Position numbers and translations under genes: made by a program
In this document: positions 1 to 61,657 of the stretch, piece after piece
Layout: every line of letters starts with the position of its first letter
Position numbering within the stretch: the stretch's first letter is position 1
From: Candidatus Sericytochromatia bacterium
Lineage (GTDB): Bacteria > Cyanobacteriota > Sericytochromatia > S15B-MN24 > VGJW01
Assembly (NCBI GenBank): GCA_035285865.1
Contig: JAYKHS010000002.1
Location: 1-61,657 of the forward strand
Length of the DNA stretch: 61,657 nucleotides
Direction of reading: 5' to 3'
The notes under the pieces: model-generated
The model's database searches: none
The model's input: the letters and a program-made list of their open reading frames with translations, nothing else
What the model was told of the DNA's origin: nothing

Positions 1-41
1 TCGAACTGGCGCCAGTGGCGCGCCGGCATGCCGAGGGCCAC
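1..41 (-). CDS. 5' end of a gene running off the window, possibly rod-shape protein RodA
   Basis: GTG at 41 (or ATG at 29), 10 bp downstream of minE, reads (M)ALGMPARHWRQF(D/E). The W-x-x-x-D start and the position after mreBCD-mrdA-minCDE fit rodA, but only about 13 codons are visible. Confidence 0.35.
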   Translation of the reverse strand, partial: MALGMPARHWRQF

Positions 42-51
42 GGCAGCCCCG

Positions 52-546
52 TCAGGTCAGGGCTGCTTCGCCGGCAGGGCTGGCAAGCGACGCGTCATCG
101 GCAGCCGCCTCGGCAGCGCCGTTGGCAAGCGTTGCCGCCGCCTCGTCACCTGCCGCCGGCAAGCCCGAATCCTGACCGCTTGCTGCAACCTCGGCTTCCG
201 CCGCGGCCACGGGCTCGGCAGCAGCCTCGACAACCGCTTCGGCGGCTGCGGCGACTTCCGCCTCGGCCTGCGCCAGAAGCTGCGAAGCATCCTCACGGAC
301 ACGGACGATGGGCACGCTCGCCAGCAGAGCCACGGAGCCCTCGCTGCGATCAAAGTTGAGCTCGAGAGCGCCCTGATCGATCTCGACGTAGCGCTGCAGG
401 ACAGACAGGACCTCCGTCCGGATACGCTCGAGCACGGCGGGCGGAATGACGGAACGATCCTGCAGCAGGACAAGCTTCAGGCGATTCTTGGCCGTGTCCC
501 TGCTTGCTTCGGATCGGCTCAGAAAGCGATCGAGAAATCCGAACAT
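52..546 (-). CDS. minE: Cell division topological specificity factor MinE with a long Ala/Glu-rich C-terminal extension
   Basis: SRDTAKNRLKLVLLQDR...IRTEVLSVLQRYVEID MinE signature; directly downstream of minD. Confidence 0.93.
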   Translation of the reverse strand: MFGFLDRFLSRSEASRDTAKNRLKLVLLQDRSVIPPAVLERIRTEVLSVLQRYVEIDQGALELNFDRSEGSVALLASVPIVRVREDASQLLAQAEAEVAAAAEAVVEAAAEPVAAAEAEVAASGQDSGLPAAGDEAAATLANGAAEAAADDASLASPAGEAALT

Positions 547-563
547 CGCAATGATCCTCCCTG

Positions 564-1367
564 TTACCGAACGCCCGTCAGGAAGCGACGGATGCGACCC
601 ATCAAGCCACCCTCGTCGAACTGCAGGAACGGCACGTCCTCGCCCCGCAGGCGCCGGGCAATGTTGCGATAGGCCTGACCCGACTTGGCCGCTTCGTGCA
701 GCGACACGGGCTCGCCCCGATTGGACGAATTGATGATGGCCTCGTCGTCGGGCACGATGCCCAGCAACTTGATGTTGAGAATTTCCTGGACGTCCTCGAC
801 CGACATCATCGTCTCGTTCTTGACCAGGTGGGGACGCAGGCGGTTGACGATGAGCGACGGGTTGCGCAGCTCGGCCGCCTCAAGCAGGCCCACGATTCGG
901 TCGGCATCCCGGACGGCCGAAACCTCGGGATTGGTCACGATGACCGCCTCGGTAGCCCCTGCGGTCGCGTTGCGGAAGCCCTGCTCGATGCCCGCCGGAC
1001 AGTCGATGAGAATGAAGCCGAAGCCATCCGACTGCAGGTCGGCGATGAGCTCCTTCATCTGCTCGGGCGTGACGGCCGACTTGTCGCGAGTCTGGGCCGC
1101 GGGCAGCAAGACCAGATTGGGCATGCGCTTGTCCTTGATCAGCGCCTGACGAAGCTTGCAACGCTTCTCGACCACATCGACGATGTCGTAGACGATGCGG
1201 TTCTCGAGGCCAAGGATGAGATCCAGATTGCGCAGACCGATGTCCGCGTCGATCAGAGCGACCTTCTCGCCCATCGTCGCCAGCGCCATGCCCAGGTTGG
1301 CGGTGGTCGTGGTCTTGCCCACGCCGCCCTTGCCCGAGGTCACGACGATCACACGTCCCGTGGCCAT
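564..1367 (-). CDS. minD: Septum site-determining ATPase MinD
   Basis: Deviant Walker A SGKGGVGKTT, DADIGLRNLD, DCPAGIE, and a C-terminal amphipathic helix LMGRIRRFL. Confidence 0.98.
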   Translation of the reverse strand: MATGRVIVVTSGKGGVGKTTTTANLGMALATMGEKVALIDADIGLRNLDLILGLENRIVYDIVDVVEKRCKLRQALIKDKRMPNLVLLPAAQTRDKSAVTPEQMKELIADLQSDGFGFILIDCPAGIEQGFRNATAGATEAVIVTNPEVSAVRDADRIVGLLEAAELRNPSLIVNRLRPHLVKNETMMSVEDVQEILNIKLLGIVPDDEAIINSSNRGEPVSLHEAAKSGQAYRNIARRLRGEDVPFLQFDEGGLMGRIRRFLTGVR

Positions 1368-1406
1368 CCTGCACGCCTCCAGAAACGGCGGTATCCCGCC
1401 GGAACA

Positions 1407-1424
1407 AACATGGCCATGTTAGCA
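1407..1424 (-). promoter_or_regulatory. Candidate extended -10 promoter (TGCTAACAT) for minDE overlapping a perfect 14-bp palindrome AACATGGCCATGTT
   Basis: Seen in the minC-minD intergenic region; a GGAGG RBS lies just before the minD ATG. Confidence 0.4.
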
Positions 1425-1455
1425 GCAACGGCGCCCCGGCGGGGCGCAGCAGGCG

Positions 1456-2313
1456 CTACATCGCGACGATGTGGATTTCCTGGCCGCGCACCTCGGCCCG
1501 CTCGGGATGCTTGGACAGCGGCGGCTGTCCGCCGTCGGGCGCCCGCGCGATGAGGTCGGCGATGCGCAACTGCGTCGGCCGGAGGTTCAGCGCCACGATC
1601 ACGGCACCGCGCTCCCCGGCGGCACCGGCGTGGGCCATGCCCCGCAGCGTCCCGAAGACCATGATGTCGCCACCCGCGCGCAGTTCGGCGCCCGCATTGA
1701 CATCGCCCATGATGATGAGGTGGCCCTCGGCCTCCATGATCTGGCCAGAACGCACCGTGCCCTTGACATACTTGGGGGCAGGCGGAGGCGGCGGGGGTGC
1801 GGGCTCGGGGCGGACCACGGCCGGCTCGAGGTCCGCGAGCGCCTCGATTCCTGCGGCAGCCACGGCCTCCCGCACCTCGGGCAGAGCTGCGGCCACGGCA
1901 ACGACCGACAGGCCGTACCGGTCCTCGAGTTGGGCCGGCAGGGCACCAAGCCCGTCCGGACAGGTCGCGCGCTCGCCCAAGTCGAGCGTGCACGTCGCGC
2001 CGGCCCAGAAATCGCGCACGGCATCGAGTTTGTCATGCAGCGCGTCGAGGACCTCCTCCCACGGAGCCACGGCGTCCAGATGCAGCAGGAGTCCCCCGCG
2101 CCAGCCCTTCAGCCGCAGCAGGGACGTGGCCTGCTCGGCCGCAGCGACGACCTCGGCAACTTCGGACGTGCCGACCTCGACGGCACCGACACCGGACGCG
2201 GTGGACTCCGAGTTGGCGGCAGGCTCGGGCAGGGCCGGCGTCGCGACCGTCTGCTTCTCGGGTTCGTGTTCGACCGTCACGGCCTGTGGAGCCTTCCGCT
2301 GGCGCTTCATCAT
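1456..2313 (-). CDS. minC: Septum site-determining protein MinC
   Basis: C-terminal beta-helix motifs GTVRSGQ, GDVNAGAEL, GTLRGMAHAG, PTQLRIAD; operon context. Confidence 0.95.
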   Translation of the reverse strand: MMKRQRKAPQAVTVEHEPEKQTVATPALPEPAANSESTASGVGAVEVGTSEVAEVVAAAEQATSLLRLKGWRGGLLLHLDAVAPWEEVLDALHDKLDAVRDFWAGATCTLDLGERATCPDGLGALPAQLEDRYGLSVVAVAAALPEVREAVAAAGIEALADLEPAVVRPEPAPPPPPPAPKYVKGTVRSGQIMEAEGHLIIMGDVNAGAELRAGGDIMVFGTLRGMAHAGAAGERGAVIVALNLRPTQLRIADLIARAPDGGQPPLSKHPERAEVRGQEIHIVAM

Positions 2314-2319
2314 GGCTTC

Positions 2320-2325
2320 ATTCTA
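2320..2325 (-). promoter_or_regulatory. -10 box TAGAAT 6 nt upstream of the minC ATG (leaderless-type promoter) built on the mrdA stop codon
   Basis: Minus strand reads ggTAGAATgaagccATG; no Shine-Dalgarno; the same geometry recurs at maf and the flippase. Confidence 0.55.
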
Positions 2326-4236
2326 CCGTGCTGGACCGCCAAGCTGAGGCGGCGGAGGGGGAGGGGGCGGAACTTCGGGGGCAGCTGTCCGGGAGTCGGG
2401 GCGGCTGACCGCGCCACCGGCTCCGCTCCGGGCCGTACCCGAGACCGCGGCCGCAACGGACGCGGAGGCCGGAATCGATGCCGTCGCGGAACCCGAGGCC
2501 ACGGGGTCCACGGGCAGGCCATGGAACTGACGGAACAGCTTGCCCGCGATGGGTGCCGAGATCGAACCGCCGTGCCCCGCCTTCTCCGCGAAGACCACCA
2601 CCACGAGCCTCGGCCGGTCCGCCGGCGTGTACCCCACGAACCACGAGTGGGTTTTCTGGCCCTTCACGGCTTCGGCCGAGCCCGTCTTGCCGGCGCTGGT
2701 CTGGCCCGGAATGAAGGCGGCGGCTCCGGTCCCGGCCTCGACCACGCGGCGCAGGCTGTGGCGCAGGTACTGCCACGTCTCGGGCTTCCACGGCAGCACC
2801 TGCCCGGGATCCTCGAGCTCTTCTGGCGCAGCAGGACGCAGCAGCTTGGGGCGTACCACGCGACCGCCGTTGGCCACGGTGGACAGCATGACCGCAAGCT
2901 GCAGCGGCGTCGTCGTGACGAACCCCTGCCCGATGCTCATGTTCACGGAGTCGCCCTTGCTCCAGCGCTGGCCATAGACCGCGCGTTTCCACGCACCGTC
3001 CGGAACGTTGCCGTTGACCTCGCCGGGCAGCAGGATGCCGGTGCGCTGCCCCAAGCCCATCTGGCGGGCCCGCGCGGCCATCCTGTCCACGCCCAGCTTC
3101 AGGCCCAGCTCGTAATAGACCGTATCGATCGAGTGGATCATCGCGTCCGTGAAACTGACGTCCCCGAATCCTCCGGCCTTCCAGTCCCGGAAGACACGGT
3201 TGCCCAGCACGAACTCGCCCGAGCTCCAGAAGCGGGTCGAGGCCTTGACGAGACCGGCCTCGAGCGCGGCCACGGACGTCACGATCTTGAAGGTGCTGCC
3301 GGGGGGATAGGCCGAGGAGATGGCCCGGTTCAGCAGCGGCCGCGTCGGGGCGTTGACGGCCTTCCAGTCCTCTGGACGCAGGCGCCCGGCGAAGATGTTC
3401 GGATTGAAGGCGGGAGCACTCGCCAGGGCCAGAATCTCGCCGTTGCGAGGGTCCATGCAGACAATCGCCCCCAGCTTGCCGCGCAGCTCACGCTCGGCCA
3501 GGGCCTGAAGGTTGCCATCGAGCGCCAGCGTGACGTCCTTGCCTGGAATCGGGCTGACCTCGGCAAGCGTGCGGATGGCCCGCCCGCGCGCATCCACCTC
3601 GACCTGCTGCTTGCCCGGCTCGCCGCGGAGCGTTCCGTCGAAGACCCGCTCGAGACCGGTCTTGCCGATAATGTCTCCTTGGCGATAGCCCTCGCCGAGG
3701 GACTCGAGTTCCCGGTCCGTCACTTCACCCGTGTGACCCAGGAGATGGGCGGCCATCTGACCGCGTGGATAGTGGCGAACCGTGATGGGATCGATCGATA
3801 CGCCGGGCAGGCGCGCCTGATTCTCGGCCACGATCGCCATCGTGCGGTCGTCGACGTCGGTCTTGACCCGGACCGGTAGGCTCACGGCCCGACGCCACTT
3901 CTGGCGGATTTCGTCGGCGGGCACGCCCAGCAGACGACCGAGGCGACGAATGACCTCCTCGGTGGTCTGGCGCGTCAGCTTGATGGGATAAAGCGTCACC
4001 GAGTAGGACAGTCTGTTGGTCGCGAGGACCTCGCCGTTGCGATCGCGCACGAGTCCCCGGGGGGCAGGTTCAAGAATCACCCGCAGGCGGTTGCCTTCGG
4101 CCCGCTCGCGGAAGTCGGCTCCGCCCACGATCTGAAGCTGGCCAAGCCGCCCCAGAATCGCCAGCCAACCCAACGCAAGTGCCCCGCCCAACATCAACGT
4201 CCGGGCACGACCGGGAGTCTGGCCGGCATCCATCAT
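2323..4236 (-). CDS. mrdA: Penicillin-binding protein 2 (class B transpeptidase)
   Basis: PGSTFK (SxxK), SID (SxD), KTGS motifs and an N-terminal TM anchor. Start moved from 4377 to the ATG at 4236, which forms an ATGA overlap with the mreD stop. Confidence 0.95.
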   Translation of the reverse strand: MMDAGQTPGRARTLMLGGALALGWLAILGRLGQLQIVGGADFRERAEGNRLRVILEPAPRGLVRDRNGEVLATNRLSYSVTLYPIKLTRQTTEEVIRRLGRLLGVPADEIRQKWRRAVSLPVRVKTDVDDRTMAIVAENQARLPGVSIDPITVRHYPRGQMAAHLLGHTGEVTDRELESLGEGYRQGDIIGKTGLERVFDGTLRGEPGKQQVEVDARGRAIRTLAEVSPIPGKDVTLALDGNLQALAERELRGKLGAIVCMDPRNGEILALASAPAFNPNIFAGRLRPEDWKAVNAPTRPLLNRAISSAYPPGSTFKIVTSVAALEAGLVKASTRFWSSGEFVLGNRVFRDWKAGGFGDVSFTDAMIHSIDTVYYELGLKLGVDRMAARARQMGLGQRTGILLPGEVNGNVPDGAWKRAVYGQRWSKGDSVNMSIGQGFVTTTPLQLAVMLSTVANGGRVVRPKLLRPAAPEELEDPGQVLPWKPETWQYLRHSLRRVVEAGTGAAAFIPGQTSAGKTGSAEAVKGQKTHSWFVGYTPADRPRLVVVVFAEKAGHGGSISAPIAGKLFRQFHGLPVDPVASGSATASIPASASVAAAVSGTARSGAGGAVSRPDSRTAAPEVPPPPPPPPQLGGPAR

Positions 4237-4769
4237 CCCCGGCGACCACCCAACGTCCAATTGCCGGCCGGGGCCCACAGACGCCGCACGACGAGGAAAA
4301 TCGGCACGGCGACCAACAGGTCTGCGGCGATTCGCCACGGCCACAAGGCCGCCCAGCGCGTCCACGCACCGAGCCACGCCACCACGACGAGGTCCTGCAC
4401 CATGGACGCCAGCAAGAGGAGGGGCAAGATGACCAACGGCTGCTGGACGTTCAGCAACGGGCGCGCGAGACCCGCCACCACGCCCAGAAGGGCCCGGACC
4501 AAGGTATAGCGGAACGACTGACCCACGAGCATGTCCTGGACGAGCCCGGCGAGCACCCCGTAGGCGAAGCCCTCACGCGGCCCGGCCACGAGGCCCCAGG
4601 ACACGGCGAGCGCCAGCGTCAGGTCGACCCGGACACCGCCCCAGACCGCGAGGTCCGAGGCCTGCAGGATACCGAAGACCACCAACAGCCCGATGCCTGT
4701 CATCCAGGCCCACGGACCGCCTTCCCGCACCAGTGGGTCGCGGGTTGCGGACGGGCCCCTGGCACCCAT
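4233..4769 (-). CDS. mreD: Rod shape-determining membrane protein MreD
   Basis: Hydrophobic 178-aa protein with DL...GF..G..AGLVQD pattern, between mreC and mrdA with coupled start/stop codons. Confidence 0.85.
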   Translation of the reverse strand: MGARGPSATRDPLVREGGPWAWMTGIGLLVVFGILQASDLAVWGGVRVDLTLALAVSWGLVAGPREGFAYGVLAGLVQDMLVGQSFRYTLVRALLGVVAGLARPLLNVQQPLVILPLLLLASMVQDLVVVAWLGAWTRWAALWPWRIAADLLVAVPIFLVVRRLWAPAGNWTLGGRRG

Positions 4770-5578
4770 CAGATGGGCCCCGCGAGGGGATCGAGAACCA
4801 GAACCTCCTCGATCTCGTCGAGCGGCACTTCCGGCACGACCTGCACCTGAGGCACGATCGCATTCGGCTGGCGAATCACGCGGGCCACCCGCCCCAAGGG
4901 CAGACCCTTGGGATAAACGCCCCCGTAACCGCTTGTCAGCAGCAGATCTCCCATGCGGAAGTCGACCTGCTGCTGCATGTAGCGAAGTTCAAGCACTTGC
5001 TCGCCCGTACCGACCAGAATCGCCGCCGAACGGGACCGTTGGTCGAGGCAGCCGACCTGATTGCCGGGATCGGTCACGAGCGAGACCTCGCTGCTGCCGG
5101 GCCCAACGGCCATGATGCGTCCCACCACGCCGCCCGAAGCCAAGACGATCGCGTCGAGCGCCACGCCGTCTCGAGCCCCGCGGTCGAGAAAGACCCGCGC
5201 ATGCCAGTTGTCCGGCGAACGACCGATGACCCGGGCAGCACGGCCACCGCCCTGTGTCTGGCTCTGAAGGCTGAGCAGCCGCCGCAGGCGCTCCAGCTCG
5301 TGGTCCACGTCGGCAAGGCGAGCCAGTTTGGATCGCAACCGGATGTTCTCGACAGACAGCGAGGCGTTCTCCGTTCGCAGGGCTTCCAGGTCACGGACGA
5401 AGCCGGCCCCTCCGCGGACGCTGGCAGCCACGGACGACGCGCCGGACAGCAGGGGTTTGAAGGCTTCCGGCAAGATCGTGCTGCGTCCACCGGCCCAGCT
5501 CGTCAGGCCAGCACCCAGCAGCAGGCCCGCGAAGAGCAGGACCTCGAGCCAGGGGAGGCGACGGAGGAAGGTGAACAA
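4769..5578 (-). CDS. mreC: Rod shape-determining protein MreC
   Basis: Coiled coil LRTENASL..ENIRLR, ARVIGRSP, GDLLLTSGYGGVYPKGLPLG; TTG start. Confidence 0.93.
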   Translation of the reverse strand: MFTFLRRLPWLEVLLFAGLLLGAGLTSWAGGRSTILPEAFKPLLSGASSVAASVRGGAGFVRDLEALRTENASLSVENIRLRSKLARLADVDHELERLRRLLSLQSQTQGGGRAARVIGRSPDNWHARVFLDRGARDGVALDAIVLASGGVVGRIMAVGPGSSEVSLVTDPGNQVGCLDQRSRSAAILVGTGEQVLELRYMQQQVDFRMGDLLLTSGYGGVYPKGLPLGRVARVIRQPNAIVPQVQVVPEVPLDEIEEVLVLDPLAGPI

Positions 5579-5609
5579 GGTCGGGGGAAAGCCGGTGAGA
5601 CCCGAGCGG

Positions 5610-6638
5610 TCAGGCTGTGCCGACGACGCGCTTCAGCTTCGGGAATTGCTCGAGGACCCGGCCCGTACCCATCACGACACAGGAAAGCGGATCGTCCGCG
5701 ATGTGGACAGGCATCTCGGTACGGCTGCTGATGAGTTGGTCGAGCCCCTGCAGCAGGGCCCCGCCGCCCGCCAACACGATGCCCCGGTCGATGATGTCGG
5801 CGGCAAGTTCGGGCGGAGTCTTCTCGAGCGTGAAGCGCACGGCGTCCACGATGGCCGAGACCGGCTCCTGGATGGCCTCGCGGACCTCCGAGGTCGTGAT
5901 GGTGACGGTGCGGGGCAGGCCCGTCAGGTTGTAGAGGCCACGGACCTCCATCTCCTGATCCTCACCGGTCGGATAGGCCGAGCCAAGGCGAATCTTGATC
6001 TCCTCCGCGGTGCGTTCGCCGATGGACAGGTTGTGGACCTTGCGCAGGTAGGTCGCGATCGAGTCCGTCAGCTCGTCACCCGCGACGCGCACGGACTTCG
6101 AAACGACGATGCCGCCCAGCGAGATGACGGCCACCTCGGTGGTGCCACCGCCGATGTCGACGATCATCGACCCCGTGGGCTCCTCGACGGGCAGGCCGGC
6201 TCCGATGGCCGCCGCCATCGGCTCCTCGATGAGATACACCTCACGCGCACCGGCCTGATAGGCCGCGTCCTGGACGGCGCGGCGCTCGACGCCCGTGACA
6301 CCGGATGGAATGCCGATGACCATTCTGGGGCGGGAGAAGGCCTGTCGGTCGGAGGCCTTGCGGATGAAGTGCTTGAGCATGGTCTCAGCAGCGTCGAAGT
6401 CGGCGATGACACCGTCCATCAACGGCCGGATCGGGACGATGTTGCCGGGGGTACGGCCCAGCATCTGCTTGGCCTCCTCGCCGACCGCATGGACGACGTT
6501 GCGCTGATTGTGCGAGATCGTGACCACGCTGGGCTCGCGCAGGACGATGCCCCGGCCCCGGACGAACACCAAGGTGTTGGCCGTGCCCAGATCGATGCCC
6601 ATGTCACGGCTGAAACGGCTGAAAAGCTGGTTGAACAA
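5610..6638 (-). CDS. mreB: Actin-like rod shape protein MreB
   Basis: [36 protein letters not shown]. Likely TTG start at 6638 after AGGAA (ORF track starts at 6677). Confidence 0.98.
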
Positions 6639-6686
6639 GGTCGGTTCCTGACAGGAGGGGGCTTCGGGACGGCACACCGCCCCCCC

Positions 6687-7250
6687 TCAGAGCGGTCTCC
6701 CCAGACGTTGAAGCATAAGGCCCAGCCGTCCCAGGGGCAAGCCGACGACATTCGTGTGGTCCCCGCGAATACCCTCGACGAACAGCACGCCGCGCCCCTG
6801 AAGGCCGTAGGCTCCGGCCTTGTCCAGCGGCTCTCCCGTGGCGACATAGGCCTCGATCTCGGCCCGGGACAAGGGGCGGAAATGCACCTCGGTCGACTCG
6901 ACCTCGGCCTCCACACCCCCGGGATGGACCACGGCCACGCCCGTGACGACGACGTGCGCCCGGCCGGACATCATCTCGAGCATGCGCACGGCCTCGTCGG
7001 CATCGGCGGGCTTGCCGAGGATGCGATCCCCGAGGCATACCAGCGTGTCCGCCGCGATGATCCAACCGCCCGGATGCCGGGTCGCCACCTCGGCAGCCTT
7101 GGCCCGCGCCAGCCGCTCGGCCGCGAGGGACCCCGGCTCCAGGGGGTGGAGCGTCTCGTCGACGTCACGCGGCATGTCGACGGTGAAGGGCACGCCGATC
7201 TGGTGCAGCAGCGCCTGCCGACGCGGCGAGGATGAAGCAAGGACCCACAT
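6687..7250 (-). CDS. maf: Maf family nucleotide pyrophosphatase
   Basis: LASSSPRR, ADTLV, ILGKP, DKAGAYG, NVVGLP motifs; usual position upstream of mreB. Confidence 0.95.
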   Translation of the reverse strand: MWVLASSSPRRQALLHQIGVPFTVDMPRDVDETLHPLEPGSLAAERLARAKAAEVATRHPGGWIIAADTLVCLGDRILGKPADADEAVRMLEMMSGRAHVVVTGVAVVHPGGVEAEVESTEVHFRPLSRAEIEAYVATGEPLDKAGAYGLQGRGVLFVEGIRGDHTNVVGLPLGRLGLMLQRLGRPL

Positions 7251-7256
7251 ACCCCC

Positions 7257-7266
7257 ATGCTACGCT
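7257..7266. promoter_or_regulatory. Overlapping divergent -10 boxes: TAGCAT (minus, 6 nt before the maf ATG) and TACGCT (plus, 8 nt before the regulator ATG)
   Basis: Only 24 bp separate the two divergent start codons (7250 and 7275) and no SD is present, so both look leaderless. Confidence 0.45.
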
Positions 7267-7274
7267 GCGAAGCG

Positions 7275-7862
7275 ATGAACGACGACTCGAGGCTGCCTGC
7301 TGACGAGACGGACCCCGCCCTGCAGGCGGGGCAGGCCATCGGCTCCCTCATGGAGCTGTGGGGCTTCAAGCGGGTCCACGGCGTGATGTGGACCGTCCTG
7401 TACCTTGCGGATGCCCCGCTCGACGCCCAGGAAATCCGGGCACGGATGAGCATCAGCAGCGGGCTCGTCAGCATGACGCTGCACGAACTCATCCGCTGGG
7501 GCGTCATCACCCGGACCACGCAGCCGGGCACCCGGCGTGAACACTACAGGGCCGAGCCCGACATTTGGCGTGCCGTCGCCAAGGTCCTCCGGGAAAGGGA
7601 ACTTTTCTGCCTGCAGATGGCTCTGGACGACCTCCGCGACGCTCGGGGCCTGCTCGCTGCCGGGGGTACGGACGAATCCGGCCGCCGGGCGCTGGAACGG
7701 CTCGACGAGCTCGTTTCTCTGGGCGAGGTCGGGGCCGACCTCCTCGACAGGTTCCTGGATCTGGGCACGCTCGACATCAGCCGGCTGCGCCAGATCCAGC
7801 TGGGCATGGGCTTCACCCGCATCCTCAGGCGGAAGGGGCAGCCTCCGGCTTCCGGCCGCTGA
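7275..7862 (+). CDS. GbsR/MarR-family winged-helix transcriptional regulator
   Basis: WGFKRVHG..W..LYL...PL...EI....ISSGLVSMTL.EL..WG...R.EHY pattern of GbsR-type regulators. Start 7275 preferred over 7257. The 3' end overlaps menG convergently by 38 bp. Confidence 0.85.
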   Translation: MNDDSRLPADETDPALQAGQAIGSLMELWGFKRVHGVMWTVLYLADAPLDAQEIRARMSISSGLVSMTLHELIRWGVITRTTQPGTRREHYRAEPDIWRAVAKVLRERELFCLQMALDDLRDARGLLAAGGTDESGRRALERLDELVSLGEVGADLLDRFLDLGTLDISRLRQIQLGMGFTRILRRKGQPPASGR

Positions 7863-8565
7863 CAAGGGCCACGGCACCAAGGCCGAAGTCCTCGACGGTC
7901 ACGTCGACGAAGCCGACGGCCGAGAGCCGCGCAGCCAGCTCACGCTGATCAGGGAAGTGGCGGTTCGAGCGCGGCAGGTAGGCGTAGGCCTCGCGATCCC
8001 CGCCGGCGAGCCACGCCAGCCAAGGGGCAACCTTCACGGCGTGCACCCCGGTCAGCCACCGCAGGATGGCCGTCCGCGGCTTGCCGAGATCGAGCGAGGC
8101 GAAACGCCCGCCCGTGCCAAGCACCCGGAATGCCTCGGCGAGGGTCGCGTCGAGATCCTGCACGTTGCGCAGCCCGAAGCCCACGGAGACGGCGCGGAAG
8201 CTGCCCTCGGCCCACGAGAGGGACGTCGCGTCCCCCAGCACCCAATGCACGGGTGCACCGTTCCCGACCTTGCGTGTCCGGGCCACGTCCAGCATCCGGT
8301 CGGAGAAGTCGAGGCCGACCACCTGCCCGGCGGAACCCGCGACGGCAGCCGCCAGCAGCGCGAGGTCCCCCGTGCCCGAGCAAAGGTCCAGGACCCGGTC
8401 CCCTGGCCGGATGCCCAGCACCTTCACCAGACGACGCTTCCACAGGCGATGCATCCCGCCGGTCATCAGGTCGTTGATGCGGTCGTACCGGGCGGCAATG
8501 CCGTCGAACATCCGCGAGACACCCTCGGGTGCACGGGACTCGGCCAGATCGGGGACGACGCTCAT
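7825..8565 (-). CDS. menG: Demethylmenaquinone methyltransferase (UbiE/MenG)
   Basis: MFDGIAARYDRIND, VLDLCSGTGD SAM motif, GFGLRNV, AYAYL; ATGA overlap with the upstream gene at 8562-8565. Confidence 0.93.
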   Translation of the reverse strand: MSVVPDLAESRAPEGVSRMFDGIAARYDRINDLMTGGMHRLWKRRLVKVLGIRPGDRVLDLCSGTGDLALLAAAVAGSAGQVVGLDFSDRMLDVARTRKVGNGAPVHWVLGDATSLSWAEGSFRAVSVGFGLRNVQDLDATLAEAFRVLGTGGRFASLDLGKPRTAILRWLTGVHAVKVAPWLAWLAGGDREAYAYLPRSNRHFPDQRELAARLSAVGFVDVTVEDFGLGAVALVSGRKPEAAPSA

Positions 8566-9521
8566 GCCGCCAACGCCCGACAAGCCCGCTCGGCGCGCTG
8601 GCCCAGATCGGCAACCAGACGAACCAGGGCATCACGCGCCGCACCGTCAGGCAGGCGATGCAGCGCCTGGTGGACACCTTCGGCCTCCACGGCCAGCGCA
8701 CCTTCGATGCGGGCCATGACCCTGGGGTGCACCAAGGCCGGCAGGATGTCTGCCATGCCCGGGAACTGCCCGGCCTCGAGCCTGCGACGGATCGGCGCAC
8801 CCAGCACCTCGTCCTCGATCACGGCCAGCGCCGGCAAGGTCAGCAGTCCGTCGGCCAGATCCCGCCCGACGGGCTTGGCCACGCTCTCGGCCGTGGCTCC
8901 GTAATCCAGAACGTCGTCCACCATCTGGAAGAGCCGGCCCAGATGGAAGCCCAGGCGTCTGCAGGCAGCCGTCACCTCGGCCGGCGCACCTGCCAGGATG
9001 GCCGCCCCCTCGCACGCCAGCTCGAAGGGACCCGAGGTCTTCAGACGAATCCGCTCGAGGTAGGCGTCACGGTCGACGCGGGTGTCCCAGCGCTGATCAT
9101 CTTGGACCAGCTCGCCCTCGCACAGGTCGCCCAGCACCTCGGCCAGGCGCACCGTCAGGATCGGCAACCCGAGTCCGGCCATGGCACGTGCGGCGCGGCT
9201 GATGACGAGGTCACCCGCCAGCACCGCGACCTTCTGGTCCCAGCGAACGTGCACGGAGGGCTTGCCCCGGCGGGTGTCCGCCTCGTCCAGCAGGTCGTCA
9301 TGGATGAGCGAGCCGAGGTGGACCCACTCGACGGCATCGGCCAGGGTCTCGAGCGAACCCGCAAGCGCTGCCCCGGCCCCCAGGGCATCACCCACCAGCC
9401 GGACGCACTGGCGTCGGACGGCCTTGCCCTCGCCCTCGAGATGCGCCGCGGCCGACCGAAGGCGTTCGGGACCGCCCGAGACGATACCGTCGACATCCGG
9501 GCGATAACGGTCCGCGTCCAT
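8562..9521 (-). CDS. Long-chain polyprenyl diphosphate synthase
   Basis: GKAVR, first Asp-rich motif LIHDDLLD..RRG, KT, second motif FQMVDDVLD; start at ATG 9521 after GAGGAG. Confidence 0.93.
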   Translation of the reverse strand: MDADRYRPDVDGIVSGGPERLRSAAAHLEGEGKAVRRQCVRLVGDALGAGAALAGSLETLADAVEWVHLGSLIHDDLLDEADTRRGKPSVHVRWDQKVAVLAGDLVISRAARAMAGLGLPILTVRLAEVLGDLCEGELVQDDQRWDTRVDRDAYLERIRLKTSGPFELACEGAAILAGAPAEVTAACRRLGFHLGRLFQMVDDVLDYGATAESVAKPVGRDLADGLLTLPALAVIEDEVLGAPIRRRLEAGQFPGMADILPALVHPRVMARIEGALAVEAEGVHQALHRLPDGAARDALVRLVADLGQRAERACRALAA

Positions 9522-9545
9522 CCGCTCCTCCGGGACTACCAGTAT

Positions 9546-9563
9546 TTTCAAGAAATCTTGAAA
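9546..9563. promoter_or_regulatory. Perfect inverted repeat TTTCAAGA-AA-TCTTGAAA, candidate operator between the divergent men transcription units
   Basis: 8-bp arms with a 2-nt spacer in an AT-rich island of the divergent intergenic region; a GbsR-type regulator gene is adjacent. Confidence 0.65.
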
Positions 9564-9624
9564 CCTTTGAAGATAGTGGTAACATCCTAGCAGATTCCCT
9601 TCCCCCGTGGAAAGGCCCCGCACG

Positions 9625-10929
9625 ATGCCCGCTCAAGTTTCCGCCCAGCCGCGACGGACCTGCATGCCCCCGGAGACGGGAACGCCCGGCACGGCCTGGA
9701 CGTGGGGCACGGTTCGCCTCGTCGGGGGCCCCTCCCCGTGGCAGGTGTGGCCGCTACGCGCAGACAGCATCCGGACGGCGTGGCAAGAGGCCGGCAGCGA
9801 CGCGCTGACACTTGGCCTCGGCGAGGCGTGGCGCTCGGGTCCCGGTGGCTTTGCGGAGCTGCTGGCCTTGCTGGAGACCCACCCCGACCTCGTGGCATTC
9901 GGCAGCCCGGGCTGGCCGGGCGATGCGCGACCAGCAGGGGCCTGGGTCGTGCCCGAGTGGGTGTGGCAGGGGGACGCGCAAGGACAGTCCGGCACGTGGC
10001 AGTGGCAGGGCAAGGTCCTCTCGGATGAAAGCCGCCCCGACTGGACCGTCCGGGCACTGGCCTCCGCAGACGTGCTGCTGCAGACAGGCCCCCGCGAGAC
10101 GGCTGCGGACGGTCCCCGCTGGGTGCGCCCCCATGCCCTCCAGGGCAAGGACCGTTTTCTGGCCGGGGCACGCCGCGTGCTGACGCAACTCGCCGGGGAC
10201 GGCCTCGCCAAGGTCGTCCTGTCGCGAGACATCACGCTTCGGGCGGAAGCCCCGGTGGACCCTTGGGCCGTATTCCGCGGCATGGCGCGGCGAGCCGCCG
10301 ACAGCCACAGGATGGCGTGGCAGGAGCCCGGTGCAGCAGCGTGGCTCGCGGCCTCGCCCGAGCGCCTGTGCAGCTGGTCGGGTGCTTCCTTCGTCACCGA
10401 AGCGCTCGCCGGCACGGCCGTACGAACGCAAGGTTCCGAAGCACTTGGCGACCTCGACAGGCCGGCTGCTCAAGCCGAGCAGGGCGTGGTGCAGACAGGC
10501 GTCCGACGGGCGCTGGCCGGCCTTGTCATCGACCTGCGGGAAGACACCCCGTCACCGGTCGCGTGGCAGGGTCTGGTGCATCTCAAGGCCACCCTCGCCG
10601 GAAGGCTCGCCCCGGGCACGACTGTCGCCGATCTCGTGTCGGCCCTGAACCCCACGGCTGCCGTGGCCGGCTGGCCGGGCCAGGAGGCGCAAGCATGGAT
10701 TCGCTGGCTAGAGGGTCGGCCCCGTGGTCGTTATGCGGCCCCTTTCGGTCGTCTGACGGCACGCGAGGGCATGCTGGCCGTAGGGATCAGGGGTGTGGCC
10801 ATCCGGGAGCAGGAAGCCTGCGTCACGGTCGGCGCCGGCCTGGTCCGGGGCAGTACGCCCGAGGGCGAATGGGCCGAGACGGAAGCCAAGTTGGACGCGG
10901 TGCTTCGGTTGCTCGGACGCGACGCTTGA
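9625..10929 (+). CDS. menF: Isochorismate synthase (chorismate-binding MST family), divergent
   Basis: KVVLSR, ASPERL, EALAGT, LNPTAAVAG, RGRYA, VGIR, GAGLV.GS...EWAET..K; first gene of the men operon. Start uncertain (9607/9625/9664). Confidence 0.85.
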   Translation: MPAQVSAQPRRTCMPPETGTPGTAWTWGTVRLVGGPSPWQVWPLRADSIRTAWQEAGSDALTLGLGEAWRSGPGGFAELLALLETHPDLVAFGSPGWPGDARPAGAWVVPEWVWQGDAQGQSGTWQWQGKVLSDESRPDWTVRALASADVLLQTGPRETAADGPRWVRPHALQGKDRFLAGARRVLTQLAGDGLAKVVLSRDITLRAEAPVDPWAVFRGMARRAADSHRMAWQEPGAAAWLAASPERLCSWSGASFVTEALAGTAVRTQGSEALGDLDRPAAQAEQGVVQTGVRRALAGLVIDLREDTPSPVAWQGLVHLKATLAGRLAPGTTVADLVSALNPTAAVAGWPGQEAQAWIRWLEGRPRGRYAAPFGRLTAREGMLAVGIRGVAIREQEACVTVGAGLVRGSTPEGEWAETEAKLDAVLRLLGRDA

Positions 10930-12683
10930 GCGGCACCAGCCTGAACCTGGCCTGGGCGCGGACCATTGTCCGGGCGCTCGTGTCCGGCGGCGTACGTCAC
11001 GCGATGGTCGCGCCGGGGTCCCGTTCGGCTCCCTTGGCCCTCGCGCTTGCCGAGGCCGCCGGCGCGGGGCAACTCCAGGTGCATCTGCACCACGACGAGC
11101 GAACGGCGGCATTCCAAGGCCTGGGTGCGGCCCGCTGGTCCGGGGAACCCGTGGCCCTGTTGTGCACGTCGGGCACGGCCGGCACCCACTTCCATGCCGC
11201 GGCAGCCGAGGCGCGCGCCAGCGGGATCCCGCTCGTGCTCCTGACGGCCGATCGGCCGCCGGACGTGCGCCACGCCCACGCGCATCAGACCATCGACCAA
11301 CGGGGGCTCTACGGCCCCTCGGTCCTTTTCTGGCGCGAACTGGGCCTGCCGCGGGCAGACGCCCTTGCCCTGCGGCACCTGCAAGCCACAGTGGCCCAGG
11401 CCGTGGCCGCGACGCGCGGTCAGCCCCGTGGCCCCGTCCACCTCGACGTGCCGTTCGGGGACTGGCTGCATCCGGCCGCGGAACCCGACATGCCGGCCGA
11501 ACGCCTCGATGCCCTGCTGGCGACCCTGCCCCCGGTGACCCGATGGTGGCCGACGATGCCCGAACCGGCACCCGAAGCCTGGGATGCCGTGCTTGCCTTG
11601 GTCCGCGAGGCTGAGCGTCCACTGCTGGTGATGGGTTCCCTGCTGGCCCCCTGGGATGGCGAGGCAGGAAGTCTGGAAGCATCAGGCTGGGCCGTGTTGC
11701 GGGACGCGACGGCCTGGGACGCTGGTTCCGGCGTACCGGGCGGACATCTTGAGACCATGGTCAGGGCTGCGCAGGCCTTGGGTCTGATGCCGGACCTCGT
11801 GATCCGGGTCGGGGGCGGTCCCGTTTCGGGCTCTGCGCTGCGCTGGCTGGCCTCGCTCGACGTTCCTGTCATCCAGGTCCAGAGCGACCGCGAACGCTGG
11901 GACGCCGATGGCCGGGCAACCCATGTCCTGACGGGAGCTCCCGGCCCCCTGCTGGCCCGCCTCGCGGCCGCCGGCAGCAACGGCCTGCGAACCGTCTGGT
12001 CCCGGACGTGGCAGGCCCTGCGCGAGGCGGCTTCGGCCCATGCCCGCGAGACGACCCTGCCCCCCGAACCCGACGCCGTCCGTACCGCCCTTGCACACTG
12101 GCCGATGGAGGGCCTCGTCGTCGCAGGCAACAGCATGGCCGTCCGCTACGTGGACTTCGTGGGCACCACGCGCGCCCGCTTGCTGGCCAACCGTGGCGCC
12201 TCCGGCATCGACGGGCAGGTGGCAACCGCGCTCGGAGCACGCCTCGCCTCGGGCCTGCCGACCCTGTTGGTCACGGGCGATGTCTCCTTCCTCCACGACC
12301 TCGGGAGCTGGACCGGAGTCCGGGCGGGTGGCGCGCCGCTCGCCGTGCTCCTCCTCGACAACGATGGCGGGGGCATCTTCCACACCCTGCCCATCGGTGC
12401 ACATCCGGACGCTTGCAGCCCGTGGTGTACGACGCCTCACGGCCTCGATCCCACGCAGGGCCTGGAGGGGTTCGGGGTCGTCACCCACCACCCCCGGGAC
12501 GATGCCGGCCTGATGCGCGCCCTTGACGAGGCCCTGAAGGACGATCGGCCCCACGTCCTGCGCATCGTCGCCGAACGCGAGCCGGGCATGGCGGCGTGGC
12601 AAGCCGTGCTCGAGGAGGGAGGCCGCCGGGTGGCCGGCCGTGTGGGATCATGGATGGAAGCCAAGGAGAGACAGGAAGCATGA
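10926..12683 (+). CDS. menD: SEPHCHC synthase (ThDP-dependent)
   Basis: [54 protein letters not shown] start overlapping the menF stop (the ORF-track start at 10263 is too far upstream). Confidence 0.95.
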
Positions 12684-13558
12684 CACCTGCGACGCGCGAG
12701 AACCCCGGACTGTTCTGGAAGCCCGAGATCGGAGACCGCCGGATCCCCGACTGGCAGGCCGTCGGCGACTGGGAGGACATCCGGGTCGAGAAGGCCGAGG
12801 GCATGGCCAAGATCACCATCTGCCGGCCCGAGTCCCGCAATGCCTTCCGGCCGCGCACCGTCATCGAACTGATCGAGGCCTTCAACCGTGTCCGCGAAAT
12901 GGCCGACGTGGGCGTGGTGATCTTCACCGGCGAAGGCACGGAAGCCTTCTGTTCCGGCGGAGACCAGCGCGTCCGGGGCGACTCCGGCTACCGCGACGAG
13001 GGTGGGGTTCACCGTCTGAACGTCCTCGACCTGCAGAAGATCATCCGCTCGCTGCCCAAGCCCGTGATCGCGATGGTCGCCGGCTACGCCGTCGGCGGCG
13101 GCCACGTCCTGCATGTCGTCTGCGACATCACCATCGCGGCCGAAAACGCCCGGTTCGGTCAGTCCGGTCCCCGGGTCGGCAGCTTCGACGGCGGCTTCGG
13201 CAGCAGCATCCTGATGGACCTCGTCGGCCCCAAGAAAGCCCGCGAAATCTGGTTCCTGTGCCGGCTTTACGACGCCCGCGAAGCCCTCGCGATGGGGCTC
13301 GTCAACACCGTGGTCCCCGTGGCGGAACTCGAAGCCGAGACGGTGGCCTGGGCCCGCCGCATGCTGGAGCACTCGCCCCTGGCCCTGCGCTGCCTGAAGT
13401 CAGGCTTCAACGCCGTCAGCGACGGCCAGGCCGGCGTCCAGGAACTGGCCGGCAACGCGACCTTGCTCTACTACATGAGCGAGGAGGCTCAAGAGGGTCG
13501 CAATGCGTACCTGGAGCGTCGCGTGCCGGACTTCGATCGCTTCCCGAGGCAGCCCTGA
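12680..13558 (+). CDS. menB: 1,4-dihydroxy-2-naphthoyl-CoA synthase
   Basis: [45 protein letters not shown] overlap with menD. Confidence 0.97.
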
Positions 13559-13560
13559 CC

Positions 13561-14514
13561 ATGGCTGCCGTCGCACCTGAGGCTCCCCCTGCGGGTTGGC
13601 GCATGTGGTGGGCCGGTGCGCGCCCGAGGACGCTCGGTGTTGGCGCGGCCCCCGTCCTGCTCGGACTCGGCCTGGCCCTGACGCGCCTCGCCAGCGAGAC
13701 GCCGACGGGACCCGGAATTCGCGCCGACCTTTTCGCAGCATGTCTACTTGGCGCATTGTTGCTACAGATTGGATGCAACTATGTAAATGATGTGGCGGAC
13801 TTCCAGCGCGGCACAGACGGTCCGGACAGGGTCGGCCCCTTGCGGCTGGCGGCGTCCGGACTGGCGTCGCCGCGCGCGCTCTGGACGGCAGCAGCCCTGT
13901 GCTTCACCGGTGCAAGCCTGTGCGGGGCCTGGTTGCTGGCCAGCCGGGGCTGGCCGATCGCGGCGATCGGCGTCGCATCCATCGTGGCGGCCGTCGCCTA
14001 CACCAGCGGTCCCTTTCCCCTCGCCTACCACGGCCTTGGCGAGGTGACGGTCGCGCTCTTCTTCGGGCCCGTGGCGGTCCTCGGGACGGAGTATGCCCTC
14101 GCGGGCAGCATCTCGTCGTGGGGAGGCTGGTTGTCGCTGATCCCCGCAGGCCTCGGTGCCGCCGTGCTGGCCATCAACAACCTGCGGGACCGGGAGGGCG
14201 ATGCGCGGACAGGCAAGCGGACGCTGGCCGTCCGCTTCGGGGCACCGCGTGCGGTGCAGACCATCCGCACGATGATGCTGGTGCCCTTTGCCGTGCCGGC
14301 CATCCTCGCCGTGGGTCTCGCCCGGCCCTGGCTGGCGCTGCCCCTCCTGATGCTGCCTTCGGCCACGCGCCTCGCCCTGTCCGTCCGGGTCGACACGCCT
14401 GCTCCCGGACTGAACGTGGCCCTCGCCATGACGGGAAGGCTGCTCTTCCGCGTGGCCTTCTACATGACGCTCATCATGCTGCTGATGGCGAAGTCCCCGC
14501 CCTTTCGGGGCTGA
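13561..14514 (+). CDS. menA: 1,4-dihydroxy-2-naphthoate polyprenyltransferase
   Basis: ARPRTL, NYVNDVADF..GTD, Y.GLGE, NNLRD...D...GKRTLAVR; multiple TM segments. Confidence 0.93.
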   Translation: MAAVAPEAPPAGWRMWWAGARPRTLGVGAAPVLLGLGLALTRLASETPTGPGIRADLFAACLLGALLLQIGCNYVNDVADFQRGTDGPDRVGPLRLAASGLASPRALWTAAALCFTGASLCGAWLLASRGWPIAAIGVASIVAAVAYTSGPFPLAYHGLGEVTVALFFGPVAVLGTEYALAGSISSWGGWLSLIPAGLGAAVLAINNLRDREGDARTGKRTLAVRFGAPRAVQTIRTMMLVPFAVPAILAVGLARPWLALPLLMLPSATRLALSVRVDTPAPGLNVALAMTGRLLFRVAFYMTLIMLLMAKSPPFRG

Positions 14515-14520
14515 ACGCGC

Positions 14521-15471
14521 ATGGCCGAGATCCGGTCCGTCCGTCACCTGCCCGCCGAAGGCGCCAGCACGGCACACGGGGCGGCCGGGATGCCTTGGCG
14601 CGCCCTGCTCGTGGTCGCGGACGGTGACCGCGCCGTCCAGGCCGAAGCCGTCGCCCTCGAGGCTTTCGGGATCGACCGCAGGGAAGCCCTCGGACATGCC
14701 CTGGCCTGGGCGAGCCTGGATCTGGAGGCTCGCAGGCAGCACCTGTCGCTGCCCGGACTGCTTGCCCGATCGCTTGGGCGGGATGCCACCCATCCAACTG
14801 TGGCCGTCTCCGCCTTGCTCTTCGGCAACGATCTGCCGTCCCTCGCGGCCTCGGCCCGAGACGCCGCCGAGGCTGGCCATCGGACCTTCAAGCTCAAGGT
14901 GGGCAATCCGGGCGACGCGAGGCGCCCCGAAGACGCCGTGGTCGGCGAGACGACCGCCCGCGTAAGCGCAGTCCGCGAGGTCCTGCCGGCGCAAGCTCGC
15001 CTGCGCCTGGATGCCAACCAGGCCTGGACCTGTGCGCAGCTGCGGGCGATCACGGCCGCACTTGCGCCCTTTCGCGACAGCATCGACTGGCTGGAAGATC
15101 CCTGTCTCCCCGAGGTGCCCTGGCAAGCGGTGCTGGATGCCGGCACCTTGCCGTTGGCCCCCGACGAACGCTGCCGCGAACCCGAGGCCATCCTGCCGTG
15201 GCTGGGGCATGCCCGGATGGCGGCCGTCGTCCTGAAGCCCAGCCTCTGGGGTCCTGAGCGATCCTTGGGGATCGCCGCCGAGGCCCATCGTCATCGCCTG
15301 CCGGTCATCGCCTCCTCGGCCTACGAGGGCGACGCCGGACTTGCGCTGGTGGCCGCCTTCGCGGCGGCTGCCGGAAGCCCCGGCATACCTCATGGCCTTG
15401 TCCTGGGCACCCGTTCCGCAGGCCCGGTGCTCCACGTGCCGCGCGGCCTTCCTGAGGCGACCGGATGCTGA
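14521..15471 (+). CDS. menC: o-succinylbenzoate synthase (enolase superfamily), divergent
   Basis: FKLKVG, LRLDANQAW, LEDP, DE, LKP, SSAYE motifs. Confidence 0.85.
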   Translation: MAEIRSVRHLPAEGASTAHGAAGMPWRALLVVADGDRAVQAEAVALEAFGIDRREALGHALAWASLDLEARRQHLSLPGLLARSLGRDATHPTVAVSALLFGNDLPSLAASARDAAEAGHRTFKLKVGNPGDARRPEDAVVGETTARVSAVREVLPAQARLRLDANQAWTCAQLRAITAALAPFRDSIDWLEDPCLPEVPWQAVLDAGTLPLAPDERCREPEAILPWLGHARMAAVVLKPSLWGPERSLGIAAEAHRHRLPVIASSAYEGDAGLALVAAFAAAAGSPGIPHGLVLGTRSAGPVLHVPRGLPEATGC

Positions 15472-16907
15472 GGGACGGGCGGTTCGCGGCGGGCGCGCTG
15501 CTCGCGGCGCACGCGAGGAACCGAGGCCGGCAGCCTGCCGTCATCGGCCCCCGCCACGCGTGGACTTGGGAAGCCCTGCACCGCGAGGTCGTCCTTCTGA
15601 CCGAACGGTTGGTCTCCCGGGGCATCGGCCCGGGTTGTCGGGTCGGCATCCACGGGTTCAACGGCCCCTCGTGGCTCGTGGCGGCCACGGCCGTCGCAGC
15701 TGCAGGAGGCGTGCTGGTCCCGCTGAATGTCCGCTGGGCCGCGCACGAGCAGGAAGAATGGCTCGAACGGTCGGGCGCCCTTGGCGTCCTCGACTGCTCC
15801 GACGATGATTGCGAGGTCAGCTCCGTCTGGAGGAGCCTCCCGGCCGGCAAGGCTGCCGCAGAAATCGCCCGGGTCTCGGAGCTCCTCACGCTGATGGCCA
15901 CCTCCGGGTCGACGGGCAAGCCGCGAGGGATTGGCCTGACGTCTGGAAACCACGCCGCGCACGCGCTGGCCCATGCCGGCCAGACAGGCCTTTCAGCCGA
16001 GGACCGGGTGCTGGTCGTTCTGCCCCTGTTCCACATCGGTGGCCTCAATGCGTGGTGGCGGGCGCTTGGCAGCGGCTGCACGACAATCCTGCTTCCCCGG
16101 TTCGCCGTGTCGGCCGTTGCGGCTGCGTTCCGCGACCATGCGCCCACGATGGCCTCGATGACCGGCACGATGCTCAAGGACCTGCTTGCGGCGGACGTTC
16201 GCCCGGGACCAGCCATGCGGTATCTGCTGGCAGGAGGCGAGGCACTGGCCGAGGAGCTGGGTGTGGCTCTGCCGATGGTCCGGGCCAGTTACGGGATGAC
16301 GGAGACCTGCGGACACGTGGCCTTCGGGAATCCGGGCGGACGGGACCGGGATGGCTTGCGGGTCCAGCCCGGCACGAAAGTCGTCGTCCGGGACGCGGAA
16401 GGACGCGTGGCGGCAGCTGGCATGCCCGGCCGCATCCACGTCTCCGGGCCCACGACGTGTGCCGGGTGGCTCGACCCGGAAGGCTGCTGGCAGCCCCGGG
16501 AGCATGGGGCTTGGCTCGAGACGGAAGACCTCGGCACCCTCACGGAGACCGGCCGGCTGGTCATCCTGCCGCGACCGGCGGAACGCATCGTGTCCGGCGG
16601 TGAGAACATCTCCCCTTTCGAGATCGAGGCGGTGCTCGAAAGCCTGCCCGAATTGACAGGTGCGCTCGTGGCCGGCGTGCCGGACGCGCGCTGGGGCATG
16701 CGCCCTGCGGCCCTCGTCGTGGCTGCGGCAGGCGTGCCGGAGGCGATGGTGCGACAGGCCATCGCCGACGCCTTGCAGGCGCGCCTCGGCAGTTTCAAGC
16801 ACCCCGGGTCCATCCATCTGGTCGACAACCTGCCCGTGCTCGCCAGTGGCAAGAGGGACCGCCAGGCGGGCGCACGCATGCTTGCCGATCGGACGAGAGC
16901 GGACTGA
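15465..16907 (+). CDS. menE: o-succinylbenzoate-CoA ligase
   Basis: TSGSTGKPRG, PLFHIGG, SYGMTET, SGGENISP.EIE, SGK; last gene of the men operon. Confidence 0.88.
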   Translation: MLRDGRFAAGALLAAHARNRGRQPAVIGPRHAWTWEALHREVVLLTERLVSRGIGPGCRVGIHGFNGPSWLVAATAVAAAGGVLVPLNVRWAAHEQEEWLERSGALGVLDCSDDDCEVSSVWRSLPAGKAAAEIARVSELLTLMATSGSTGKPRGIGLTSGNHAAHALAHAGQTGLSAEDRVLVVLPLFHIGGLNAWWRALGSGCTTILLPRFAVSAVAAAFRDHAPTMASMTGTMLKDLLAADVRPGPAMRYLLAGGEALAEELGVALPMVRASYGMTETCGHVAFGNPGGRDRDGLRVQPGTKVVVRDAEGRVAAAGMPGRIHVSGPTTCAGWLDPEGCWQPREHGAWLETEDLGTLTETGRLVILPRPAERIVSGGENISPFEIEAVLESLPELTGALVAGVPDARWGMRPAALVVAAAGVPEAMVRQAIADALQARLGSFKHPGSIHLVDNLPVLASGKRDRQAGARMLADRTRAD

Positions 16908-16919
16908 CGGATTGCCGCC

Positions 16920-18398
16920 TCAGGCCGCCAGCTCTCGCCGCACGCGACCCGGATACTCACGGGCCAGCCGGGCCCAGTCGACCTGGCCCAGCGTGACGGC
17001 CAACGCCCGCTCGAGCTCGGCGAGCCGATAGCGGTACCCGCTGGCGATCAGGCGATCGGGGACGACCCGGGCGCTGGCCAGCAGCATCTCGTCCGCGAAG
17101 GCTCCGAGCGTCGTCCGCAGCACGATGGCCGGCACATGCGCCAGAGGCCGGGGACGTCCCAGCACCCGCGCCAGGATCTCTCCGAACGCGGCGTTGGTGA
17201 CGGGCGCCGGAGCCACCACGTTGACCGGCCCGGACAGGCTCTCGGTCGCGACGGCATGATGCAAGGCCCCCACCACGTCCTCGAGGGACACCCAGCTCCA
17301 ATACTGCCTGCCCGAACCCATGTTGCCGCCGAGACCAGCCCGGAACACCGGCAGCATGCGCTCGAGTGCGCCACCTTCCGGCGTCAGCACGATGCCGAGG
17401 CGGGCATGCACCACCCGGATGCCGGCCTCGCGTGCAGGCTCCGCCGCAGCTTCCCAGGCCTGACAGATGTCCGCGAGGAATCCGCGACCCGGCGGCATGG
17501 CCTCGTCGAGGCTGACCTCGCCACGATCCCCGTAGAAGCCGATGGCCGAGGCGCAGACCAGCACACGAGGGCGATGCGGCAGGGACGCCAGCGCCTCGGC
17601 AAGGCTGCGGGTGGCGTCCACGCGGCTGGTGCGGATACGCATCCGCTGCACGTCGGTCCACAACTTCTCGCCAACGGGCTCTCCCGCCAGATGGACCACC
17701 GCATCCAGACGGACGTCGTCAGGCAGTTGGATCTGGCCGGTACCTGGGTCCCATGAGCCCTCGAGCACGCCGGGGAAGGTGCCCGGCGGAGGGGTCAACG
17801 ACGACCACGTGGACGTCGCTCCGGCCTCGGGACGACGCAGGACGACGACACGGTGACCGCCCGTCGTCAGGTAGGGCACCAGCGCACGACCCACAAGTCC
17901 GGAAGCCCCGGTCACGGCGATGGTCATGGGGCCCGTGGCGGCCAGCCGGGCGTGGGCCGCAAGGTCCTCCATCAATAGCCGATGCCGGTAGGCGAAGGCT
18001 CGCTCGATCTTGCGGGCGACGACGGCCCCGCCACCAAGCTCCCCGAGCCCCCCGAGCGGCAACTCGTAGGCCAGGTGATCGACCAGGCGACTGCGGCCGG
18101 CATCGACAGGCAGGATCCGGTGCTGGTGCTCCCAACTGGCGAAGGGCCCGCGCACCTGGACGTCATCGAAACCGACGCCTGCAACCACGCGCCGATGTTC
18201 GGCCACCCATTCGACCGGAACCGGCCCGGCCTGGATGCGGAGGCGCGCACGCGACCCCTCGGCCACCAGGCCACCCTCGACGATGCGCGCCGGGTCGAAA
18301 GGCGGGTTCAGCCGCAGGAACGCACCAGGACGGACGTGCCATTCCCACACCGCCGAGGCTGGGGCCTCGAGCGTGCTCTCGAACGTGCGTGTCGCCAT
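16920..18398 (-). CDS. SRPBCC (cyclase/dehydrase-like) domain fused to a TIGR01777-family NAD-dependent epimerase
   Basis: N-terminal VWEWH..PGAF.RL.PP...GPFASWEHQH; then GASGLVG, VVHLAGE, SAIGFYG, WVSLEDVV, GPVNVVAP. Confidence 0.9.
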   Translation of the reverse strand: MATRTFESTLEAPASAVWEWHVRPGAFLRLNPPFDPARIVEGGLVAEGSRARLRIQAGPVPVEWVAEHRRVVAGVGFDDVQVRGPFASWEHQHRILPVDAGRSRLVDHLAYELPLGGLGELGGGAVVARKIERAFAYRHRLLMEDLAAHARLAATGPMTIAVTGASGLVGRALVPYLTTGGHRVVVLRRPEAGATSTWSSLTPPPGTFPGVLEGSWDPGTGQIQLPDDVRLDAVVHLAGEPVGEKLWTDVQRMRIRTSRVDATRSLAEALASLPHRPRVLVCASAIGFYGDRGEVSLDEAMPPGRGFLADICQAWEAAAEPAREAGIRVVHARLGIVLTPEGGALERMLPVFRAGLGGNMGSGRQYWSWVSLEDVVGALHHAVATESLSGPVNVVAPAPVTNAAFGEILARVLGRPRPLAHVPAIVLRTTLGAFADEMLLASARVVPDRLIASGYRYRLAELERALAVTLGQVDWARLAREYPGRVRRELAA

Positions 18399-18423
18399 CG
18401 ACGGATCTCCCCGGAAGGCTTTC

Positions 18424-18474
18424 AGGGTACGCCGTGTGGAGACCTTGTCAATCCGGCGGCCGGGTGCCTAGCAT
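18424..18474. promoter_or_regulatory. Back-to-back sigma70-type promoters sharing a -35 region: TTGACA-16-TACCCT (minus) and TTGTCA-18-TAGCAT (plus)
   Basis: Hexamers at 18446-18451/18424-18429 (minus) and 18445-18450/18469-18474 (plus) in the divergent intergenic region. Confidence 0.55.
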
Positions 18475-18506
18475 GCCGGGTCTGACGTCCTTTGGAGGAC
18501 CTCCCG

Positions 18507-19844
18507 ATGATGGGCCGGATGACCGGCGTGGGGACTGCCGGCCTGCTGGCAGGCGCTCTGGCCTGCGCTCCTGCCTCTGCTGCACCGGCCATGGTCCGGG
18601 ACGTGGCACCCTTGCTGCTCGAGGCCGCGCAGCGCCAACCCGCGGTGCAGGCAGGTCGCGCAGCACTTTCGGCCGCCGAGGCACGGGAGGTCGTCGCCAA
18701 TCGCGGGCTCTGGCCGACGCTCACCGTTTCGTCGGGAGCCTCCGTGCTGCAGGGCCAGGTCTTCGGGGCATTTGCGGGCGGGGCGGCGACAGGCCTGCCG
18801 GGCGGTCTTGGCGGCCTGCCACTTGCTCAGGACCAAGTCTGGCCGAATGCCGGCCTCACCTTGGCCCAGCCGGTTTTCGACGGGGGTCGTGCGTGGGCGA
18901 CGGGCGAAGCCGCGGCCGAAGCCCGCGAGAGTGCCCGTCTGCGCGCCGAGGAAGTCCGCCGAAGGAGCGTGTACGTGGCTTGGCTGGCCTGGCTGGACGC
19001 GCTTGACCTCGATGGCGAGACCCTCGCGCTCGATGCCCGCATCGCCACCGCCCGGGAGCGGGTCCAGCGCGCACGGCTTGAGCAGAAGACGGGAACCGGC
19101 CGCGAGCTCGCCGTCCTGCAGGCCGAACTCGACCTCGCGAGGGTGGGGACGGAGCGGCGGCACAATGACGCCGCCCTCTCGGCCCTGCTGCAGGACATCG
19201 GGCGACGCTACGGCATCGTTCTGCCGACCGGGCGCTTGCCTTCCCTCGTCCTTGCACTGCCGGGCGACCTGCGCAGTGCGACGGCGACCGCCAGCCAGAC
19301 CGTGCGCGCCGCGGAGGCCGGCGCGCGATCGGCGGAAGCCCTTGCCCGTGCGCGCGCTGCCGGCCGCTGGCCCCAAGCAAGCGCCTTCGTGACGACCACG
19401 GCAGCCGGACGCGACCTGGGCCTGTCGACCACCCTCGGTGGCGCCACGCTCACGTGGCAGCCGCTGGATTTCGGCAGACAGGGTGCCGCAGAGCAGGAGG
19501 CCGGCGCCCAGGCCGAGCAGGCTCGCCTCGAGGCCGATGCCGCGAAACTCGACCATGTGCGCGAGCTGCAGGACAGCCTGCTGCGACGGGCGCGCGAGCA
19601 GGAGACCGTGCAACACGCCCGCAGCCTCCTGCAACTGGCCATGCGTGCCCGGGAACAGACGGAAGCGAGGCGCCAGAACGGCACGGCCGACCTGCTCGAA
19701 AGCCTCGAACGCGAGGAAGCCGTCGTTCTGGCCCAGGTCGCGCTGGAGCGTGGCGAGCGTGCGCTGCTTCGCGGCGAACTGGCCGTGGCCCGCGCCCTGG
19801 ATCTGCCCCCCGAATTGCTGCTGCCCGTCTCCGGGCGTCCCTGA
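18507..19844 (+). CDS. TolC-family outer-membrane efflux protein
   Basis: Signal peptide, two OEP-like repeats (LWPTL...QPVFDGG; WPQAS...WQPLDFG), G...LLE motif; GGAGG RBS. Confidence 0.82.
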   Translation: MMGRMTGVGTAGLLAGALACAPASAAPAMVRDVAPLLLEAAQRQPAVQAGRAALSAAEAREVVANRGLWPTLTVSSGASVLQGQVFGAFAGGAATGLPGGLGGLPLAQDQVWPNAGLTLAQPVFDGGRAWATGEAAAEARESARLRAEEVRRRSVYVAWLAWLDALDLDGETLALDARIATARERVQRARLEQKTGTGRELAVLQAELDLARVGTERRHNDAALSALLQDIGRRYGIVLPTGRLPSLVLALPGDLRSATATASQTVRAAEAGARSAEALARARAAGRWPQASAFVTTTAAGRDLGLSTTLGGATLTWQPLDFGRQGAAEQEAGAQAEQARLEADAAKLDHVRELQDSLLRRAREQETVQHARSLLQLAMRAREQTEARRQNGTADLLESLEREEAVVLAQVALERGERALLRGELAVARALDLPPELLLPVSGRP

Positions 19845-19853
19845 GGAATCGAC

Positions 19854-21098
19854 ATGACGCGAACGTTGAAATGGGGCGCAGGCCTGGCGATCGTCGCAGG
19901 CATCGGGACGCTGGCCGCCTGGCCTCGGGCTCTGGAGGCCGAGGTCGTGGCCGTACGCAAGGGCTCCGTCGTCGAGGCCATTTATGCGACAGGTACCGTG
20001 ACAGCCCGGCGCTCTTCCGGCATGCGGGTCCGCGTGGCCGGCACGGTTCGGCAACTGCCCGTGCCCGTCGGTGGACGTGTGGCCGCGGGGGATGCCGTCG
20101 TCGCGCTGGAGGCTGCCGAGCCCCGGCGTGCCGTCGCCGAAGCCGAGGCCGCGCTGGCCCAGGCGGAGGCCGCCACGCAACAGGCCGCACGTCAGCTCGA
20201 CGTGCTGGTCCGAGGCGCCCGTCCCGAAGAAGTGACTCAGGCTCAGGCTGCCCTGAATCAGGCCCGCGTCGATCTCAGGGGCGCCCAGCAGGATCTGGAT
20301 CGGGCCGAACGCCTGTCCGGTTCCGGCGCCACGACTCCTGCCGCCCTCGAACAGGCCCAGCAGCGTCGGGAAGCGGCCGGGGCGCGCGTCCGCTCGGCCG
20401 AAGCGCAACTCGACCTCCTCCGCAAGGGTACCCGCGGCGAACAGGTGCAGGGCGCGCGTGCCCAGGTCCGGGCGGCCGAGGCCGTGGTCCGCCAGCGCCG
20501 CGTCCAGCTCGAGCGAGCCCGGGCCGGCGTCGGGGACTACGTCCTCGCAGCACCCTTCACGGGTGTGGTGGCTGCGCTCGAGGTCCGCGAGGGCGACATG
20601 GTCACGCCGGGCAGCCGGGTGGCGCAACTGGTCGACCCGACGGTCTTCGAGATAAGGACCGCCATCGACGAGGCCGACATCCTCAAGGTTGCGGTGGGGC
20701 AGGAAGCCGTGGTGGCCCTCGATGCCCTGCCCGACGCGACGTGGTCCGCCCGTGTGGTGCGGGTGGCGCCGCGGACCGACCCGGTGGCCAAAACCGCCGA
20801 GGTGGCCCTGCGCCTCGATGCACCGCCGGCCCGCCTGATGGAGGGCCTGACGGCCTCGGTCAACCTCGTGACGGCCCGGCGCGAGGGCCTGGTGGTGCCA
20901 GCGTCGGCACTGGTCAGGCAGGAACGCGCGACGTGGGTCTGGACCGTGGGCCCGGACGGCGCGTTGGCCACGGCCAGCGTGAAGGCCGGGGCGACCAGCG
21001 GCGAGACCGTCGAGATCACCGGGGGACTCGAGGCCGGGGCGCGCGTCGTGGCCCGCGCCGACAACAGCCTGAAGGCCGGCCGCAAGGTCAAGGTCTGA
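19854..21098 (+). CDS. HlyD/MacA-type periplasmic adaptor with a long alpha-hairpin
   Basis: N-terminal anchor, lipoyl half-motifs (V.VGGRV..GD; APFTGVV...V.EGD.V), repeated G.R.E.V..A.A coiled coil. Confidence 0.92.
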   Translation: MTRTLKWGAGLAIVAGIGTLAAWPRALEAEVVAVRKGSVVEAIYATGTVTARRSSGMRVRVAGTVRQLPVPVGGRVAAGDAVVALEAAEPRRAVAEAEAALAQAEAATQQAARQLDVLVRGARPEEVTQAQAALNQARVDLRGAQQDLDRAERLSGSGATTPAALEQAQQRREAAGARVRSAEAQLDLLRKGTRGEQVQGARAQVRAAEAVVRQRRVQLERARAGVGDYVLAAPFTGVVAALEVREGDMVTPGSRVAQLVDPTVFEIRTAIDEADILKVAVGQEAVVALDALPDATWSARVVRVAPRTDPVAKTAEVALRLDAPPARLMEGLTASVNLVTARREGLVVPASALVRQERATWVWTVGPDGALATASVKAGATSGETVEITGGLEAGARVVARADNSLKAGRKVKV

Positions 21099-21101
21099 GC
21101 C

Positions 21102-22346
21102 TTGGCGCTTCCCTGGTTCATCGCGGTACGCCACCTGGTGACGCGCCGTCGGCAGAGCCTGCTGACCATCCTCGGCGTGGCGCTCGGCGCGATGATCATG
21201 GTGACGACGCTCTCGCTGACGGACGGCCTCATCACCGACATCGAGGAAACCATCATCGAGGCCTCGCCTCATCTCGTCGTGAAGGCCGAGGAAGTGGCCG
21301 GACGTCCCGAGCGCCTCACCCAGGCCGATGTCGTGGCCTTGGTGCGGCGGGGCAAGCGGGCCAAGGTCGATCGCCTCAAGGGCGAGGCCGGTCTGCGGAC
21401 GCTCGTGTCGGGTGAGTCGGGCGTGCTGGCCGTTGCTCCCTATGTCGAGGTACGTGGCATCCTGCGGCGCGGCAACCGGTTCCGGCCAATCGTGGCGAGC
21501 GGCGTGCTGCCCGACGTGGAGGCCCGCGTCACGCGCATCGCATCCCGCATGCAGGCGGGCCGGCTGGAAGCCCTTGCCGAGAGCCGCGAGGGCATCGTCC
21601 TGGGGCGCCTGCTGGCCAAGGCACTCGGCGTCGGCGTCGGGGACCGGGTGCGCCTGACGGATGCCGAAGGTCGCGTGTGGCCCTTCCGCGTGGCCGGCAT
21701 CTTCAAGTCGGGCATCAAGAACATCGACGAGGCCCAGGCCTACATGGCCATTGACATGGCCCGCGACCTGCGCGGCTGGGGCCCCGGAACCGCATCGGGC
21801 CTTGCGGCGCGCGTCAGCGACCCCCGGAAGGTGGCCGGCGTCGCGGCGGCGGTCGTGGCACGGACGGGCCACGTCGCGGACACGTGGGAAGAGCGGAACC
21901 GCACCATCATCGCGAGCTTCAGGCGCAACAACCTGACGACGCTCATCCTCGTGGTGTTCACGTTCATCGTCTCGGGCTTCGGCATCACGAACGTGCTCAA
22001 CACCGTGGTCCTCGAGAAGGTCAAGGACATCGCCGTGCTGAAGGGCATGGGCCTTTCGGTGCAGGCCGTCACGCGCATCTTCCTGATCGAGGGGCTGGTG
22101 CTGGGCGTGGTGGGAGCCCTCTCCGGCGCCCTGCTCGGCTTCGGCCTGTCGACCCTGATCGGGGCGCTGCCGTTCAGCTATGGCGATGCCGCATTCGTCC
22201 AGACGGACCGGATCCTGATGACCCAGCATCCGTGGTTCTATGGCCTCGTCATCGGCTTTTCGGTGCTGCTCTCGGTGATCGCGAGCGTGGGCCCGGTTCG
22301 CAAGGCGGCACGGCTGATCCCCGTGGCCGTGTTCCGGGGGTACTGA
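21102..22346 (+). CDS. ABC permease, MacB/LolE/FtsX family (copy 1)
   Basis: RRRQSLLT..GVALG, V.EK.KDIAVLK.MG, IFL.EG, P..KAA.L.P. Confidence 0.92.
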   Translation: MALPWFIAVRHLVTRRRQSLLTILGVALGAMIMVTTLSLTDGLITDIEETIIEASPHLVVKAEEVAGRPERLTQADVVALVRRGKRAKVDRLKGEAGLRTLVSGESGVLAVAPYVEVRGILRRGNRFRPIVASGVLPDVEARVTRIASRMQAGRLEALAESREGIVLGRLLAKALGVGVGDRVRLTDAEGRVWPFRVAGIFKSGIKNIDEAQAYMAIDMARDLRGWGPGTASGLAARVSDPRKVAGVAAAVVARTGHVADTWEERNRTIIASFRRNNLTTLILVVFTFIVSGFGITNVLNTVVLEKVKDIAVLKGMGLSVQAVTRIFLIEGLVLGVVGALSGALLGFGLSTLIGALPFSYGDAAFVQTDRILMTQHPWFYGLVIGFSVLLSVIASVGPVRKAARLIPVAVFRGY

Positions 22347-22348
22347 CG

Positions 22349-23617
22349 ATGTCCGTTCGGATGCTGCTGGGCCTCGCCTGGCGCCACCTGTCCGGACAGC
22401 GTCGGCAGAGCCTCCTGACGATGGCCGGCGTTGCGCTGGGCGTGATGGTGCTGCTGGTCATCTCGGCCCTGATGAACGGCCTGCTCGTCAGTTTCCGGGA
22501 CACCATCGTCGAGGCCGCGCCGCACCTCGTCATCACGGGCCGGGAAGGCGGCAACCGCGCGGCCCCCCGAATGCTGCTGCCCGAAGGCCTGCCCGGAACG
22601 GTGGTGCAGCTTGCCGACCGCGGTGAGCCCTCCGGCCGCACGGACATCGCCCATCACCCCCAGGTCGTCGAGACGGTGTCGCGCCTGGAGGGCCTGTCGG
22701 TGGTCAGTCCCTACGTCGCCGCCCAGGTCATCGGCGCCACGGCCGCCGAGACCGCACCGGTCTTCGCGCGCGGCGTGTCGCCCATGCTGGCCGATCGCGT
22801 GGTCGGGCTGAGCCGCCGCATCCGCAAGGGCTCGTGGAGCGCCTTCGCCGCCGATCCGGGCACCGTGGCCCTGGGCAGCGAAGCCGCAAAGACTCTGGAC
22901 GTCGGGCCCGGGGAACGCCTGCGGCTGATCGCGTCCGGAGGACAACTGTTCGACGGCCGGGTGGCGGCGGTGTTCACCACCGGCATCAAGGCCCTCGACG
23001 AGCAGGCCTTCATCCACCTGAAGATCGCCCAGAGACTGGAAGAACTGCCCGCGGACCACGTCACGGGACTCGAGCTTCGGGCCGACCGGCTCGATCGCGT
23101 GGACGCCCTGCGCTCGGCCCTCGAGGCCCGCACCGGCCTGGTGGTCGAGACCTGGGAGCAGACGAATGCCAGCATCTTCACGCTCTTCCGCATCATCGGC
23201 ACCATCACGCGCATGCTGGTGGTCTTCACGATCCTGGTCGCGGGCTTCGGTGTCGCGAACGTCCTCGTCACGGTGGTGCTCGGCAAGCAGAAGGACATCA
23301 GCCTGCTGCGTTCCATCGGCTTCACCCGGGAACGCATCATGCGGCTGTTCCTGCTCGAGGGGCTGTTGCTGGGCGTCGGCGGAGCGCTGGCCGGGGCCCT
23401 GCTCGGCTACGTCGCCTGCACGTTGATGGGCTTCATTCCTGCCGGGGGCGACAACGAGTTCGGGGACCAGAAGACCCTCGTGATGGCCCAGGATGCGGCA
23501 ACCTATGCGTGGACGATGCTGCTGGCGCTGGGTGTCTGCCTGGTGGCCAGCGTGGGTCCGGCGCGACGCGCGGCCGGCCTCGCGCCGGTCGAGGTGCTGA
23601 GGGGAGAGACGACATGA
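22349..23617 (+). CDS. ABC permease, MacB/LolE/FtsX family (copy 2)
   Basis: Paralog of the preceding gene (RRQSLLTMAGVALG, KQKDISLLRSIG, PARRAA.L.PVEVLRG); start ATG 22349. Confidence 0.92.
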   Translation: MSVRMLLGLAWRHLSGQRRQSLLTMAGVALGVMVLLVISALMNGLLVSFRDTIVEAAPHLVITGREGGNRAAPRMLLPEGLPGTVVQLADRGEPSGRTDIAHHPQVVETVSRLEGLSVVSPYVAAQVIGATAAETAPVFARGVSPMLADRVVGLSRRIRKGSWSAFAADPGTVALGSEAAKTLDVGPGERLRLIASGGQLFDGRVAAVFTTGIKALDEQAFIHLKIAQRLEELPADHVTGLELRADRLDRVDALRSALEARTGLVVETWEQTNASIFTLFRIIGTITRMLVVFTILVAGFGVANVLVTVVLGKQKDISLLRSIGFTRERIMRLFLLEGLLLGVGGALAGALLGYVACTLMGFIPAGGDNEFGDQKTLVMAQDAATYAWTMLLALGVCLVASVGPARRAAGLAPVEVLRGETT

Positions 23618-24291
23618 CCCTGCTCGAGGCACGGGGCGTCACGAAGGAACTGGCCGTCGCGGGCGCCCCTCCGGCGCGGATTCTGGACGGGGTCTCGCTG
23701 TCGGTCCGGCGCGGCGAGTTCGTCGCCATCACGGGGCCCAGCGGCTCGGGCAAGTCCACCCTCCTCTACCTGCTGGGCGGACTCGACCATCCGACATCCG
23801 GCGAGATCCTGCTCGACGGCCGCAATCTGGCCGCGATGGACGACGATGCCCTGACTCGGCTGCGCAACGAGGCCATCGGCTTCGTCTACCAGTTCCACTT
23901 CCTGCTGCCCGAGTTCACGGCCCTCGAGAACGTCATGATGCCGATGCTGGCAGGTGGACGCGTGCCGCGGCGGGAGGCAGAGGCCCGCGCGCGCGATCTG
24001 CTGGGCGAGGTCGGTCTGGGAGACCGCACGAGCCACCTGCCGCGACAACTGTCGGGCGGCCAGCAACAGCGCGTGTCCATCGCCCGGGCACTGGCCAACA
24101 AGCCGCTGCTGCTCTGTGCCGACGAGCCGACAGGCAATCTGGACACGGCCAACACCGAGCGCGTCGTCGAACTGCTGCTGACGCTGAATCGCACGATGGA
24201 CCAGACGGTGCTCATCGTGACTCATGAAGGCGGCGTGGCCGGCAAGGCCGGGCGGGAAATCCGGGTCGTCGACGGGAAGGTGGCGTCCTGA
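23614..24291 (+). CDS. ABC ATP-binding subunit, LolD/MacB-like
   Basis: [40 protein letters not shown] overlap with the permease. Confidence 0.96.
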
Positions 24292-24296
24292 GGCTG

Positions 24297-25529
24297 GTGA
24301 TCGTGCCTGTCTCGGCCCCGTGGGGGAGACAGGAAGCCTTCATCGTCCGCGAGCTCGCTGCCCTGCTCGAGGCCGGGACTGCGCTGCGCATCCTGCCCCT
24401 GCGCCCGGGCGGGGAACTGTATCACGGCCGGGCTGCGGGCCTCGCGACCTGCGCCGAGGCCAAAGGACTGTTCCATCCGGCCACCTGGCTTGCGCTGGCG
24501 ACGTGGCTGATGCGGCGTCCCGGCAAACTTGCAGAGATTCTGCGCACGATCCTGACCGAATCCCGCAGTCCGCGCATCGTGCTCAAGAACCTCGCCGTCC
24601 TGCCCAAGGCCTGCTGGATCGCCAGTCGGACACGGGCCTTCGGGGGGACGCACGTCCACGCCCAGTGGGCCGGCACCACCACCACGGCCGCATGGATCGC
24701 GGCGACGCTGCTGGACCTGCCCTTCAGCTTCTCGGCCCACCGCTGGGACATCGGCGAGGACAACATGCTGGCGCTCAAGACGCGCCGTGCCGCCTTCGCC
24801 CGGACCAGCGACGGCGCAGGCGCCCGCGAACTTGCCGAAAGGGCAGGACCGGACGCCCCGGCCCCTTGGCTGCTGCATCTGGGCGTAGACCTGCCCGCTT
24901 GCTTGCCGGACCGCCCCATGCCCCCCGCGAGCAGGCTGCGTGTGCTGGTTCCGGCCAACATGGTGCCCAAGAAGGGTCACGCCGTCCTGCTCGAGGCCTT
25001 GACCCACCCGGCCCTTGCGGAAGTCGACTGGCACGTCACATGCGCCGGGGATGGCCCCCTGCTGCCCGAGGTCACGCGCGCCGTGGAATCCCGGGGCCTT
25101 TCCGGGCGCGTGAAACTGGTCGGCATGTGGCCGCTCGAGCGCCTCCATGCCGCGCTGGCCGGATCCGACTTCGACGCCGTGGTGCTGCCCAGCATCGAGA
25201 CCCCCGACGGCGAGACCGAAGGCACGCCGGTGTCGCTCGTGGAAGCCCTCGCCCACGGTCTGCCCGTCATCGCGAGTGCCATCGGTGGCATTCCCGAGTT
25301 GCTCGAGGGGGGCTGCGGCGTCCTGGTGCCCCACAGCCAGCCCGAGGCCCTGGCCCTCGCGATGGCCGGACTCGCCCGCGACCCGGCAGGAGCGCGGGAG
25401 TTGGCGTTGCGCGGCCATCAGCGGGTGCAGGCAGACTATGAGGTCGGCAGCGTCGCCCGGGCCTTGCTCGCGCGCGTCGCGGGCCCGGACGGCTGCGACA
25501 CCCTAGCCGTCGCGACGACCGACGGCTGA
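24297..25529 (+). CDS. Glycosyltransferase family 4 (WcaL-like)
   Basis: HVHAQW, FSFSAH..DI, KKG, GDGP, EG.PVSLVEALA.GLPVIAS..GGIPEL. Confidence 0.9.
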   Translation: MIVPVSAPWGRQEAFIVRELAALLEAGTALRILPLRPGGELYHGRAAGLATCAEAKGLFHPATWLALATWLMRRPGKLAEILRTILTESRSPRIVLKNLAVLPKACWIASRTRAFGGTHVHAQWAGTTTTAAWIAATLLDLPFSFSAHRWDIGEDNMLALKTRRAAFARTSDGAGARELAERAGPDAPAPWLLHLGVDLPACLPDRPMPPASRLRVLVPANMVPKKGHAVLLEALTHPALAEVDWHVTCAGDGPLLPEVTRAVESRGLSGRVKLVGMWPLERLHAALAGSDFDAVVLPSIETPDGETEGTPVSLVEALAHGLPVIASAIGGIPELLEGGCGVLVPHSQPEALALAMAGLARDPAGARELALRGHQRVQADYEVGSVARALLARVAGPDGCDTLAVATTDG

Positions 25530-26432
25530 CCACCACTCCAGCGTCAACCGCAGGCCGTCCTCGAGATCCGTCGCGGGATACCAACCCAGCGCGTCCGCAG
25601 CCCGGGACACATCCAGCACGTTGCGCGGGACATCGAAGGCACGACCGGGCAGATATCGGACCTCCGGAACCCGGCCCGTGACCCGCGCCAGGGCCGCCAC
25701 GAGCTCGTTCAGGGTGGTGCCCCGCCCCCTGCCGATGTTCAGCAGGAGGCCCGGTTCGGGATGGTCCACCGCCTTGGCGAGGGCCTCGGCGACATCGCCG
25801 ACATACGGGAAGTCCCGGACGACGGTGCCGTCTCCCCAGATTTCGATGGGCTCGCCGCGCAGCACGCGCCCCAGGAAGACCCCCACGGCACCCTGGATGC
25901 CGTCCAGCCGCTGGAAGGGACCATAAGGGTTGCTGACGCGAAGAATCGTGTAATCAAGTCCCTTTATTGATTTGTATACTTGCAGATATTTCTCAGTCAT
26001 CAATCTAGTGACACCATAGGAACACGACGGTTCCGTCGGGTGCGTCTCGGGAATCGGGTCCTGGACCGGCGGACCGTAGACAGTCCCCCCGCTCGACACG
26101 AAAACCACCCGGCGCGCCCCGGACCGGGCGGCATGGTCGAAAAGCAGCAACGAATCGGCGACGTTGGTGCGCACGTCATGGGCCGGATCATCGTTGGAGG
26201 TCTTGGGCAACGTGGTGCAGACGAGATGGACCACCACCTCAATCCCCTCCAGGGCTTCCGCAAGCGCCCCGGCATTGCCGAACTCGCCCTGAACCCAGCG
26301 GTCTCCTCCGCCCCAGCCGAAGCGCGGCGGGCTGCGATCCAGCACCGTCACGCGATGCCCGGCGGCCTGCAGGAGGGGCACGGTGTTGGAGCCGATGAAG
26401 CCGTGACCGCCCGTGACGAGGACGTGTGCCAT
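25503..26432 (-). CDS. NAD-dependent nucleotide-sugar epimerase/dehydratase (extended SDR)
   Basis: VLVTGGHGFIG, SSGGTVYG, LRVSNPYGP, IWGDG.VVRD; the catalytic motif reads YGVTR; start ATG 26432 after GGAG. Confidence 0.92.
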   Translation of the reverse strand: MAHVLVTGGHGFIGSNTVPLLQAAGHRVTVLDRSPPRFGWGGGDRWVQGEFGNAGALAEALEGIEVVVHLVCTTLPKTSNDDPAHDVRTNVADSLLLFDHAARSGARRVVFVSSGGTVYGPPVQDPIPETHPTEPSCSYGVTRLMTEKYLQVYKSIKGLDYTILRVSNPYGPFQRLDGIQGAVGVFLGRVLRGEPIEIWGDGTVVRDFPYVGDVAEALAKAVDHPEPGLLLNIGRGRGTTLNELVAALARVTGRVPEVRYLPGRAFDVPRNVLDVSRAADALGWYPATDLEDGLRLTLEWWSAVGRRDG

Positions 26433-26546
26433 GAGAACTCCGGAGGATCGACCGACACGCGGCCGCGCTGACGCATGCCCAAAGGTACACCCCCGGCAGT
26501 GAGGGCTGCGCGTGCCCGGCATGACGGCCCGGATGCCGGGGTCGGC

Positions 26547-26552
26547 TAGAAT
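26547..26552 (+). promoter_or_regulatory. -10 box TAGAAT 6 nt upstream of the flippase GTG (leaderless-type promoter)
   Basis: gcTAGAATggccggGTG; same spacing as at minC and maf. Confidence 0.55.
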
Positions 26553-26558
26553 GGCCGG

Positions 26559-28028
26559 GTGTCGCACGATCAGCAACCGACGCCTCCCACGGCCGCCCAG
26601 GCTCCGATGGGGCGTGCGTTTCTGTCCAGCGGACTGTGGTCGGGCCTGACACTCCTGCTCAACGCCGTGGGCACCAAGGTGCTCGCCATGGCGGCCGGGC
26701 CGGCCGGGATGGGTCGCTACGGCCTCTTCATCCAGGTCATGCAGGCGGGCCTGATGGTGGCCGGCCTTGGCGGTGCCGCTGCCCTGATGCAGGGCCTTGC
26801 GGCCCGGACCACCGCCTTGCACCGCGCCTTCATGAAGACGGTGCTGCGCACCCACGCAGCCTCGACGACCGTCGCCCTCGCCGGCATGGCGGCCTGGTGG
26901 TGGTGGCTGGCCCCGGACAACATCCGGTCCGTCCTGCCCCTGTCGCTGGCCTTGTTCCTGGGACCACTTGTCATGGCCGGCACCTGGCAGGCCCTGATGG
27001 TGGGCCGAATGGGTGCCCGGATGGCCGTCGGCCTGCAGGGCCTCGCCTACGCCATCGGTGCGGCCACCACCCTCCTCGTGACGCTGTCGACGACCTCATG
27101 GATATCCCGGGGGGCCACATGGCCTTATGCCCTGATGGTGGGCGCCAACCTTGCGGTGTCCATTCTCGTGGGAGAGGTCAGTCTCCGGAGGGCAGCTCCC
27201 GTGGCGGAACCGGCCGTCACCGCCGACACCGAGGCGGCCATGAGGCCCTACGGGCAGGTCGCGCTGGCGGCGATGGCCGCAGGTATCGTGGCGCCCGTCG
27301 CGCTCGTCAGCGTCCGGGCCGGCCTCGCGGGAAACGATGGACTCGAGGCCGCAGGGCTTTTCCACGCCGCGTGGATCGTCTCCAACGGCTACCTGCTGAC
27401 GGTGCTGTCGACGTTTGCCGGCCACCTCCTGCCACGACTGGCCGCCACCCGTGACCCGAAGGATCGGGGCCCCCTGCTGGACGAGGCACTGGGCATCGTG
27501 GGCCGTTGGGTCGCACCCCTCGCCACTCTGGGCATCGGTGCCAGGGACGTGGTGCTGGCCATGCTCTTCGCACCCGGCTTCCAGCCTGCAGGCGACCTGA
27601 TGCGGTGGCTGCTGCCCGCGGCGATCTGCAGGGCCATCGGCTGGGTGCTCGCCATGCCGCTCTCGGCTCGCGCGCAACTACGCCCGATGGTGGCCGTGGA
27701 GTTGCTTGCCGGCGCCGCCATGGTCGTGCCGCTCGTACTGGTCCCGAGCGGGCATGCCCTGCTGTCGTGGCTCGGCCCGGCCGTGCTCGCCGGGTCCTTT
27801 GGCCACGCCATCGTCTCGGCCAGACTCGCGATCCGGCACCATGGCTGGACTCCGAGCGCGGCCGTCATCCGTCCGCTGGCACACGCAGTCCTGGTCTCCG
27901 GGGCCGTGGCCCTGAGTCAGGCCCAAGCCACGGAACGGCTCGTCCTGGGGCTTGCAGGAGCAGCCTTGCTGGTCTTTCTCGGGCGCAGGCGGGATGATGG
28001 CATGTCGGCTGCAACGCCAGCCGACTAA
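26559..28028 (+). CDS. Polysaccharide flippase (Wzx/MOP superfamily)
   Basis: About 12 hydrophobic segments; K.LA...GPAGMG.YG, GLEAAGLF.AAW, LLPRL; next to GT4 and the epimerase. Confidence 0.75.
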   Translation: MSHDQQPTPPTAAQAPMGRAFLSSGLWSGLTLLLNAVGTKVLAMAAGPAGMGRYGLFIQVMQAGLMVAGLGGAAALMQGLAARTTALHRAFMKTVLRTHAASTTVALAGMAAWWWWLAPDNIRSVLPLSLALFLGPLVMAGTWQALMVGRMGARMAVGLQGLAYAIGAATTLLVTLSTTSWISRGATWPYALMVGANLAVSILVGEVSLRRAAPVAEPAVTADTEAAMRPYGQVALAAMAAGIVAPVALVSVRAGLAGNDGLEAAGLFHAAWIVSNGYLLTVLSTFAGHLLPRLAATRDPKDRGPLLDEALGIVGRWVAPLATLGIGARDVVLAMLFAPGFQPAGDLMRWLLPAAICRAIGWVLAMPLSARAQLRPMVAVELLAGAAMVVPLVLVPSGHALLSWLGPAVLAGSFGHAIVSARLAIRHHGWTPSAAVIRPLAHAVLVSGAVALSQAQATERLVLGLAGAALLVFLGRRRDDGMSAATPAD

Positions 28029-28040
28029 GGAGTGCTCCCG

Positions 28041-29591
28041 ATGACTACACGCCCGTTCCGTGCGCTGCGCACCCTTTTGCTGGCCGGATGGCTTGCGTGC
28101 CCATTCCCGCTTCCGGCAGGGGCCGAACCCGCAGCGTCGGGCCGTCCGGCTGCCGATGTGGCCACGTCACTGGAAGAACAGACGGACGTGGTCGTCGTGG
28201 GGGCCGGACTCGCCGGACTGACAGCAGCCTATCGCCTGCGACAGGCCGGCCTCGAAGTGGTGGTCCTGGAAGCCAGCGACCATATGGGTGGCCGGATGCG
28301 CTCGGCCAGCTACCCTGAGGGCGTCGGTGCAGAGGCAGGTCTCGAGGAGTTCTGGAACAACAACCCGACCCTATCTCTGCTTAAGGAACTGGGCATCACC
28401 ACGGAAGGTGCGGCGACGGCCTTCTCCAGTTTCGTGCACAAGAGTCGCCTGTATCCGATGGAACAGGAGACCAACGAGGCCTTCGTGGCGGCCACGCTCG
28501 GTGCTCGGGAGCATGCCCGGTTCAAGGCCTGGGACCGCAAGATGCAAGCTGCGTATGCCCGCATCGAGGAGGCGTGGCGTCGGAATGCCCCCGTGCCGGC
28601 GGACCTTGCGCCCCTGCAGGACGTTTCCTTCGCGGACTGGCTCAAGCAGAAGAGCGGACTTTCACCGCTGGCCATCGCGATGATCCGTGCCGAGAGCGAG
28701 CCCGAGTACGGGACGGGGGCAGATCGCATTTCGGCACTGGACGGCATCGCCGAGTGGCATATCTTTTCGGGACAGGGCGTTGGCTCCCGACATGTAGTCG
28801 GGGGCAACCAGAAGCTGGCCGAGGCCCTCGCCGAGCGCATCGGTGGCGACCGGGTCCGGACCGGACATCAGGTCACGCGCATCGCGCAGGACGTCGCGGC
28901 CGGCACGGTGCGGGTCTCGGCCCTGCGGACGCGTGACTATGCCGTACGGCATGTCCGGGCGCGACACGTCGTGACGACCATGCCCCTGTTCCGCCTGTAC
29001 GAGGTGCAGATCGAGCCCCCGCTGACCCCGACCATCCAACAGGCCATAGGCACCCAGACGTGGGGGGCCTATTTCACGGCGCACGTCGTCCTCGACCGCA
29101 AGGCCAGCCGGCACTGGACCCGCGACGGCGAGGTCATCCTGCCCATTCTTTCCGGAGGACCGCTGGGCGTGATCTATGGCGGCCACGACCTGAAGGCCAA
29201 CCCGGAACACACGATGCTCAACCTGCTGGTCACGGGGGACGACGCAGAGCGGTTCAACGCCCGGACCGGTTCGCTGGACGATGTCCGCACCGAAATCGCC
29301 AAGGCACTCGAGAAGATGTGGCCGGGCATCGGCAAGGATGTCCGCTATATGAACTTTGTACGATATCATCCCCGGGCCATTGCCTCATGGCCGGTGGGAC
29401 GGTCCCGATTTGACGCCTTGTCTCGCGCCGTCCGGGAGCCGCAAGGCCGCCTCTACCTCGCGGGCGATTTCACCGAGGGCAGCCACTCGGACGGAGCTGC
29501 ATGGTCTGCCATCCGCGTCGTCAGGCAGATCTGCGCACGCGAGGGGGTGCAGGCGCCTCTGATGCCTGGCACTGGTCTTAAGTCCGAATGA
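28041..29591 (+). CDS. Flavin monoamine oxidase-family protein with an N-terminal signal peptide
   Basis: DVVVVGAGLAGL.AA..L, EA....GGR, GG...LAEALA, GRLYLAGD...GA..S; AAGGAG RBS before ATG 28041. Confidence 0.88.
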   Translation: MTTRPFRALRTLLLAGWLACPFPLPAGAEPAASGRPAADVATSLEEQTDVVVVGAGLAGLTAAYRLRQAGLEVVVLEASDHMGGRMRSASYPEGVGAEAGLEEFWNNNPTLSLLKELGITTEGAATAFSSFVHKSRLYPMEQETNEAFVAATLGAREHARFKAWDRKMQAAYARIEEAWRRNAPVPADLAPLQDVSFADWLKQKSGLSPLAIAMIRAESEPEYGTGADRISALDGIAEWHIFSGQGVGSRHVVGGNQKLAEALAERIGGDRVRTGHQVTRIAQDVAAGTVRVSALRTRDYAVRHVRARHVVTTMPLFRLYEVQIEPPLTPTIQQAIGTQTWGAYFTAHVVLDRKASRHWTRDGEVILPILSGGPLGVIYGGHDLKANPEHTMLNLLVTGDDAERFNARTGSLDDVRTEIAKALEKMWPGIGKDVRYMNFVRYHPRAIASWPVGRSRFDALSRAVREPQGRLYLAGDFTEGSHSDGAAWSAIRVVRQICAREGVQAPLMPGTGLKSE

Positions 29592-29615
29592 CGCCCCACG
29601 TCACGTGAGTCGCAG

Positions 29616-30896
29616 TTACCCCGGACGGGAGGGAGAGCGATACCTGCCGCCCCCGACATCGCCGAACTCGGAACTCGTCGGCAACGACCGGACCGCCTGA
29701 TCCGCCGGAACACTGGCAAACATCAGGTCGCGCACCAACTGCGCGACGGGCACGATCTTGACCTTGCCATCCGGGGAGTTCGGGTCCCTGAGGACCGCAT
29801 TGGGGCCGCTGATGGATTCGAGGAGCAGGGCGTGCCCGGTATCCTGCCCGGGCACCGAAACCCCGATGGGGACCGGCCCGGACTCGAGGGCCTTCTTGAG
29901 GAGCCGCAAGGTCTCGTCGGGACTCCGGTCCTGCTTCGGCGTCGACGGGTCATTGATGACCGCGACCTTCGACTGGCCATTCAGCATCGAGTTGGCCAGT
30001 GCGATGAACTGCAGGCCGGTGAGGCCCCCCTCACCTTCCGCACCGTCTCCTGCACCCACTCTCCCGCGCCCCGGCCCCCCGCTCCTCACATTGCCGAACC
30101 TCGCCAAGTCCTCGGCCGAGGCCACGCTGTCGACCGGCAGTTGCTGGGCCAGCATCATGAATGACTCCTGAAGCAGGTCCTCGACGTGGCTGCGTCGGTC
30201 CTCACCGTCGGCAAGCCCCCCGATCTCGGCGGACATCAAGTCACCACCTGCCGTGATGACACTGCCTTCGTTGAGCAGTTGGCAGACGATCCGGGCGTAC
30301 TCTGCAGGCTTCGACTCGGCGAGCATGCTCTGCACGGTGGTGGCCCCGCACGTCAGCGTGTTGTCCCCCTGGTAGATGCTGCGCGGGTCCGTCAGGTGCT
30401 CGAGTACAGCCTGAAGGACCAGCGCTTTGGGGGTCATGCCTGTCTCGTCCGCCAGCGCGCGCCAATCTCCGATGTTGCCCTGAAGGGTGCGTGCGGAACC
30501 GCCCAACACCTTCTTCATCTCATCGAGAATCGTCGTTCCCACCGAGGACTTGTCATCAAGCTTCCCATCAAGAAGGAGCTGCTCCAACATCGCGCGAAGC
30601 GCTCCTGCATTGCGTGCCGCATCCGGGTGGTCGATCTTTGAAAGGTCCGTGATGTAGCGATCGATGGTCCGGTACTTGTCTCGTTGCTCCTCGCTCAGGG
30701 AATCCAGCGCCTTGTCCTTGTCCGCATGCTTACGGGGGGCCGTGCGCTCCAGACGATCCGCAGGGGCCTGCCTCGGTGCTCCACCGACGTTGGCAGGCAC
30801 GGCAGCATCCCCTGTCGGCTCAGGCGCCTTGGGCACTCCCGGACGATACTTGCCATCGATGAGGGGGCCGGTTCCCCTGAGACCGCCGAGGAACAT
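29616..30896 (-). CDS. Hypothetical protein, probable papain/C39-like cysteine peptidase
   Basis: IYQGDNTLTCGATT (Q..C), GHALL (H), LRDPN (D) in papain-fold order; disordered N-terminus; AGGAGG RBS. Confidence 0.6.
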   Translation of the reverse strand: MFLGGLRGTGPLIDGKYRPGVPKAPEPTGDAAVPANVGGAPRQAPADRLERTAPRKHADKDKALDSLSEEQRDKYRTIDRYITDLSKIDHPDAARNAGALRAMLEQLLLDGKLDDKSSVGTTILDEMKKVLGGSARTLQGNIGDWRALADETGMTPKALVLQAVLEHLTDPRSIYQGDNTLTCGATTVQSMLAESKPAEYARIVCQLLNEGSVITAGGDLMSAEIGGLADGEDRRSHVEDLLQESFMMLAQQLPVDSVASAEDLARFGNVRSGGPGRGRVGAGDGAEGEGGLTGLQFIALANSMLNGQSKVAVINDPSTPKQDRSPDETLRLLKKALESGPVPIGVSVPGQDTGHALLLESISGPNAVLRDPNSPDGKVKIVPVAQLVRDLMFASVPADQAVRSLPTSSEFGDVGGGRYRSPSRPG

Positions 30897-31047
30897 GAGA
30901 ACCTCCTGAACGCATCAATCGGGGGACACCTGCAGGAGCCATACCCTGTCGTGATTCGAAATTGACATGGCGCGCCCCGAAGTGAAGCGCAGGGAGGTCA
31001 AGCCCGGCGCGAGCGTTAGACTTCATGGCCTGCCGGGTTGAACCCAA

Positions 31048-33048
31048 GTGTCCACCTTACTGGCCCCGAGGACAGCTCTGCTCACCACGACGAATCTCCA
31101 TCGTCGCTCGGCCGTCCTTATCGCGGCCTCCGTAGCCCTCGCTGGATGCAGCCCTGCGCCCCTCAACGGCCTGCTGTCCCCCCCGACCAACACTGCGCCG
31201 GCGGGTTCCGTCGCGGCTGCCCAGCAAGGCGCCGCCGTGGCGCCGGCCAAGGGGGGACTCTTGTCGGTGGCACTGTCCGGTCAGGCACTACCGGCAGGTG
31301 CTCGGGACGTCGTCATCGTGTTGCGCACCGCAAACGGCGAGCAAACGCGAACAGTAGCCGTCTCCGCGATGGGGGGAGATGCCCCGTCTCAGGTCTTCGA
31401 GGGCTTGCCTGAGGGCCCGATCAAGGTCCGGGCCGAGATTCGCGATGCCGCTGGCAAGGTTCTGGCCTCAGCCGAGACTGAAGGCACGATCCTGGCAGGC
31501 GAGCGTCTGCCGCTGATGTTGCGGTTCCCGCTCGGCCCCGGTGCGCTCGATCTGCGCATGGCGCCGATGGACAGGCCGGATGTCCGGGCTGTCCAGAAAC
31601 TGCTGGATGACTTCGAGGGTTACATCTACGACCACATGAGCGTGGTCGACATGGCACGCAATCCGGACCTGTTGCGGTGCATGACGGCCTTCAATGCGTT
31701 GACGCCGGTCGTCACCGAGATGATGCAGTCGGGTATCCAGACAGAGTTTGGCAAGAATCTCGCCGGGCTGGTCAATCGCGTCACGATCACGGGCATTGCA
31801 GGCGGCCGGCAACAAGTCGTGTCGATCGAACTCGAACAGGAATCGCTCGGTCCGACGACCAAGGCCTTCATCATCCGCGTGCCTCAGGGTCCGAAAGGCG
31901 CAATGGCGGTTGCGCGGCTCGAGTTGCGCGCAGCCCAGTGGGAAGCGGCGCAGTCCACGGACCTGGGCAACGGTTTCAGGCTGATTGCCTTGGCCATGCC
32001 TGTCTGGTCGAGCGTGGAGGGCGTCAAGGCGAGGCTGGAGCTCACCCCTGACAACCTTTCTGCCAACCGGGTGGTCCTCGAAGCAGAGGTTGACAATCCT
32101 GCGGCAACGCCGGAACTTGCTTTCCTCGATGACATCTTCGCTGCTGGCTATGAAACCATCCAGCGTTGTTACTGGTACTACAGCCGCACTGCAGACAAAC
32201 CTGAGTATGTGCGCGAATGCTACGACAGCCCGGATTACTATCGCCCTCGCTATGTTCGCTTCGGGGGGGACGGTGCCATGCCGTTCCCCATCCCGCGCAA
32301 CCTGCACCTCTCCGCGGCCTTCCCCGGCGGCGCGGCCGGTCACTTCACAGCAACACTCGAGCCAGCCGAGCGGCGAATGTCCTGGACTGGAAGTCTTGCC
32401 GGCATGAGCTATGACGGCAGCATGACCTTCCGTGCCGGCACCAGTTCCGGTCGGCTCACGACGACTGGCGCCCGCATCGCGGCGAGGATGGTCGATCCGA
32501 AGTACGGGATCGAGTTCCCGATCTCGGGAGACGTGGCCTTCCATCCGCCTGACGCCCCCAATGCCAGCGAACTGGACATCGGGGCCTTTTTGATGGCCAA
32601 GGCGCCCGGTTATGCCTTCCCCTTCGGTCGACTTAACGTCATGGGCGTCGGCATCGACCGCCCCGGCATCATTTACTTGAGCCAACCCCGGATTCGCCAC
32701 GAGGCACTCGGGGACATCGCAGAGATGTATTACAGTTCGACCGGCATGCTGCTGAAGCTCACCGGGCACGAGGTGCGGGCCGTCAGCTACCTGACGCCGA
32801 TCGAGCGCGTGCTCCGCAGCAACTCGGATGCCCTGGGCTGGATCAATCCGCTGGATGGCATCAAGTATCCGCCCTTCGTATCAGAACCTGTCCAACCCAT
32901 CTATATTCCGAGGCCTGACCCGACTCCGAGCTATCCGCCGGATTGGACGCCTGATCCCAACTACAGCCCACCCCCGACCCCCAGCCCGATGCCCTATGCG
33001 ACACCAACCTACGACTCGGGTGATCCGACCGGATGGAACAACAACTAG
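31048..33048 (+). CDS. Large hypothetical lipoprotein with a Pro-rich C-terminal tail
   Basis: Lipobox VALAG-C after a basic/hydrophobic leader; beta-rich body; start uncertain. Confidence 0.7.
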   Translation: MSTLLAPRTALLTTTNLHRRSAVLIAASVALAGCSPAPLNGLLSPPTNTAPAGSVAAAQQGAAVAPAKGGLLSVALSGQALPAGARDVVIVLRTANGEQTRTVAVSAMGGDAPSQVFEGLPEGPIKVRAEIRDAAGKVLASAETEGTILAGERLPLMLRFPLGPGALDLRMAPMDRPDVRAVQKLLDDFEGYIYDHMSVVDMARNPDLLRCMTAFNALTPVVTEMMQSGIQTEFGKNLAGLVNRVTITGIAGGRQQVVSIELEQESLGPTTKAFIIRVPQGPKGAMAVARLELRAAQWEAAQSTDLGNGFRLIALAMPVWSSVEGVKARLELTPDNLSANRVVLEAEVDNPAATPELAFLDDIFAAGYETIQRCYWYYSRTADKPEYVRECYDSPDYYRPRYVRFGGDGAMPFPIPRNLHLSAAFPGGAAGHFTATLEPAERRMSWTGSLAGMSYDGSMTFRAGTSSGRLTTTGARIAARMVDPKYGIEFPISGDVAFHPPDAPNASELDIGAFLMAKAPGYAFPFGRLNVMGVGIDRPGIIYLSQPRIRHEALGDIAEMYYSSTGMLLKLTGHEVRAVSYLTPIERVLRSNSDALGWINPLDGIKYPPFVSEPVQPIYIPRPDPTPSYPPDWTPDPNYSPPPTPSPMPYATPTYDSGDPTGWNNN

Positions 33049-33080
33049 GGCCTACCGTACCAACCTCGCACGCACAACCG

Positions 33081-33701
33081 GTGTTGCAGACGTCAGCCCG
33101 CCTCCTGATGACCTTCGCTCTCATGGGTGCGGGCTGCGCCATGAGCCCTTCCGTGCCCGAGCAGGATCAGAATCTTCCCGCTGACGGTGCCAGAGAGACA
33201 CAACCCTTCAGCGAACCCCCTGATGCACCGATGCCTTTGCCTGCGGGACAGCGGGATACCTTCGTGGTCGAGGGAGGTCCGCTCGGCCTGGCGCAGGGAG
33301 GCCTGGAACTGGAGGTTCTCGAACGCCAGGCGCGTGACGGTGGTCTCGACGTGCGCGCTGCCTTCGTGCGAACGGGCCTGCTCGGAGCGGAGCGGAAGGA
33401 ATGGATCGTCAGGATGGATGCCTCAGGCATGCGCGTCGATGGCAAGCCCTTCCTGCCTTGGCGGGCACGTCCCGGCGATCGCTGGGAAGCCCAGGCCGGC
33501 TCTGCAATCCTCGAAGACTTCGAGGACCTTCAAGTGCCCAGCGGGCACGCCTCGAAAGTGTGGCGCGTCCGCTTCACGGAGCCTGGGCAGCCTGACACTC
33601 GCTGGTGGTTCGCCCCGGGCCGCGGGCTCGTGCAGGCCGAGTTCTCCGCGCTGGGCAGCACGGTCGTGGCCCTTCACAGCCGACGGGTGCAAGGGTCCTA
33701 A
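33081..33701 (+). CDS. Hypothetical lipoprotein
   Basis: Lipobox-like MGAG-C; C-terminal E.L.VP.G...WFAPG.GLV pattern of small beta-rich lipoproteins; start uncertain (33033-33108). Confidence 0.65.
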   Translation: MLQTSARLLMTFALMGAGCAMSPSVPEQDQNLPADGARETQPFSEPPDAPMPLPAGQRDTFVVEGGPLGLAQGGLELEVLERQARDGGLDVRAAFVRTGLLGAERKEWIVRMDASGMRVDGKPFLPWRARPGDRWEAQAGSAILEDFEDLQVPSGHASKVWRVRFTEPGQPDTRWWFAPGRGLVQAEFSALGSTVVALHSRRVQGS

Positions 33702-35032
33702 TCGCGGGGAGCGATGCTGACCATGGCCCGGGTACCCTTCTGGGCGATGGCCGTTTCGAGGTGCTTGCGGCTGATCACGATAGGGCCTTCCTTGCTCATC
33801 GGGTCATTCAGAAAGACCTTGTCACCCTCGATGGCCGTGACGACGGCATAATGGCCGCTGCCTCGAGGATTGCCGGTGATGTAGCTGGGGATGACGTTCA
33901 GGATGACGAGTCGGCCTTTGTCGAGTTCCTCGGCGATGGTCTTCGCGCTGGCATCGTGACGCGTCCGGGCATCCAAGCCGTAACGTTCCGCTCCGCGGTG
34001 GATATTGGGATAGGAGGAACCCTCCCGGTCGTTGACCACGACTCCCATTACCTTGCGCGTCCGCTCGATGGCCGCATCAGCCTCACGAGGGGACGGATCA
34101 ATGACGCCGAAAGCCTTGGCCACCATCGTGAGTGAGGTCGGCCCACAGTTTGAGTTGTCCCAGCCGGGAGTGTCCTCATGCGAGTTGCCCAAGCCCCGAT
34201 ATTGGGTGATGAACCAGTCCCGACGCCGCTCATGGGGGTCGCCGCCGGGAACTGGCCGCAAGGCATCGTCCTCGGAATCCTCATCCGCAGACCGATCGAC
34301 CTCCGGCGTCCCGACGGCCAACCTGGGCAGTGGCACCTTGGCAAGAATCTCGTCCCGATCAATTCGTCGACCTTCGGGTGTCAGGCGCAGACGCTCCCGA
34401 AGGCCCTCATCCAACACGCCGCCGTCAAGGATGCGCTGCGTATAGGCGGACGCACGATCGGCCTGAAATCCAGCCGAGAACTCGGCTCGCGAAAGCGTGC
34501 CGTTGCCGTCCGAGTCGTAGACGGAATAAGGCGTCCCTGCAACGGCAAGGCCATTCGGCCCTCCCCCGGCACGAGTCCAAGCCAGGTCTTCATGGACAGC
34601 ACGCCGCTGCCGCACCACGTCACGACGCATGGCAAGGTATTCGGACTCGTCGGCCAGCGGTTTGCCCTTGCGAGACCGGGCAGCATCCGGAAACAGCTGC
34701 CGGAACTCGTACTTCCAGCGGCTCTCGTGGGCCACGACCATGTCGCGACGGCGCTCGACCGCAAACTCTTCACGCGTGATGCGGCCATCCTTGTTCGTAT
34801 CGTAGACGGCAGCTCGGCGTGGCAGGATTCCCTCCACCAGCTCTGCACCCTCGACTGCCCCGGAACCATCACGGTCCAGCGCACGAAAGGCCTTTCCCTG
34901 TGTCAGGCGATCGGCTGCCATGCGGGGTAGCGTCGGCTCTGCCTCGGCCCCGGGGGACGCACCATCCGGGCGGTTCCGCCCCTTGCCCGGCTGCGCCAGA
35001 GGCTTCGTCTCGCCATTAACGGACCGCGTCAC
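33698..35032 (-). CDS. EF-hand-containing C39-like cysteine peptidase
   Basis: Three EF loops (DRDGSGAVEGAE, DTNKDGRITREE, DSDGNGTLSRAE); NCGPTSLTM, GHYAVV, LNDP triad; GTG 35032 with GAGG RBS just after the upstream stop. Confidence 0.82.
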   Translation of the reverse strand: MTRSVNGETKPLAQPGKGRNRPDGASPGAEAEPTLPRMAADRLTQGKAFRALDRDGSGAVEGAELVEGILPRRAAVYDTNKDGRITREEFAVERRRDMVVAHESRWKYEFRQLFPDAARSRKGKPLADESEYLAMRRDVVRQRRAVHEDLAWTRAGGGPNGLAVAGTPYSVYDSDGNGTLSRAEFSAGFQADRASAYTQRILDGGVLDEGLRERLRLTPEGRRIDRDEILAKVPLPRLAVGTPEVDRSADEDSEDDALRPVPGGDPHERRRDWFITQYRGLGNSHEDTPGWDNSNCGPTSLTMVAKAFGVIDPSPREADAAIERTRKVMGVVVNDREGSSYPNIHRGAERYGLDARTRHDASAKTIAEELDKGRLVILNVIPSYITGNPRGSGHYAVVTAIEGDKVFLNDPMSKEGPIVISRKHLETAIAQKGTRAMVSIAPRD

Positions 35033-35037
35033 GAACG

Positions 35038-37878
35038 CTACCTCTGAACCTGCTTTTGCCAGGCGTTGCCGAAGTCCAGCCAAAGCCCTTCCTCGGTGAT
35101 GCGCGCCCCCTGGAGAGGAGGCAGATCAGCCCCGGAAACCTTAGCAAGGTCCACGGACTGACGCGGATCATCGGGAATCAGGGACGTCAGGGGCTTGAGC
35201 ATCATCCCCACGAACATCTGCGGAATCTCCAGAAAGGACGACCGACCAAGAATCGAGGTCGGCACCAGCTTCAAGCTGCCATCCTTCGCTGCCTCGACGG
35301 CCAGAGACACGGGCAGCCCGATCGGACCGTCCTGAATGACGAGGCGATCGCCATCGAGACGCGGAGCAAGCTTGGCGTAATCCTTACCCATCGTCTCGCG
35401 AAGCAACGCGTCCAGCTTTGCGGGCGATACCAGAACCTGGCCGTGCCGCAGTTTGATGTCCTTGGGACCTAGCTTGTCGATCTGCAAGGGGCCACTGGCC
35501 GGGGGACGGACCAGCACCTCGGCACCTTCGAGGACAAAGCCGTGTACCTGAACCCGACCATCGGTCCGGACGCGAACCGGACTGCCTTGCATGCCCCGCG
35601 GAGCCTCGGCTTCGGCGCCAAGCCCGAGGCGCAGGGCTCCATCCTCGACTCGGGCCTCCCGAACCTTGGCACCGGGTGCCCACGCCTCGAGATCGATTTC
35701 GACACCATCCTCAGCCCAACGCACGCCCTCACCCACGCGCGGCAACGCCTGGGTCAGCGCTTCGCGGGTCATGCCCACCACCACGTCCACGCCGTCGCCA
35801 CGCACGCGAACGTCGGTCGTGCGGATGGGCAAGCCCGCGGGCCTGGGAATCTCGACCTCGAGCAGGTCCCCCCTCAGGGCCATGCCCTGAGGCAAATCGG
35901 CCATCGAACCCTGCACGAGAGGCCGAGCATCCACCGTCAGTGTCGCGCCCTCGGGTCCGACCTTGATGTCCTGCAGCCGCGTCGCCTGCGCCTCGCCGAC
36001 ACCCAACCCCATCGGCAGGACCAGACGCGTACGCGACACGTCCACGCCCGGCATCTTCGGCAGCATCGGCAACAGGCCCCGCTCGGAAACCGCGGCCTCC
36101 AGCACGAGTGCCCCCGTGGCGAGGGAGAGAGACGTGACCGGCCCCGGCAGGCCCAACGTGGCCTGCGCTCCCAAGGTCAGCGTCGGGCCATCGAGCTTGA
36201 CGGTGGGCCCGATGCCCAGGGCACGCGAGTCAGCACGCAGCTTCAGCGATAGGCCCTCCGAACCCGCGGACAGAGGGCCCGGAGTCAAACCCGGAGGCAA
36301 CGGCAAGTCCCCCAGCTTCAGCCGATTGCCGGCGAAAAGACCTTTGCCCGCGAGACGCTCGAGCGACAGCCCGGTACCTTCAAGGATGCCCATCAGCCCG
36401 GCCCCGGCAACCTTGCAGGACAAGACGTCGGCCCCGAGTCCACCCGCAGTCTCGAGGTGCGGCCGAATCTCGAGCTTGACCGGAAGGACCGGCACGCCAA
36501 GCAGGGCAAGCCGGCCTTCGATCTGCACGCGTCCATCCACGCCGGGCTTCAAGGACACCCCGCGTAACGGCAACTGACGCTCGATGCCCCGCGCCAGCTC
36601 GGCCCAATCGAGACGGGCCTCCAATGCCTCGCCTTTGCCCGAGAGGACGGCGCGTCCCCAGCCGCCAGGCAAATGCAGCGCTTCGAGATGCACGGCGAGG
36701 TCGCCGCCCCGGTTGTCGATCCGGCCATCGATCTCAAGCTCCTGGCCAGCATCGCCGATGCGGGCCCGGAAGGTCCGGTCGGAAGTGGGCTTGAGCGCGC
36801 CGACGCGAACACCCGGTCCCATGACCTCTCCGAGCAGGGCAAGCAACCCCCTCTCGGGAAGACGCACATCCACCTTGTCGCGCAGACCGTCCATGCCCAG
36901 CTCGATGAAGGGGCCCTTGGCCTCGAAGCGCTTGAGATGCGCCTGCATCCGGCCATCGGGCGTCGCCGAGAGTGCCATGTCAGTAACCACCTGGACAGGG
37001 GTCCTGCCGAGCGGGCCACGCCGGTCAGGCAGGTCGACAAAGGTGCCCGTGGTTGCCTCTCCCGTCACGCGAATGCCGCCCTGCCCATCGGGAGCCACGG
37101 CAGCATTCGGGACCATGCCGCCCAAGATGCCCCCGATGACGCGGCGCATCTCGGACCAATCCGCCTCGACCTGGGCCTTGCCACGTACCAGATCCACGTG
37201 CGCTTCGTGCCCAGCGGCCTCGACCCGCACGTCAAAAAGCCGCATGCCGAGATTGCCCGAGGGCAGGACCTCTGGTTTCACCCGCGCTGCGAGCGGCATG
37301 AGTTGGCCATCCTTGCGGACGGTGGCGCTGAACTGCAACGTGCCGTCCCCGAGGCCGTGGACCACGGGATTCAGGATGCGCGGCCGACCAGACGAGTCGC
37401 GCAGAGCGGAGAGTCTGCTGGCGACATCCTCCGGGCTTACGCGAACGGTGCCTTTGGCCGCCGGTACATCAAGTGCGACAGGAAGACCATCGATCCGCGC
37501 CTCGCCTCGAGTAGGCACCAGCAACAAGCGACCGCCCCGCGAAAGGATCAGACCCTCCATCGAAAAAGGCTCTCCCGTCGGCCCTCTGCCACGGACCAGA
37601 AAACGTTCCTTCCCGCTCAAGACCACTTCAAGTCCATCGAGCACGTCACCGGCCTTCGCGCCGAGGCTGGCACGCACGGCATCGACCAACTCGGAGGCTG
37701 CCACTGTGGCTTCGGCCGCGCGCACGCGCGGTACCACGGCCTGATCCAGCACGAGCTTGTCCTGACCCGGCTTGGCCACAAGGTCGACCTCGCCATGGAT
37801 GACCTTGGCCTGGACAGGGCCGAGGGCCACCTCCAGGTCGCGGACCTGGACGCGTGCCTTCGGTGGATCGCTTCTCAC
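35038..37878 (-). CDS. 946-aa hypothetical beta-rich protein with internal repeats (DUF2993/LmeA-like by eye)
   Basis: Long ORF with protein-like composition (V/L/G rich) and recurring helix plus beta-hairpin units; coupled to the downstream peptidase. Confidence 0.65.
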   Translation of the reverse strand: MRSDPPKARVQVRDLEVALGPVQAKVIHGEVDLVAKPGQDKLVLDQAVVPRVRAAEATVAASELVDAVRASLGAKAGDVLDGLEVVLSGKERFLVRGRGPTGEPFSMEGLILSRGGRLLLVPTRGEARIDGLPVALDVPAAKGTVRVSPEDVASRLSALRDSSGRPRILNPVVHGLGDGTLQFSATVRKDGQLMPLAARVKPEVLPSGNLGMRLFDVRVEAAGHEAHVDLVRGKAQVEADWSEMRRVIGGILGGMVPNAAVAPDGQGGIRVTGEATTGTFVDLPDRRGPLGRTPVQVVTDMALSATPDGRMQAHLKRFEAKGPFIELGMDGLRDKVDVRLPERGLLALLGEVMGPGVRVGALKPTSDRTFRARIGDAGQELEIDGRIDNRGGDLAVHLEALHLPGGWGRAVLSGKGEALEARLDWAELARGIERQLPLRGVSLKPGVDGRVQIEGRLALLGVPVLPVKLEIRPHLETAGGLGADVLSCKVAGAGLMGILEGTGLSLERLAGKGLFAGNRLKLGDLPLPPGLTPGPLSAGSEGLSLKLRADSRALGIGPTVKLDGPTLTLGAQATLGLPGPVTSLSLATGALVLEAAVSERGLLPMLPKMPGVDVSRTRLVLPMGLGVGEAQATRLQDIKVGPEGATLTVDARPLVQGSMADLPQGMALRGDLLEVEIPRPAGLPIRTTDVRVRGDGVDVVVGMTREALTQALPRVGEGVRWAEDGVEIDLEAWAPGAKVREARVEDGALRLGLGAEAEAPRGMQGSPVRVRTDGRVQVHGFVLEGAEVLVRPPASGPLQIDKLGPKDIKLRHGQVLVSPAKLDALLRETMGKDYAKLAPRLDGDRLVIQDGPIGLPVSLAVEAAKDGSLKLVPTSILGRSSFLEIPQMFVGMMLKPLTSLIPDDPRQSVDLAKVSGADLPPLQGARITEEGLWLDFGNAWQKQVQR

Positions 37879-37982
37879 GGGGTTGCCGAGTATCCTGTCG
37901 CTCGTTGAAGGGTCCGGCTTGCGTGGATCAGGGCAAGTCGCGGCAGGTCACCCACGACAACGTACCCGGGAGCCTACAGGTC

Positions 37983-39386
37983 ATGCGTCCGATTCGTCTC
38001 GTCCCCGGCGTCGTCACGCCCGCAGTGCGCCCGAACCCGGTTGCGAACGCCTTGGAGGGTGCACCCCGGAATACCGGCATCGGGACGACGCGCCCACCGG
38101 AGACACCACGGCCGCGGGTACCGCGGTCATGGCTCGACAAGCTCAGTGACTGGTGGAACAGCCTCGGGCGACAGGTCGAGAACTTCGGTCTGGCGGACCG
38201 GACGGCTCAGGCCCGGCCCGTTCACCCCCTGCCAGGCCAGTTGGATCGTACGGCATTGGTGAACAGCAATCACCCCGAGATCCTGCGGGATACGGGAATC
38301 GCCCTGTCGACCCTGCCCTGGGAGGGCCCCGTCCATCTTGCACAACCGCAAAGCGGGCCTTTCGGCATCTTCGCCCACCACAACAACCGCAGCGGCAGGA
38401 CGCTGAACCAGGGCATCCTGCTGCACAATCCTTCCGACCGTCCTGTCACCGTCACGATTTGGACCACGGCGGTACGCACGACTCAAGAGGCACCCTACCG
38501 GGACAGGCGTGCAGACATCGTCGCGGATCCGGATGGCTCCCAAGCCAGCGGCCCGGGGGATGCCTCCGCCGCACTGGCGCTTCGGCAATGGATCGAGGAC
38601 GCACCCAGGCAGGTCGTGGTGCCTCCAGGCGGCTGGTTGCCCCTGTCGCTGAAGGGCGTGCCTCAGGGTGCCGAGATCACGTCGCGGCTGGACCTCGAGA
38701 CGGACGGTCCCGTCCACACGGCCGTTGTGTTTGATGAAGCCGGTACCGACGTGGAGCAGATGGTCCAGCGCTTGCACAACGGACGCCGCCTGCCTCCCAA
38801 CCCGGGGGACAAGGTGCCTACGGAGCCCGGGGCTCCGGGACCGATCATCTTCGGCAGGGTCGCCGGAATTCAGGAGGGCCGATCGTGGCAAGGACAGCTC
38901 GAGCTTGAACCCGGCCAAGGCTACAGGCTGACGGGTGCCGCGACGGAGAAGGGCTTCGTGCTAGTCGGCAAGGCCAGCAACACGCTGGGCACGGGTCAGG
39001 ATCAGGCGGCCCCCCTGCCCCACCGATATGCGGATGCCGCCTGGAAGGCTCACGGCAACTACGGGGTCCTGCACGATCTCGAGGTGCCGCTGCAAAACGC
39101 GTCGTCCGGCCAGCAACGGGTATCGTTCCTGCTCGATACGCCCACGCCCGCACCGAGCCTTTCCAGGGCCTTCCGAGGAACACTGGCCTTCACATGGAAG
39201 GCAGCAGACGGCACCGAGCGTACCCATTATGCCAACGTGAATCAGCGGGCGGGAGAGGACGCCTCCAAGGCCCTCTTCACGCTCGACCTGCCAGCCGGCA
39301 CGGCGACGCCCGTGCGCGTGCGGTTCATCTATCCCGCGAACGCGACGCCGCCCCACGTCCTGCGCGTCCGCAGCGAACCCACCTGA
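37983..39386 (+). CDS. DUF3370-family protein
   Basis: V.PLPGQLD....NSN.PE....GI.LST, FAHH, FGRVAG.Q.G..W, AHGNYGV, FRG, YP..ATPP.VL as in cyanobacterial DUF3370 proteins. Confidence 0.85.
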   Translation: MRPIRLVPGVVTPAVRPNPVANALEGAPRNTGIGTTRPPETPRPRVPRSWLDKLSDWWNSLGRQVENFGLADRTAQARPVHPLPGQLDRTALVNSNHPEILRDTGIALSTLPWEGPVHLAQPQSGPFGIFAHHNNRSGRTLNQGILLHNPSDRPVTVTIWTTAVRTTQEAPYRDRRADIVADPDGSQASGPGDASAALALRQWIEDAPRQVVVPPGGWLPLSLKGVPQGAEITSRLDLETDGPVHTAVVFDEAGTDVEQMVQRLHNGRRLPPNPGDKVPTEPGAPGPIIFGRVAGIQEGRSWQGQLELEPGQGYRLTGAATEKGFVLVGKASNTLGTGQDQAAPLPHRYADAAWKAHGNYGVLHDLEVPLQNASSGQQRVSFLLDTPTPAPSLSRAFRGTLAFTWKAADGTERTHYANVNQRAGEDASKALFTLDLPAGTATPVRVRFIYPANATPPHVLRVRSEPT

Positions 39387-39389
39387 CAA

Positions 39390-39425
39390 GCTGGCCGGCC
39401 GCTTCGCGAGAAGCAGCCGGCCAGC
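39390..39425. terminator. GC-rich hairpin between convergent genes, probable bidirectional terminator
   Basis: GCTGGCCGGC-C-GCTTC-GCGA-GAAGC-A-GCCGGCCAGC stem with a GNRA loop; no U-tract. Confidence 0.6.
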
Positions 39426-39438
39426 CAGTCTGACGCCA

Positions 39439-39993
39439 TCAGAGTTTGCGGAAGTTGTTCCAGTGCCGCTGGGGGTCGGAGGGCATCCAGGGCGCGCTGT
39501 CGGCTGGCAAAGGCGCGCGTGTCGGGGCGCCGAGGAATCGGATAGACCGGTCGGCCAGGTTAAACTCCGCCTGCAGCGAGACGGGCCGCTCGGCGACGTA
39601 CTGTCCCAAGTGCTTGACGGACTCCTTGGCTGGCACGGAGAAGGACACCACGTCGCCCGACACCTTCCCCAGCTGGATGTCGCCCACGGGCGTGAAGTTC
39701 ATGAAGCGACTGTCAGCATCCAGCAATTGACGGATGAAAGCCGGCGCCTCCTCCACCGTGGGCTTGAGAAAACCTCCGCGGACCAGCAAGTCGCGCACCA
39801 GAGCGCCGACACCCCGAGCGGCGGGTGCTCCTTCGGCTTGCGCCAACCCCCGGGCCACCAGCTTCAGTTCATCCGCAGCCGGCCGCAGAACATCCTTGGT
39901 CACTTCGCTCACCACGGGTAGCAATCGCGCACCCGCTCGGGCAACAGCCCCGGACTTCGCCAGGGCCAGCGCCGCATTCTCCAATCCTGCCAC
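39439..39993 (-). CDS. Hypothetical protein
   Basis: GGAGG RBS, GC3-biased codons, fills the gap between neighbours. Confidence 0.7.
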   Translation of the reverse strand: MAGLENAALALAKSGAVARAGARLLPVVSEVTKDVLRPAADELKLVARGLAQAEGAPAARGVGALVRDLLVRGGFLKPTVEEAPAFIRQLLDADSRFMNFTPVGDIQLGKVSGDVVSFSVPAKESVKHLGQYVAERPVSLQAEFNLADRSIRFLGAPTRAPLPADSAPWMPSDPQRHWNNFRKL

Positions 39994-40138
39994 GTTCGTC
40001 CCTCCCCCGGATCGACTGTAACCACAGGGGATTCATCAGGACAAAATAGAAAACCGGCGCAACCTTTAATGTACAGAAAACATGCCTGCGGCCGGGTCGC
40101 GGGGCATTCGATCTGCCCGAGCCGGCGCGTTGACGAAG

Positions 40139-40654
40139 TCACAACTCGCGAAACGCGTTGCGGATACCGAACCAGTTCGCGGCGAGGTCGGTGCGCGAGA
40201 ATCCCGATCCGCCAAGGTCCATCACCTCCTTGGCGAGCCCGACGACGGCCGACATGCCCGAACCGACTCCGCGAGCGATCGATGCGGGCATCAACGGTAC
40301 CCGGGACACCTGCTCCGCCACCCAGGCGGCAAGCGCGGCGCTCAGGCAAGCGTGGGTGGTCCGGTCGGTACCGCCGGGCAGTTCGGGCGACACGAACGGT
40401 CGCTTCAGCGACGTGGCTGCCAGGGCAAGGTGGGCCTCGTACGCGAGCTGCTCGGCGTCCTCACGACGTCCGGAACGCACGAAGGCATCCCGCGTTTCCC
40501 GCAGGGCCGCGCCCCTGAGTTGACCGAGGTCCGCACCGGCAGTGACACGGGTCTCCAGCCGGCGAACCACCTCGGCGCGCGACGGCGTCCGGGTCCGGTC
40601 GAGAACCCAGCGCTCAAGCTTGTCGTTGACGCGAGACATGGCCACATGGGACAT
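40139..40654 (-). CDS. YfiM/DUF2279-like protein
   Basis: D...H...SA.L...GLAKE..D...GSGFS..DLAA..FG pattern; start 40654 or 40639. Confidence 0.55.
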   Translation of the reverse strand: MSHVAMSRVNDKLERWVLDRTRTPSRAEVVRRLETRVTAGADLGQLRGAALRETRDAFVRSGRREDAEQLAYEAHLALAATSLKRPFVSPELPGGTDRTTHACLSAALAAWVAEQVSRVPLMPASIARGVGSGMSAVVGLAKEVMDLGGSGFSRTDLAANWFGIRNAFREL

Positions 40655-40725
40655 CGGCCGGGAAGTGTCCTGCCTCGCCCAAGAAAGCGTAAATTGATGG
40701 TGAAATTCAAGGACAGGAGCGCCCC

Positions 40726-41244
40726 ATGCCCCATCGCCTTCCCCCGTTGCCCGAGGACCGCCCGGCCAAGGTCCTCTTCGTCTGCCTCGGGAACATCTGC
40801 CGCTCCCCCCTTGCCGAAGGCCTGTTCCGCCATCACGTGGAACGTGCCGGCCTCGGTGCACGCTTCGTCATCGATTCGGCAGGCACGGGAGGCTGGCATG
40901 CGGGCGAACCGCCTCATCCCGGTTCCCGGGCAGTCGCGAGGCGGCGCGGGCGCGACATCTCGGACCAGCGAGCACGTCAGGTCACGGCGGCCGACCTCGT
41001 CGACTTCGACCTGATCGCCGTGATGGACGCGCAGAACCTGCGCGACATGCAGGCGCTGGCCAACGGCCGGGCGAGCACCGCCGTGCTGGCCCGCCTGCTG
41101 GATCTTGCCCCCTCGGACCATAGGCGTGACGTACCCGACCCTTACGGCGAGCCTGACGCCGCCTTCGACGACGTCTACGACCTGCTGGACGGCAGCACGT
41201 CGGCGTTGCTGGAGGCCTGGCGGGCGATTCCCGCCGAAGTCTGA
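40726..41244 (+). CDS. Low-molecular-weight protein-tyrosine phosphatase
   Basis: [14 protein letters not shown]-loop, DSAGT..WH.G, VPDPY. Confidence 0.95.
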
Positions 41245-42251
41245 CCGCGGGCGCGGGCCAGCGAGAGGGCGGTGTCTTCGATCATGTCCTCCTGCCCCCC
41301 GACCAGTCGCCGCCGCCCCAGTTCCACGAGCAGTTCACGGGCGGGAATGCCGTAGCGCGCTTCTGCACGGCGCGCGAAGAGCAGGAAGGACGAGTAAACC
41401 CCCGCATAGCCGAGGGTGAGGGCCTCACGGTCGATGCGGATAGGCTGATCCATGATGGGCAGGACCAGATCCTCCGCGACGTCCTGAATGGCAAATACGT
41501 CGACTCCGGTCTCGATGCCGCTCAGGGCACAGACCGCCACCATGACCTCCATGGGCGTGTTGCCGGCTCCGGCGCCAAGGCCGGCGGCAGCGGCGTCGAT
41601 GCGGGTTGCCCCTTCCTCGATGGCAGCCAGAGAGTTGGCCACGGCCATCGAAAGATTGTTGTGGCCGTGAAAGCCGATCTCGGTGGCCGGGTCCAGCCGC
41701 TCGCGCAGCAGGGCGATGCGCGCGCGGACCGCATCGGGCAACATGTGGCCGGCGGAATCCGTGCAATAGACGCAACGCGCCCCGTAAGCCTCCATCTTGA
41801 GCGCCTGCGCGACCATGGCCTCGGGTTCGGCCATGTGGGCCATCATCAGGAACCCGACTGCATCCATCCCGAGATCCCGAGCAAGGCCGAGATGCTGCTC
41901 GGAAATATCCGCCTCGGTGACGTGGGTGGCCACGCGAATCGTCCGAACCCCTGCCTCGTGCGCCATCCGCAGGTCATCGGCGGTGCCGATGCCCGGAATC
42001 AGCAGAGCCGAGCAGCGAGCCTGCCTGAGGCGAGGGACGACATGTTCCAGATAGGTCCGGTCACTGTGCAGCGGAAAGCCATAATTGACGGAGGCGCCAC
42101 CCAAGCCATCGCCGTGCGTGACCTCGATCAGCGGCACGCCTGCGGCATCCAGACCCTCGGCGATCGTCGCCATCTGGTCCAGAGTGATGCGATGCCGCTT
42201 GGGATGCATGCCATCGCGCAGCGTCATGTCGTGCAGGGCGATGCGGGTCAT
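41175..42251 (-). CDS. dmpG: 4-hydroxy-2-oxovalerate aldolase
   Basis: [49 protein letters not shown]; 70-bp convergent overlap with the phosphatase. Confidence 0.96.
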
Positions 42252-43135
42252 GCCCGGACCTCCGATCGCGTCAGGGAACGGACCATGGCCTCGCCTGTCG
42301 CCACGGCGGCACAGGTCATGATGTCCAGATTGCCGGCATAGGTCGGCAGGTGGTCGCCCAGACCCTCGACCTCAAGGAAAATCGACACGCGGCATTCCTC
42401 GAAGACCGGTCCATTGACGATGCGGTAGCCCGGCACATAGGCCCGTACGGCTTCCTGCATGGCCTGAACGGAAGCGCGGATGGCCGCGACGTCGGGATCG
42501 CCTTCGAGGATGCAGTGGACCGTGTCCCGCATCATCATCGGCGGCTCCGCCGGGTTCAGGATGATGATCGCCTTGCCTGTCCCGGCCCCTCCCACCGAGA
42601 CCAGGGCGTCAGCGGTCGTACGGGTGAACTCGTCGATGTTCCGACGGGTGCCGGGACCGGCCGACCGCGAGGCCACGGTCGCCACAATCTCGGCATAGGC
42701 CACGTTCTGGACGCGGGAAACCGCGTGAACCATCGGGATGGTGGCCTGGCCGCCGCACGTCACCATGTTCACGTTCCCGAGGCCTCGATCGAGCAAGGCG
42801 TCCAGATTCACCGGGGGCACGCAATGAGGCCCCACGGCGGCTGGCGTCAGGTCAACCGTCAGGATGCCGCGCTCCGCCAGTGCCTGCGCGTGGGCCGGAT
42901 GGGCATGGGCCGAGGTCGCATCGAAGGCTATCCGTACTTCGTGCGCGTGGGGCAAGAAACCCTCGAGTCCGGCATCCGTGGTCCGAAGTCCCATCGACCG
43001 CGCCCGCGCGAGACCCTCGGACTCGGGATCGATGCCCACCATCCAGACGGGCTCCAGAATCGGACTGCGGGCCAGCTTGACCAACAGGTCCGTACCGATG
43101 AGGCCGGACCCAATCAGGACACAAGGAATGCGCAC
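42248..43135 (-). CDS. dmpF: Acetaldehyde dehydrogenase (acylating)
   Basis: [48 protein letters not shown]; probable GTG start 43135. Confidence 0.95.
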
Positions 43136-43332
43136 GGCGCGAAGTGCCTCGATGACAGCGCGAAGGCGCTTGAAACGGGAGCGGGAGCAACATCCTCGTT
43201 GCCCTGCAGAACATGATACTGCCCCCGGCGCCCAGACCGGGCAAACACCGGCCCATGCGGTGCGCAACCGCCGTCCAGGCGGTAAGATTGACTCATCCCC
43301 ACCACCTTGCAGCCTGCTCCCTGGAGAAGCCG

Positions 43333-44073
43333 ATGTCCCTGACCGAGGTCCTTGCCCTCATCGCATTCCTTTCGGCCGTCCCCCTCGTGATCCTCGGCTT
43401 TGCCAAGCTGCGCGACCTGCCGGCAGACGCAACGGTCGACAACGGCCTCAAGGCCTGGATCGTGGTGCCTCTGGCGCTGGCGCTCGGCTCGGGTGCCGTC
43501 ATCCGCCAGGAAGAGATGGCCCGTGACCCCAAGCGCTTCGAAGCCCCTGCCGAGCATGGCCATGAGCCAGCCGGCGAGGAAGCGGCTGCGGGGCACGAAA
43601 GTGCTGCCGAACACGACTCAGCCGCTGAGCACGAGGAGACCAAGGCCGAAGAAAGCTCTGTGGGCGCTGCCGGTAGCGAATCGGCAACCAGCGAGGCCAC
43701 GGCCGACGAGGGGGCCGCGCCCCCGGCGGCCGCAGAACCCGCCGCCGCGACTGCCGCACTGGACGGCAAGGCGCTGTACGAAACCAACTGCGCCGCGTGT
43801 CACCAGCCCACCGGGCAGGGCATTCCGGGAGCGTTCCCCCCTATCGCGGGTAGCGAGTATGCCAATGGTTCGGCCGACAAGCAGATCACGATAGTCCTGA
43901 AGGGCCTGTCAGGCCCCATCAAGGTCAAAGGTCAGACCTACAACGGCCAGATGGCGGCGTTCGGGGACAGGTTGAGCGACGACCAGATCGCCGCCATCGT
44001 GACCTACGAGCGCACCAGCTGGGGCAATTCGGGCGGGGCCGTCACGGCCGCGGACGTCAAGAAGCTGCGCTGA
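43333..44073 (+). CDS. Membrane-anchored monoheme cytochrome c with an acidic His-rich linker
   Basis: Two N-terminal TM segments, E/A/H-rich linker, CAACH, G.G.PGAFPP, YNGQM axial Met, LSD..IA...TY.R.SWGN; GGAG RBS. Confidence 0.92.
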
Positions 44074-44125
44074 GCCAGGCGCTCGTCACTCTGGGGTCAC
44101 GCGCCGGCTGGCGGGTGGCCCTTGA

Positions 44126-44923
44126 TCATGGGCCCTTGGGCTTTCCCTTGCCGAGATAGCCCGTCCCCCCGGTGGCTCCGCTGCGGCCAGTCAGGGCCTT
44201 GAGGTGCTGGAAGATCTGGGCCTGGACGGCCGTGTGTTGCTGCATCCTCGCGCGGATGTCGGCAAGCATGGTCGGTACACGTCGATCGCGCAGGGCAGTC
44301 CGCAACTCCTGATCCAGCTGCGCCAGAACAGCCTGGCGATAGGTACGCTCCTCGGTCAGCAGCCGATAGAGGTCTTGCCGCTCCTCGAGCGAGAGCTTTC
44401 CGAATCCGCTGGACACGGCCCGTCTCAGCGTTGCCATGCGCCCCGCCGAAGCGGCAGCCTGCATCTGCAGCCAAGCAGCATCCTGCATCGCCGCACCTTG
44501 GGCGGAGTCAGTTCGGGAGTAGTCCGAAGCCGAAACCGCATCCTTCCTAAGGCCCAGGGAAAGTTCGTCCGTGCGCAGCGGCTGGGTGGAGCCGCGCCTC
44601 GCCCCACCGTTTCCCGGACCCGTTGCGCGCGGCGGCAGCGCACTGGGTTCCTGTGGCGGAGGCGAAGGATCACCGCCCGGGGGTTGCGCGAGGGGAGCCG
44701 TCGGCTCGTGGGCCACTTGCCGCGCGGCATCGGCGACAGCCGCAGCGGCATCCGCGATGGCCTCTGCAGTAGGCTTCACGAAGAGATTGCGAAGTATGGT
44801 GCTGGCCTTGCCCAGCGGAGTGGCCGCCAGCGCAGGGTTCACCACCAGACCACTGGAGGAGTCCGCAGGAGAGGAGCCTGCGGGCGCAGAACCCGAAGTG
44901 ACGCTCGGCGGTTGCTGGTCCAT
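44126..44923 (-). CDS. Hypothetical protein, disordered N-terminal half and helical/coiled-coil C-terminus
   Basis: 265-aa ORF filling the gap between SCO and cytochrome c; no recognisable domain. Confidence 0.6.
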   Translation of the reverse strand: MDQQPPSVTSGSAPAGSSPADSSSGLVVNPALAATPLGKASTILRNLFVKPTAEAIADAAAAVADAARQVAHEPTAPLAQPPGGDPSPPPQEPSALPPRATGPGNGGARRGSTQPLRTDELSLGLRKDAVSASDYSRTDSAQGAAMQDAAWLQMQAAASAGRMATLRRAVSSGFGKLSLEERQDLYRLLTEERTYRQAVLAQLDQELRTALRDRRVPTMLADIRARMQQHTAVQAQIFQHLKALTGRSGATGGTGYLGKGKPKGP

Positions 44924-44986
44924 GGTGCTTGGGGCTATGTACCAAGAACAGTAGCAGACCTCTCACAAACGGCGGAGGGCAGCAGG

Positions 44987-45592
44987 CTATTCCCCGAGCA
45001 GCACCCGCGTGTCGGCGACAAGGCGATCCAGGCCATCGTCGTCCGGACGGTAGAAGCCACGAATCTCGCCCTTGCGATCGACGAGCACGAAGTGGCGCCC
45101 GTGGGTCACAGGAGGCTTGATTGCATGATGAGCGTGCTGGCCGTGGCCGGCATGGGCAGAGTAAGGGTTGTCGGCAGCGATGCCGGCGTGGATCTTGAAG
45201 GCACGGGCCAGCTTTACCATCGCCGGCTCATTGCCGGTGGTCAGGAAAGACCAATTCCCGAGATCCGCTCCATGCTGAAGCGCAAAGGACTTGAGACGGA
45301 CCGGGGTATCACGGACCGGATCGACGGAGAGGGAAGCGAACGCCAGTTCATCGGAGTGACCGAGGCGCCTCTGCGCCTGGCGCATCACCCGAGTCATGCC
45401 GGGACAGACATCCTTGCAGGTCGTGAAGATGAAGTCGGCGACCCAAACCTTGCCCGAGAGCGATGCACTGGCAAAGGGCCTGCCATCCTGATCCGTGACC
45501 CGAAAGACAGGGGCCTTGCCGAGCGCAGGCAGATCTGAAGGCGCAAGCAGAACAGCCGCCAGCAAGGGCCCCAGCATGTGCAACACGATCAA
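44987..45592 (-). CDS. SCO1/SenC copper chaperone
   Basis: DFIFTTCKDVCP (CxxxC), SVDP..DT, conserved H..F.LVD..G.IRG.Y, plus a His-rich insertion. Confidence 0.93.
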   Translation of the reverse strand: MIVLHMLGPLLAAVLLAPSDLPALGKAPVFRVTDQDGRPFASASLSGKVWVADFIFTTCKDVCPGMTRVMRQAQRRLGHSDELAFASLSVDPVRDTPVRLKSFALQHGADLGNWSFLTTGNEPAMVKLARAFKIHAGIAADNPYSAHAGHGQHAHHAIKPPVTHGRHFVLVDRKGEIRGFYRPDDDGLDRLVADTRVLLGE

Positions 45593-45795
45593 GCCGAGCG
45601 GCGATTCTGGCGTCGGACCCAGAGCACCAGGGAAACCCCGGCCGTCAGTTGCACGGCAGAGACCAGAACTCCTGCGATGAGGTAGGCTTGGCCATTGCGC
45701 GCGCTACCCAGCGGGCATACCGTACACGCCTCGGCCACGCCGGGCAGCACCAGCGCAAGCAACAGGGCGGAGAAGACGTAAACGACGGTCTTCAC
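45589..45795 (-). CDS. Small 68-aa membrane protein with signal peptide followed by a CxxC motif
   Basis: MKTVVYVF...VAEA-CTVC...TM-RRQ; GTGA overlap with the upstream stop and TTGA overlap with SCO. Confidence 0.7.
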   Translation of the reverse strand: MKTVVYVFSALLLALVLPGVAEACTVCPLGSARNGQAYLIAGVLVSAVQLTAGVSLVLWVRRQNRRSA

Positions 45796-46391
45796 AGCAG
45801 GTACACCAGGACGTAAAGCACCGGCCACACGAGCACGACGAAGCCCCAGAACAAGCTGGCAGCAACGAGACCACCCTTGCCGAGTGCCCCCTTCCGCGCC
45901 TGAGCCACGGCCCAGACCAGACCGCCCAGGGCCACCAATGCGTGAGCCGCATGCATCCCGACCAGCAGGTAGAAGAACGAAGCGTGGGTGCTGTACGAGA
46001 GCGTCAGGCCCTCGCGGATCAACCCCTGCCACTCGACGCCCTGAACACCCAGGAACACGGCACCCAGAACTGCCGCTGCGGTGAGCAGACCGACGAAGGA
46101 AGGGCGACCCGCGCCGTGCGCGCGATTGGCAAGCAAAGCCAGGACACCGCTGGCAAGCAGCGCCAAGGTATTGACGCCCGTGACCTCCACGGGAAAGCGG
46201 GGTTGGCCAGGCGGAGGCCAAGCCCCGGGATTCGCACTCTCGCCAACGATGAACGCGGCGACAAGCCCCGAGAAGAAGAGCATCTCGCAGATGATGGCCA
46301 GCACCATCCCGAAGACCGCATGCGGAATGGCCGGTTCGGGACGTTCCGGACGCGCCGATACGGGTCGGGAAAGGGTACCCTCGACAGCCAT
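45792..46391 (-). CDS. Heme-copper oxidase subunit III-like (second copy)
   Basis: GM.L.I..E..FF, NT..LL.S, LG.VFL..Q..EW, FY.L.G.H..H, FW.FV..VW; start ATG 46391. Confidence 0.88.
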   Translation of the reverse strand: MAVEGTLSRPVSARPERPEPAIPHAVFGMVLAIICEMLFFSGLVAAFIVGESANPGAWPPPGQPRFPVEVTGVNTLALLASGVLALLANRAHGAGRPSFVGLLTAAAVLGAVFLGVQGVEWQGLIREGLTLSYSTHASFFYLLVGMHAAHALVALGGLVWAVAQARKGALGKGGLVAASLFWGFVVLVWPVLYVLVYLL

Positions 46392-46404
46392 GGTTCCAGC
46401 CTCT

Positions 46405-46788
46405 CTAGTGATGCGCCTCGACACCCGTGCCACGCGGCTTCAGCGGATCGACGGGACGCTCGATGTGCGCCGGAGCATTTGCGGAAGGGTTCTTCCAGTT
46501 ATTGCCTTCATGGTTCATCACGTCGGGAGACACCATGAAGAAGAACATGAACATGCCCGCAAGCCCCATGATGCAGAGGTAAGGGATGTAGCGGGGTTCA
46601 AGATGTACATGCATCCACGTGGTCACGGCGAACCAGGTGCTGGTCAGCATGACGACGAGCGACACCGTGATGGCAAGCCAGCCGAGGCCCGTCTGCTGAG
46701 CTGCCAGGCTCATCAGCGGCAGAGAAACCAGAATCGCCCAGATCCGCCAATACTTGCGCTCTTCGAGCGCCGCTGCTTCGTTGCTCAT
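46405..46788 (-). CDS. Cytochrome c oxidase subunit IV-like (CtaF/CyoD family)
   Basis: Y..IW..L, three TM segments, WMHV..E motif; lies between the two subunit III genes. Confidence 0.7.
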   Translation of the reverse strand: MSNEAAALEERKYWRIWAILVSLPLMSLAAQQTGLGWLAITVSLVVMLTSTWFAVTTWMHVHLEPRYIPYLCIMGLAGMFMFFFMVSPDVMNHEGNNWKNPSANAPAHIERPVDPLKPRGTGVEAHH

Positions 46789-46794
46789 GGCCAC

Positions 46795-47370
46795 CTACCT
46801 GATGATGTAGAAGATGTGGAAGAGGAAGAACCACACCACGTCGACGAAGTGCCAGTAGATGCCGATGAGCTCTACGCGACCGAGATGCTTGCCCTTTTCG
46901 GCCTGGGCGGCGATGGCCAGCAGGATGGCGACACCTGCCAGGATGTGGATGGCATGCAGGCCCGTCGCCGAGAAGTAATACCCGTAGAAGGTACCCGTCT
47001 GCGGCACATGATCGTGCGATATCTTGGTGTACCACTCATAGGCCTTGATGCACAGGAAGACGAGGCCGCCATAGGCCGCAAGGCGCAGTCGTGCAGCGGC
47101 CAGAGGCCCGTTGCCACGCTCGGCTGCTGCGTGGGCCAGCATCGCGAAGAGGCTGGAAGTCACCAGCAAGGCGGTGTTGAAGGTACCGATCCAGACATTG
47201 AGTCCGGCCGTCATCTGGGCCCAATCCGGATGACCGATGCGATGCATCAGGTATGAGGCCAGGATGCCCCCGAAGATGGGAATTTCAGAGGCGATGACCA
47301 TCCACACCGCGAGCTTGCCCGTGGGCATGCCCGCAGCGCTACGGCCGGTGGCGATGATCTGACCGCTCAA
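46795..47370 (-). CDS. coxC: Heme-copper oxidase subunit III (first copy)
   Basis: W..IASE..FG, NT.LL.TSS, K.YEW, TGLH..H..G, YWHFVDVVW; TTGA overlap with coxA. Confidence 0.92.
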   Translation of the reverse strand: MSGQIIATGRSAAGMPTGKLAVWMVIASEIPIFGGILASYLMHRIGHPDWAQMTAGLNVWIGTFNTALLVTSSLFAMLAHAAAERGNGPLAAARLRLAAYGGLVFLCIKAYEWYTKISHDHVPQTGTFYGYYFSATGLHAIHILAGVAILLAIAAQAEKGKHLGRVELIGIYWHFVDVVWFFLFHIFYIIR

Positions 47371-49121
47371 TGTGCACCCTCCGGCTGAACGCTGCCCTGA
47401 CCGGCAGGAGGCTCGTCCTGCGGCCAGAAGTCGGACTCACGATCGGGATGGCTGTACTCGTAGGGTCCACGGTAGACCGTGGGCATCACGGCAAAGTTGC
47501 CATGCGGCGGGGGCGAAGGACAACGCCACTCGAGCGTGTTGGCCCCGTAGGGATTGTCCTCGGCCTTGCGGCCCTTGTACATCGACCAGAAGAAGTTGGC
47601 GAAGAACAGGATCTGCGCCACGCCCATGATCGCCGTCGCAACCGAAGAAATCTCGCGAAGCAGGATGCGATCCGGCGTCATCAGATCCGGGAAGTTCGTG
47701 AAGCTGTAGATACGGCGATGGTCTCCCATGATGCCGGTGAAGAACAGCGGCATCCAGATGAAGTTGAACGAGATGATGGTGATCCAGAAATGGAGCTTGC
47801 CAAGCCCCTCGTTCAGATGCCTGCCGAACATCTTGGGGAACCAGTAGGTGAGTCCCGCGAAGCTGCCGATGATGGCGATCGGGAAGAAGGTGTAGTGGAA
47901 GTGGGCAAGCACGAAGTACGTGTCGTGGAAGTGGATGTCCGCACCACTGGCGCCCAGGAAGATACCCGTGACGCCGCCGACGAGGAACTCGGCCACGAAG
48001 GACAGGGCCCACAGCATCGGAACCGTGAACTGGATCGAGCTGCGGTACAGGGTCGCGATGAAGACGAACATGATCTCGGCGATGGGAATCGAGATCAGCA
48101 CCGTCGTCGCGGCGAACACGTTGGCCATCCGGGGATCGATGCCCGAAATGAACTGGTGGTGCGCCCAGACGAAGAAGGACAGACAGGCCGTGCCGATGGA
48201 CGAATACAGCAGCGTCCGATACCCGAAGAGCTTCTTGCGGGAGAACACGGGCAGGATCTCTGCCAGGAAGCCCAAGGCGGGCAGCAGCACCACGTACACC
48301 TCGGGGTGACCGAAGAACCAGAACAGGTGCTGCCAAAGGACGGGGTCGCCGCCCGTGCGGGGATCGAAGAAGTGGGTGCCGAAGTTCTGGTCCATGATGA
48401 GCATCACGGAACCCGCGATCAGCGGCCCGACCGACATCATGAACATCACGCTCGCGATGACGATCATCCAGACGGCCATCGGCACGTCCTCGAACTTCAT
48501 GCCGGGCGCCCGGGCGTTCATGGCCGTGACGATGAAGTTGATGCCGCCCATCAGGAAGGCCACGAACTCGACGGCGACGGCCACGACCCACAACGTGGAG
48601 CCACTGGGCGTCAGGTTGAACTGAGAGCCCGCCGACAGGGGGGGATAGGCCGTCCAGGCACCGCCGAAGCCGCCGCCCGGAACGAAGAACGACCAGATCA
48701 GGATGATCGACGAGATCAGGAAGACCTGATAGGACGCTCGATTCAGACGCGGAAACACCATGTCGTCCGCCCCGACCATCAACGGGATCAGGTAGTTGCC
48801 GAACGCCGCCAGCAGGACGGGCATCGCCACGAAGAAGATCATGATGGTCCCGTGCTGGGTGATCATCATGTTGTAGCTGGCCGGCGTCACGACGCCGAAG
48901 AACGGGACAGGCTGATTCGGGAAGGCCAACTGCCAACGGAAGACGTAGGCAAAGAAGCCCCCGATGAGCGCCATGAAAAGACCTGTGATCAGGTACTGCT
49001 TGGCGATCATCTTGTGGTCGGTGGACCAGCAGTACTTGAGGAACCAGTGCTCCTCATGATGGGCGTCATGATGCCCATGCGAGTCGGAATGGCCGTGGGC
49101 GGCGATGGAATGCGAAGCCAT
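47367..49121 (-). CDS. coxA: Cytochrome c oxidase subunit I, A-family (GHPEVY), with an atypical helix VIII
   Basis: TDHK, HGTIMIFF, DMVFPRLN, WFFGHPEVY, WAHH, HDTYFVLAHFHY, RRIY; all six His ligands and the cross-linked Tyr present. Confidence 0.97.
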   Translation of the reverse strand: MASHSIAAHGHSDSHGHHDAHHEEHWFLKYCWSTDHKMIAKQYLITGLFMALIGGFFAYVFRWQLAFPNQPVPFFGVVTPASYNMMITQHGTIMIFFVAMPVLLAAFGNYLIPLMVGADDMVFPRLNRASYQVFLISSIILIWSFFVPGGGFGGAWTAYPPLSAGSQFNLTPSGSTLWVVAVAVEFVAFLMGGINFIVTAMNARAPGMKFEDVPMAVWMIVIASVMFMMSVGPLIAGSVMLIMDQNFGTHFFDPRTGGDPVLWQHLFWFFGHPEVYVVLLPALGFLAEILPVFSRKKLFGYRTLLYSSIGTACLSFFVWAHHQFISGIDPRMANVFAATTVLISIPIAEIMFVFIATLYRSSIQFTVPMLWALSFVAEFLVGGVTGIFLGASGADIHFHDTYFVLAHFHYTFFPIAIIGSFAGLTYWFPKMFGRHLNEGLGKLHFWITIISFNFIWMPLFFTGIMGDHRRIYSFTNFPDLMTPDRILLREISSVATAIMGVAQILFFANFFWSMYKGRKAEDNPYGANTLEWRCPSPPPHGNFAVMPTVYRGPYEYSHPDRESDFWPQDEPPAGQGSVQPEGAH

Positions 49122-49132
49122 TGACGGAACCT

Positions 49133-49972
49133 CTAGTAGATGGACTGACCGCCGGGAACGCTGGCGTTCCTGGCGCTGTCCTCGATGAAGGCAGCGTGCT
49201 GCTCAGGCGTCTCGACGAAGATGCGGGCGGGCATCAGGCCATGGCCGATGCCACACATCTCGGCGCACTGGATGTCGAAGGCACCGGCCTTGGTCGGCTT
49301 GAACCAGCCGTTGATGGTGCGGCCGGGCACGGCGTCCTGCTTCAGGCGGAATACCGGCACCGAGAAGTCGTGCATGACGTCCTTCGACTGCAGCTCGAAG
49401 TGCACCACCTTGTCGACGGGCACATGCAGGCGATCGATGGTGACGATGTCGTCTGCCGTGTCGAGCTTGTTGTCGGTGCCCGGATGGCGGAAAGTCCAAC
49501 CCCACTGCTGGGCGGTGACACGAACCACGGTGTCCGCGGGCGGAGCCACCTGCTTGACCTGATGCCACACCTTGACGGCGACGACGATGATGATGAGGTC
49601 GCACGCGATGACCAGCCAGTGCGGCCACGAAATCCACGTGTGCAGCTGATGATCGTGCTTGCCGAGATACTCGGGTTTGTGGCCCGGCCTGCGACGCGAC
49701 TGATAGAGCAGCGCGAAGAAGGCGAAGATCGACGCGAAGAACCAGAAGCCGACCAGGCCGGCGATGATGAGGATGACGAAATCGATGTCGCCCGCAAAGC
49801 TCGAATTCGCCGGAATCAGACGTGCGATCAAGTCTTCGCCGCCGGCAAAGATGTAGAGCAGGATGGCGGTAATGACCGTGACCACCCCGAGAATCGTCAG
49901 GGAGTAGACGGATCGAGCAAGGGGCTGCCAGCCACTTCCCCCGCTCTCGTGCGACGGATGCTGTTCGGCCAC
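49133..49972 (-). CDS. coxB: Cytochrome c oxidase subunit II with CuA site
   Basis: QQWGW, DVMH.F, KQDAVPG, CAEMCGIGHGLM. Confidence 0.95.
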   Translation of the reverse strand: MAEQHPSHESGGSGWQPLARSVYSLTILGVVTVITAILLYIFAGGEDLIARLIPANSSFAGDIDFVILIIAGLVGFWFFASIFAFFALLYQSRRRPGHKPEYLGKHDHQLHTWISWPHWLVIACDLIIIVVAVKVWHQVKQVAPPADTVVRVTAQQWGWTFRHPGTDNKLDTADDIVTIDRLHVPVDKVVHFELQSKDVMHDFSVPVFRLKQDAVPGRTINGWFKPTKAGAFDIQCAEMCGIGHGLMPARIFVETPEQHAAFIEDSARNASVPGGQSIY

Positions 49973-49974
49973 GG

Positions 49975-50661
49975 CTACATCTCCTTCGGCTTCAACTGGG
50001 ACAGATAGACGGCGACATCACGAATGGTCTGCTCATCCGGCAGGGCCATCGCCATGGGGCGCATCATCGCTCCCTGGGCATCGCGGGGGTCCGCACCCCG
50101 AACGCCGCTGCGGAACTTGTGCAACTGGGTCACGATGTACCAGTCGTTGCGTCCGGCAAGACGAGGCGCCATCATCGCCTGATTGCCCAGCCCCTCGGTG
50201 CCGTGGCAGGAGGCGCAGGAGGCCTGGTAGACCTTGCCGCCCTTGTCCTGATCGCCGTACAGCGACGGCGGCGCATAGACCGTGGACATCGACGCGACGT
50301 ATGCCGCGACCACCTTGAAATCGTCCGTGCTGGCCAAAGTCCGCACCATCGGGCGCATGCGCAGGCCCTCGACATCGTCCGGATGCGCGCCCCGCACGCC
50401 TTCCCGCCACTTGTTGAGCTGGTTTTCGACGTAAGCCGCATCCAGCCCACCGATATTGGGAGCTGCGGCCAGCTTGCTGCCGCCACCGTCGACCTGATGG
50501 CACTGCATGCAGTAGGCATACAGCTGCTTCTGCCGATCAGAGGACGAACTCAACTGCTGGTCGGGGTGACAGCCAGCGAGAGCTGCGGCAAGCAGACCTG
50601 CGCCCAACAAGGACCACGCGCCTCGCGCACGGCTGGATTTGATGCTGGTGGAGTGAATCAT
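49975..50661 (-). CDS. Diheme cytochrome c4-type lipoprotein
   Basis: Lipobox LAG-C; two repeats with CMQCH and CASCH, AP.(I/L)(G/A)G...Y...QL, M.PM. Confidence 0.92.
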   Translation of the reverse strand: MIHSTSIKSSRARGAWSLLGAGLLAAALAGCHPDQQLSSSSDRQKQLYAYCMQCHQVDGGGSKLAAAPNIGGLDAAYVENQLNKWREGVRGAHPDDVEGLRMRPMVRTLASTDDFKVVAAYVASMSTVYAPPSLYGDQDKGGKVYQASCASCHGTEGLGNQAMMAPRLAGRNDWYIVTQLHKFRSGVRGADPRDAQGAMMRPMAMALPDEQTIRDVAVYLSQLKPKEM

Positions 50662-50843
50662 CTGGAAGTTCTTGGATGCGGTCAGGGTCAGGCCGGCGGT
50701 TGCCCTAGCAATTTACCCCCTGCAGGCAAGCCTCTGTCAAAGGTCATGACGCCGATTGCTTGCAAAGAGTTGTTCCGCTCGCCGGGGGACAGGCAGGATG
50801 CTAGCATCATGAGGCGCCTAGTTTCAGGATCCGACACGGTTTG

Positions 50844-52301
50844 ATGAGCACGCTTTCGACGAATGGCCCGGACGGGCCCGGCGGCGGTTCGCCCGCGAAC
50901 CCGCCCATGGTCGGCGCGCCAGACCTGCCTGCTGCGTCCGGGAGCCTCGGCAAAGCCGAGCAGGGCCCGGCCTTGCGGGATATCCTCCGTGCTTATCTGA
51001 CGCTCACGAAGCCCACCATCCTGCTGACGGTGCTGGCCACAGGCCTGCCGGGCCTGCTGCTGGCGACCGGCGATCGCACACTGGATCCCGTGCTTGCTCT
51101 GGCCACGCTCCTCGGCACGTCGCTGGCCTCCGCCGGTGCGGCCGCCATCAACCACTACATGGACCGCGATATCGATGCGGTCATGTACCGTACCCGCGGC
51201 CGCCCCTTGCCGACGGGCGTGCTGGACCCGCAGACGGCCCTGCGCTTCGGCATCCTGCTGTCCGTGCTGGCCACGGCGGTGCTGGCGTGGTGGACGACTC
51301 CGATGGCGACTGCCCTTGCCGTCGGCAGCATCCTCTACTACACGGTGTTCTACACGGGCTGGCTCAAGCGCCGCACGCCGCAGAACATCGTGATCGGCGG
51401 GGCTGCCGGGGCCTCGGCGCCGCTCATCTGCTGGTCGGCGGTGACGGGAGATCTGGCGTGGGCGCCGGTCGTGATGTTCGCCATCATCTTCCTCTGGACG
51501 CCTCCGCATTTCTGGGCGCTGGCCCTGTTCCGGAAGGAAGACTACGCCTCGGCGGGGGTCCCCATGCTCCCGGTAGTTGCCGGCGAAGAGGTCACCAAGC
51601 GCCAAATCCTCGGCTACAGCGTCATCATGGTGCTGACCTCGCTGGCGCTGCCCGTGCTGGGGGCTGGCGGCACCGGCTATGTGGCCGCCGCGGGCCTGCT
51701 TGGTCTGGGCTTCATCTGGATGGCCTGGAAAGTGATGCAGGAGGCCAGCGTCCGCAACTGCATGCGCCTTTTCACCTACTCGATTGCCTACCTGTTGCTG
51801 CTGTTCGGTGCCATGGCGGTCGACATCGGAGCCGGCCGCCTGCGTCCGGAGACGCGCATCGGGGATCTGCTGGTCCCCAGGGCGGAAGCCAGACCCCAGC
51901 CCCGACGCATGAAGGTGGTCTGGGCCGGAGAGGCGAGCAAGGTCATCCCGGTCACCATTGCCCCGCTCGAACCCGAGTCCATGCTGCGGCTGGGCACCAA
52001 GAGCACCGTCACGTTCCGCGTGACGAACCACAGTACCCGCAGTATCGCTTTCGAGGCCATTCCTCATGTGGCTCCGCTGGCAGCGGATGCCCACTTCAGC
52101 AAACTGGCCTGCTTCTGCCACCGGGTGCAGACCCTGAAGCCCAGACAGAGCAAGAACTTCAACCTGGTCTACACGGTGGATCTGGACCTGCCGGAGTCCA
52201 TCCGGACTGTGACGGTCAGCTACACGCTGGCACCGACAGCCACGGCCTCGCACGATCACCACGGCCATCACGGTGCCCATCACGGGGACCACCATCATTA
52301 G
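50844..52301 (+). CDS. cyoE: Heme O synthase (CyoE/CtaB/Cox10) fused to a CtaG/Cox11 copper-chaperone domain with a poly-His tail
   Basis: LTKP, N...DRDID..M.RT..RPL, YT..LKRRT.QNIVIGG, LWTPPHFWAL, DY...GVPMLPV; then TN.S...A...V.P..A..HF.KLACFC...Q.L.P...D.DLP..I.T.T.SYT. Confidence 0.92.
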   Translation: MSTLSTNGPDGPGGGSPANPPMVGAPDLPAASGSLGKAEQGPALRDILRAYLTLTKPTILLTVLATGLPGLLLATGDRTLDPVLALATLLGTSLASAGAAAINHYMDRDIDAVMYRTRGRPLPTGVLDPQTALRFGILLSVLATAVLAWWTTPMATALAVGSILYYTVFYTGWLKRRTPQNIVIGGAAGASAPLICWSAVTGDLAWAPVVMFAIIFLWTPPHFWALALFRKEDYASAGVPMLPVVAGEEVTKRQILGYSVIMVLTSLALPVLGAGGTGYVAAAGLLGLGFIWMAWKVMQEASVRNCMRLFTYSIAYLLLLFGAMAVDIGAGRLRPETRIGDLLVPRAEARPQPRRMKVVWAGEASKVIPVTIAPLEPESMLRLGTKSTVTFRVTNHSTRSIAFEAIPHVAPLAADAHFSKLACFCHRVQTLKPRQSKNFNLVYTVDLDLPESIRTVTVSYTLAPTATASHDHHGHHGAHHGDHHH

Positions 52302-52409
52302 GCCGAACCTGCACCGAAGCTTTACCCGAGCATAAGTCAGACCTCGCGCATCCGGCACGAAAGCATGGGCGGGTCCGCAACGGGCCCTCGCAGCGACAGG
52401 AGCCCGACG

Positions 52410-53459
52410 ATGCCGGAACTCAACCTCGACCCCAGGCTGGTGGCGCGTGGTCTTGACCGGAACCGTGACGGCTTCGTCCACGACAATATCCGCGTGGCTG
52501 CGCCCGGCCTGCTGGATGGTCCTGTCAGCGTCGAGCGTCTCGCCCAAGCCCTCACGAACGATCAGGTGCGCCTGAGCCAGGGTGCCATCGTGCCCGGCAA
52601 GGCTCCCGTCGCCGGCCAACTGCCCGAGATCAAGGCACTGCGTGCCATCAATCGTCTGGCCGAGGAAGCCGTCGGGTTCTTCGGAACGGGCAACGCCCAA
52701 TACCCCGGCCCTCGGTATCAGCAGTCCTATCGGGACAGTCAGGGCATCATCCGTACCCGCTACCTTTTCGGTCAGGCCATCACGGACCTCAGGACCCGCC
52801 TCGAGGCGGTCCGTTCCGTGGCCGCCTCGTACGATGACTTCCAGAGCCGTACCATCGCCCGCATGGCCGAGACGGCGCTCCGGCAGAACAACTGGGACTA
52901 CGCCCTCGACAACGGCACGGCGCAGAGCCGCTACGCCGCGCTGTTCGCCACCGTGCACAACATCGCCCAGACCAGCGTCACGCCAGCCCAGCCGGCCGAG
53001 ACCCAGAAGGCCCTCGGCGACATCGTCAGCCGCGCCAGACAGGCCATCGCCGGTCTCGAGGGCGCCGTGCAAGACCCCGCGACCAAGGGTGCCGAGTCGC
53101 GCGCTGCGGACAAGGTCAACACCATTCGCAAGGATGTGGAGGCCATCCCGACTTGGCAGAAGGTCCTGCTCTTCGGGCTCATCCGCAAGGGCAGCATGCA
53201 GGGACGCATCAAGGACATCGAACGGGATCTCGCCACCTTGAAGGCCGCCAACCCCGGCGCCCGCCTGGACGAACTGGCGACGCTCGCCGCCCGGGCATGG
53301 GAAGTCGGGCAGCAGGGTGCCGAGGCAGCCAGTCTGGAGCAGGCAGAACGCTTCGCCCGCGAGGCTGAGCCCGTCCGCAAGGAAGCAGATCAGGTCCGGC
53401 GGCGCAGCGATGACCAGACCGAGGCCATCCGCAAGTTGCTCAAGACCATCGGGTCCTGA
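52410..53459 (+). CDS. Hypothetical protein with an N-terminal EF-hand-like loop and helical/coiled-coil C-terminus
   Basis: AGGAG RBS before ATG 52410; LDRNRDGFV loop; strong GC3 bias. Confidence 0.75.
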   Translation: MPELNLDPRLVARGLDRNRDGFVHDNIRVAAPGLLDGPVSVERLAQALTNDQVRLSQGAIVPGKAPVAGQLPEIKALRAINRLAEEAVGFFGTGNAQYPGPRYQQSYRDSQGIIRTRYLFGQAITDLRTRLEAVRSVAASYDDFQSRTIARMAETALRQNNWDYALDNGTAQSRYAALFATVHNIAQTSVTPAQPAETQKALGDIVSRARQAIAGLEGAVQDPATKGAESRAADKVNTIRKDVEAIPTWQKVLLFGLIRKGSMQGRIKDIERDLATLKAANPGARLDELATLAARAWEVGQQGAEAASLEQAERFAREAEPVRKEADQVRRRSDDQTEAIRKLLKTIGS

Positions 53460-53509
53460 GAGACAAGATCGGCGACATAGGCCGTCAACTGGGTGGGTAG
53501 TCAACCGCG

Positions 53510-53879
53510 GTGCCAGACGGCCGTGGCGATGCTTCCTTCAGTGCGCATTCGAGCTGCACCACCTTGCGCCATCGCCTGAATGGCCGAGAACTCCGGAGGG
53601 CATTCGCGGACCGTCGGCCAGAAGCAGCCCAACGCACGGTGCTTGCCCGACATGACTGGCAACGTGGCCGAATGGGTTCACGACGTCTACGCGAACGGAG
53701 CAGATGATCGACTCATCGACCCGACAGGCCCCGACGAGGGCGACATGCGCGTGGTCCGCGGAGGATCGCGGAACAACGAAGCGGTGTTCGCGCGGTCGGC
53801 CTACCGCAACGAACCGCTCGAACCGGACACCAGGGACTGCTGGGTCGGGTTTCGGGTGGCGCGCACGATCATCTGTTGA
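53510..53879 (+). pseudogene. C-terminal remnant of a formylglycine-generating-enzyme (FGE-sulfatase/SUMF1) domain
   Basis: VGQKQPNA..L.DMTGNV.EW..D.Y...DPTGP....RVVRGGS...RSAYR...GFRVAR; N-terminal half missing and consensus residues decayed (PNAWGL reads PNARCL, GGSW reads GGSR). Confidence 0.75.
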
Positions 53880-53917
53880 GTCTCCAGAGAAGTCCGTGAC
53901 CCTGTCAGTCCGGCTTC

Positions 53918-54352
53918 ATGCCTCCCGTTCCCGATGGCTGGCGTCTACTGGAGCCCGCCCTCCTGGCCTCCCTTGCCGACGAGGCCCGTGCCCTCGACGG
54001 GCTGCAGGCAATCCTGCGGTTCGAGAGTCACGGAACCGTGTTCGCACGAGATGATAGCGATCTGGATCTCGCCTTCCTCGGCGCACGCACCTGGCCACAC
54101 ACACGCACGCTTGAACTCGCCGCTCGCCTATCGTCTCTGTCAGACCGGACGGTCCAATGCGTCGATCTTCGTGCCGTTCCCGGCTTGGTCGCCCTTGAGA
54201 TGCTGGAAGAGGCCGAGCCCCTGTTCGTGCCGGACATCCTGGCGCTCGACCTCTCTCAGACCCGGCTGGATGCCGAACGCCTGAACCTCGGCAGGTGGCG
54301 CCGAGACATCCTTGAAGGCATCCGGCGTCGAGGCACCATCCACGGCGGATGA
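53918..54352 (+). CDS. Minimal nucleotidyltransferase (MntA-like antitoxin), catalytic GS motif altered to ES
   Basis: RFES.....AR.DSDLDLA...VDL; C-terminal RL.L..RR.IL..I...GTI.G; upstream of a HEPN gene. Confidence 0.75.
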   Translation: MPPVPDGWRLLEPALLASLADEARALDGLQAILRFESHGTVFARDDSDLDLAFLGARTWPHTRTLELAARLSSLSDRTVQCVDLRAVPGLVALEMLEEAEPLFVPDILALDLSQTRLDAERLNLGRWRRDILEGIRRRGTIHGG

Positions 54353-54815
54353 GGTCTTGCTGGGCAAGGCCGCCATCATCGAACGATGTCTGGCGCGCGT
54401 GGCGGAGGAGGTCGAGGCAGCTGGTTCGGCGCTTGCAAGCGACCTGACGCGTCAGGACGCCGCCTTGCTCAACCTCCTGCGCGCTTGCGAGGCCGCCATA
54501 GATGGTGCCATGCGCAAGGTACGAAAGGCGGGCTGCGGCATACCGCGAGACGCCCGGGAGGCCTTCACGCTGCTCCAGCATGCCCGACTGCTGCCGGACG
54601 AGCTGACCCTCGCCATGGTCAGGATGGAGGGCTTCCGGAATGTCTCGGTCCACGATTATCAGGACCTGGATCCGAAGGTGACATACGAGGTGCTTGTCCA
54701 TCATCACCAGGACCTCGCCGCCTTCGCCCGCTGGCTGGTTGCAGAAGGCACGGACTTACAAGCTGGCGAAAGAGCTGGACGCCTTGGCTATCGGGTGTAC
54801 AGTTTCAGCGCGTAG
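54342..54815 (+). CDS. HepT-like HEPN RNase toxin (DUF86), apparent start codon ACG
   Basis: (M)ADEVLLGKAAIIERC..R..E, QDA..LNL.RACEAAID, F.LL, GFRNVSVHDY (RX4HXY); may be a pseudogene. Confidence 0.8.
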   Translation, partial: TADEVLLGKAAIIERCLARVAEEVEAAGSALASDLTRQDAALLNLLRACEAAIDGAMRKVRKAGCGIPRDAREAFTLLQHARLLPDELTLAMVRMEGFRNVSVHDYQDLDPKVTYEVLVHHHQDLAAFARWLVAEGTDLQAGERAGRLGYRVYSFSA

Positions 54816-55561
54816 ACCGGTCCGGGAATGACCCCGGAACGCGAGAACTGCGCGTCTCCCCTGATGCTGGCCCTTACCCAGAGCGTCCGCCCACCCATGA
54901 GTGTCGCCGGCAGATCGCCTTGGAAGGTCCTGTGTGCGTTTGTGGAAAAGGTCGCCGGAGCGTGGTCCAGCACACTGACCCAAGGCCCTGAGGCAGACTG
55001 CGAGGCCACCTCGACTTTCGCCCAGTCGGGAGTAAGGTCACCGCGATTCCAGACGGCGACCAAGACTTGCAGCGACGCCTGAGCCAATCGCCCGGAAGTG
55101 GTGTACCCGTACTGGATGCTGCCTGAGGCGGTTCCTGCAGGCGAGTAGTAGAACCCGCCGTCTTGAAGGTTGCTGCGCACCACCGTGACAAAGGCCGGTG
55201 CGGTCATGCTCACCGGATCCGTGATCCGGTCGTACGCATGCTCCACCTCGAGGGTCGGCGACGGAGAGGGAGTCGGCGCAGGGGTCGGCGTCTCCGTCGG
55301 CGTCGGCAGGGGTGCTGGCCGCAGCCGGGGCACATCGGGCGTCGGGGTCACCAACCTCCTGCGAGGTGGTGGCGTCGGCCTCGATCGCGCACCCTGGGTG
55401 CTACGGTCTGCCTTCTGCAATCGGTCCACAAGCAGGAACGGGTGCAGCGGAGCGGTCGCTTGGCCCACGCAACCCGCCAGAACCACAGCGGCCCATCCCC
55501 CGACGGCAGACGGGACGACCGCTCCCCACAGAGTCTTGAACCTGCACAGCACCTCACGCAT
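54788..55561 (-). CDS. Hypothetical lipoprotein with a Pro/Thr linker and beta-rich C-terminal domain
   Basis: GGAGG RBS before ATG 55561; lipobox VLAG-C; PTPTETPTPAPTPSPSPT linker. Confidence 0.65.
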   Translation of the reverse strand: MREVLCRFKTLWGAVVPSAVGGWAAVVLAGCVGQATAPLHPFLLVDRLQKADRSTQGARSRPTPPPRRRLVTPTPDVPRLRPAPLPTPTETPTPAPTPSPSPTLEVEHAYDRITDPVSMTAPAFVTVVRSNLQDGGFYYSPAGTASGSIQYGYTTSGRLAQASLQVLVAVWNRGDLTPDWAKVEVASQSASGPWVSVLDHAPATFSTNAHRTFQGDLPATLMGGRTLWVRASIRGDAQFSRSGVIPGPVYALKLYTR

Positions 55562-55769
55562 CGCGGCGCCTCCACGCATTTTCACGGGAACCATGTCATC
55601 AAAATACGACTTTGCAGTAAAGAGGTGCAATCCCCAGGAGATCACACCCCCCATTGGGGTAACGAGCCTCCCTCTGGGGTGGTGATGCCGGCATCGGGAG
55701 ACGCAAGCACCGACCGGACCTCGCCGCTCTGGCTCGCTCAAAGCATCTGCAGCCATCTCGAGACCTCGC

Positions 55770-56351
55770 TCAATCCGTGAACACGATGGTGTAAAGGCGC
55801 TTCCCTCCATCAGAAGCCACGCCGATGCCGGCATGGCGGTGGCGCTCATCCAGCATCGCCTCCCGATGCCCGATGGATGCCAACCCGCCATGCACGGCTG
55901 CTACGGGTCCCGCATCACCCGAGGTCGTATTCCAAGCGATGATCTCGGACGCCATGCCATACCGCGCGCCCATGCGCCGCATCACCTCGAAGGGCGTGAC
56001 TCCGTTCGGGTCGATATGGCTGAAGTAGCCCCGCAGGGCCATGTCGGTGCTCCGAAACCGGGCGATGCGATCCAACAGGTCCAAGCGAGCCAGTGCCGCA
56101 ACCCCGGCTAACTGTCGCGCCAAGGCCGTGTCACGCAGGAGGACCGCCTCGGTCTTTGAGTCGGCCGGGGACCCGACCGCCGGAGCAAGCTGCAGCTCGG
56201 GCGAAGAACTCGCCCCCGGCGGGGCATTCGCAACGGGGTTGAAAGATGGATCGGGACCGCCGACACGCCCGCCGCCAAGCGGCAGATCAGGGCCGATAGC
56301 CGAGGCCGCCGTGAGCGGAGGCGGGCCCACTGGCTGTGGAATGCACGGACC
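55770..56351 (-). pseudogene. CAP/SCP-domain protein, 5'-truncated
   Basis: AR.RS.DMA.RGYFSH..P.G.TPF, EIIA, S.GHR..ML, GIG; the frame begins at the IS481 remnant boundary with no signal peptide; the usual W before SxGH reads G. Confidence 0.65.
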
Positions 56352-56354
56352 TTA

Positions 56355-56705
56355 GTCAGTAGGTTCGTGGGGTTGAAAGGTTGCCCACTCGGCCTGTCCT
56401 TTGTCTGACTGCTGGTTGCTAAGGCACAACAACCAGACCAGGGAGGCCGAATGGGCTCTTGTATCTTTGCGCGACTGTCCCCTCGGAGTCGAGCGTTTCT
56501 CGTCGATTTGATGGAGACTCAGGGCCTGAGTCCTGGTGAGGCCGCAGCTCGCCTCGGTGTCAGTGAGCGAACGGCCTATCGCTGGTTGCGACGATTCCGG
56601 GAGGAAGGGCTGGCAGGCCTGACGGATCGCTCATCCCGGCCGCGGAGTTCCCCCACGCGGACCCCTGCGACCACCGAGGCCGTCATTCTGTCTCTCCGTC
56701 GCCGG
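56355..56705 (+). mobile_element. IS481-family remnant: left end plus the N-terminal HTH of the transposase
   Basis: ATG 56451 after GGAGG: ARL....R...V......AA.RLGVS..TAYRWL.RFR.EG.AGL.DRSSRP..SP......I..LRR; similarity stops at about 85 aa, no integrase core; upstream hairpin CTGGTTG...CAACCAG. Confidence 0.8.
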
Positions 56706-56798
56706 CCAGTGGTCGGCCCTCCGGCACCCGACCGGCTTCAGGCAACAAGAGCGCCCCAGGCACCATTCAGGCCTGACGCCCCATCCCTGGGCGGGGCA

Positions 56799-58811
56799 TC
56801 ACCCTGCCCTGAGGATGGCGTCCAGCCGCTGGCGCAGTTCCGGCGTAGTCAGCGTGCGGGCATCGTTCCTTGGGCCCGCAGCCTCCTCGGCAAGCCGGCG
56901 AAGTTGCTCGATGGTATCGGAGCCGAGATCCCGACGCTCAAGCGCACGCAAGGCATCGTCCACGACTGCGATGCGGGCACTCTGGCTCAGCCGGAATGCC
57001 TGAAACTCCTGCGGCGTGAACTCGCGTCCCTCCGGAGACTTCCTGCCCACCATCGCAGCCCGAGCCTCCATTTCTGCCGCCAGATCCTGACGCACCGAAC
57101 TCAAGTGCAGCGCCGCAGCCTGGGCCTGGTGCCGGATTGTCACGGAGGCCGGGGCAGCAGGGTCGCTTTGACGGCCGCGAACGGCGGCCTGAACCAGAAC
57201 GGCGTGGATCTCCTGCGGGGTATATTCAGGGCCTTGCTCCGTCCGGGTCAGCATGCCCGCGATTCGCTGGGCATCATCTGGACGAAGTTCGCCACGACGC
57301 AACATGCCCTGAGCCTTTTCGAGCATGCCCAACTGAGCGCCGATGGCCATCTTCCAAGCGTTCTGCTCCGCAGGAGTTACCCCCTTGGGCGGATACGCGA
57401 GCCGCTGGGCCATGCTGGCCATCAGATCCTGTGCCGCGGAGCCGATCGACAGAGCGGCTGACTGGATCTGGCCGGACTCGGCAAAAGGTACCCGCCTCCG
57501 GGAAGCATAGGCCATGCCGGCAAGTATTGCATCCATCTCCTGCGGCGCCCGCTCGAGCCCTGTGCCATCGGGACGACCATAGCCCTCGAAGGCCTCTCCC
57601 AGTTTGTCGATTGCATCCTTGGGCAGTTGTCCATGCTCCAGCAGGCGCAGGCCCTCCTCCACGTGCCGCAAAGTCGTGGCCCGAGCCATCACGAACGCAC
57701 GATGCTCCTCCGGTGTGTACCGGTGGCCATCCGCGTTCTTCTTGCCGATCATGGCCGCTCGCCCCTGCAATTCCGCCCTGATGTCCTCGCGCATCGAGGC
57801 AAGCTGCAACGTCGCATTCACAACGGATGTCTGCTCTGCCCGGGCTTCCGGGGAGAGCGGAAGCTGCTTGCCTGCCTCGAAGCCGATGCTGACCAGCTTG
57901 GCGTGGACTTCCTGAGGTGTGTAGGCATTGTCGCCCCGACCCATGTCCTGGAACAGACGACCCAGTTCACGAGCCGATGCCTCCGGCAGGTCGCCGGCTT
58001 TCAGCAACCGCATGGCCTTGTCGGCCAGCCGCAGCATCGTCTGCTGACCCTGCGCGTAGGCCTTGTACTCCTGAGGGGTGTAGACGTGCCCATCGGCGTT
58101 CTTCCTGCCGACCATCGCGCGGCGAGCCTCGAGTCCTGCGAGGATGTCCTGACGAGCCGACGACACGAGCAAGGTGGCCGCGACAAGGGCCTCGCGCTGA
58201 GCCACCACGTCGGGCGCGTGTGGCTCGGGGTTGCGGCTCAGGAACGTCATGTCGACGAGGGCCGCATCGATCTCCTGCGGCGTCCGTTCGAGACCTTCCT
58301 CCAGACCAGCCCCTCCTAGCAGGTCCTCCAATCGGCGGGCCTGGGTTGCGGAGAGGTTGTCATGCCGCAACATCGCAAGGCCGCGATCCACGAAGCCCAA
58401 CTGCGCTTGCAGGGCCGACCGTCTGGCGGCGACCTCACCGGCGGTGTAGGGACTGTCCGGCCGGGAGGCCATGCGTCCGAGATTCTTCAGGTCCTGAGTC
58501 AAGGCTGCCCGCCGGCTCCCAAGTGCGTGGGCGGCATCAACGACGGACTTGTGATGCGCGATGGCGTCTGCACCGACAGGACGACCATAGCGCGCGATCC
58601 ACGCCTTGCTGGCGGCGGCCGCCGAAGCCTCGGCATCGCCCCTGGCCGACTGCTCGGCATCGACAGGCTTGGGCAAAGGCTTCGTGCCCAACTGCAAGCG
58701 GTCGGTTCCGGCAGCTGACCGCACGCTGGCGGACGCATCACCCGAGGGAAGCGGAGCTGTGCGAAGGGGGCCGGCGGTGGCGGGTGAAAGGCCCGTGCGA
58801 CGAAGTTCCAT
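56799..58811 (-). CDS. 670-aa helical protein made of five tandem ~115-120-aa repeats
   Basis: Each unit has A...L.S.R.D...(M.G+K..DG..)YTP.E...L..L..G.L...TPQE..A.L; disordered N-terminal leader; GGAG RBS. Confidence 0.8.
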   Translation of the reverse strand: MELRRTGLSPATAGPLRTAPLPSGDASASVRSAAGTDRLQLGTKPLPKPVDAEQSARGDAEASAAAASKAWIARYGRPVGADAIAHHKSVVDAAHALGSRRAALTQDLKNLGRMASRPDSPYTAGEVAARRSALQAQLGFVDRGLAMLRHDNLSATQARRLEDLLGGAGLEEGLERTPQEIDAALVDMTFLSRNPEPHAPDVVAQREALVAATLLVSSARQDILAGLEARRAMVGRKNADGHVYTPQEYKAYAQGQQTMLRLADKAMRLLKAGDLPEASARELGRLFQDMGRGDNAYTPQEVHAKLVSIGFEAGKQLPLSPEARAEQTSVVNATLQLASMREDIRAELQGRAAMIGKKNADGHRYTPEEHRAFVMARATTLRHVEEGLRLLEHGQLPKDAIDKLGEAFEGYGRPDGTGLERAPQEMDAILAGMAYASRRRVPFAESGQIQSAALSIGSAAQDLMASMAQRLAYPPKGVTPAEQNAWKMAIGAQLGMLEKAQGMLRRGELRPDDAQRIAGMLTRTEQGPEYTPQEIHAVLVQAAVRGRQSDPAAPASVTIRHQAQAAALHLSSVRQDLAAEMEARAAMVGRKSPEGREFTPQEFQAFRLSQSARIAVVDDALRALERRDLGSDTIEQLRRLAEEAAGPRNDARTLTTPELRQRLDAILRAG

Positions 58812-58985
58812 GCGAGCGGTCTCCAGATGAACGAGGTCATGAACCTATCGCTGAAGTGCGCGATCAGGACGCGCCCGGACCCGAAGATTTCACGAAGTCT
58901 TCACCAAGCCTGCCTGCGGCCAATGGGCAGGCGTGGAGTTGCAGCCGACAACGGGAACACGAAAGGTACACCGGCCAGAATTCTC

Positions 58986-61058
58986 ATGACCGCAAGAACC
59001 CCAACCACGCGCAGGATCATCCTTTCTTGGCTTGCGTATTTGCTCCTTGTTGCCGGCTGCAGGACCGGGTTCGGTTCCGGTTTATCCTCGACCGCGGGTG
59101 TCGGGTCCGCGACTGCGACCGCGACCGAGAAACCGGAGACGACCGTCAGCCCAAGCCTGCTGACGATTGTCGGCCAAATCCTCGGTGAACAAGGTGAACC
59201 GGTCGCAGCCATCGCCGTTCGCGCCTACTCGGTCAACGAACTGCCGGAAGGGTCGTCCGCAGCACTTGTTGCCAACAACGCAGCCGGACTCGTCGCCAAC
59301 AATGCGGCCGGGCTCAGCACGGAGCGGGTGTCGGCAAGTGATGCAAGGACCAGAATCCTGACGCAAAGCGTGCCGCAGCTCACCACCCAGTCCTCGGGCA
59401 CGGTCATCGCTCTGACGGACGGGCAAGGGAGATTCAGGTTCGAGCTTCCGCCGGGACGCTACAATCTGGAAGCCGTTCGCAACGCCACGAAGAAGGCATG
59501 GCTGCCGCAGGTGCAGTTGGATGCGGCTGTCGCTGCCAGCCCGGTAACGCTCAGGATCCGTGACACGGCCTCGGTCCGCGGTCGGTTCGGTCTCATTCGC
59601 ATCAAGGACCCGACCATTCGGTTGGACCAGACCGAGGTGCTCGCCGTGGGTTCGCCCTACGCCGCCAAAGTCCGCGAGGACGGTACCTGGCGGCTGGATG
59701 GCTTGCCAGCAGGAACGCACGACTTCCTCGTGTGGCATCCGCTGCTGGGCGTCGCCCGTCCATATCCCGAGTCCGAAAGCCTGCTGGAGAGCCGGGAGGA
59801 GGCCAGCTTCCCGGACGTCCTGCTTGCCCCCCGTGGTGAACCCTGGGGCCTTCCCGGGTCCTCCGCAACTCCGAGCGTCGCTCCGGACGCCATGGCTTCC
59901 GCCACCCCACCCCCACAGCCCACACCAACACCTGAGCCGACGGCAACGCCCACGCCGGTGCCCTCGCCGACGCCCGGGCCGACGGCAATGCCCACGCCGG
60001 AGCCCACACCAACACCTGAGCCGACGGCAACGCCCACGCCGGAGCCCACACCAACACCTGAGCCGACGGCAACGCCCACGCCGGAGCCCTCGCCGACGCT
60101 CGCACCGCTGGCTCAGCTCGAAGGCATCTGGGCTCGAGAAGGAACGGCCAGAACCTTCTCGGTATCCGGCGATGGCAAGGCCCTCGCGGTGGGGCTGCTC
60201 GCGGGACAGAGCTCCGAGCTCTATCGGGTGTACGACCTCGAAACGGGAAGCCTGCTCCTTGAAGAGTCTGCCTCCTTGCCCATCGAGGCAATCCACATCG
60301 AAGGCAGCCCGGTGGGGACCGAGTACAACGTGACCACGGGTAGCCTTGGGGGTCTCCTCCGACGATTCACCATGGCGGAACTCAAGGCCGACAGCAACCT
60401 GTCGACCACATCCCAGACGAACCTGGCCGCCCAGAATGAAGTGTTCTCGTTCAGTCGCGTCTACCCCAACCTCACGGGCAGCGTAGCCTGCATCGTGGGT
60501 TCAGAGGCCCGAATCGCCTGGCGCAACATGGCCACGGGCGCCGTGGTCGAGGCCATCCCGATGTCCGGCCCCATCCAGGTTGCGACCCTGCGAGGCAACA
60601 CGCTCGCCGCAGCAGACGGGCGCCGGGTCAGGATCCTGAACTATGGCCAAAGGACCCTCGTGCTGACCACCGATGAGGTCGCAGCCGACATCGTGGGACT
60701 GTCGCTTTCGGGAGACGGAAAGCGACTGGCAATCGCCTGCAGCAACGGTGATCTGATCGTGCTGTCACTCCCGGAGGGCGTCGAGATCACGCGCTGGCAA
60801 AACGCGAATCCACTGACCGCCGTGGCCCTCTCCCCCGATGGCCTGTACGCAGCAACGGCCGACAACCGAGGCTTCCTGCAACTGTTGGATGTGGCCAGCC
60901 AGACGCTGATCTGGAACCCGAGTGCGCTGTTCGCTCCCTTGACCGATCTGCACTTCACCCGAGGCACCGCCGATTCCGAAAACGGTTCTCGCCTTGTCGG
61001 CCTCGCCAGCACCGGCGTCCACATCTACCGCATGAACTGGCCGCAGCCCCAGCGTTGA
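58986..61058 (+). CDS. Lipoprotein with two carboxypeptidase-regulatory-like (prealbumin-fold) domains, PT linker and C-terminal WD40-like beta-propeller
   Basis: Lipobox LVAG-C; G.I....G.PV....V, TDGQGRF.F.LPPGRY.L, DG.W.L.GLPAG; S.DGK.LA, LSPDG...ATA blades; start ATG 58986. Confidence 0.8.
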   Translation: MTARTPTTRRIILSWLAYLLLVAGCRTGFGSGLSSTAGVGSATATATEKPETTVSPSLLTIVGQILGEQGEPVAAIAVRAYSVNELPEGSSAALVANNAAGLVANNAAGLSTERVSASDARTRILTQSVPQLTTQSSGTVIALTDGQGRFRFELPPGRYNLEAVRNATKKAWLPQVQLDAAVAASPVTLRIRDTASVRGRFGLIRIKDPTIRLDQTEVLAVGSPYAAKVREDGTWRLDGLPAGTHDFLVWHPLLGVARPYPESESLLESREEASFPDVLLAPRGEPWGLPGSSATPSVAPDAMASATPPPQPTPTPEPTATPTPVPSPTPGPTAMPTPEPTPTPEPTATPTPEPTPTPEPTATPTPEPSPTLAPLAQLEGIWAREGTARTFSVSGDGKALAVGLLAGQSSELYRVYDLETGSLLLEESASLPIEAIHIEGSPVGTEYNVTTGSLGGLLRRFTMAELKADSNLSTTSQTNLAAQNEVFSFSRVYPNLTGSVACIVGSEARIAWRNMATGAVVEAIPMSGPIQVATLRGNTLAAADGRRVRILNYGQRTLVLTTDEVAADIVGLSLSGDGKRLAIACSNGDLIVLSLPEGVEITRWQNANPLTAVALSPDGLYAATADNRGFLQLLDVASQTLIWNPSALFAPLTDLHFTRGTADSENGSRLVGLASTGVHIYRMNWPQPQR
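59265..59315 (+). repeat. Tandem 8-aa repeat LVANNAAG x2 (+L)
   Basis: Identical peptides with several synonymous codon differences between the copies. Confidence 0.85.
59917..60099 (+). repeat. 42-bp coding tandem repeat (about 4.4 copies) encoding EPTPTPEPTATPTP
   Basis: Identical units AGCCCACACCAACACCTGAGCCGACGGCAACGCCCACGCCGG at 59917, 60001 and 60043; variant unit at 59959; partial unit at 60085. Confidence 0.92.
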
Positions 61059-61184
61059 CGGTTTTGCCAAGACCTATCCAAGGGTCAACACGCCGGTCAG
61101 GGAATACGAGGGAATCGTCAGATGCAAGGCCCTGTCTGCAGTCCGCGTCGTCAGAACACCGAACGGCGCCGGTGACAGATCAGG

Positions 61185-61429
61185 CTATTCGAAAAACCGG
61201 TTGCGCCCGCCCCTGCCCCGCCAGTGGGCGAAGGTCTTGCTGAAGCCCGGGACCTCGCGGTTCAGGCCCATCTCGAGAGCCGCCTCGATCTTCTGCTCTG
61301 AGCTTTGAACTGGGCCTCGCCACCCTTCTTGATGTGCCGGGGATCGTCGTACAGGTAGCGCTCGGGGATGGCACCCTTCATTCGCCCCCCCCATGATGAT
61401 CCGCTCGACGCTGACGCCCTTGCTGTGGT
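61185..61429 (-). pseudogene. 3' remnant of an unidentified gene cut by the IS3 element, apparently frameshifted
   Basis: Protein-like segments alternate between frames (NHSKGVSVERIIMGG / MKGAIPERYLYDDPRHIKKGGEAQFK / EQKIEAALEMGL...RNRFFE); a C8 run lies at one junction. Confidence 0.45.
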
Positions 61430-61657
61430 TGACCTGCTCCCCATAAACCGCCCCATCCAAAACTGGGATTTCCCGGGCACAAGCCCAGAAGGAGAACCAG
61501 ATGAAGACCAGCAGGTTCAGCGAGGAGCAGATCATCAAGGCCATCAAGGAGGCCGAGATGGGCAGGAAGGTCCCGGACATCTGCCGCGACCTCGGAGTGT
61601 CCGAGGCGACCTTCTACGCGTGGCGCAAGAAGTACGGCGGCATGGATGTCAGTCAGG
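61430..61657 (+). mobile_element. IS3-family (IS407-group-like) insertion sequence, left end; continues beyond the window
   Basis: Left end begins TGACCTGCTCCCC; orfA from 61501 after AGGAG reads MKTSRFSEEQIIKAIKEAEMGRKVPDICRDLGVSEATFYAWRKKYGGMDVSQ. Confidence 0.92.
61501..61657 (+). CDS. IS3-family transposase OrfA (partial)
   Basis: HTH_Tnp_1-type F.EEQI...CR..G.S.ATFY.WR.KYGGM; absent from the ORF track because it has no stop in the window. Confidence 0.92.
   Translation, partial: MKTSRFSEEQIIKAIKEAEMGRKVPDICRDLGVSEATFYAWRKKYGGMDVSQ

Follow-up and report, generated by a model that had tools for sequence, protein, structure and literature searches.

An A1-derived cytochrome c oxidase without the canonical K-channel residues in Candidatus Sericytochromatia and a multi-phylum clade

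The window, a stretch of 61,657 nucleotides from a Candidatus Sericytochromatia bacterium (GCA_035285865.1, contig JAYKHS010000002.1), encodes on its reverse strand a cytochrome c oxidase operon with associated assembly genes (Table 1), in which the open reading frames for subunits I (CoxA) and II (CoxB) lie as the initial annotation had described them. The dihaem c4-like cytochrome is likely the dedicated electron donor to CuA and its gene stands directly 5' of coxB in each of the 54 metagenome loci whose upstream sequence exceeds 900 nt, while the membrane-anchored monohaem cytochrome c is a possible additional donor. In the ESM Atlas, the 68-aa CxxC protein matched hypothetical-protein clusters only. 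A promoter and terminator scan of the operon gave matches no better than chance. RNA-library contigs from three studies cover parts of the operon with approximately 99% identity, with a match to 47892-48158 differing in 1 of 267 letters, although such contigs cannot show transcription or its level.

Table 1. Genes and residues of the oxidase locus (positions in the window)
Feature	Position	Strand	Support or conservation
Membrane-anchored monohaem cytochrome c	43333..44073	+	Pfam; position kept in G003
SCO1/SenC copper chaperone	44987..45592	-	Pfam
68-aa membrane protein with CxxC, overlaps both neighbours	45589..45795	-	
coxC2, second short subunit III	45792..46391	-	Pfam COX3
coxD-like small subunit IV	46405..46794	-	weak TIGR02229 match under cut-off; position kept in family loci
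coxC1, short subunit III	46795..47370	-	Pfam COX3
coxA, subunit I, A1-derived (GHPEVY), without canonical K channel	47367..49121	-	584 aa ORF
Glu378 (L390 position), helix IX	47988..47990	-	127/139, Thr in 10
Helix VIII S-I-P-I-A-E-I: S344 (A356), I347 (T359), E349 (I361), I350 (K362)	48072..48092	-	
Helix VII hydroxyl ladder T303, S307, T311, S315 (P315, A319, I323, G327 positions)	48177..48215	-	
Glu185 (S197 position), upper D channel	48567..48569	-	139/139; metagenome loci 56/56
coxB, subunit II with CuA	49133..49972	-	279 aa ORF
CoxB Asp125, membrane-buried, predicted subunit I interface	49598..49600	-	120/120; 80/80 loci
CoxB His118 (R. sphaeroides I109 position), predicted subunit I interface	49619..49621	-	120/120; 79/80 loci
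Dihaem c4-like cytochrome, lipoprotein-type signal (LAGC)	49975..50661	-	Pfam Cytochrom_C x2
Divergent heme O synthase (CtaB) fused to CtaG/Cox11	50841..52301	+	Pfam UbiA + CtaG_Cox11

R. sphaeroides numbers were transferred from 1M56 by way of an alphaproteobacterial locus, with an offset of +12 in helices II-X and the CoxA equivalences P346=P358, I347=T359, A348=G360, E349=I361, I350=K362, V353=S365 and A287=S299. Equally, HMMER aligns PIAEI (48072-48086) gap-free with PTGIK/PTGVK of solved oxidases. Both approaches agree with the earlier reading that the K-channel residues K362 and T359 are replaced by Ile, S299 by Ala and S365 by Val; the codon positions given for PIAEI, E185 and E378 are likewise correct, and the K-channel entrance Glu of subunit II is absent, with CoxB L110 at the E101 position. 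On the other hand, the metal-site residues of CoxA (H90/H409, H407, H272/H321/H322 and Y276, the equivalent of Tyr288), the D-channel core (Y43, N109, D120, N127, S130, N195 and E274) as well as D395, H399/D400 and R469/R470 are kept, as are the CuA residues H201/C236/E238/C240/H244/M247 of CoxB. All metal ligands and D-core residues listed in the initial annotation are thus retained, but calling the D channel intact would be too simple, since its serine zone has been rebuilt (S197E, G198F, S200A, S201F); S197, S200 and S201 are counted among the D-channel residues in PMC10341450, where G324, G327 and A356 border the K channel. Helix X reads HFHYTFFP, unlike in A1-type aa3 oxidases, and the NCBIfam scores stay under the cut-off for CtaD (581 vs 670.75) and CoxB (134 vs 147.7).

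Several polar residues are new. Helix VIII carries S344 (139/139 family sequences) and E349 (138/139), and helix VII a hydroxyl ladder (T303 117/139, Thr/Ser307 138/139, T311 136/139, S315 138/139) that may line the K pore below Tyr276. CoxB helix II is about 4 residues longer and harbours the invariant His118 and Asp125; this pair and the helix VII ladder had been missed previously. A predicted CoxA/CoxB interface includes CoxA 344-345 and 348-349 and CoxB 117-118 and 125, with a score of 0.87 against 0.00 for the best control, 97% agreement between runs and a partner pLDDT of at least 80; the score mark is reached by 116/157 solved but 2/215 mismatched pairs, and as like complexes have already been solved, the pass shows likeness only. 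For CoxA, the single-sequence AlphaFold model was unusable (pLDDT 43), and the alignment-based model reached 90.9. An equivalence of S344 (A356) with ba3 S309 was discarded, as Table 2 of PMC12901375 places S309 opposite T359. The statement that the whole K channel has been lost therefore holds for the canonical residues, but may be too strong in view of the new Ser/Thr residues and CoxB H118/D125 near the K pore. Glutamates of helices VIII and IX facing each other had been envisaged as well; E378, however, lies outside the predicted subunit II interface and its exchange to Thr covaries inside the family only with the i-4 Gly and lineage markers, such that E185 (upper D channel), E349 (subunit II interface) and E378 (elsewhere) are unlikely to constitute a single cluster.

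Throughout the family, Lys at K362, Thr/Ser at T359 and Ser299 are each found in 0/139 sequences, with Met the commonest residue at the K362 position (117/139). Left out of this count were L032, which consists of frameshifted pieces, and L021, L022, L029 and L078 with less than 60% identity; presence of the Lys was the criterion for the 59-row comparison set. The six His ligands and the cross-linking helix VI Tyr276 are invariant wherever covered, E274 (=E286) of GHPEVY occurs in 139/139, and the S197/S200/S201 positions read E/A/F in 139/139. In CoxB, H201, C236, C240, H244 and M247 are invariant in 120 sequences, with a Glu at the E101 position in 12/120 family sequences and 15/80 metagenome loci. 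These 80 loci were retrieved by CuA-domain motifs; the 48 covering helix VIII have no Lys and no Thr/Ser359, while E349 and S344 are present in all 48. The three other genomes of the genus share the CoxA residues, except for Met at 350 in G002, and dN/dS of 0.014-0.069 over 6 pairs indicates strong purifying selection. The K-less state is thus a fixed state of a multi-phylum clade, so that the concerted change in two subunits reflects remodelling, as initially proposed, and not decay. The chance that the gene is decayed or mis-assembled is negligible: solely the lethality of such changes in model enzymes speaks for it, whereas dN/dS is at most 0.07, every family member keeps the state, the operon is complete with its assembly genes and independent genomes and sequencing runs agree. 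Family counts, dN/dS and metagenome loci together refute this explanation.

In a tree calculated without a B/C outgroup and with the trait columns removed, the family groups with Lys-bearing A1 enzymes at a support of 99; B-family PDB matches reach only E~1e-10 vs 1e-115. The top Foldseek match is the Paracoccus denitrificans aa3 oxidase 1ar1 (TM 0.85/0.94, 37% identity). With 1AR1, 1M56 and the T. thermophilus caa3 oxidase 2YEV, the family shares the six His, Tyr288, E286, the D core, CuA, the Mg site and the Arg pair, but it lacks K362, T359, S299, S365 and E101 of subunit II, has a rebuilt serine zone and possesses the new E185, E349, E378, S344, T311 and subunit II H118/D125. As the K-channel residues that define canonical A1 enzymes are missing, the family is filed as A1-derived. 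Unlike cbb3 oxidases, it has the Tyr in helix VI, a CuA subunit II and a D channel, and no ccoNOP operon, although polar residues at helix VII channel positions are shared with the C-family including the Na+-motive Thioalkalivibrio versutus enzyme; the cbb3 helix VII Tyr position is S315 in the family.

K-less A-family oxidases, including the sister lineage of the clade, are already tabulated (Degli Esposti 2021, PMC8239418). The table for Fig. S7 therein contains a K-less 'A1 simple operon' oxidase of bacterium HR19 (Calescamantes, GBD04318) besides K-less Elusimicrobia, Methylacidiphilum and Halobacteriovorax rows, and polar helix VII residues are read as a cbb3-like 'KC' channel. The HR19-type rows resemble the family in being A1 with PEVY and in the loss of Lys and E78, and L022 (Ca. 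Calescibacterium), a sister of the family, matches the HR19 row at 8/10 subunit I columns. On the other hand, the family's combination of T351=Ile/Leu/Val, K354=Met/Leu, S291=Ala and S357=Val/Leu in an A1 enzyme is found in no row of this table, whose columns do not include E349, E185, E378, T311 or the His/Asp of subunit II. K-less oxidases of acidophilic Fe(II) oxidisers, Thioclava, Actinobacteria and archaea (bioRxiv 2020.03.01.968255; PMC8239418) and of Ferrigenium straubiae (bioRxiv 2026.01.22.701106) equally carry other residues instead of Lys and of the Glu in subunit II, retain the D channel and are presumed to be working O2 reductases, but most of them keep T351, where the family has Ile347. 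A new enzyme class, as first suggested, is thus too strong a designation for a published and common condition, while a description of the family clade itself was not found in the literature.

According to the AU test, a grouping of the family and the archaeal Lys-less set is rejected (p 0.007), also upon addition of three Thr-keeping Lys-less sequences (p 9e-5), so that the family lost its Lys separately from the archaeal set; the three non-archaeal Thr-keeping sequences appear to resemble the published K-less A2 (Fe-oxidiser) group. Joining with the 'SIPS' Lys-less group gives a p-AU of 0.50. Among library representatives covering the K362 site, Lys is absent in 58/148. Outside the family, Ser/Thr at A356 is present in 32/52 Lys-less vs 2/150 Lys-bearing sequences; for this position, one of four tested, independent pairs average 5.8 in the same direction vs 0.1 opposite (median p 0.03, range 0.016-0.22), and no association with Lys loss between lineages is seen for T311, S307 and S315 (median p 1, 1 and 0.38). 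The sister lineages L021, L022 and L085-L087 are also Lys-less, lack E349 and H118 and, in L021/L022, T311; these residues are therefore not needed in every Lys-less enzyme. The 185 position is acidic in the sisters too (Asp in L021, Glu in L022 and L085-L087), and CoxB D125 is equally present.

This oxidase is the only PF00115 match in each of the four genomes G000-G003 (83, 86, 94 and 98% complete). A bd oxidase was not found in these genomes by a search whose control gave its match, nor was CcoO in G000, G001 or G003; in the AOX search the control itself gave no match, and the genomes are incomplete. One oxidase and no bd also characterise 4/22 further genomes to which family or sister loci had led. 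Such single-oxidase, bd-less genomes include a single-chromosome Longimicrobiales assembly. L016 (Puniceicoccaceae bacterium K14), possibly a cultured carrier, has two further oxidases, and its family member is without E349. An NrfD-type subunit (5/5 genomes) with a pentahaem cytochrome and no cytochrome b suggests an ACIII-like complex at the quinol:cytochrome c step; CtaA is found in 5/5 genomes, and complex I, CtaB and an ATP synthase with an H+-type c-ring are encoded. Electrons would flow from menaquinol via ACIII and the co-encoded dihaem cytochrome to CuA, heme a and a3/CuB.

With high confidence, the predicted function is O2 reduction. NO or H2O2 as main substrate, raised at the outset, is improbable: peroxidase activity does survive in the K362M enzyme (PMC7601700) and NO reductases arose repeatedly from O2 reductases (PMC11214002), but the family has Tyr276 and three CuB His in 139/139 and no Glu at the NOR ligand position, whereas c/q/b/e/s/g/nNORs have no cross-linked Tyr and an altered non-heme site (Glu, Asn, Gln, Asp; PMC11214002). 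In the accessible part of the supplements of that work, a motif search found no family sequence. Furthermore, separate di-haem peroxidase-family (CCP_MauG) genes are present, and the genome would otherwise be left without a terminal oxidase. nirK is over the cut-off in 3/24 genomes and none of the genus; nirS, for which the control was silent everywhere, has a strong match over the cut-off in 1/24, again outside the genus.

Sodium-type c subunits of ATP synthases carry the motif E-S/T. In the present genomes, the c subunits read E-A-L or E-G-V and NqrA is absent in 5/5, which argues against the earlier suggestion of a Na+-translocating oxidase with the new carboxylates binding Na+. Although the buried E349/E378/D125 and the Ser/Thr close to them look like ion-binding sets, a Na+-motive cbb3 oxidase is known (PMC8874543) and some holders come from marine or lagoon samples, most runs holding the stretch are freshwater and E378 is Thr in 10/139, making Na+ translocation very improbable.

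Given O2 reduction, it is slightly favoured that chemistry protons reach Tyr276 by a re-lined K-side path, and an aa3-type H+-coupled O2 reductase with such a path in place of the lysine is about an even prospect overall. According to the predicted interface and helical geometry, E349 and CoxB H118 would replace E101 as entry or relay, the ladder T303/S307/T311/S315 would lead to Tyr276 along the helix used by the cbb3 channel, and S344 with CoxB D125 would polarise the upper end. The pumped protons and the remaining ones would travel through the D channel, in which E185 takes the place of the serine zone. However, the usual upper K path would be closed off by the Ile at T359, and in R. sphaeroides the exchange of K362 for Met, the residue most frequent there in the family, leaves no oxidase turnover (PMC7601700). 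The main rival, a rather unlikely one, is D-channel-only turnover with a closed K pore, all chemistry and pumped protons passing via D, E185 as a second protonatable site below E274, and E349, H118 and D125 as structural residues or tuning the active site. In fact, E/D185 is the one new acid common to the whole Lys-less clade including the sisters, the serine zone is rebuilt in every family member, five canonical K residues are all replaced, mostly by hydrophobic ones, and the D path already moves up to seven of eight protons (PMC12901375). The invariant buried H118/D125/E349/S344/T311 would, however, be left unexplained, the D channel could become narrower through S201F and G198F, and K-path mutants of model enzymes cannot perform the O->E step via D (PMC12901375). 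A paper on an S197D mutant was not found in the literature search. A clearly less probable alternative is that some chemistry protons are taken from the periplasm via CoxB D125 and S344, its likely neighbour, with reduced charge separation and pumping; D125 belongs to the half of CoxB helix II nearer the periplasm, within the 4-residue extension of the whole Lys-less clade, but such an enzyme would waste energy as the only oxidase of the genus, and the invariance of the D core and of E274 is what a pump would show.

It has long been asked why A-family oxidases require a second channel, the K channel. The clade represents a natural K362M/I, T359I and E101X enzyme; it is strongly selected, no other oxidase was found in some hosts, and E185, S344, T311, E349 and H118/D125 of subunit II are candidate compensating residues. 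There is somewhat less than an even chance that the clade has solved the lethality of the laboratory K362M exchange and still pumps as sole oxidase, either with a Glu-augmented D channel for all eight protons or with a third kind of channel, which may consist of the subunit II His/Asp pair, the helix VIII Glu and the helix VII hydroxyl ladder. Among uncultured aerobes, many Myxococcota and Gemmatimonadota included, oxidases annotated as A1, or mislabelled 'cbb3-type' in NCBI, may differ in their H+/e- yield.

The loss of the K channel from the window's A-family oxidase is, as judged from the sequences, the state of a clade, with a strain defect excluded. The two open reading frames, every motif quoted and the codon coordinates of the initial annotation were recovered on recomputation, and numbering anchored on 1M56 (R. 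sphaeroides) confirms the loss, with I347 at the position of T359, I350 at K362, V353 at S365, A287 at S299 and CoxB L110 at E101. The three additional glutamates of CoxA occupy the positions of I361 (E349), S197 (E185) and L390 (E378). Neither protein reaches the NCBIfam cut-off for its ordinary counterpart, CtaD or CoxB, and an alignment-based CoxA model (pLDDT 90.9) has the A-family fold with 1AR1 as top match (TM 0.85/0.94).

Conservation was assessed in 139 sequences, namely the 120 best-ranked among 8000 homologues scored (67-100% identical) and 19 genome loci with at least 60% identity. Lys at K362, Thr or Ser at T359 and Ser at S299 are each found in 0/139, such that close homologues do not keep PTxxK, the case named initially as contrary to a remodelled enzyme; Met is most frequent at K362 (117/139). 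Counts for E185 (139/139), S344 (139/139), E349 (138/139) and E378 (127/139) are likewise taken within one clade and do not represent independent events. Equally, among 80 metagenome loci retrieved by a CuA-domain motif search, the 48 spanning helix VIII have no Lys (0/48) and all possess E349 and S344 (48/48 each). The proposal that the genes are not decaying is upheld, as the Lys loss is fixed in the clade and dN/dS is 0.014-0.069 among the four genomes of the genus; the probability of gene decay is negligible. Named hosts of this Lys-less family include Myxococcota, Gemmatimonadota, Bdellovibrionota, Eisenbacteria, Verrucomicrobiota and Sericytochromatia, with the closest CoxB records labelled Ca. 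Sericytochromatia. One family operon (L009) lies in a metagenome-assembled genome titled Klebsiella pneumoniae, with one PF00115 match and no bd oxidase, a label that looks doubtful.

In a midpoint-rooted subunit I tree without outgroup, from which the trait columns had been removed, the family (support 100) joins three sister lineages (support 100) within a support-99 group containing Lys-bearing A1 enzymes; the loss is therefore most simply a derived state on this phylogeny. A topology test rejected common origin with an archaeal Lys-less set; common origin with the 'SIPS' Lys-less set was not rejected. Two more isolated Lys losses occur within Lys-bearing clades (L029, 7926-9683; L078, 7977-9758), the former with Gln also at two CuB His positions (GQPEIY, WGQH). 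The distribution in the host class is patchy, the family being present in the 4 genomes of the genus and the sister type in 3 more, of 47, which suggests lateral acquisition; the query used here retrieved no subunit I match in seven class relatives (G005, G006, G007, G008, G030, G036, G040), some of which are 93-98% complete. In three genomes (L156, G028:C1:199000-208500; G035; G038) a sister-type Lys-less operon adjoins another operon that encodes a canonical Lys-bearing oxidase, and the two form a natural pair in which expression could be compared.

The initial annotation considered the metal sites and the D-channel core intact. The metal ligands are indeed kept, as are Tyr276, E274 and the D core, but S197, S200 and S201, which bound the upper D channel (PMC10341450, available part) and belong with a serine zone described in the accessible text of bioRxiv 040717, are Glu, Ala and Phe in the family, which means that the D channel has been remodelled as well. 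In CoxB, P117-H118 and D125 of helix II are invariant (120/120; 79/80 and 80/80 in the metagenome loci), and the helix exceeds that of Lys-bearing relatives by about four residues; D125 and the extension are common to the sister lineages, H118 is not. In helix VII of CoxA, T303, T/S307, T311 and S315 stand at positions that are occupied in most Lys-bearing relatives by Ala, Ala, Ile and Gly, respectively. The predicted CoxA/CoxB complex (score 0.87, best control 0.00; agreement between runs 97%; partner pLDDT 80 or higher; calibration 116/157 solved and 2/215 mismatched pairs) has a score that shows likeness, as similar complexes have already been solved. Its interface includes S344, E349, H118 and D125 and lacks E378; by helical-wheel angles, E349 flanks the S365 position and E378 points 130 degrees off the subunit II face. 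E185, E349 and E378 thus probably act separately at three places, a reading drawn from the interface list and angles and not from coordinates.

We give about an even chance to O2 reduction through a re-lined K-side path and an E185-bearing D channel. Protons would reach Tyr276 from E349/H118 by way of the ladder on helix VII, and the D channel would carry the remainder. Cross-lineage support for the re-lined path is limited to Ser/Thr at A356, found outside the family in 32/52 Lys-less versus 2/150 Lys-bearing sequences (a ratio of about 6:0 among 10 independent pairs, with a median p of 0.03, at one position out of the four tested), a possible general compensation in several unrelated Lys-less lineages; unlike A356, the helix VII positions show no link with Lys loss across other lineages. 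The sister lineages lack E349 and H118, yet are Lys-less. Turnover by the D channel alone is the main rival since E/D185 is common to the whole Lys-less clade, and we hold it to be the less probable reading, though a serious one; low coupling with protons from the periplasmic side appears improbable. In the text available, K-path mutants block O->E (PMC12901375), and K362M stops oxidase activity and spares peroxidase activity (PMC7601700).

The window oxidase is the sole PF00115 match in the four genomes of the genus (83-98% complete), in which a bd oxidase search found none; a single short, stop-containing CcoO-like match occurs in G002. Complex I, an ACIII-like gene run that includes an NrfD subunit, a pentahaem cytochrome in addition, and heme A synthase are present; no cytochrome b was found in genomes with this run. 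Together with c-ring sequences that look H+-type, judged by the Na+-type motif, and with nirK above cut-off in 3/24 genomes and a nirS match in 1/24, none of the genus, this fits an enzyme with the ordinary role of terminal O2 reduction within a proton circuit. NO or peroxide as substrate is accordingly rated remote, and Na+ coupling, with NqrA not found in 5/5 genomes, remoter still. Among 22 further genomes reached by way of family or sister loci, a single oxidase without bd occurs in 4, and the remaining 18 have additional PF00115 matches. The stretch occurs in sequencing runs that come chiefly from freshwater, with some from lagoon or marine samples.

The minus-strand gene order is dihaem cytochrome c, coxB, coxA, coxC1, coxD, coxC2, a 68-aa gene and sco, with ctaB-ctaG divergent. 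The dihaem gene directly precedes coxB in 54/54 metagenome loci with sufficient upstream DNA and is not present at sister loci L021 and L022 or in the G028 region. The 68-aa protein, possibly a copper-handling factor, resembles hypothetical clusters in Acidobacteriota and Myxococcota. In G000, a dihaem cytochrome c is fused to a rhodanese domain (L243 50-1159, G000:C26), and several CCP/MauG-like dihaem proteins and a TsdA-like one were recognised by eye.

Features of the window around the Lys-less oxidase
Feature	Position	Strand	Remark
Classical menaquinone genes (MenG/UbiE, polyprenyl synthase, MenD-, MenB-, MenA-, MenC-, MenE-like)	7828-16904		~30 kb from oxidase operon
EF-hand repeats fused to C39-like peptidase	33701-34921	-	
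DmpG/DmpF-like aldolase and acylating acetaldehyde dehydrogenase pair	41175-43135	-	remaining meta-cleavage pathway genes not nearby
68-aa CxxC membrane protein	45589-45795	-	coupled to coxC2 and sco
CoxA	47367-49121	-	
CoxB	49133-49972	-	
Heme O synthase (CtaB) fused in frame to CtaG/Cox11 domain, His-rich tail	50841-52301	+	G003 has one too
Nucleotidyltransferase and HepT-like pair	53918-54815	+	MNT-HEPN type toxin-antitoxin module

The enzyme is not the new class initially proposed, as natural Lys loss is already in the literature: for Fe oxidisers, among others (bioRxiv 2020.03.01.968255), in F. straubiae (bioRxiv 2026.01.22.701106) and, in the accessible part of PMC8239418, for tabulated A1 and A2 enzymes including HR19, which matches sister lineage L022 (Ca. 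Calescibacterium), with a cbb3-like helix VII channel proposed for some. Lys is missing in 58/148 library representatives covering the K362 site, fragments and family members counted; Glu at I361 occurs in 0/202 sequences outside the family. The available portions of PMC11214002, PMC6349859, PMC6431628 and bioRxiv 592808 do not mention the clade, and a full-text search of literature outside subscription found no paper on it. The Lys-less oxidase is real and conserved, and no bench study of it was found. It deserves attention because it opens the K-channel question to experiment in a host where no other oxidase was detected.
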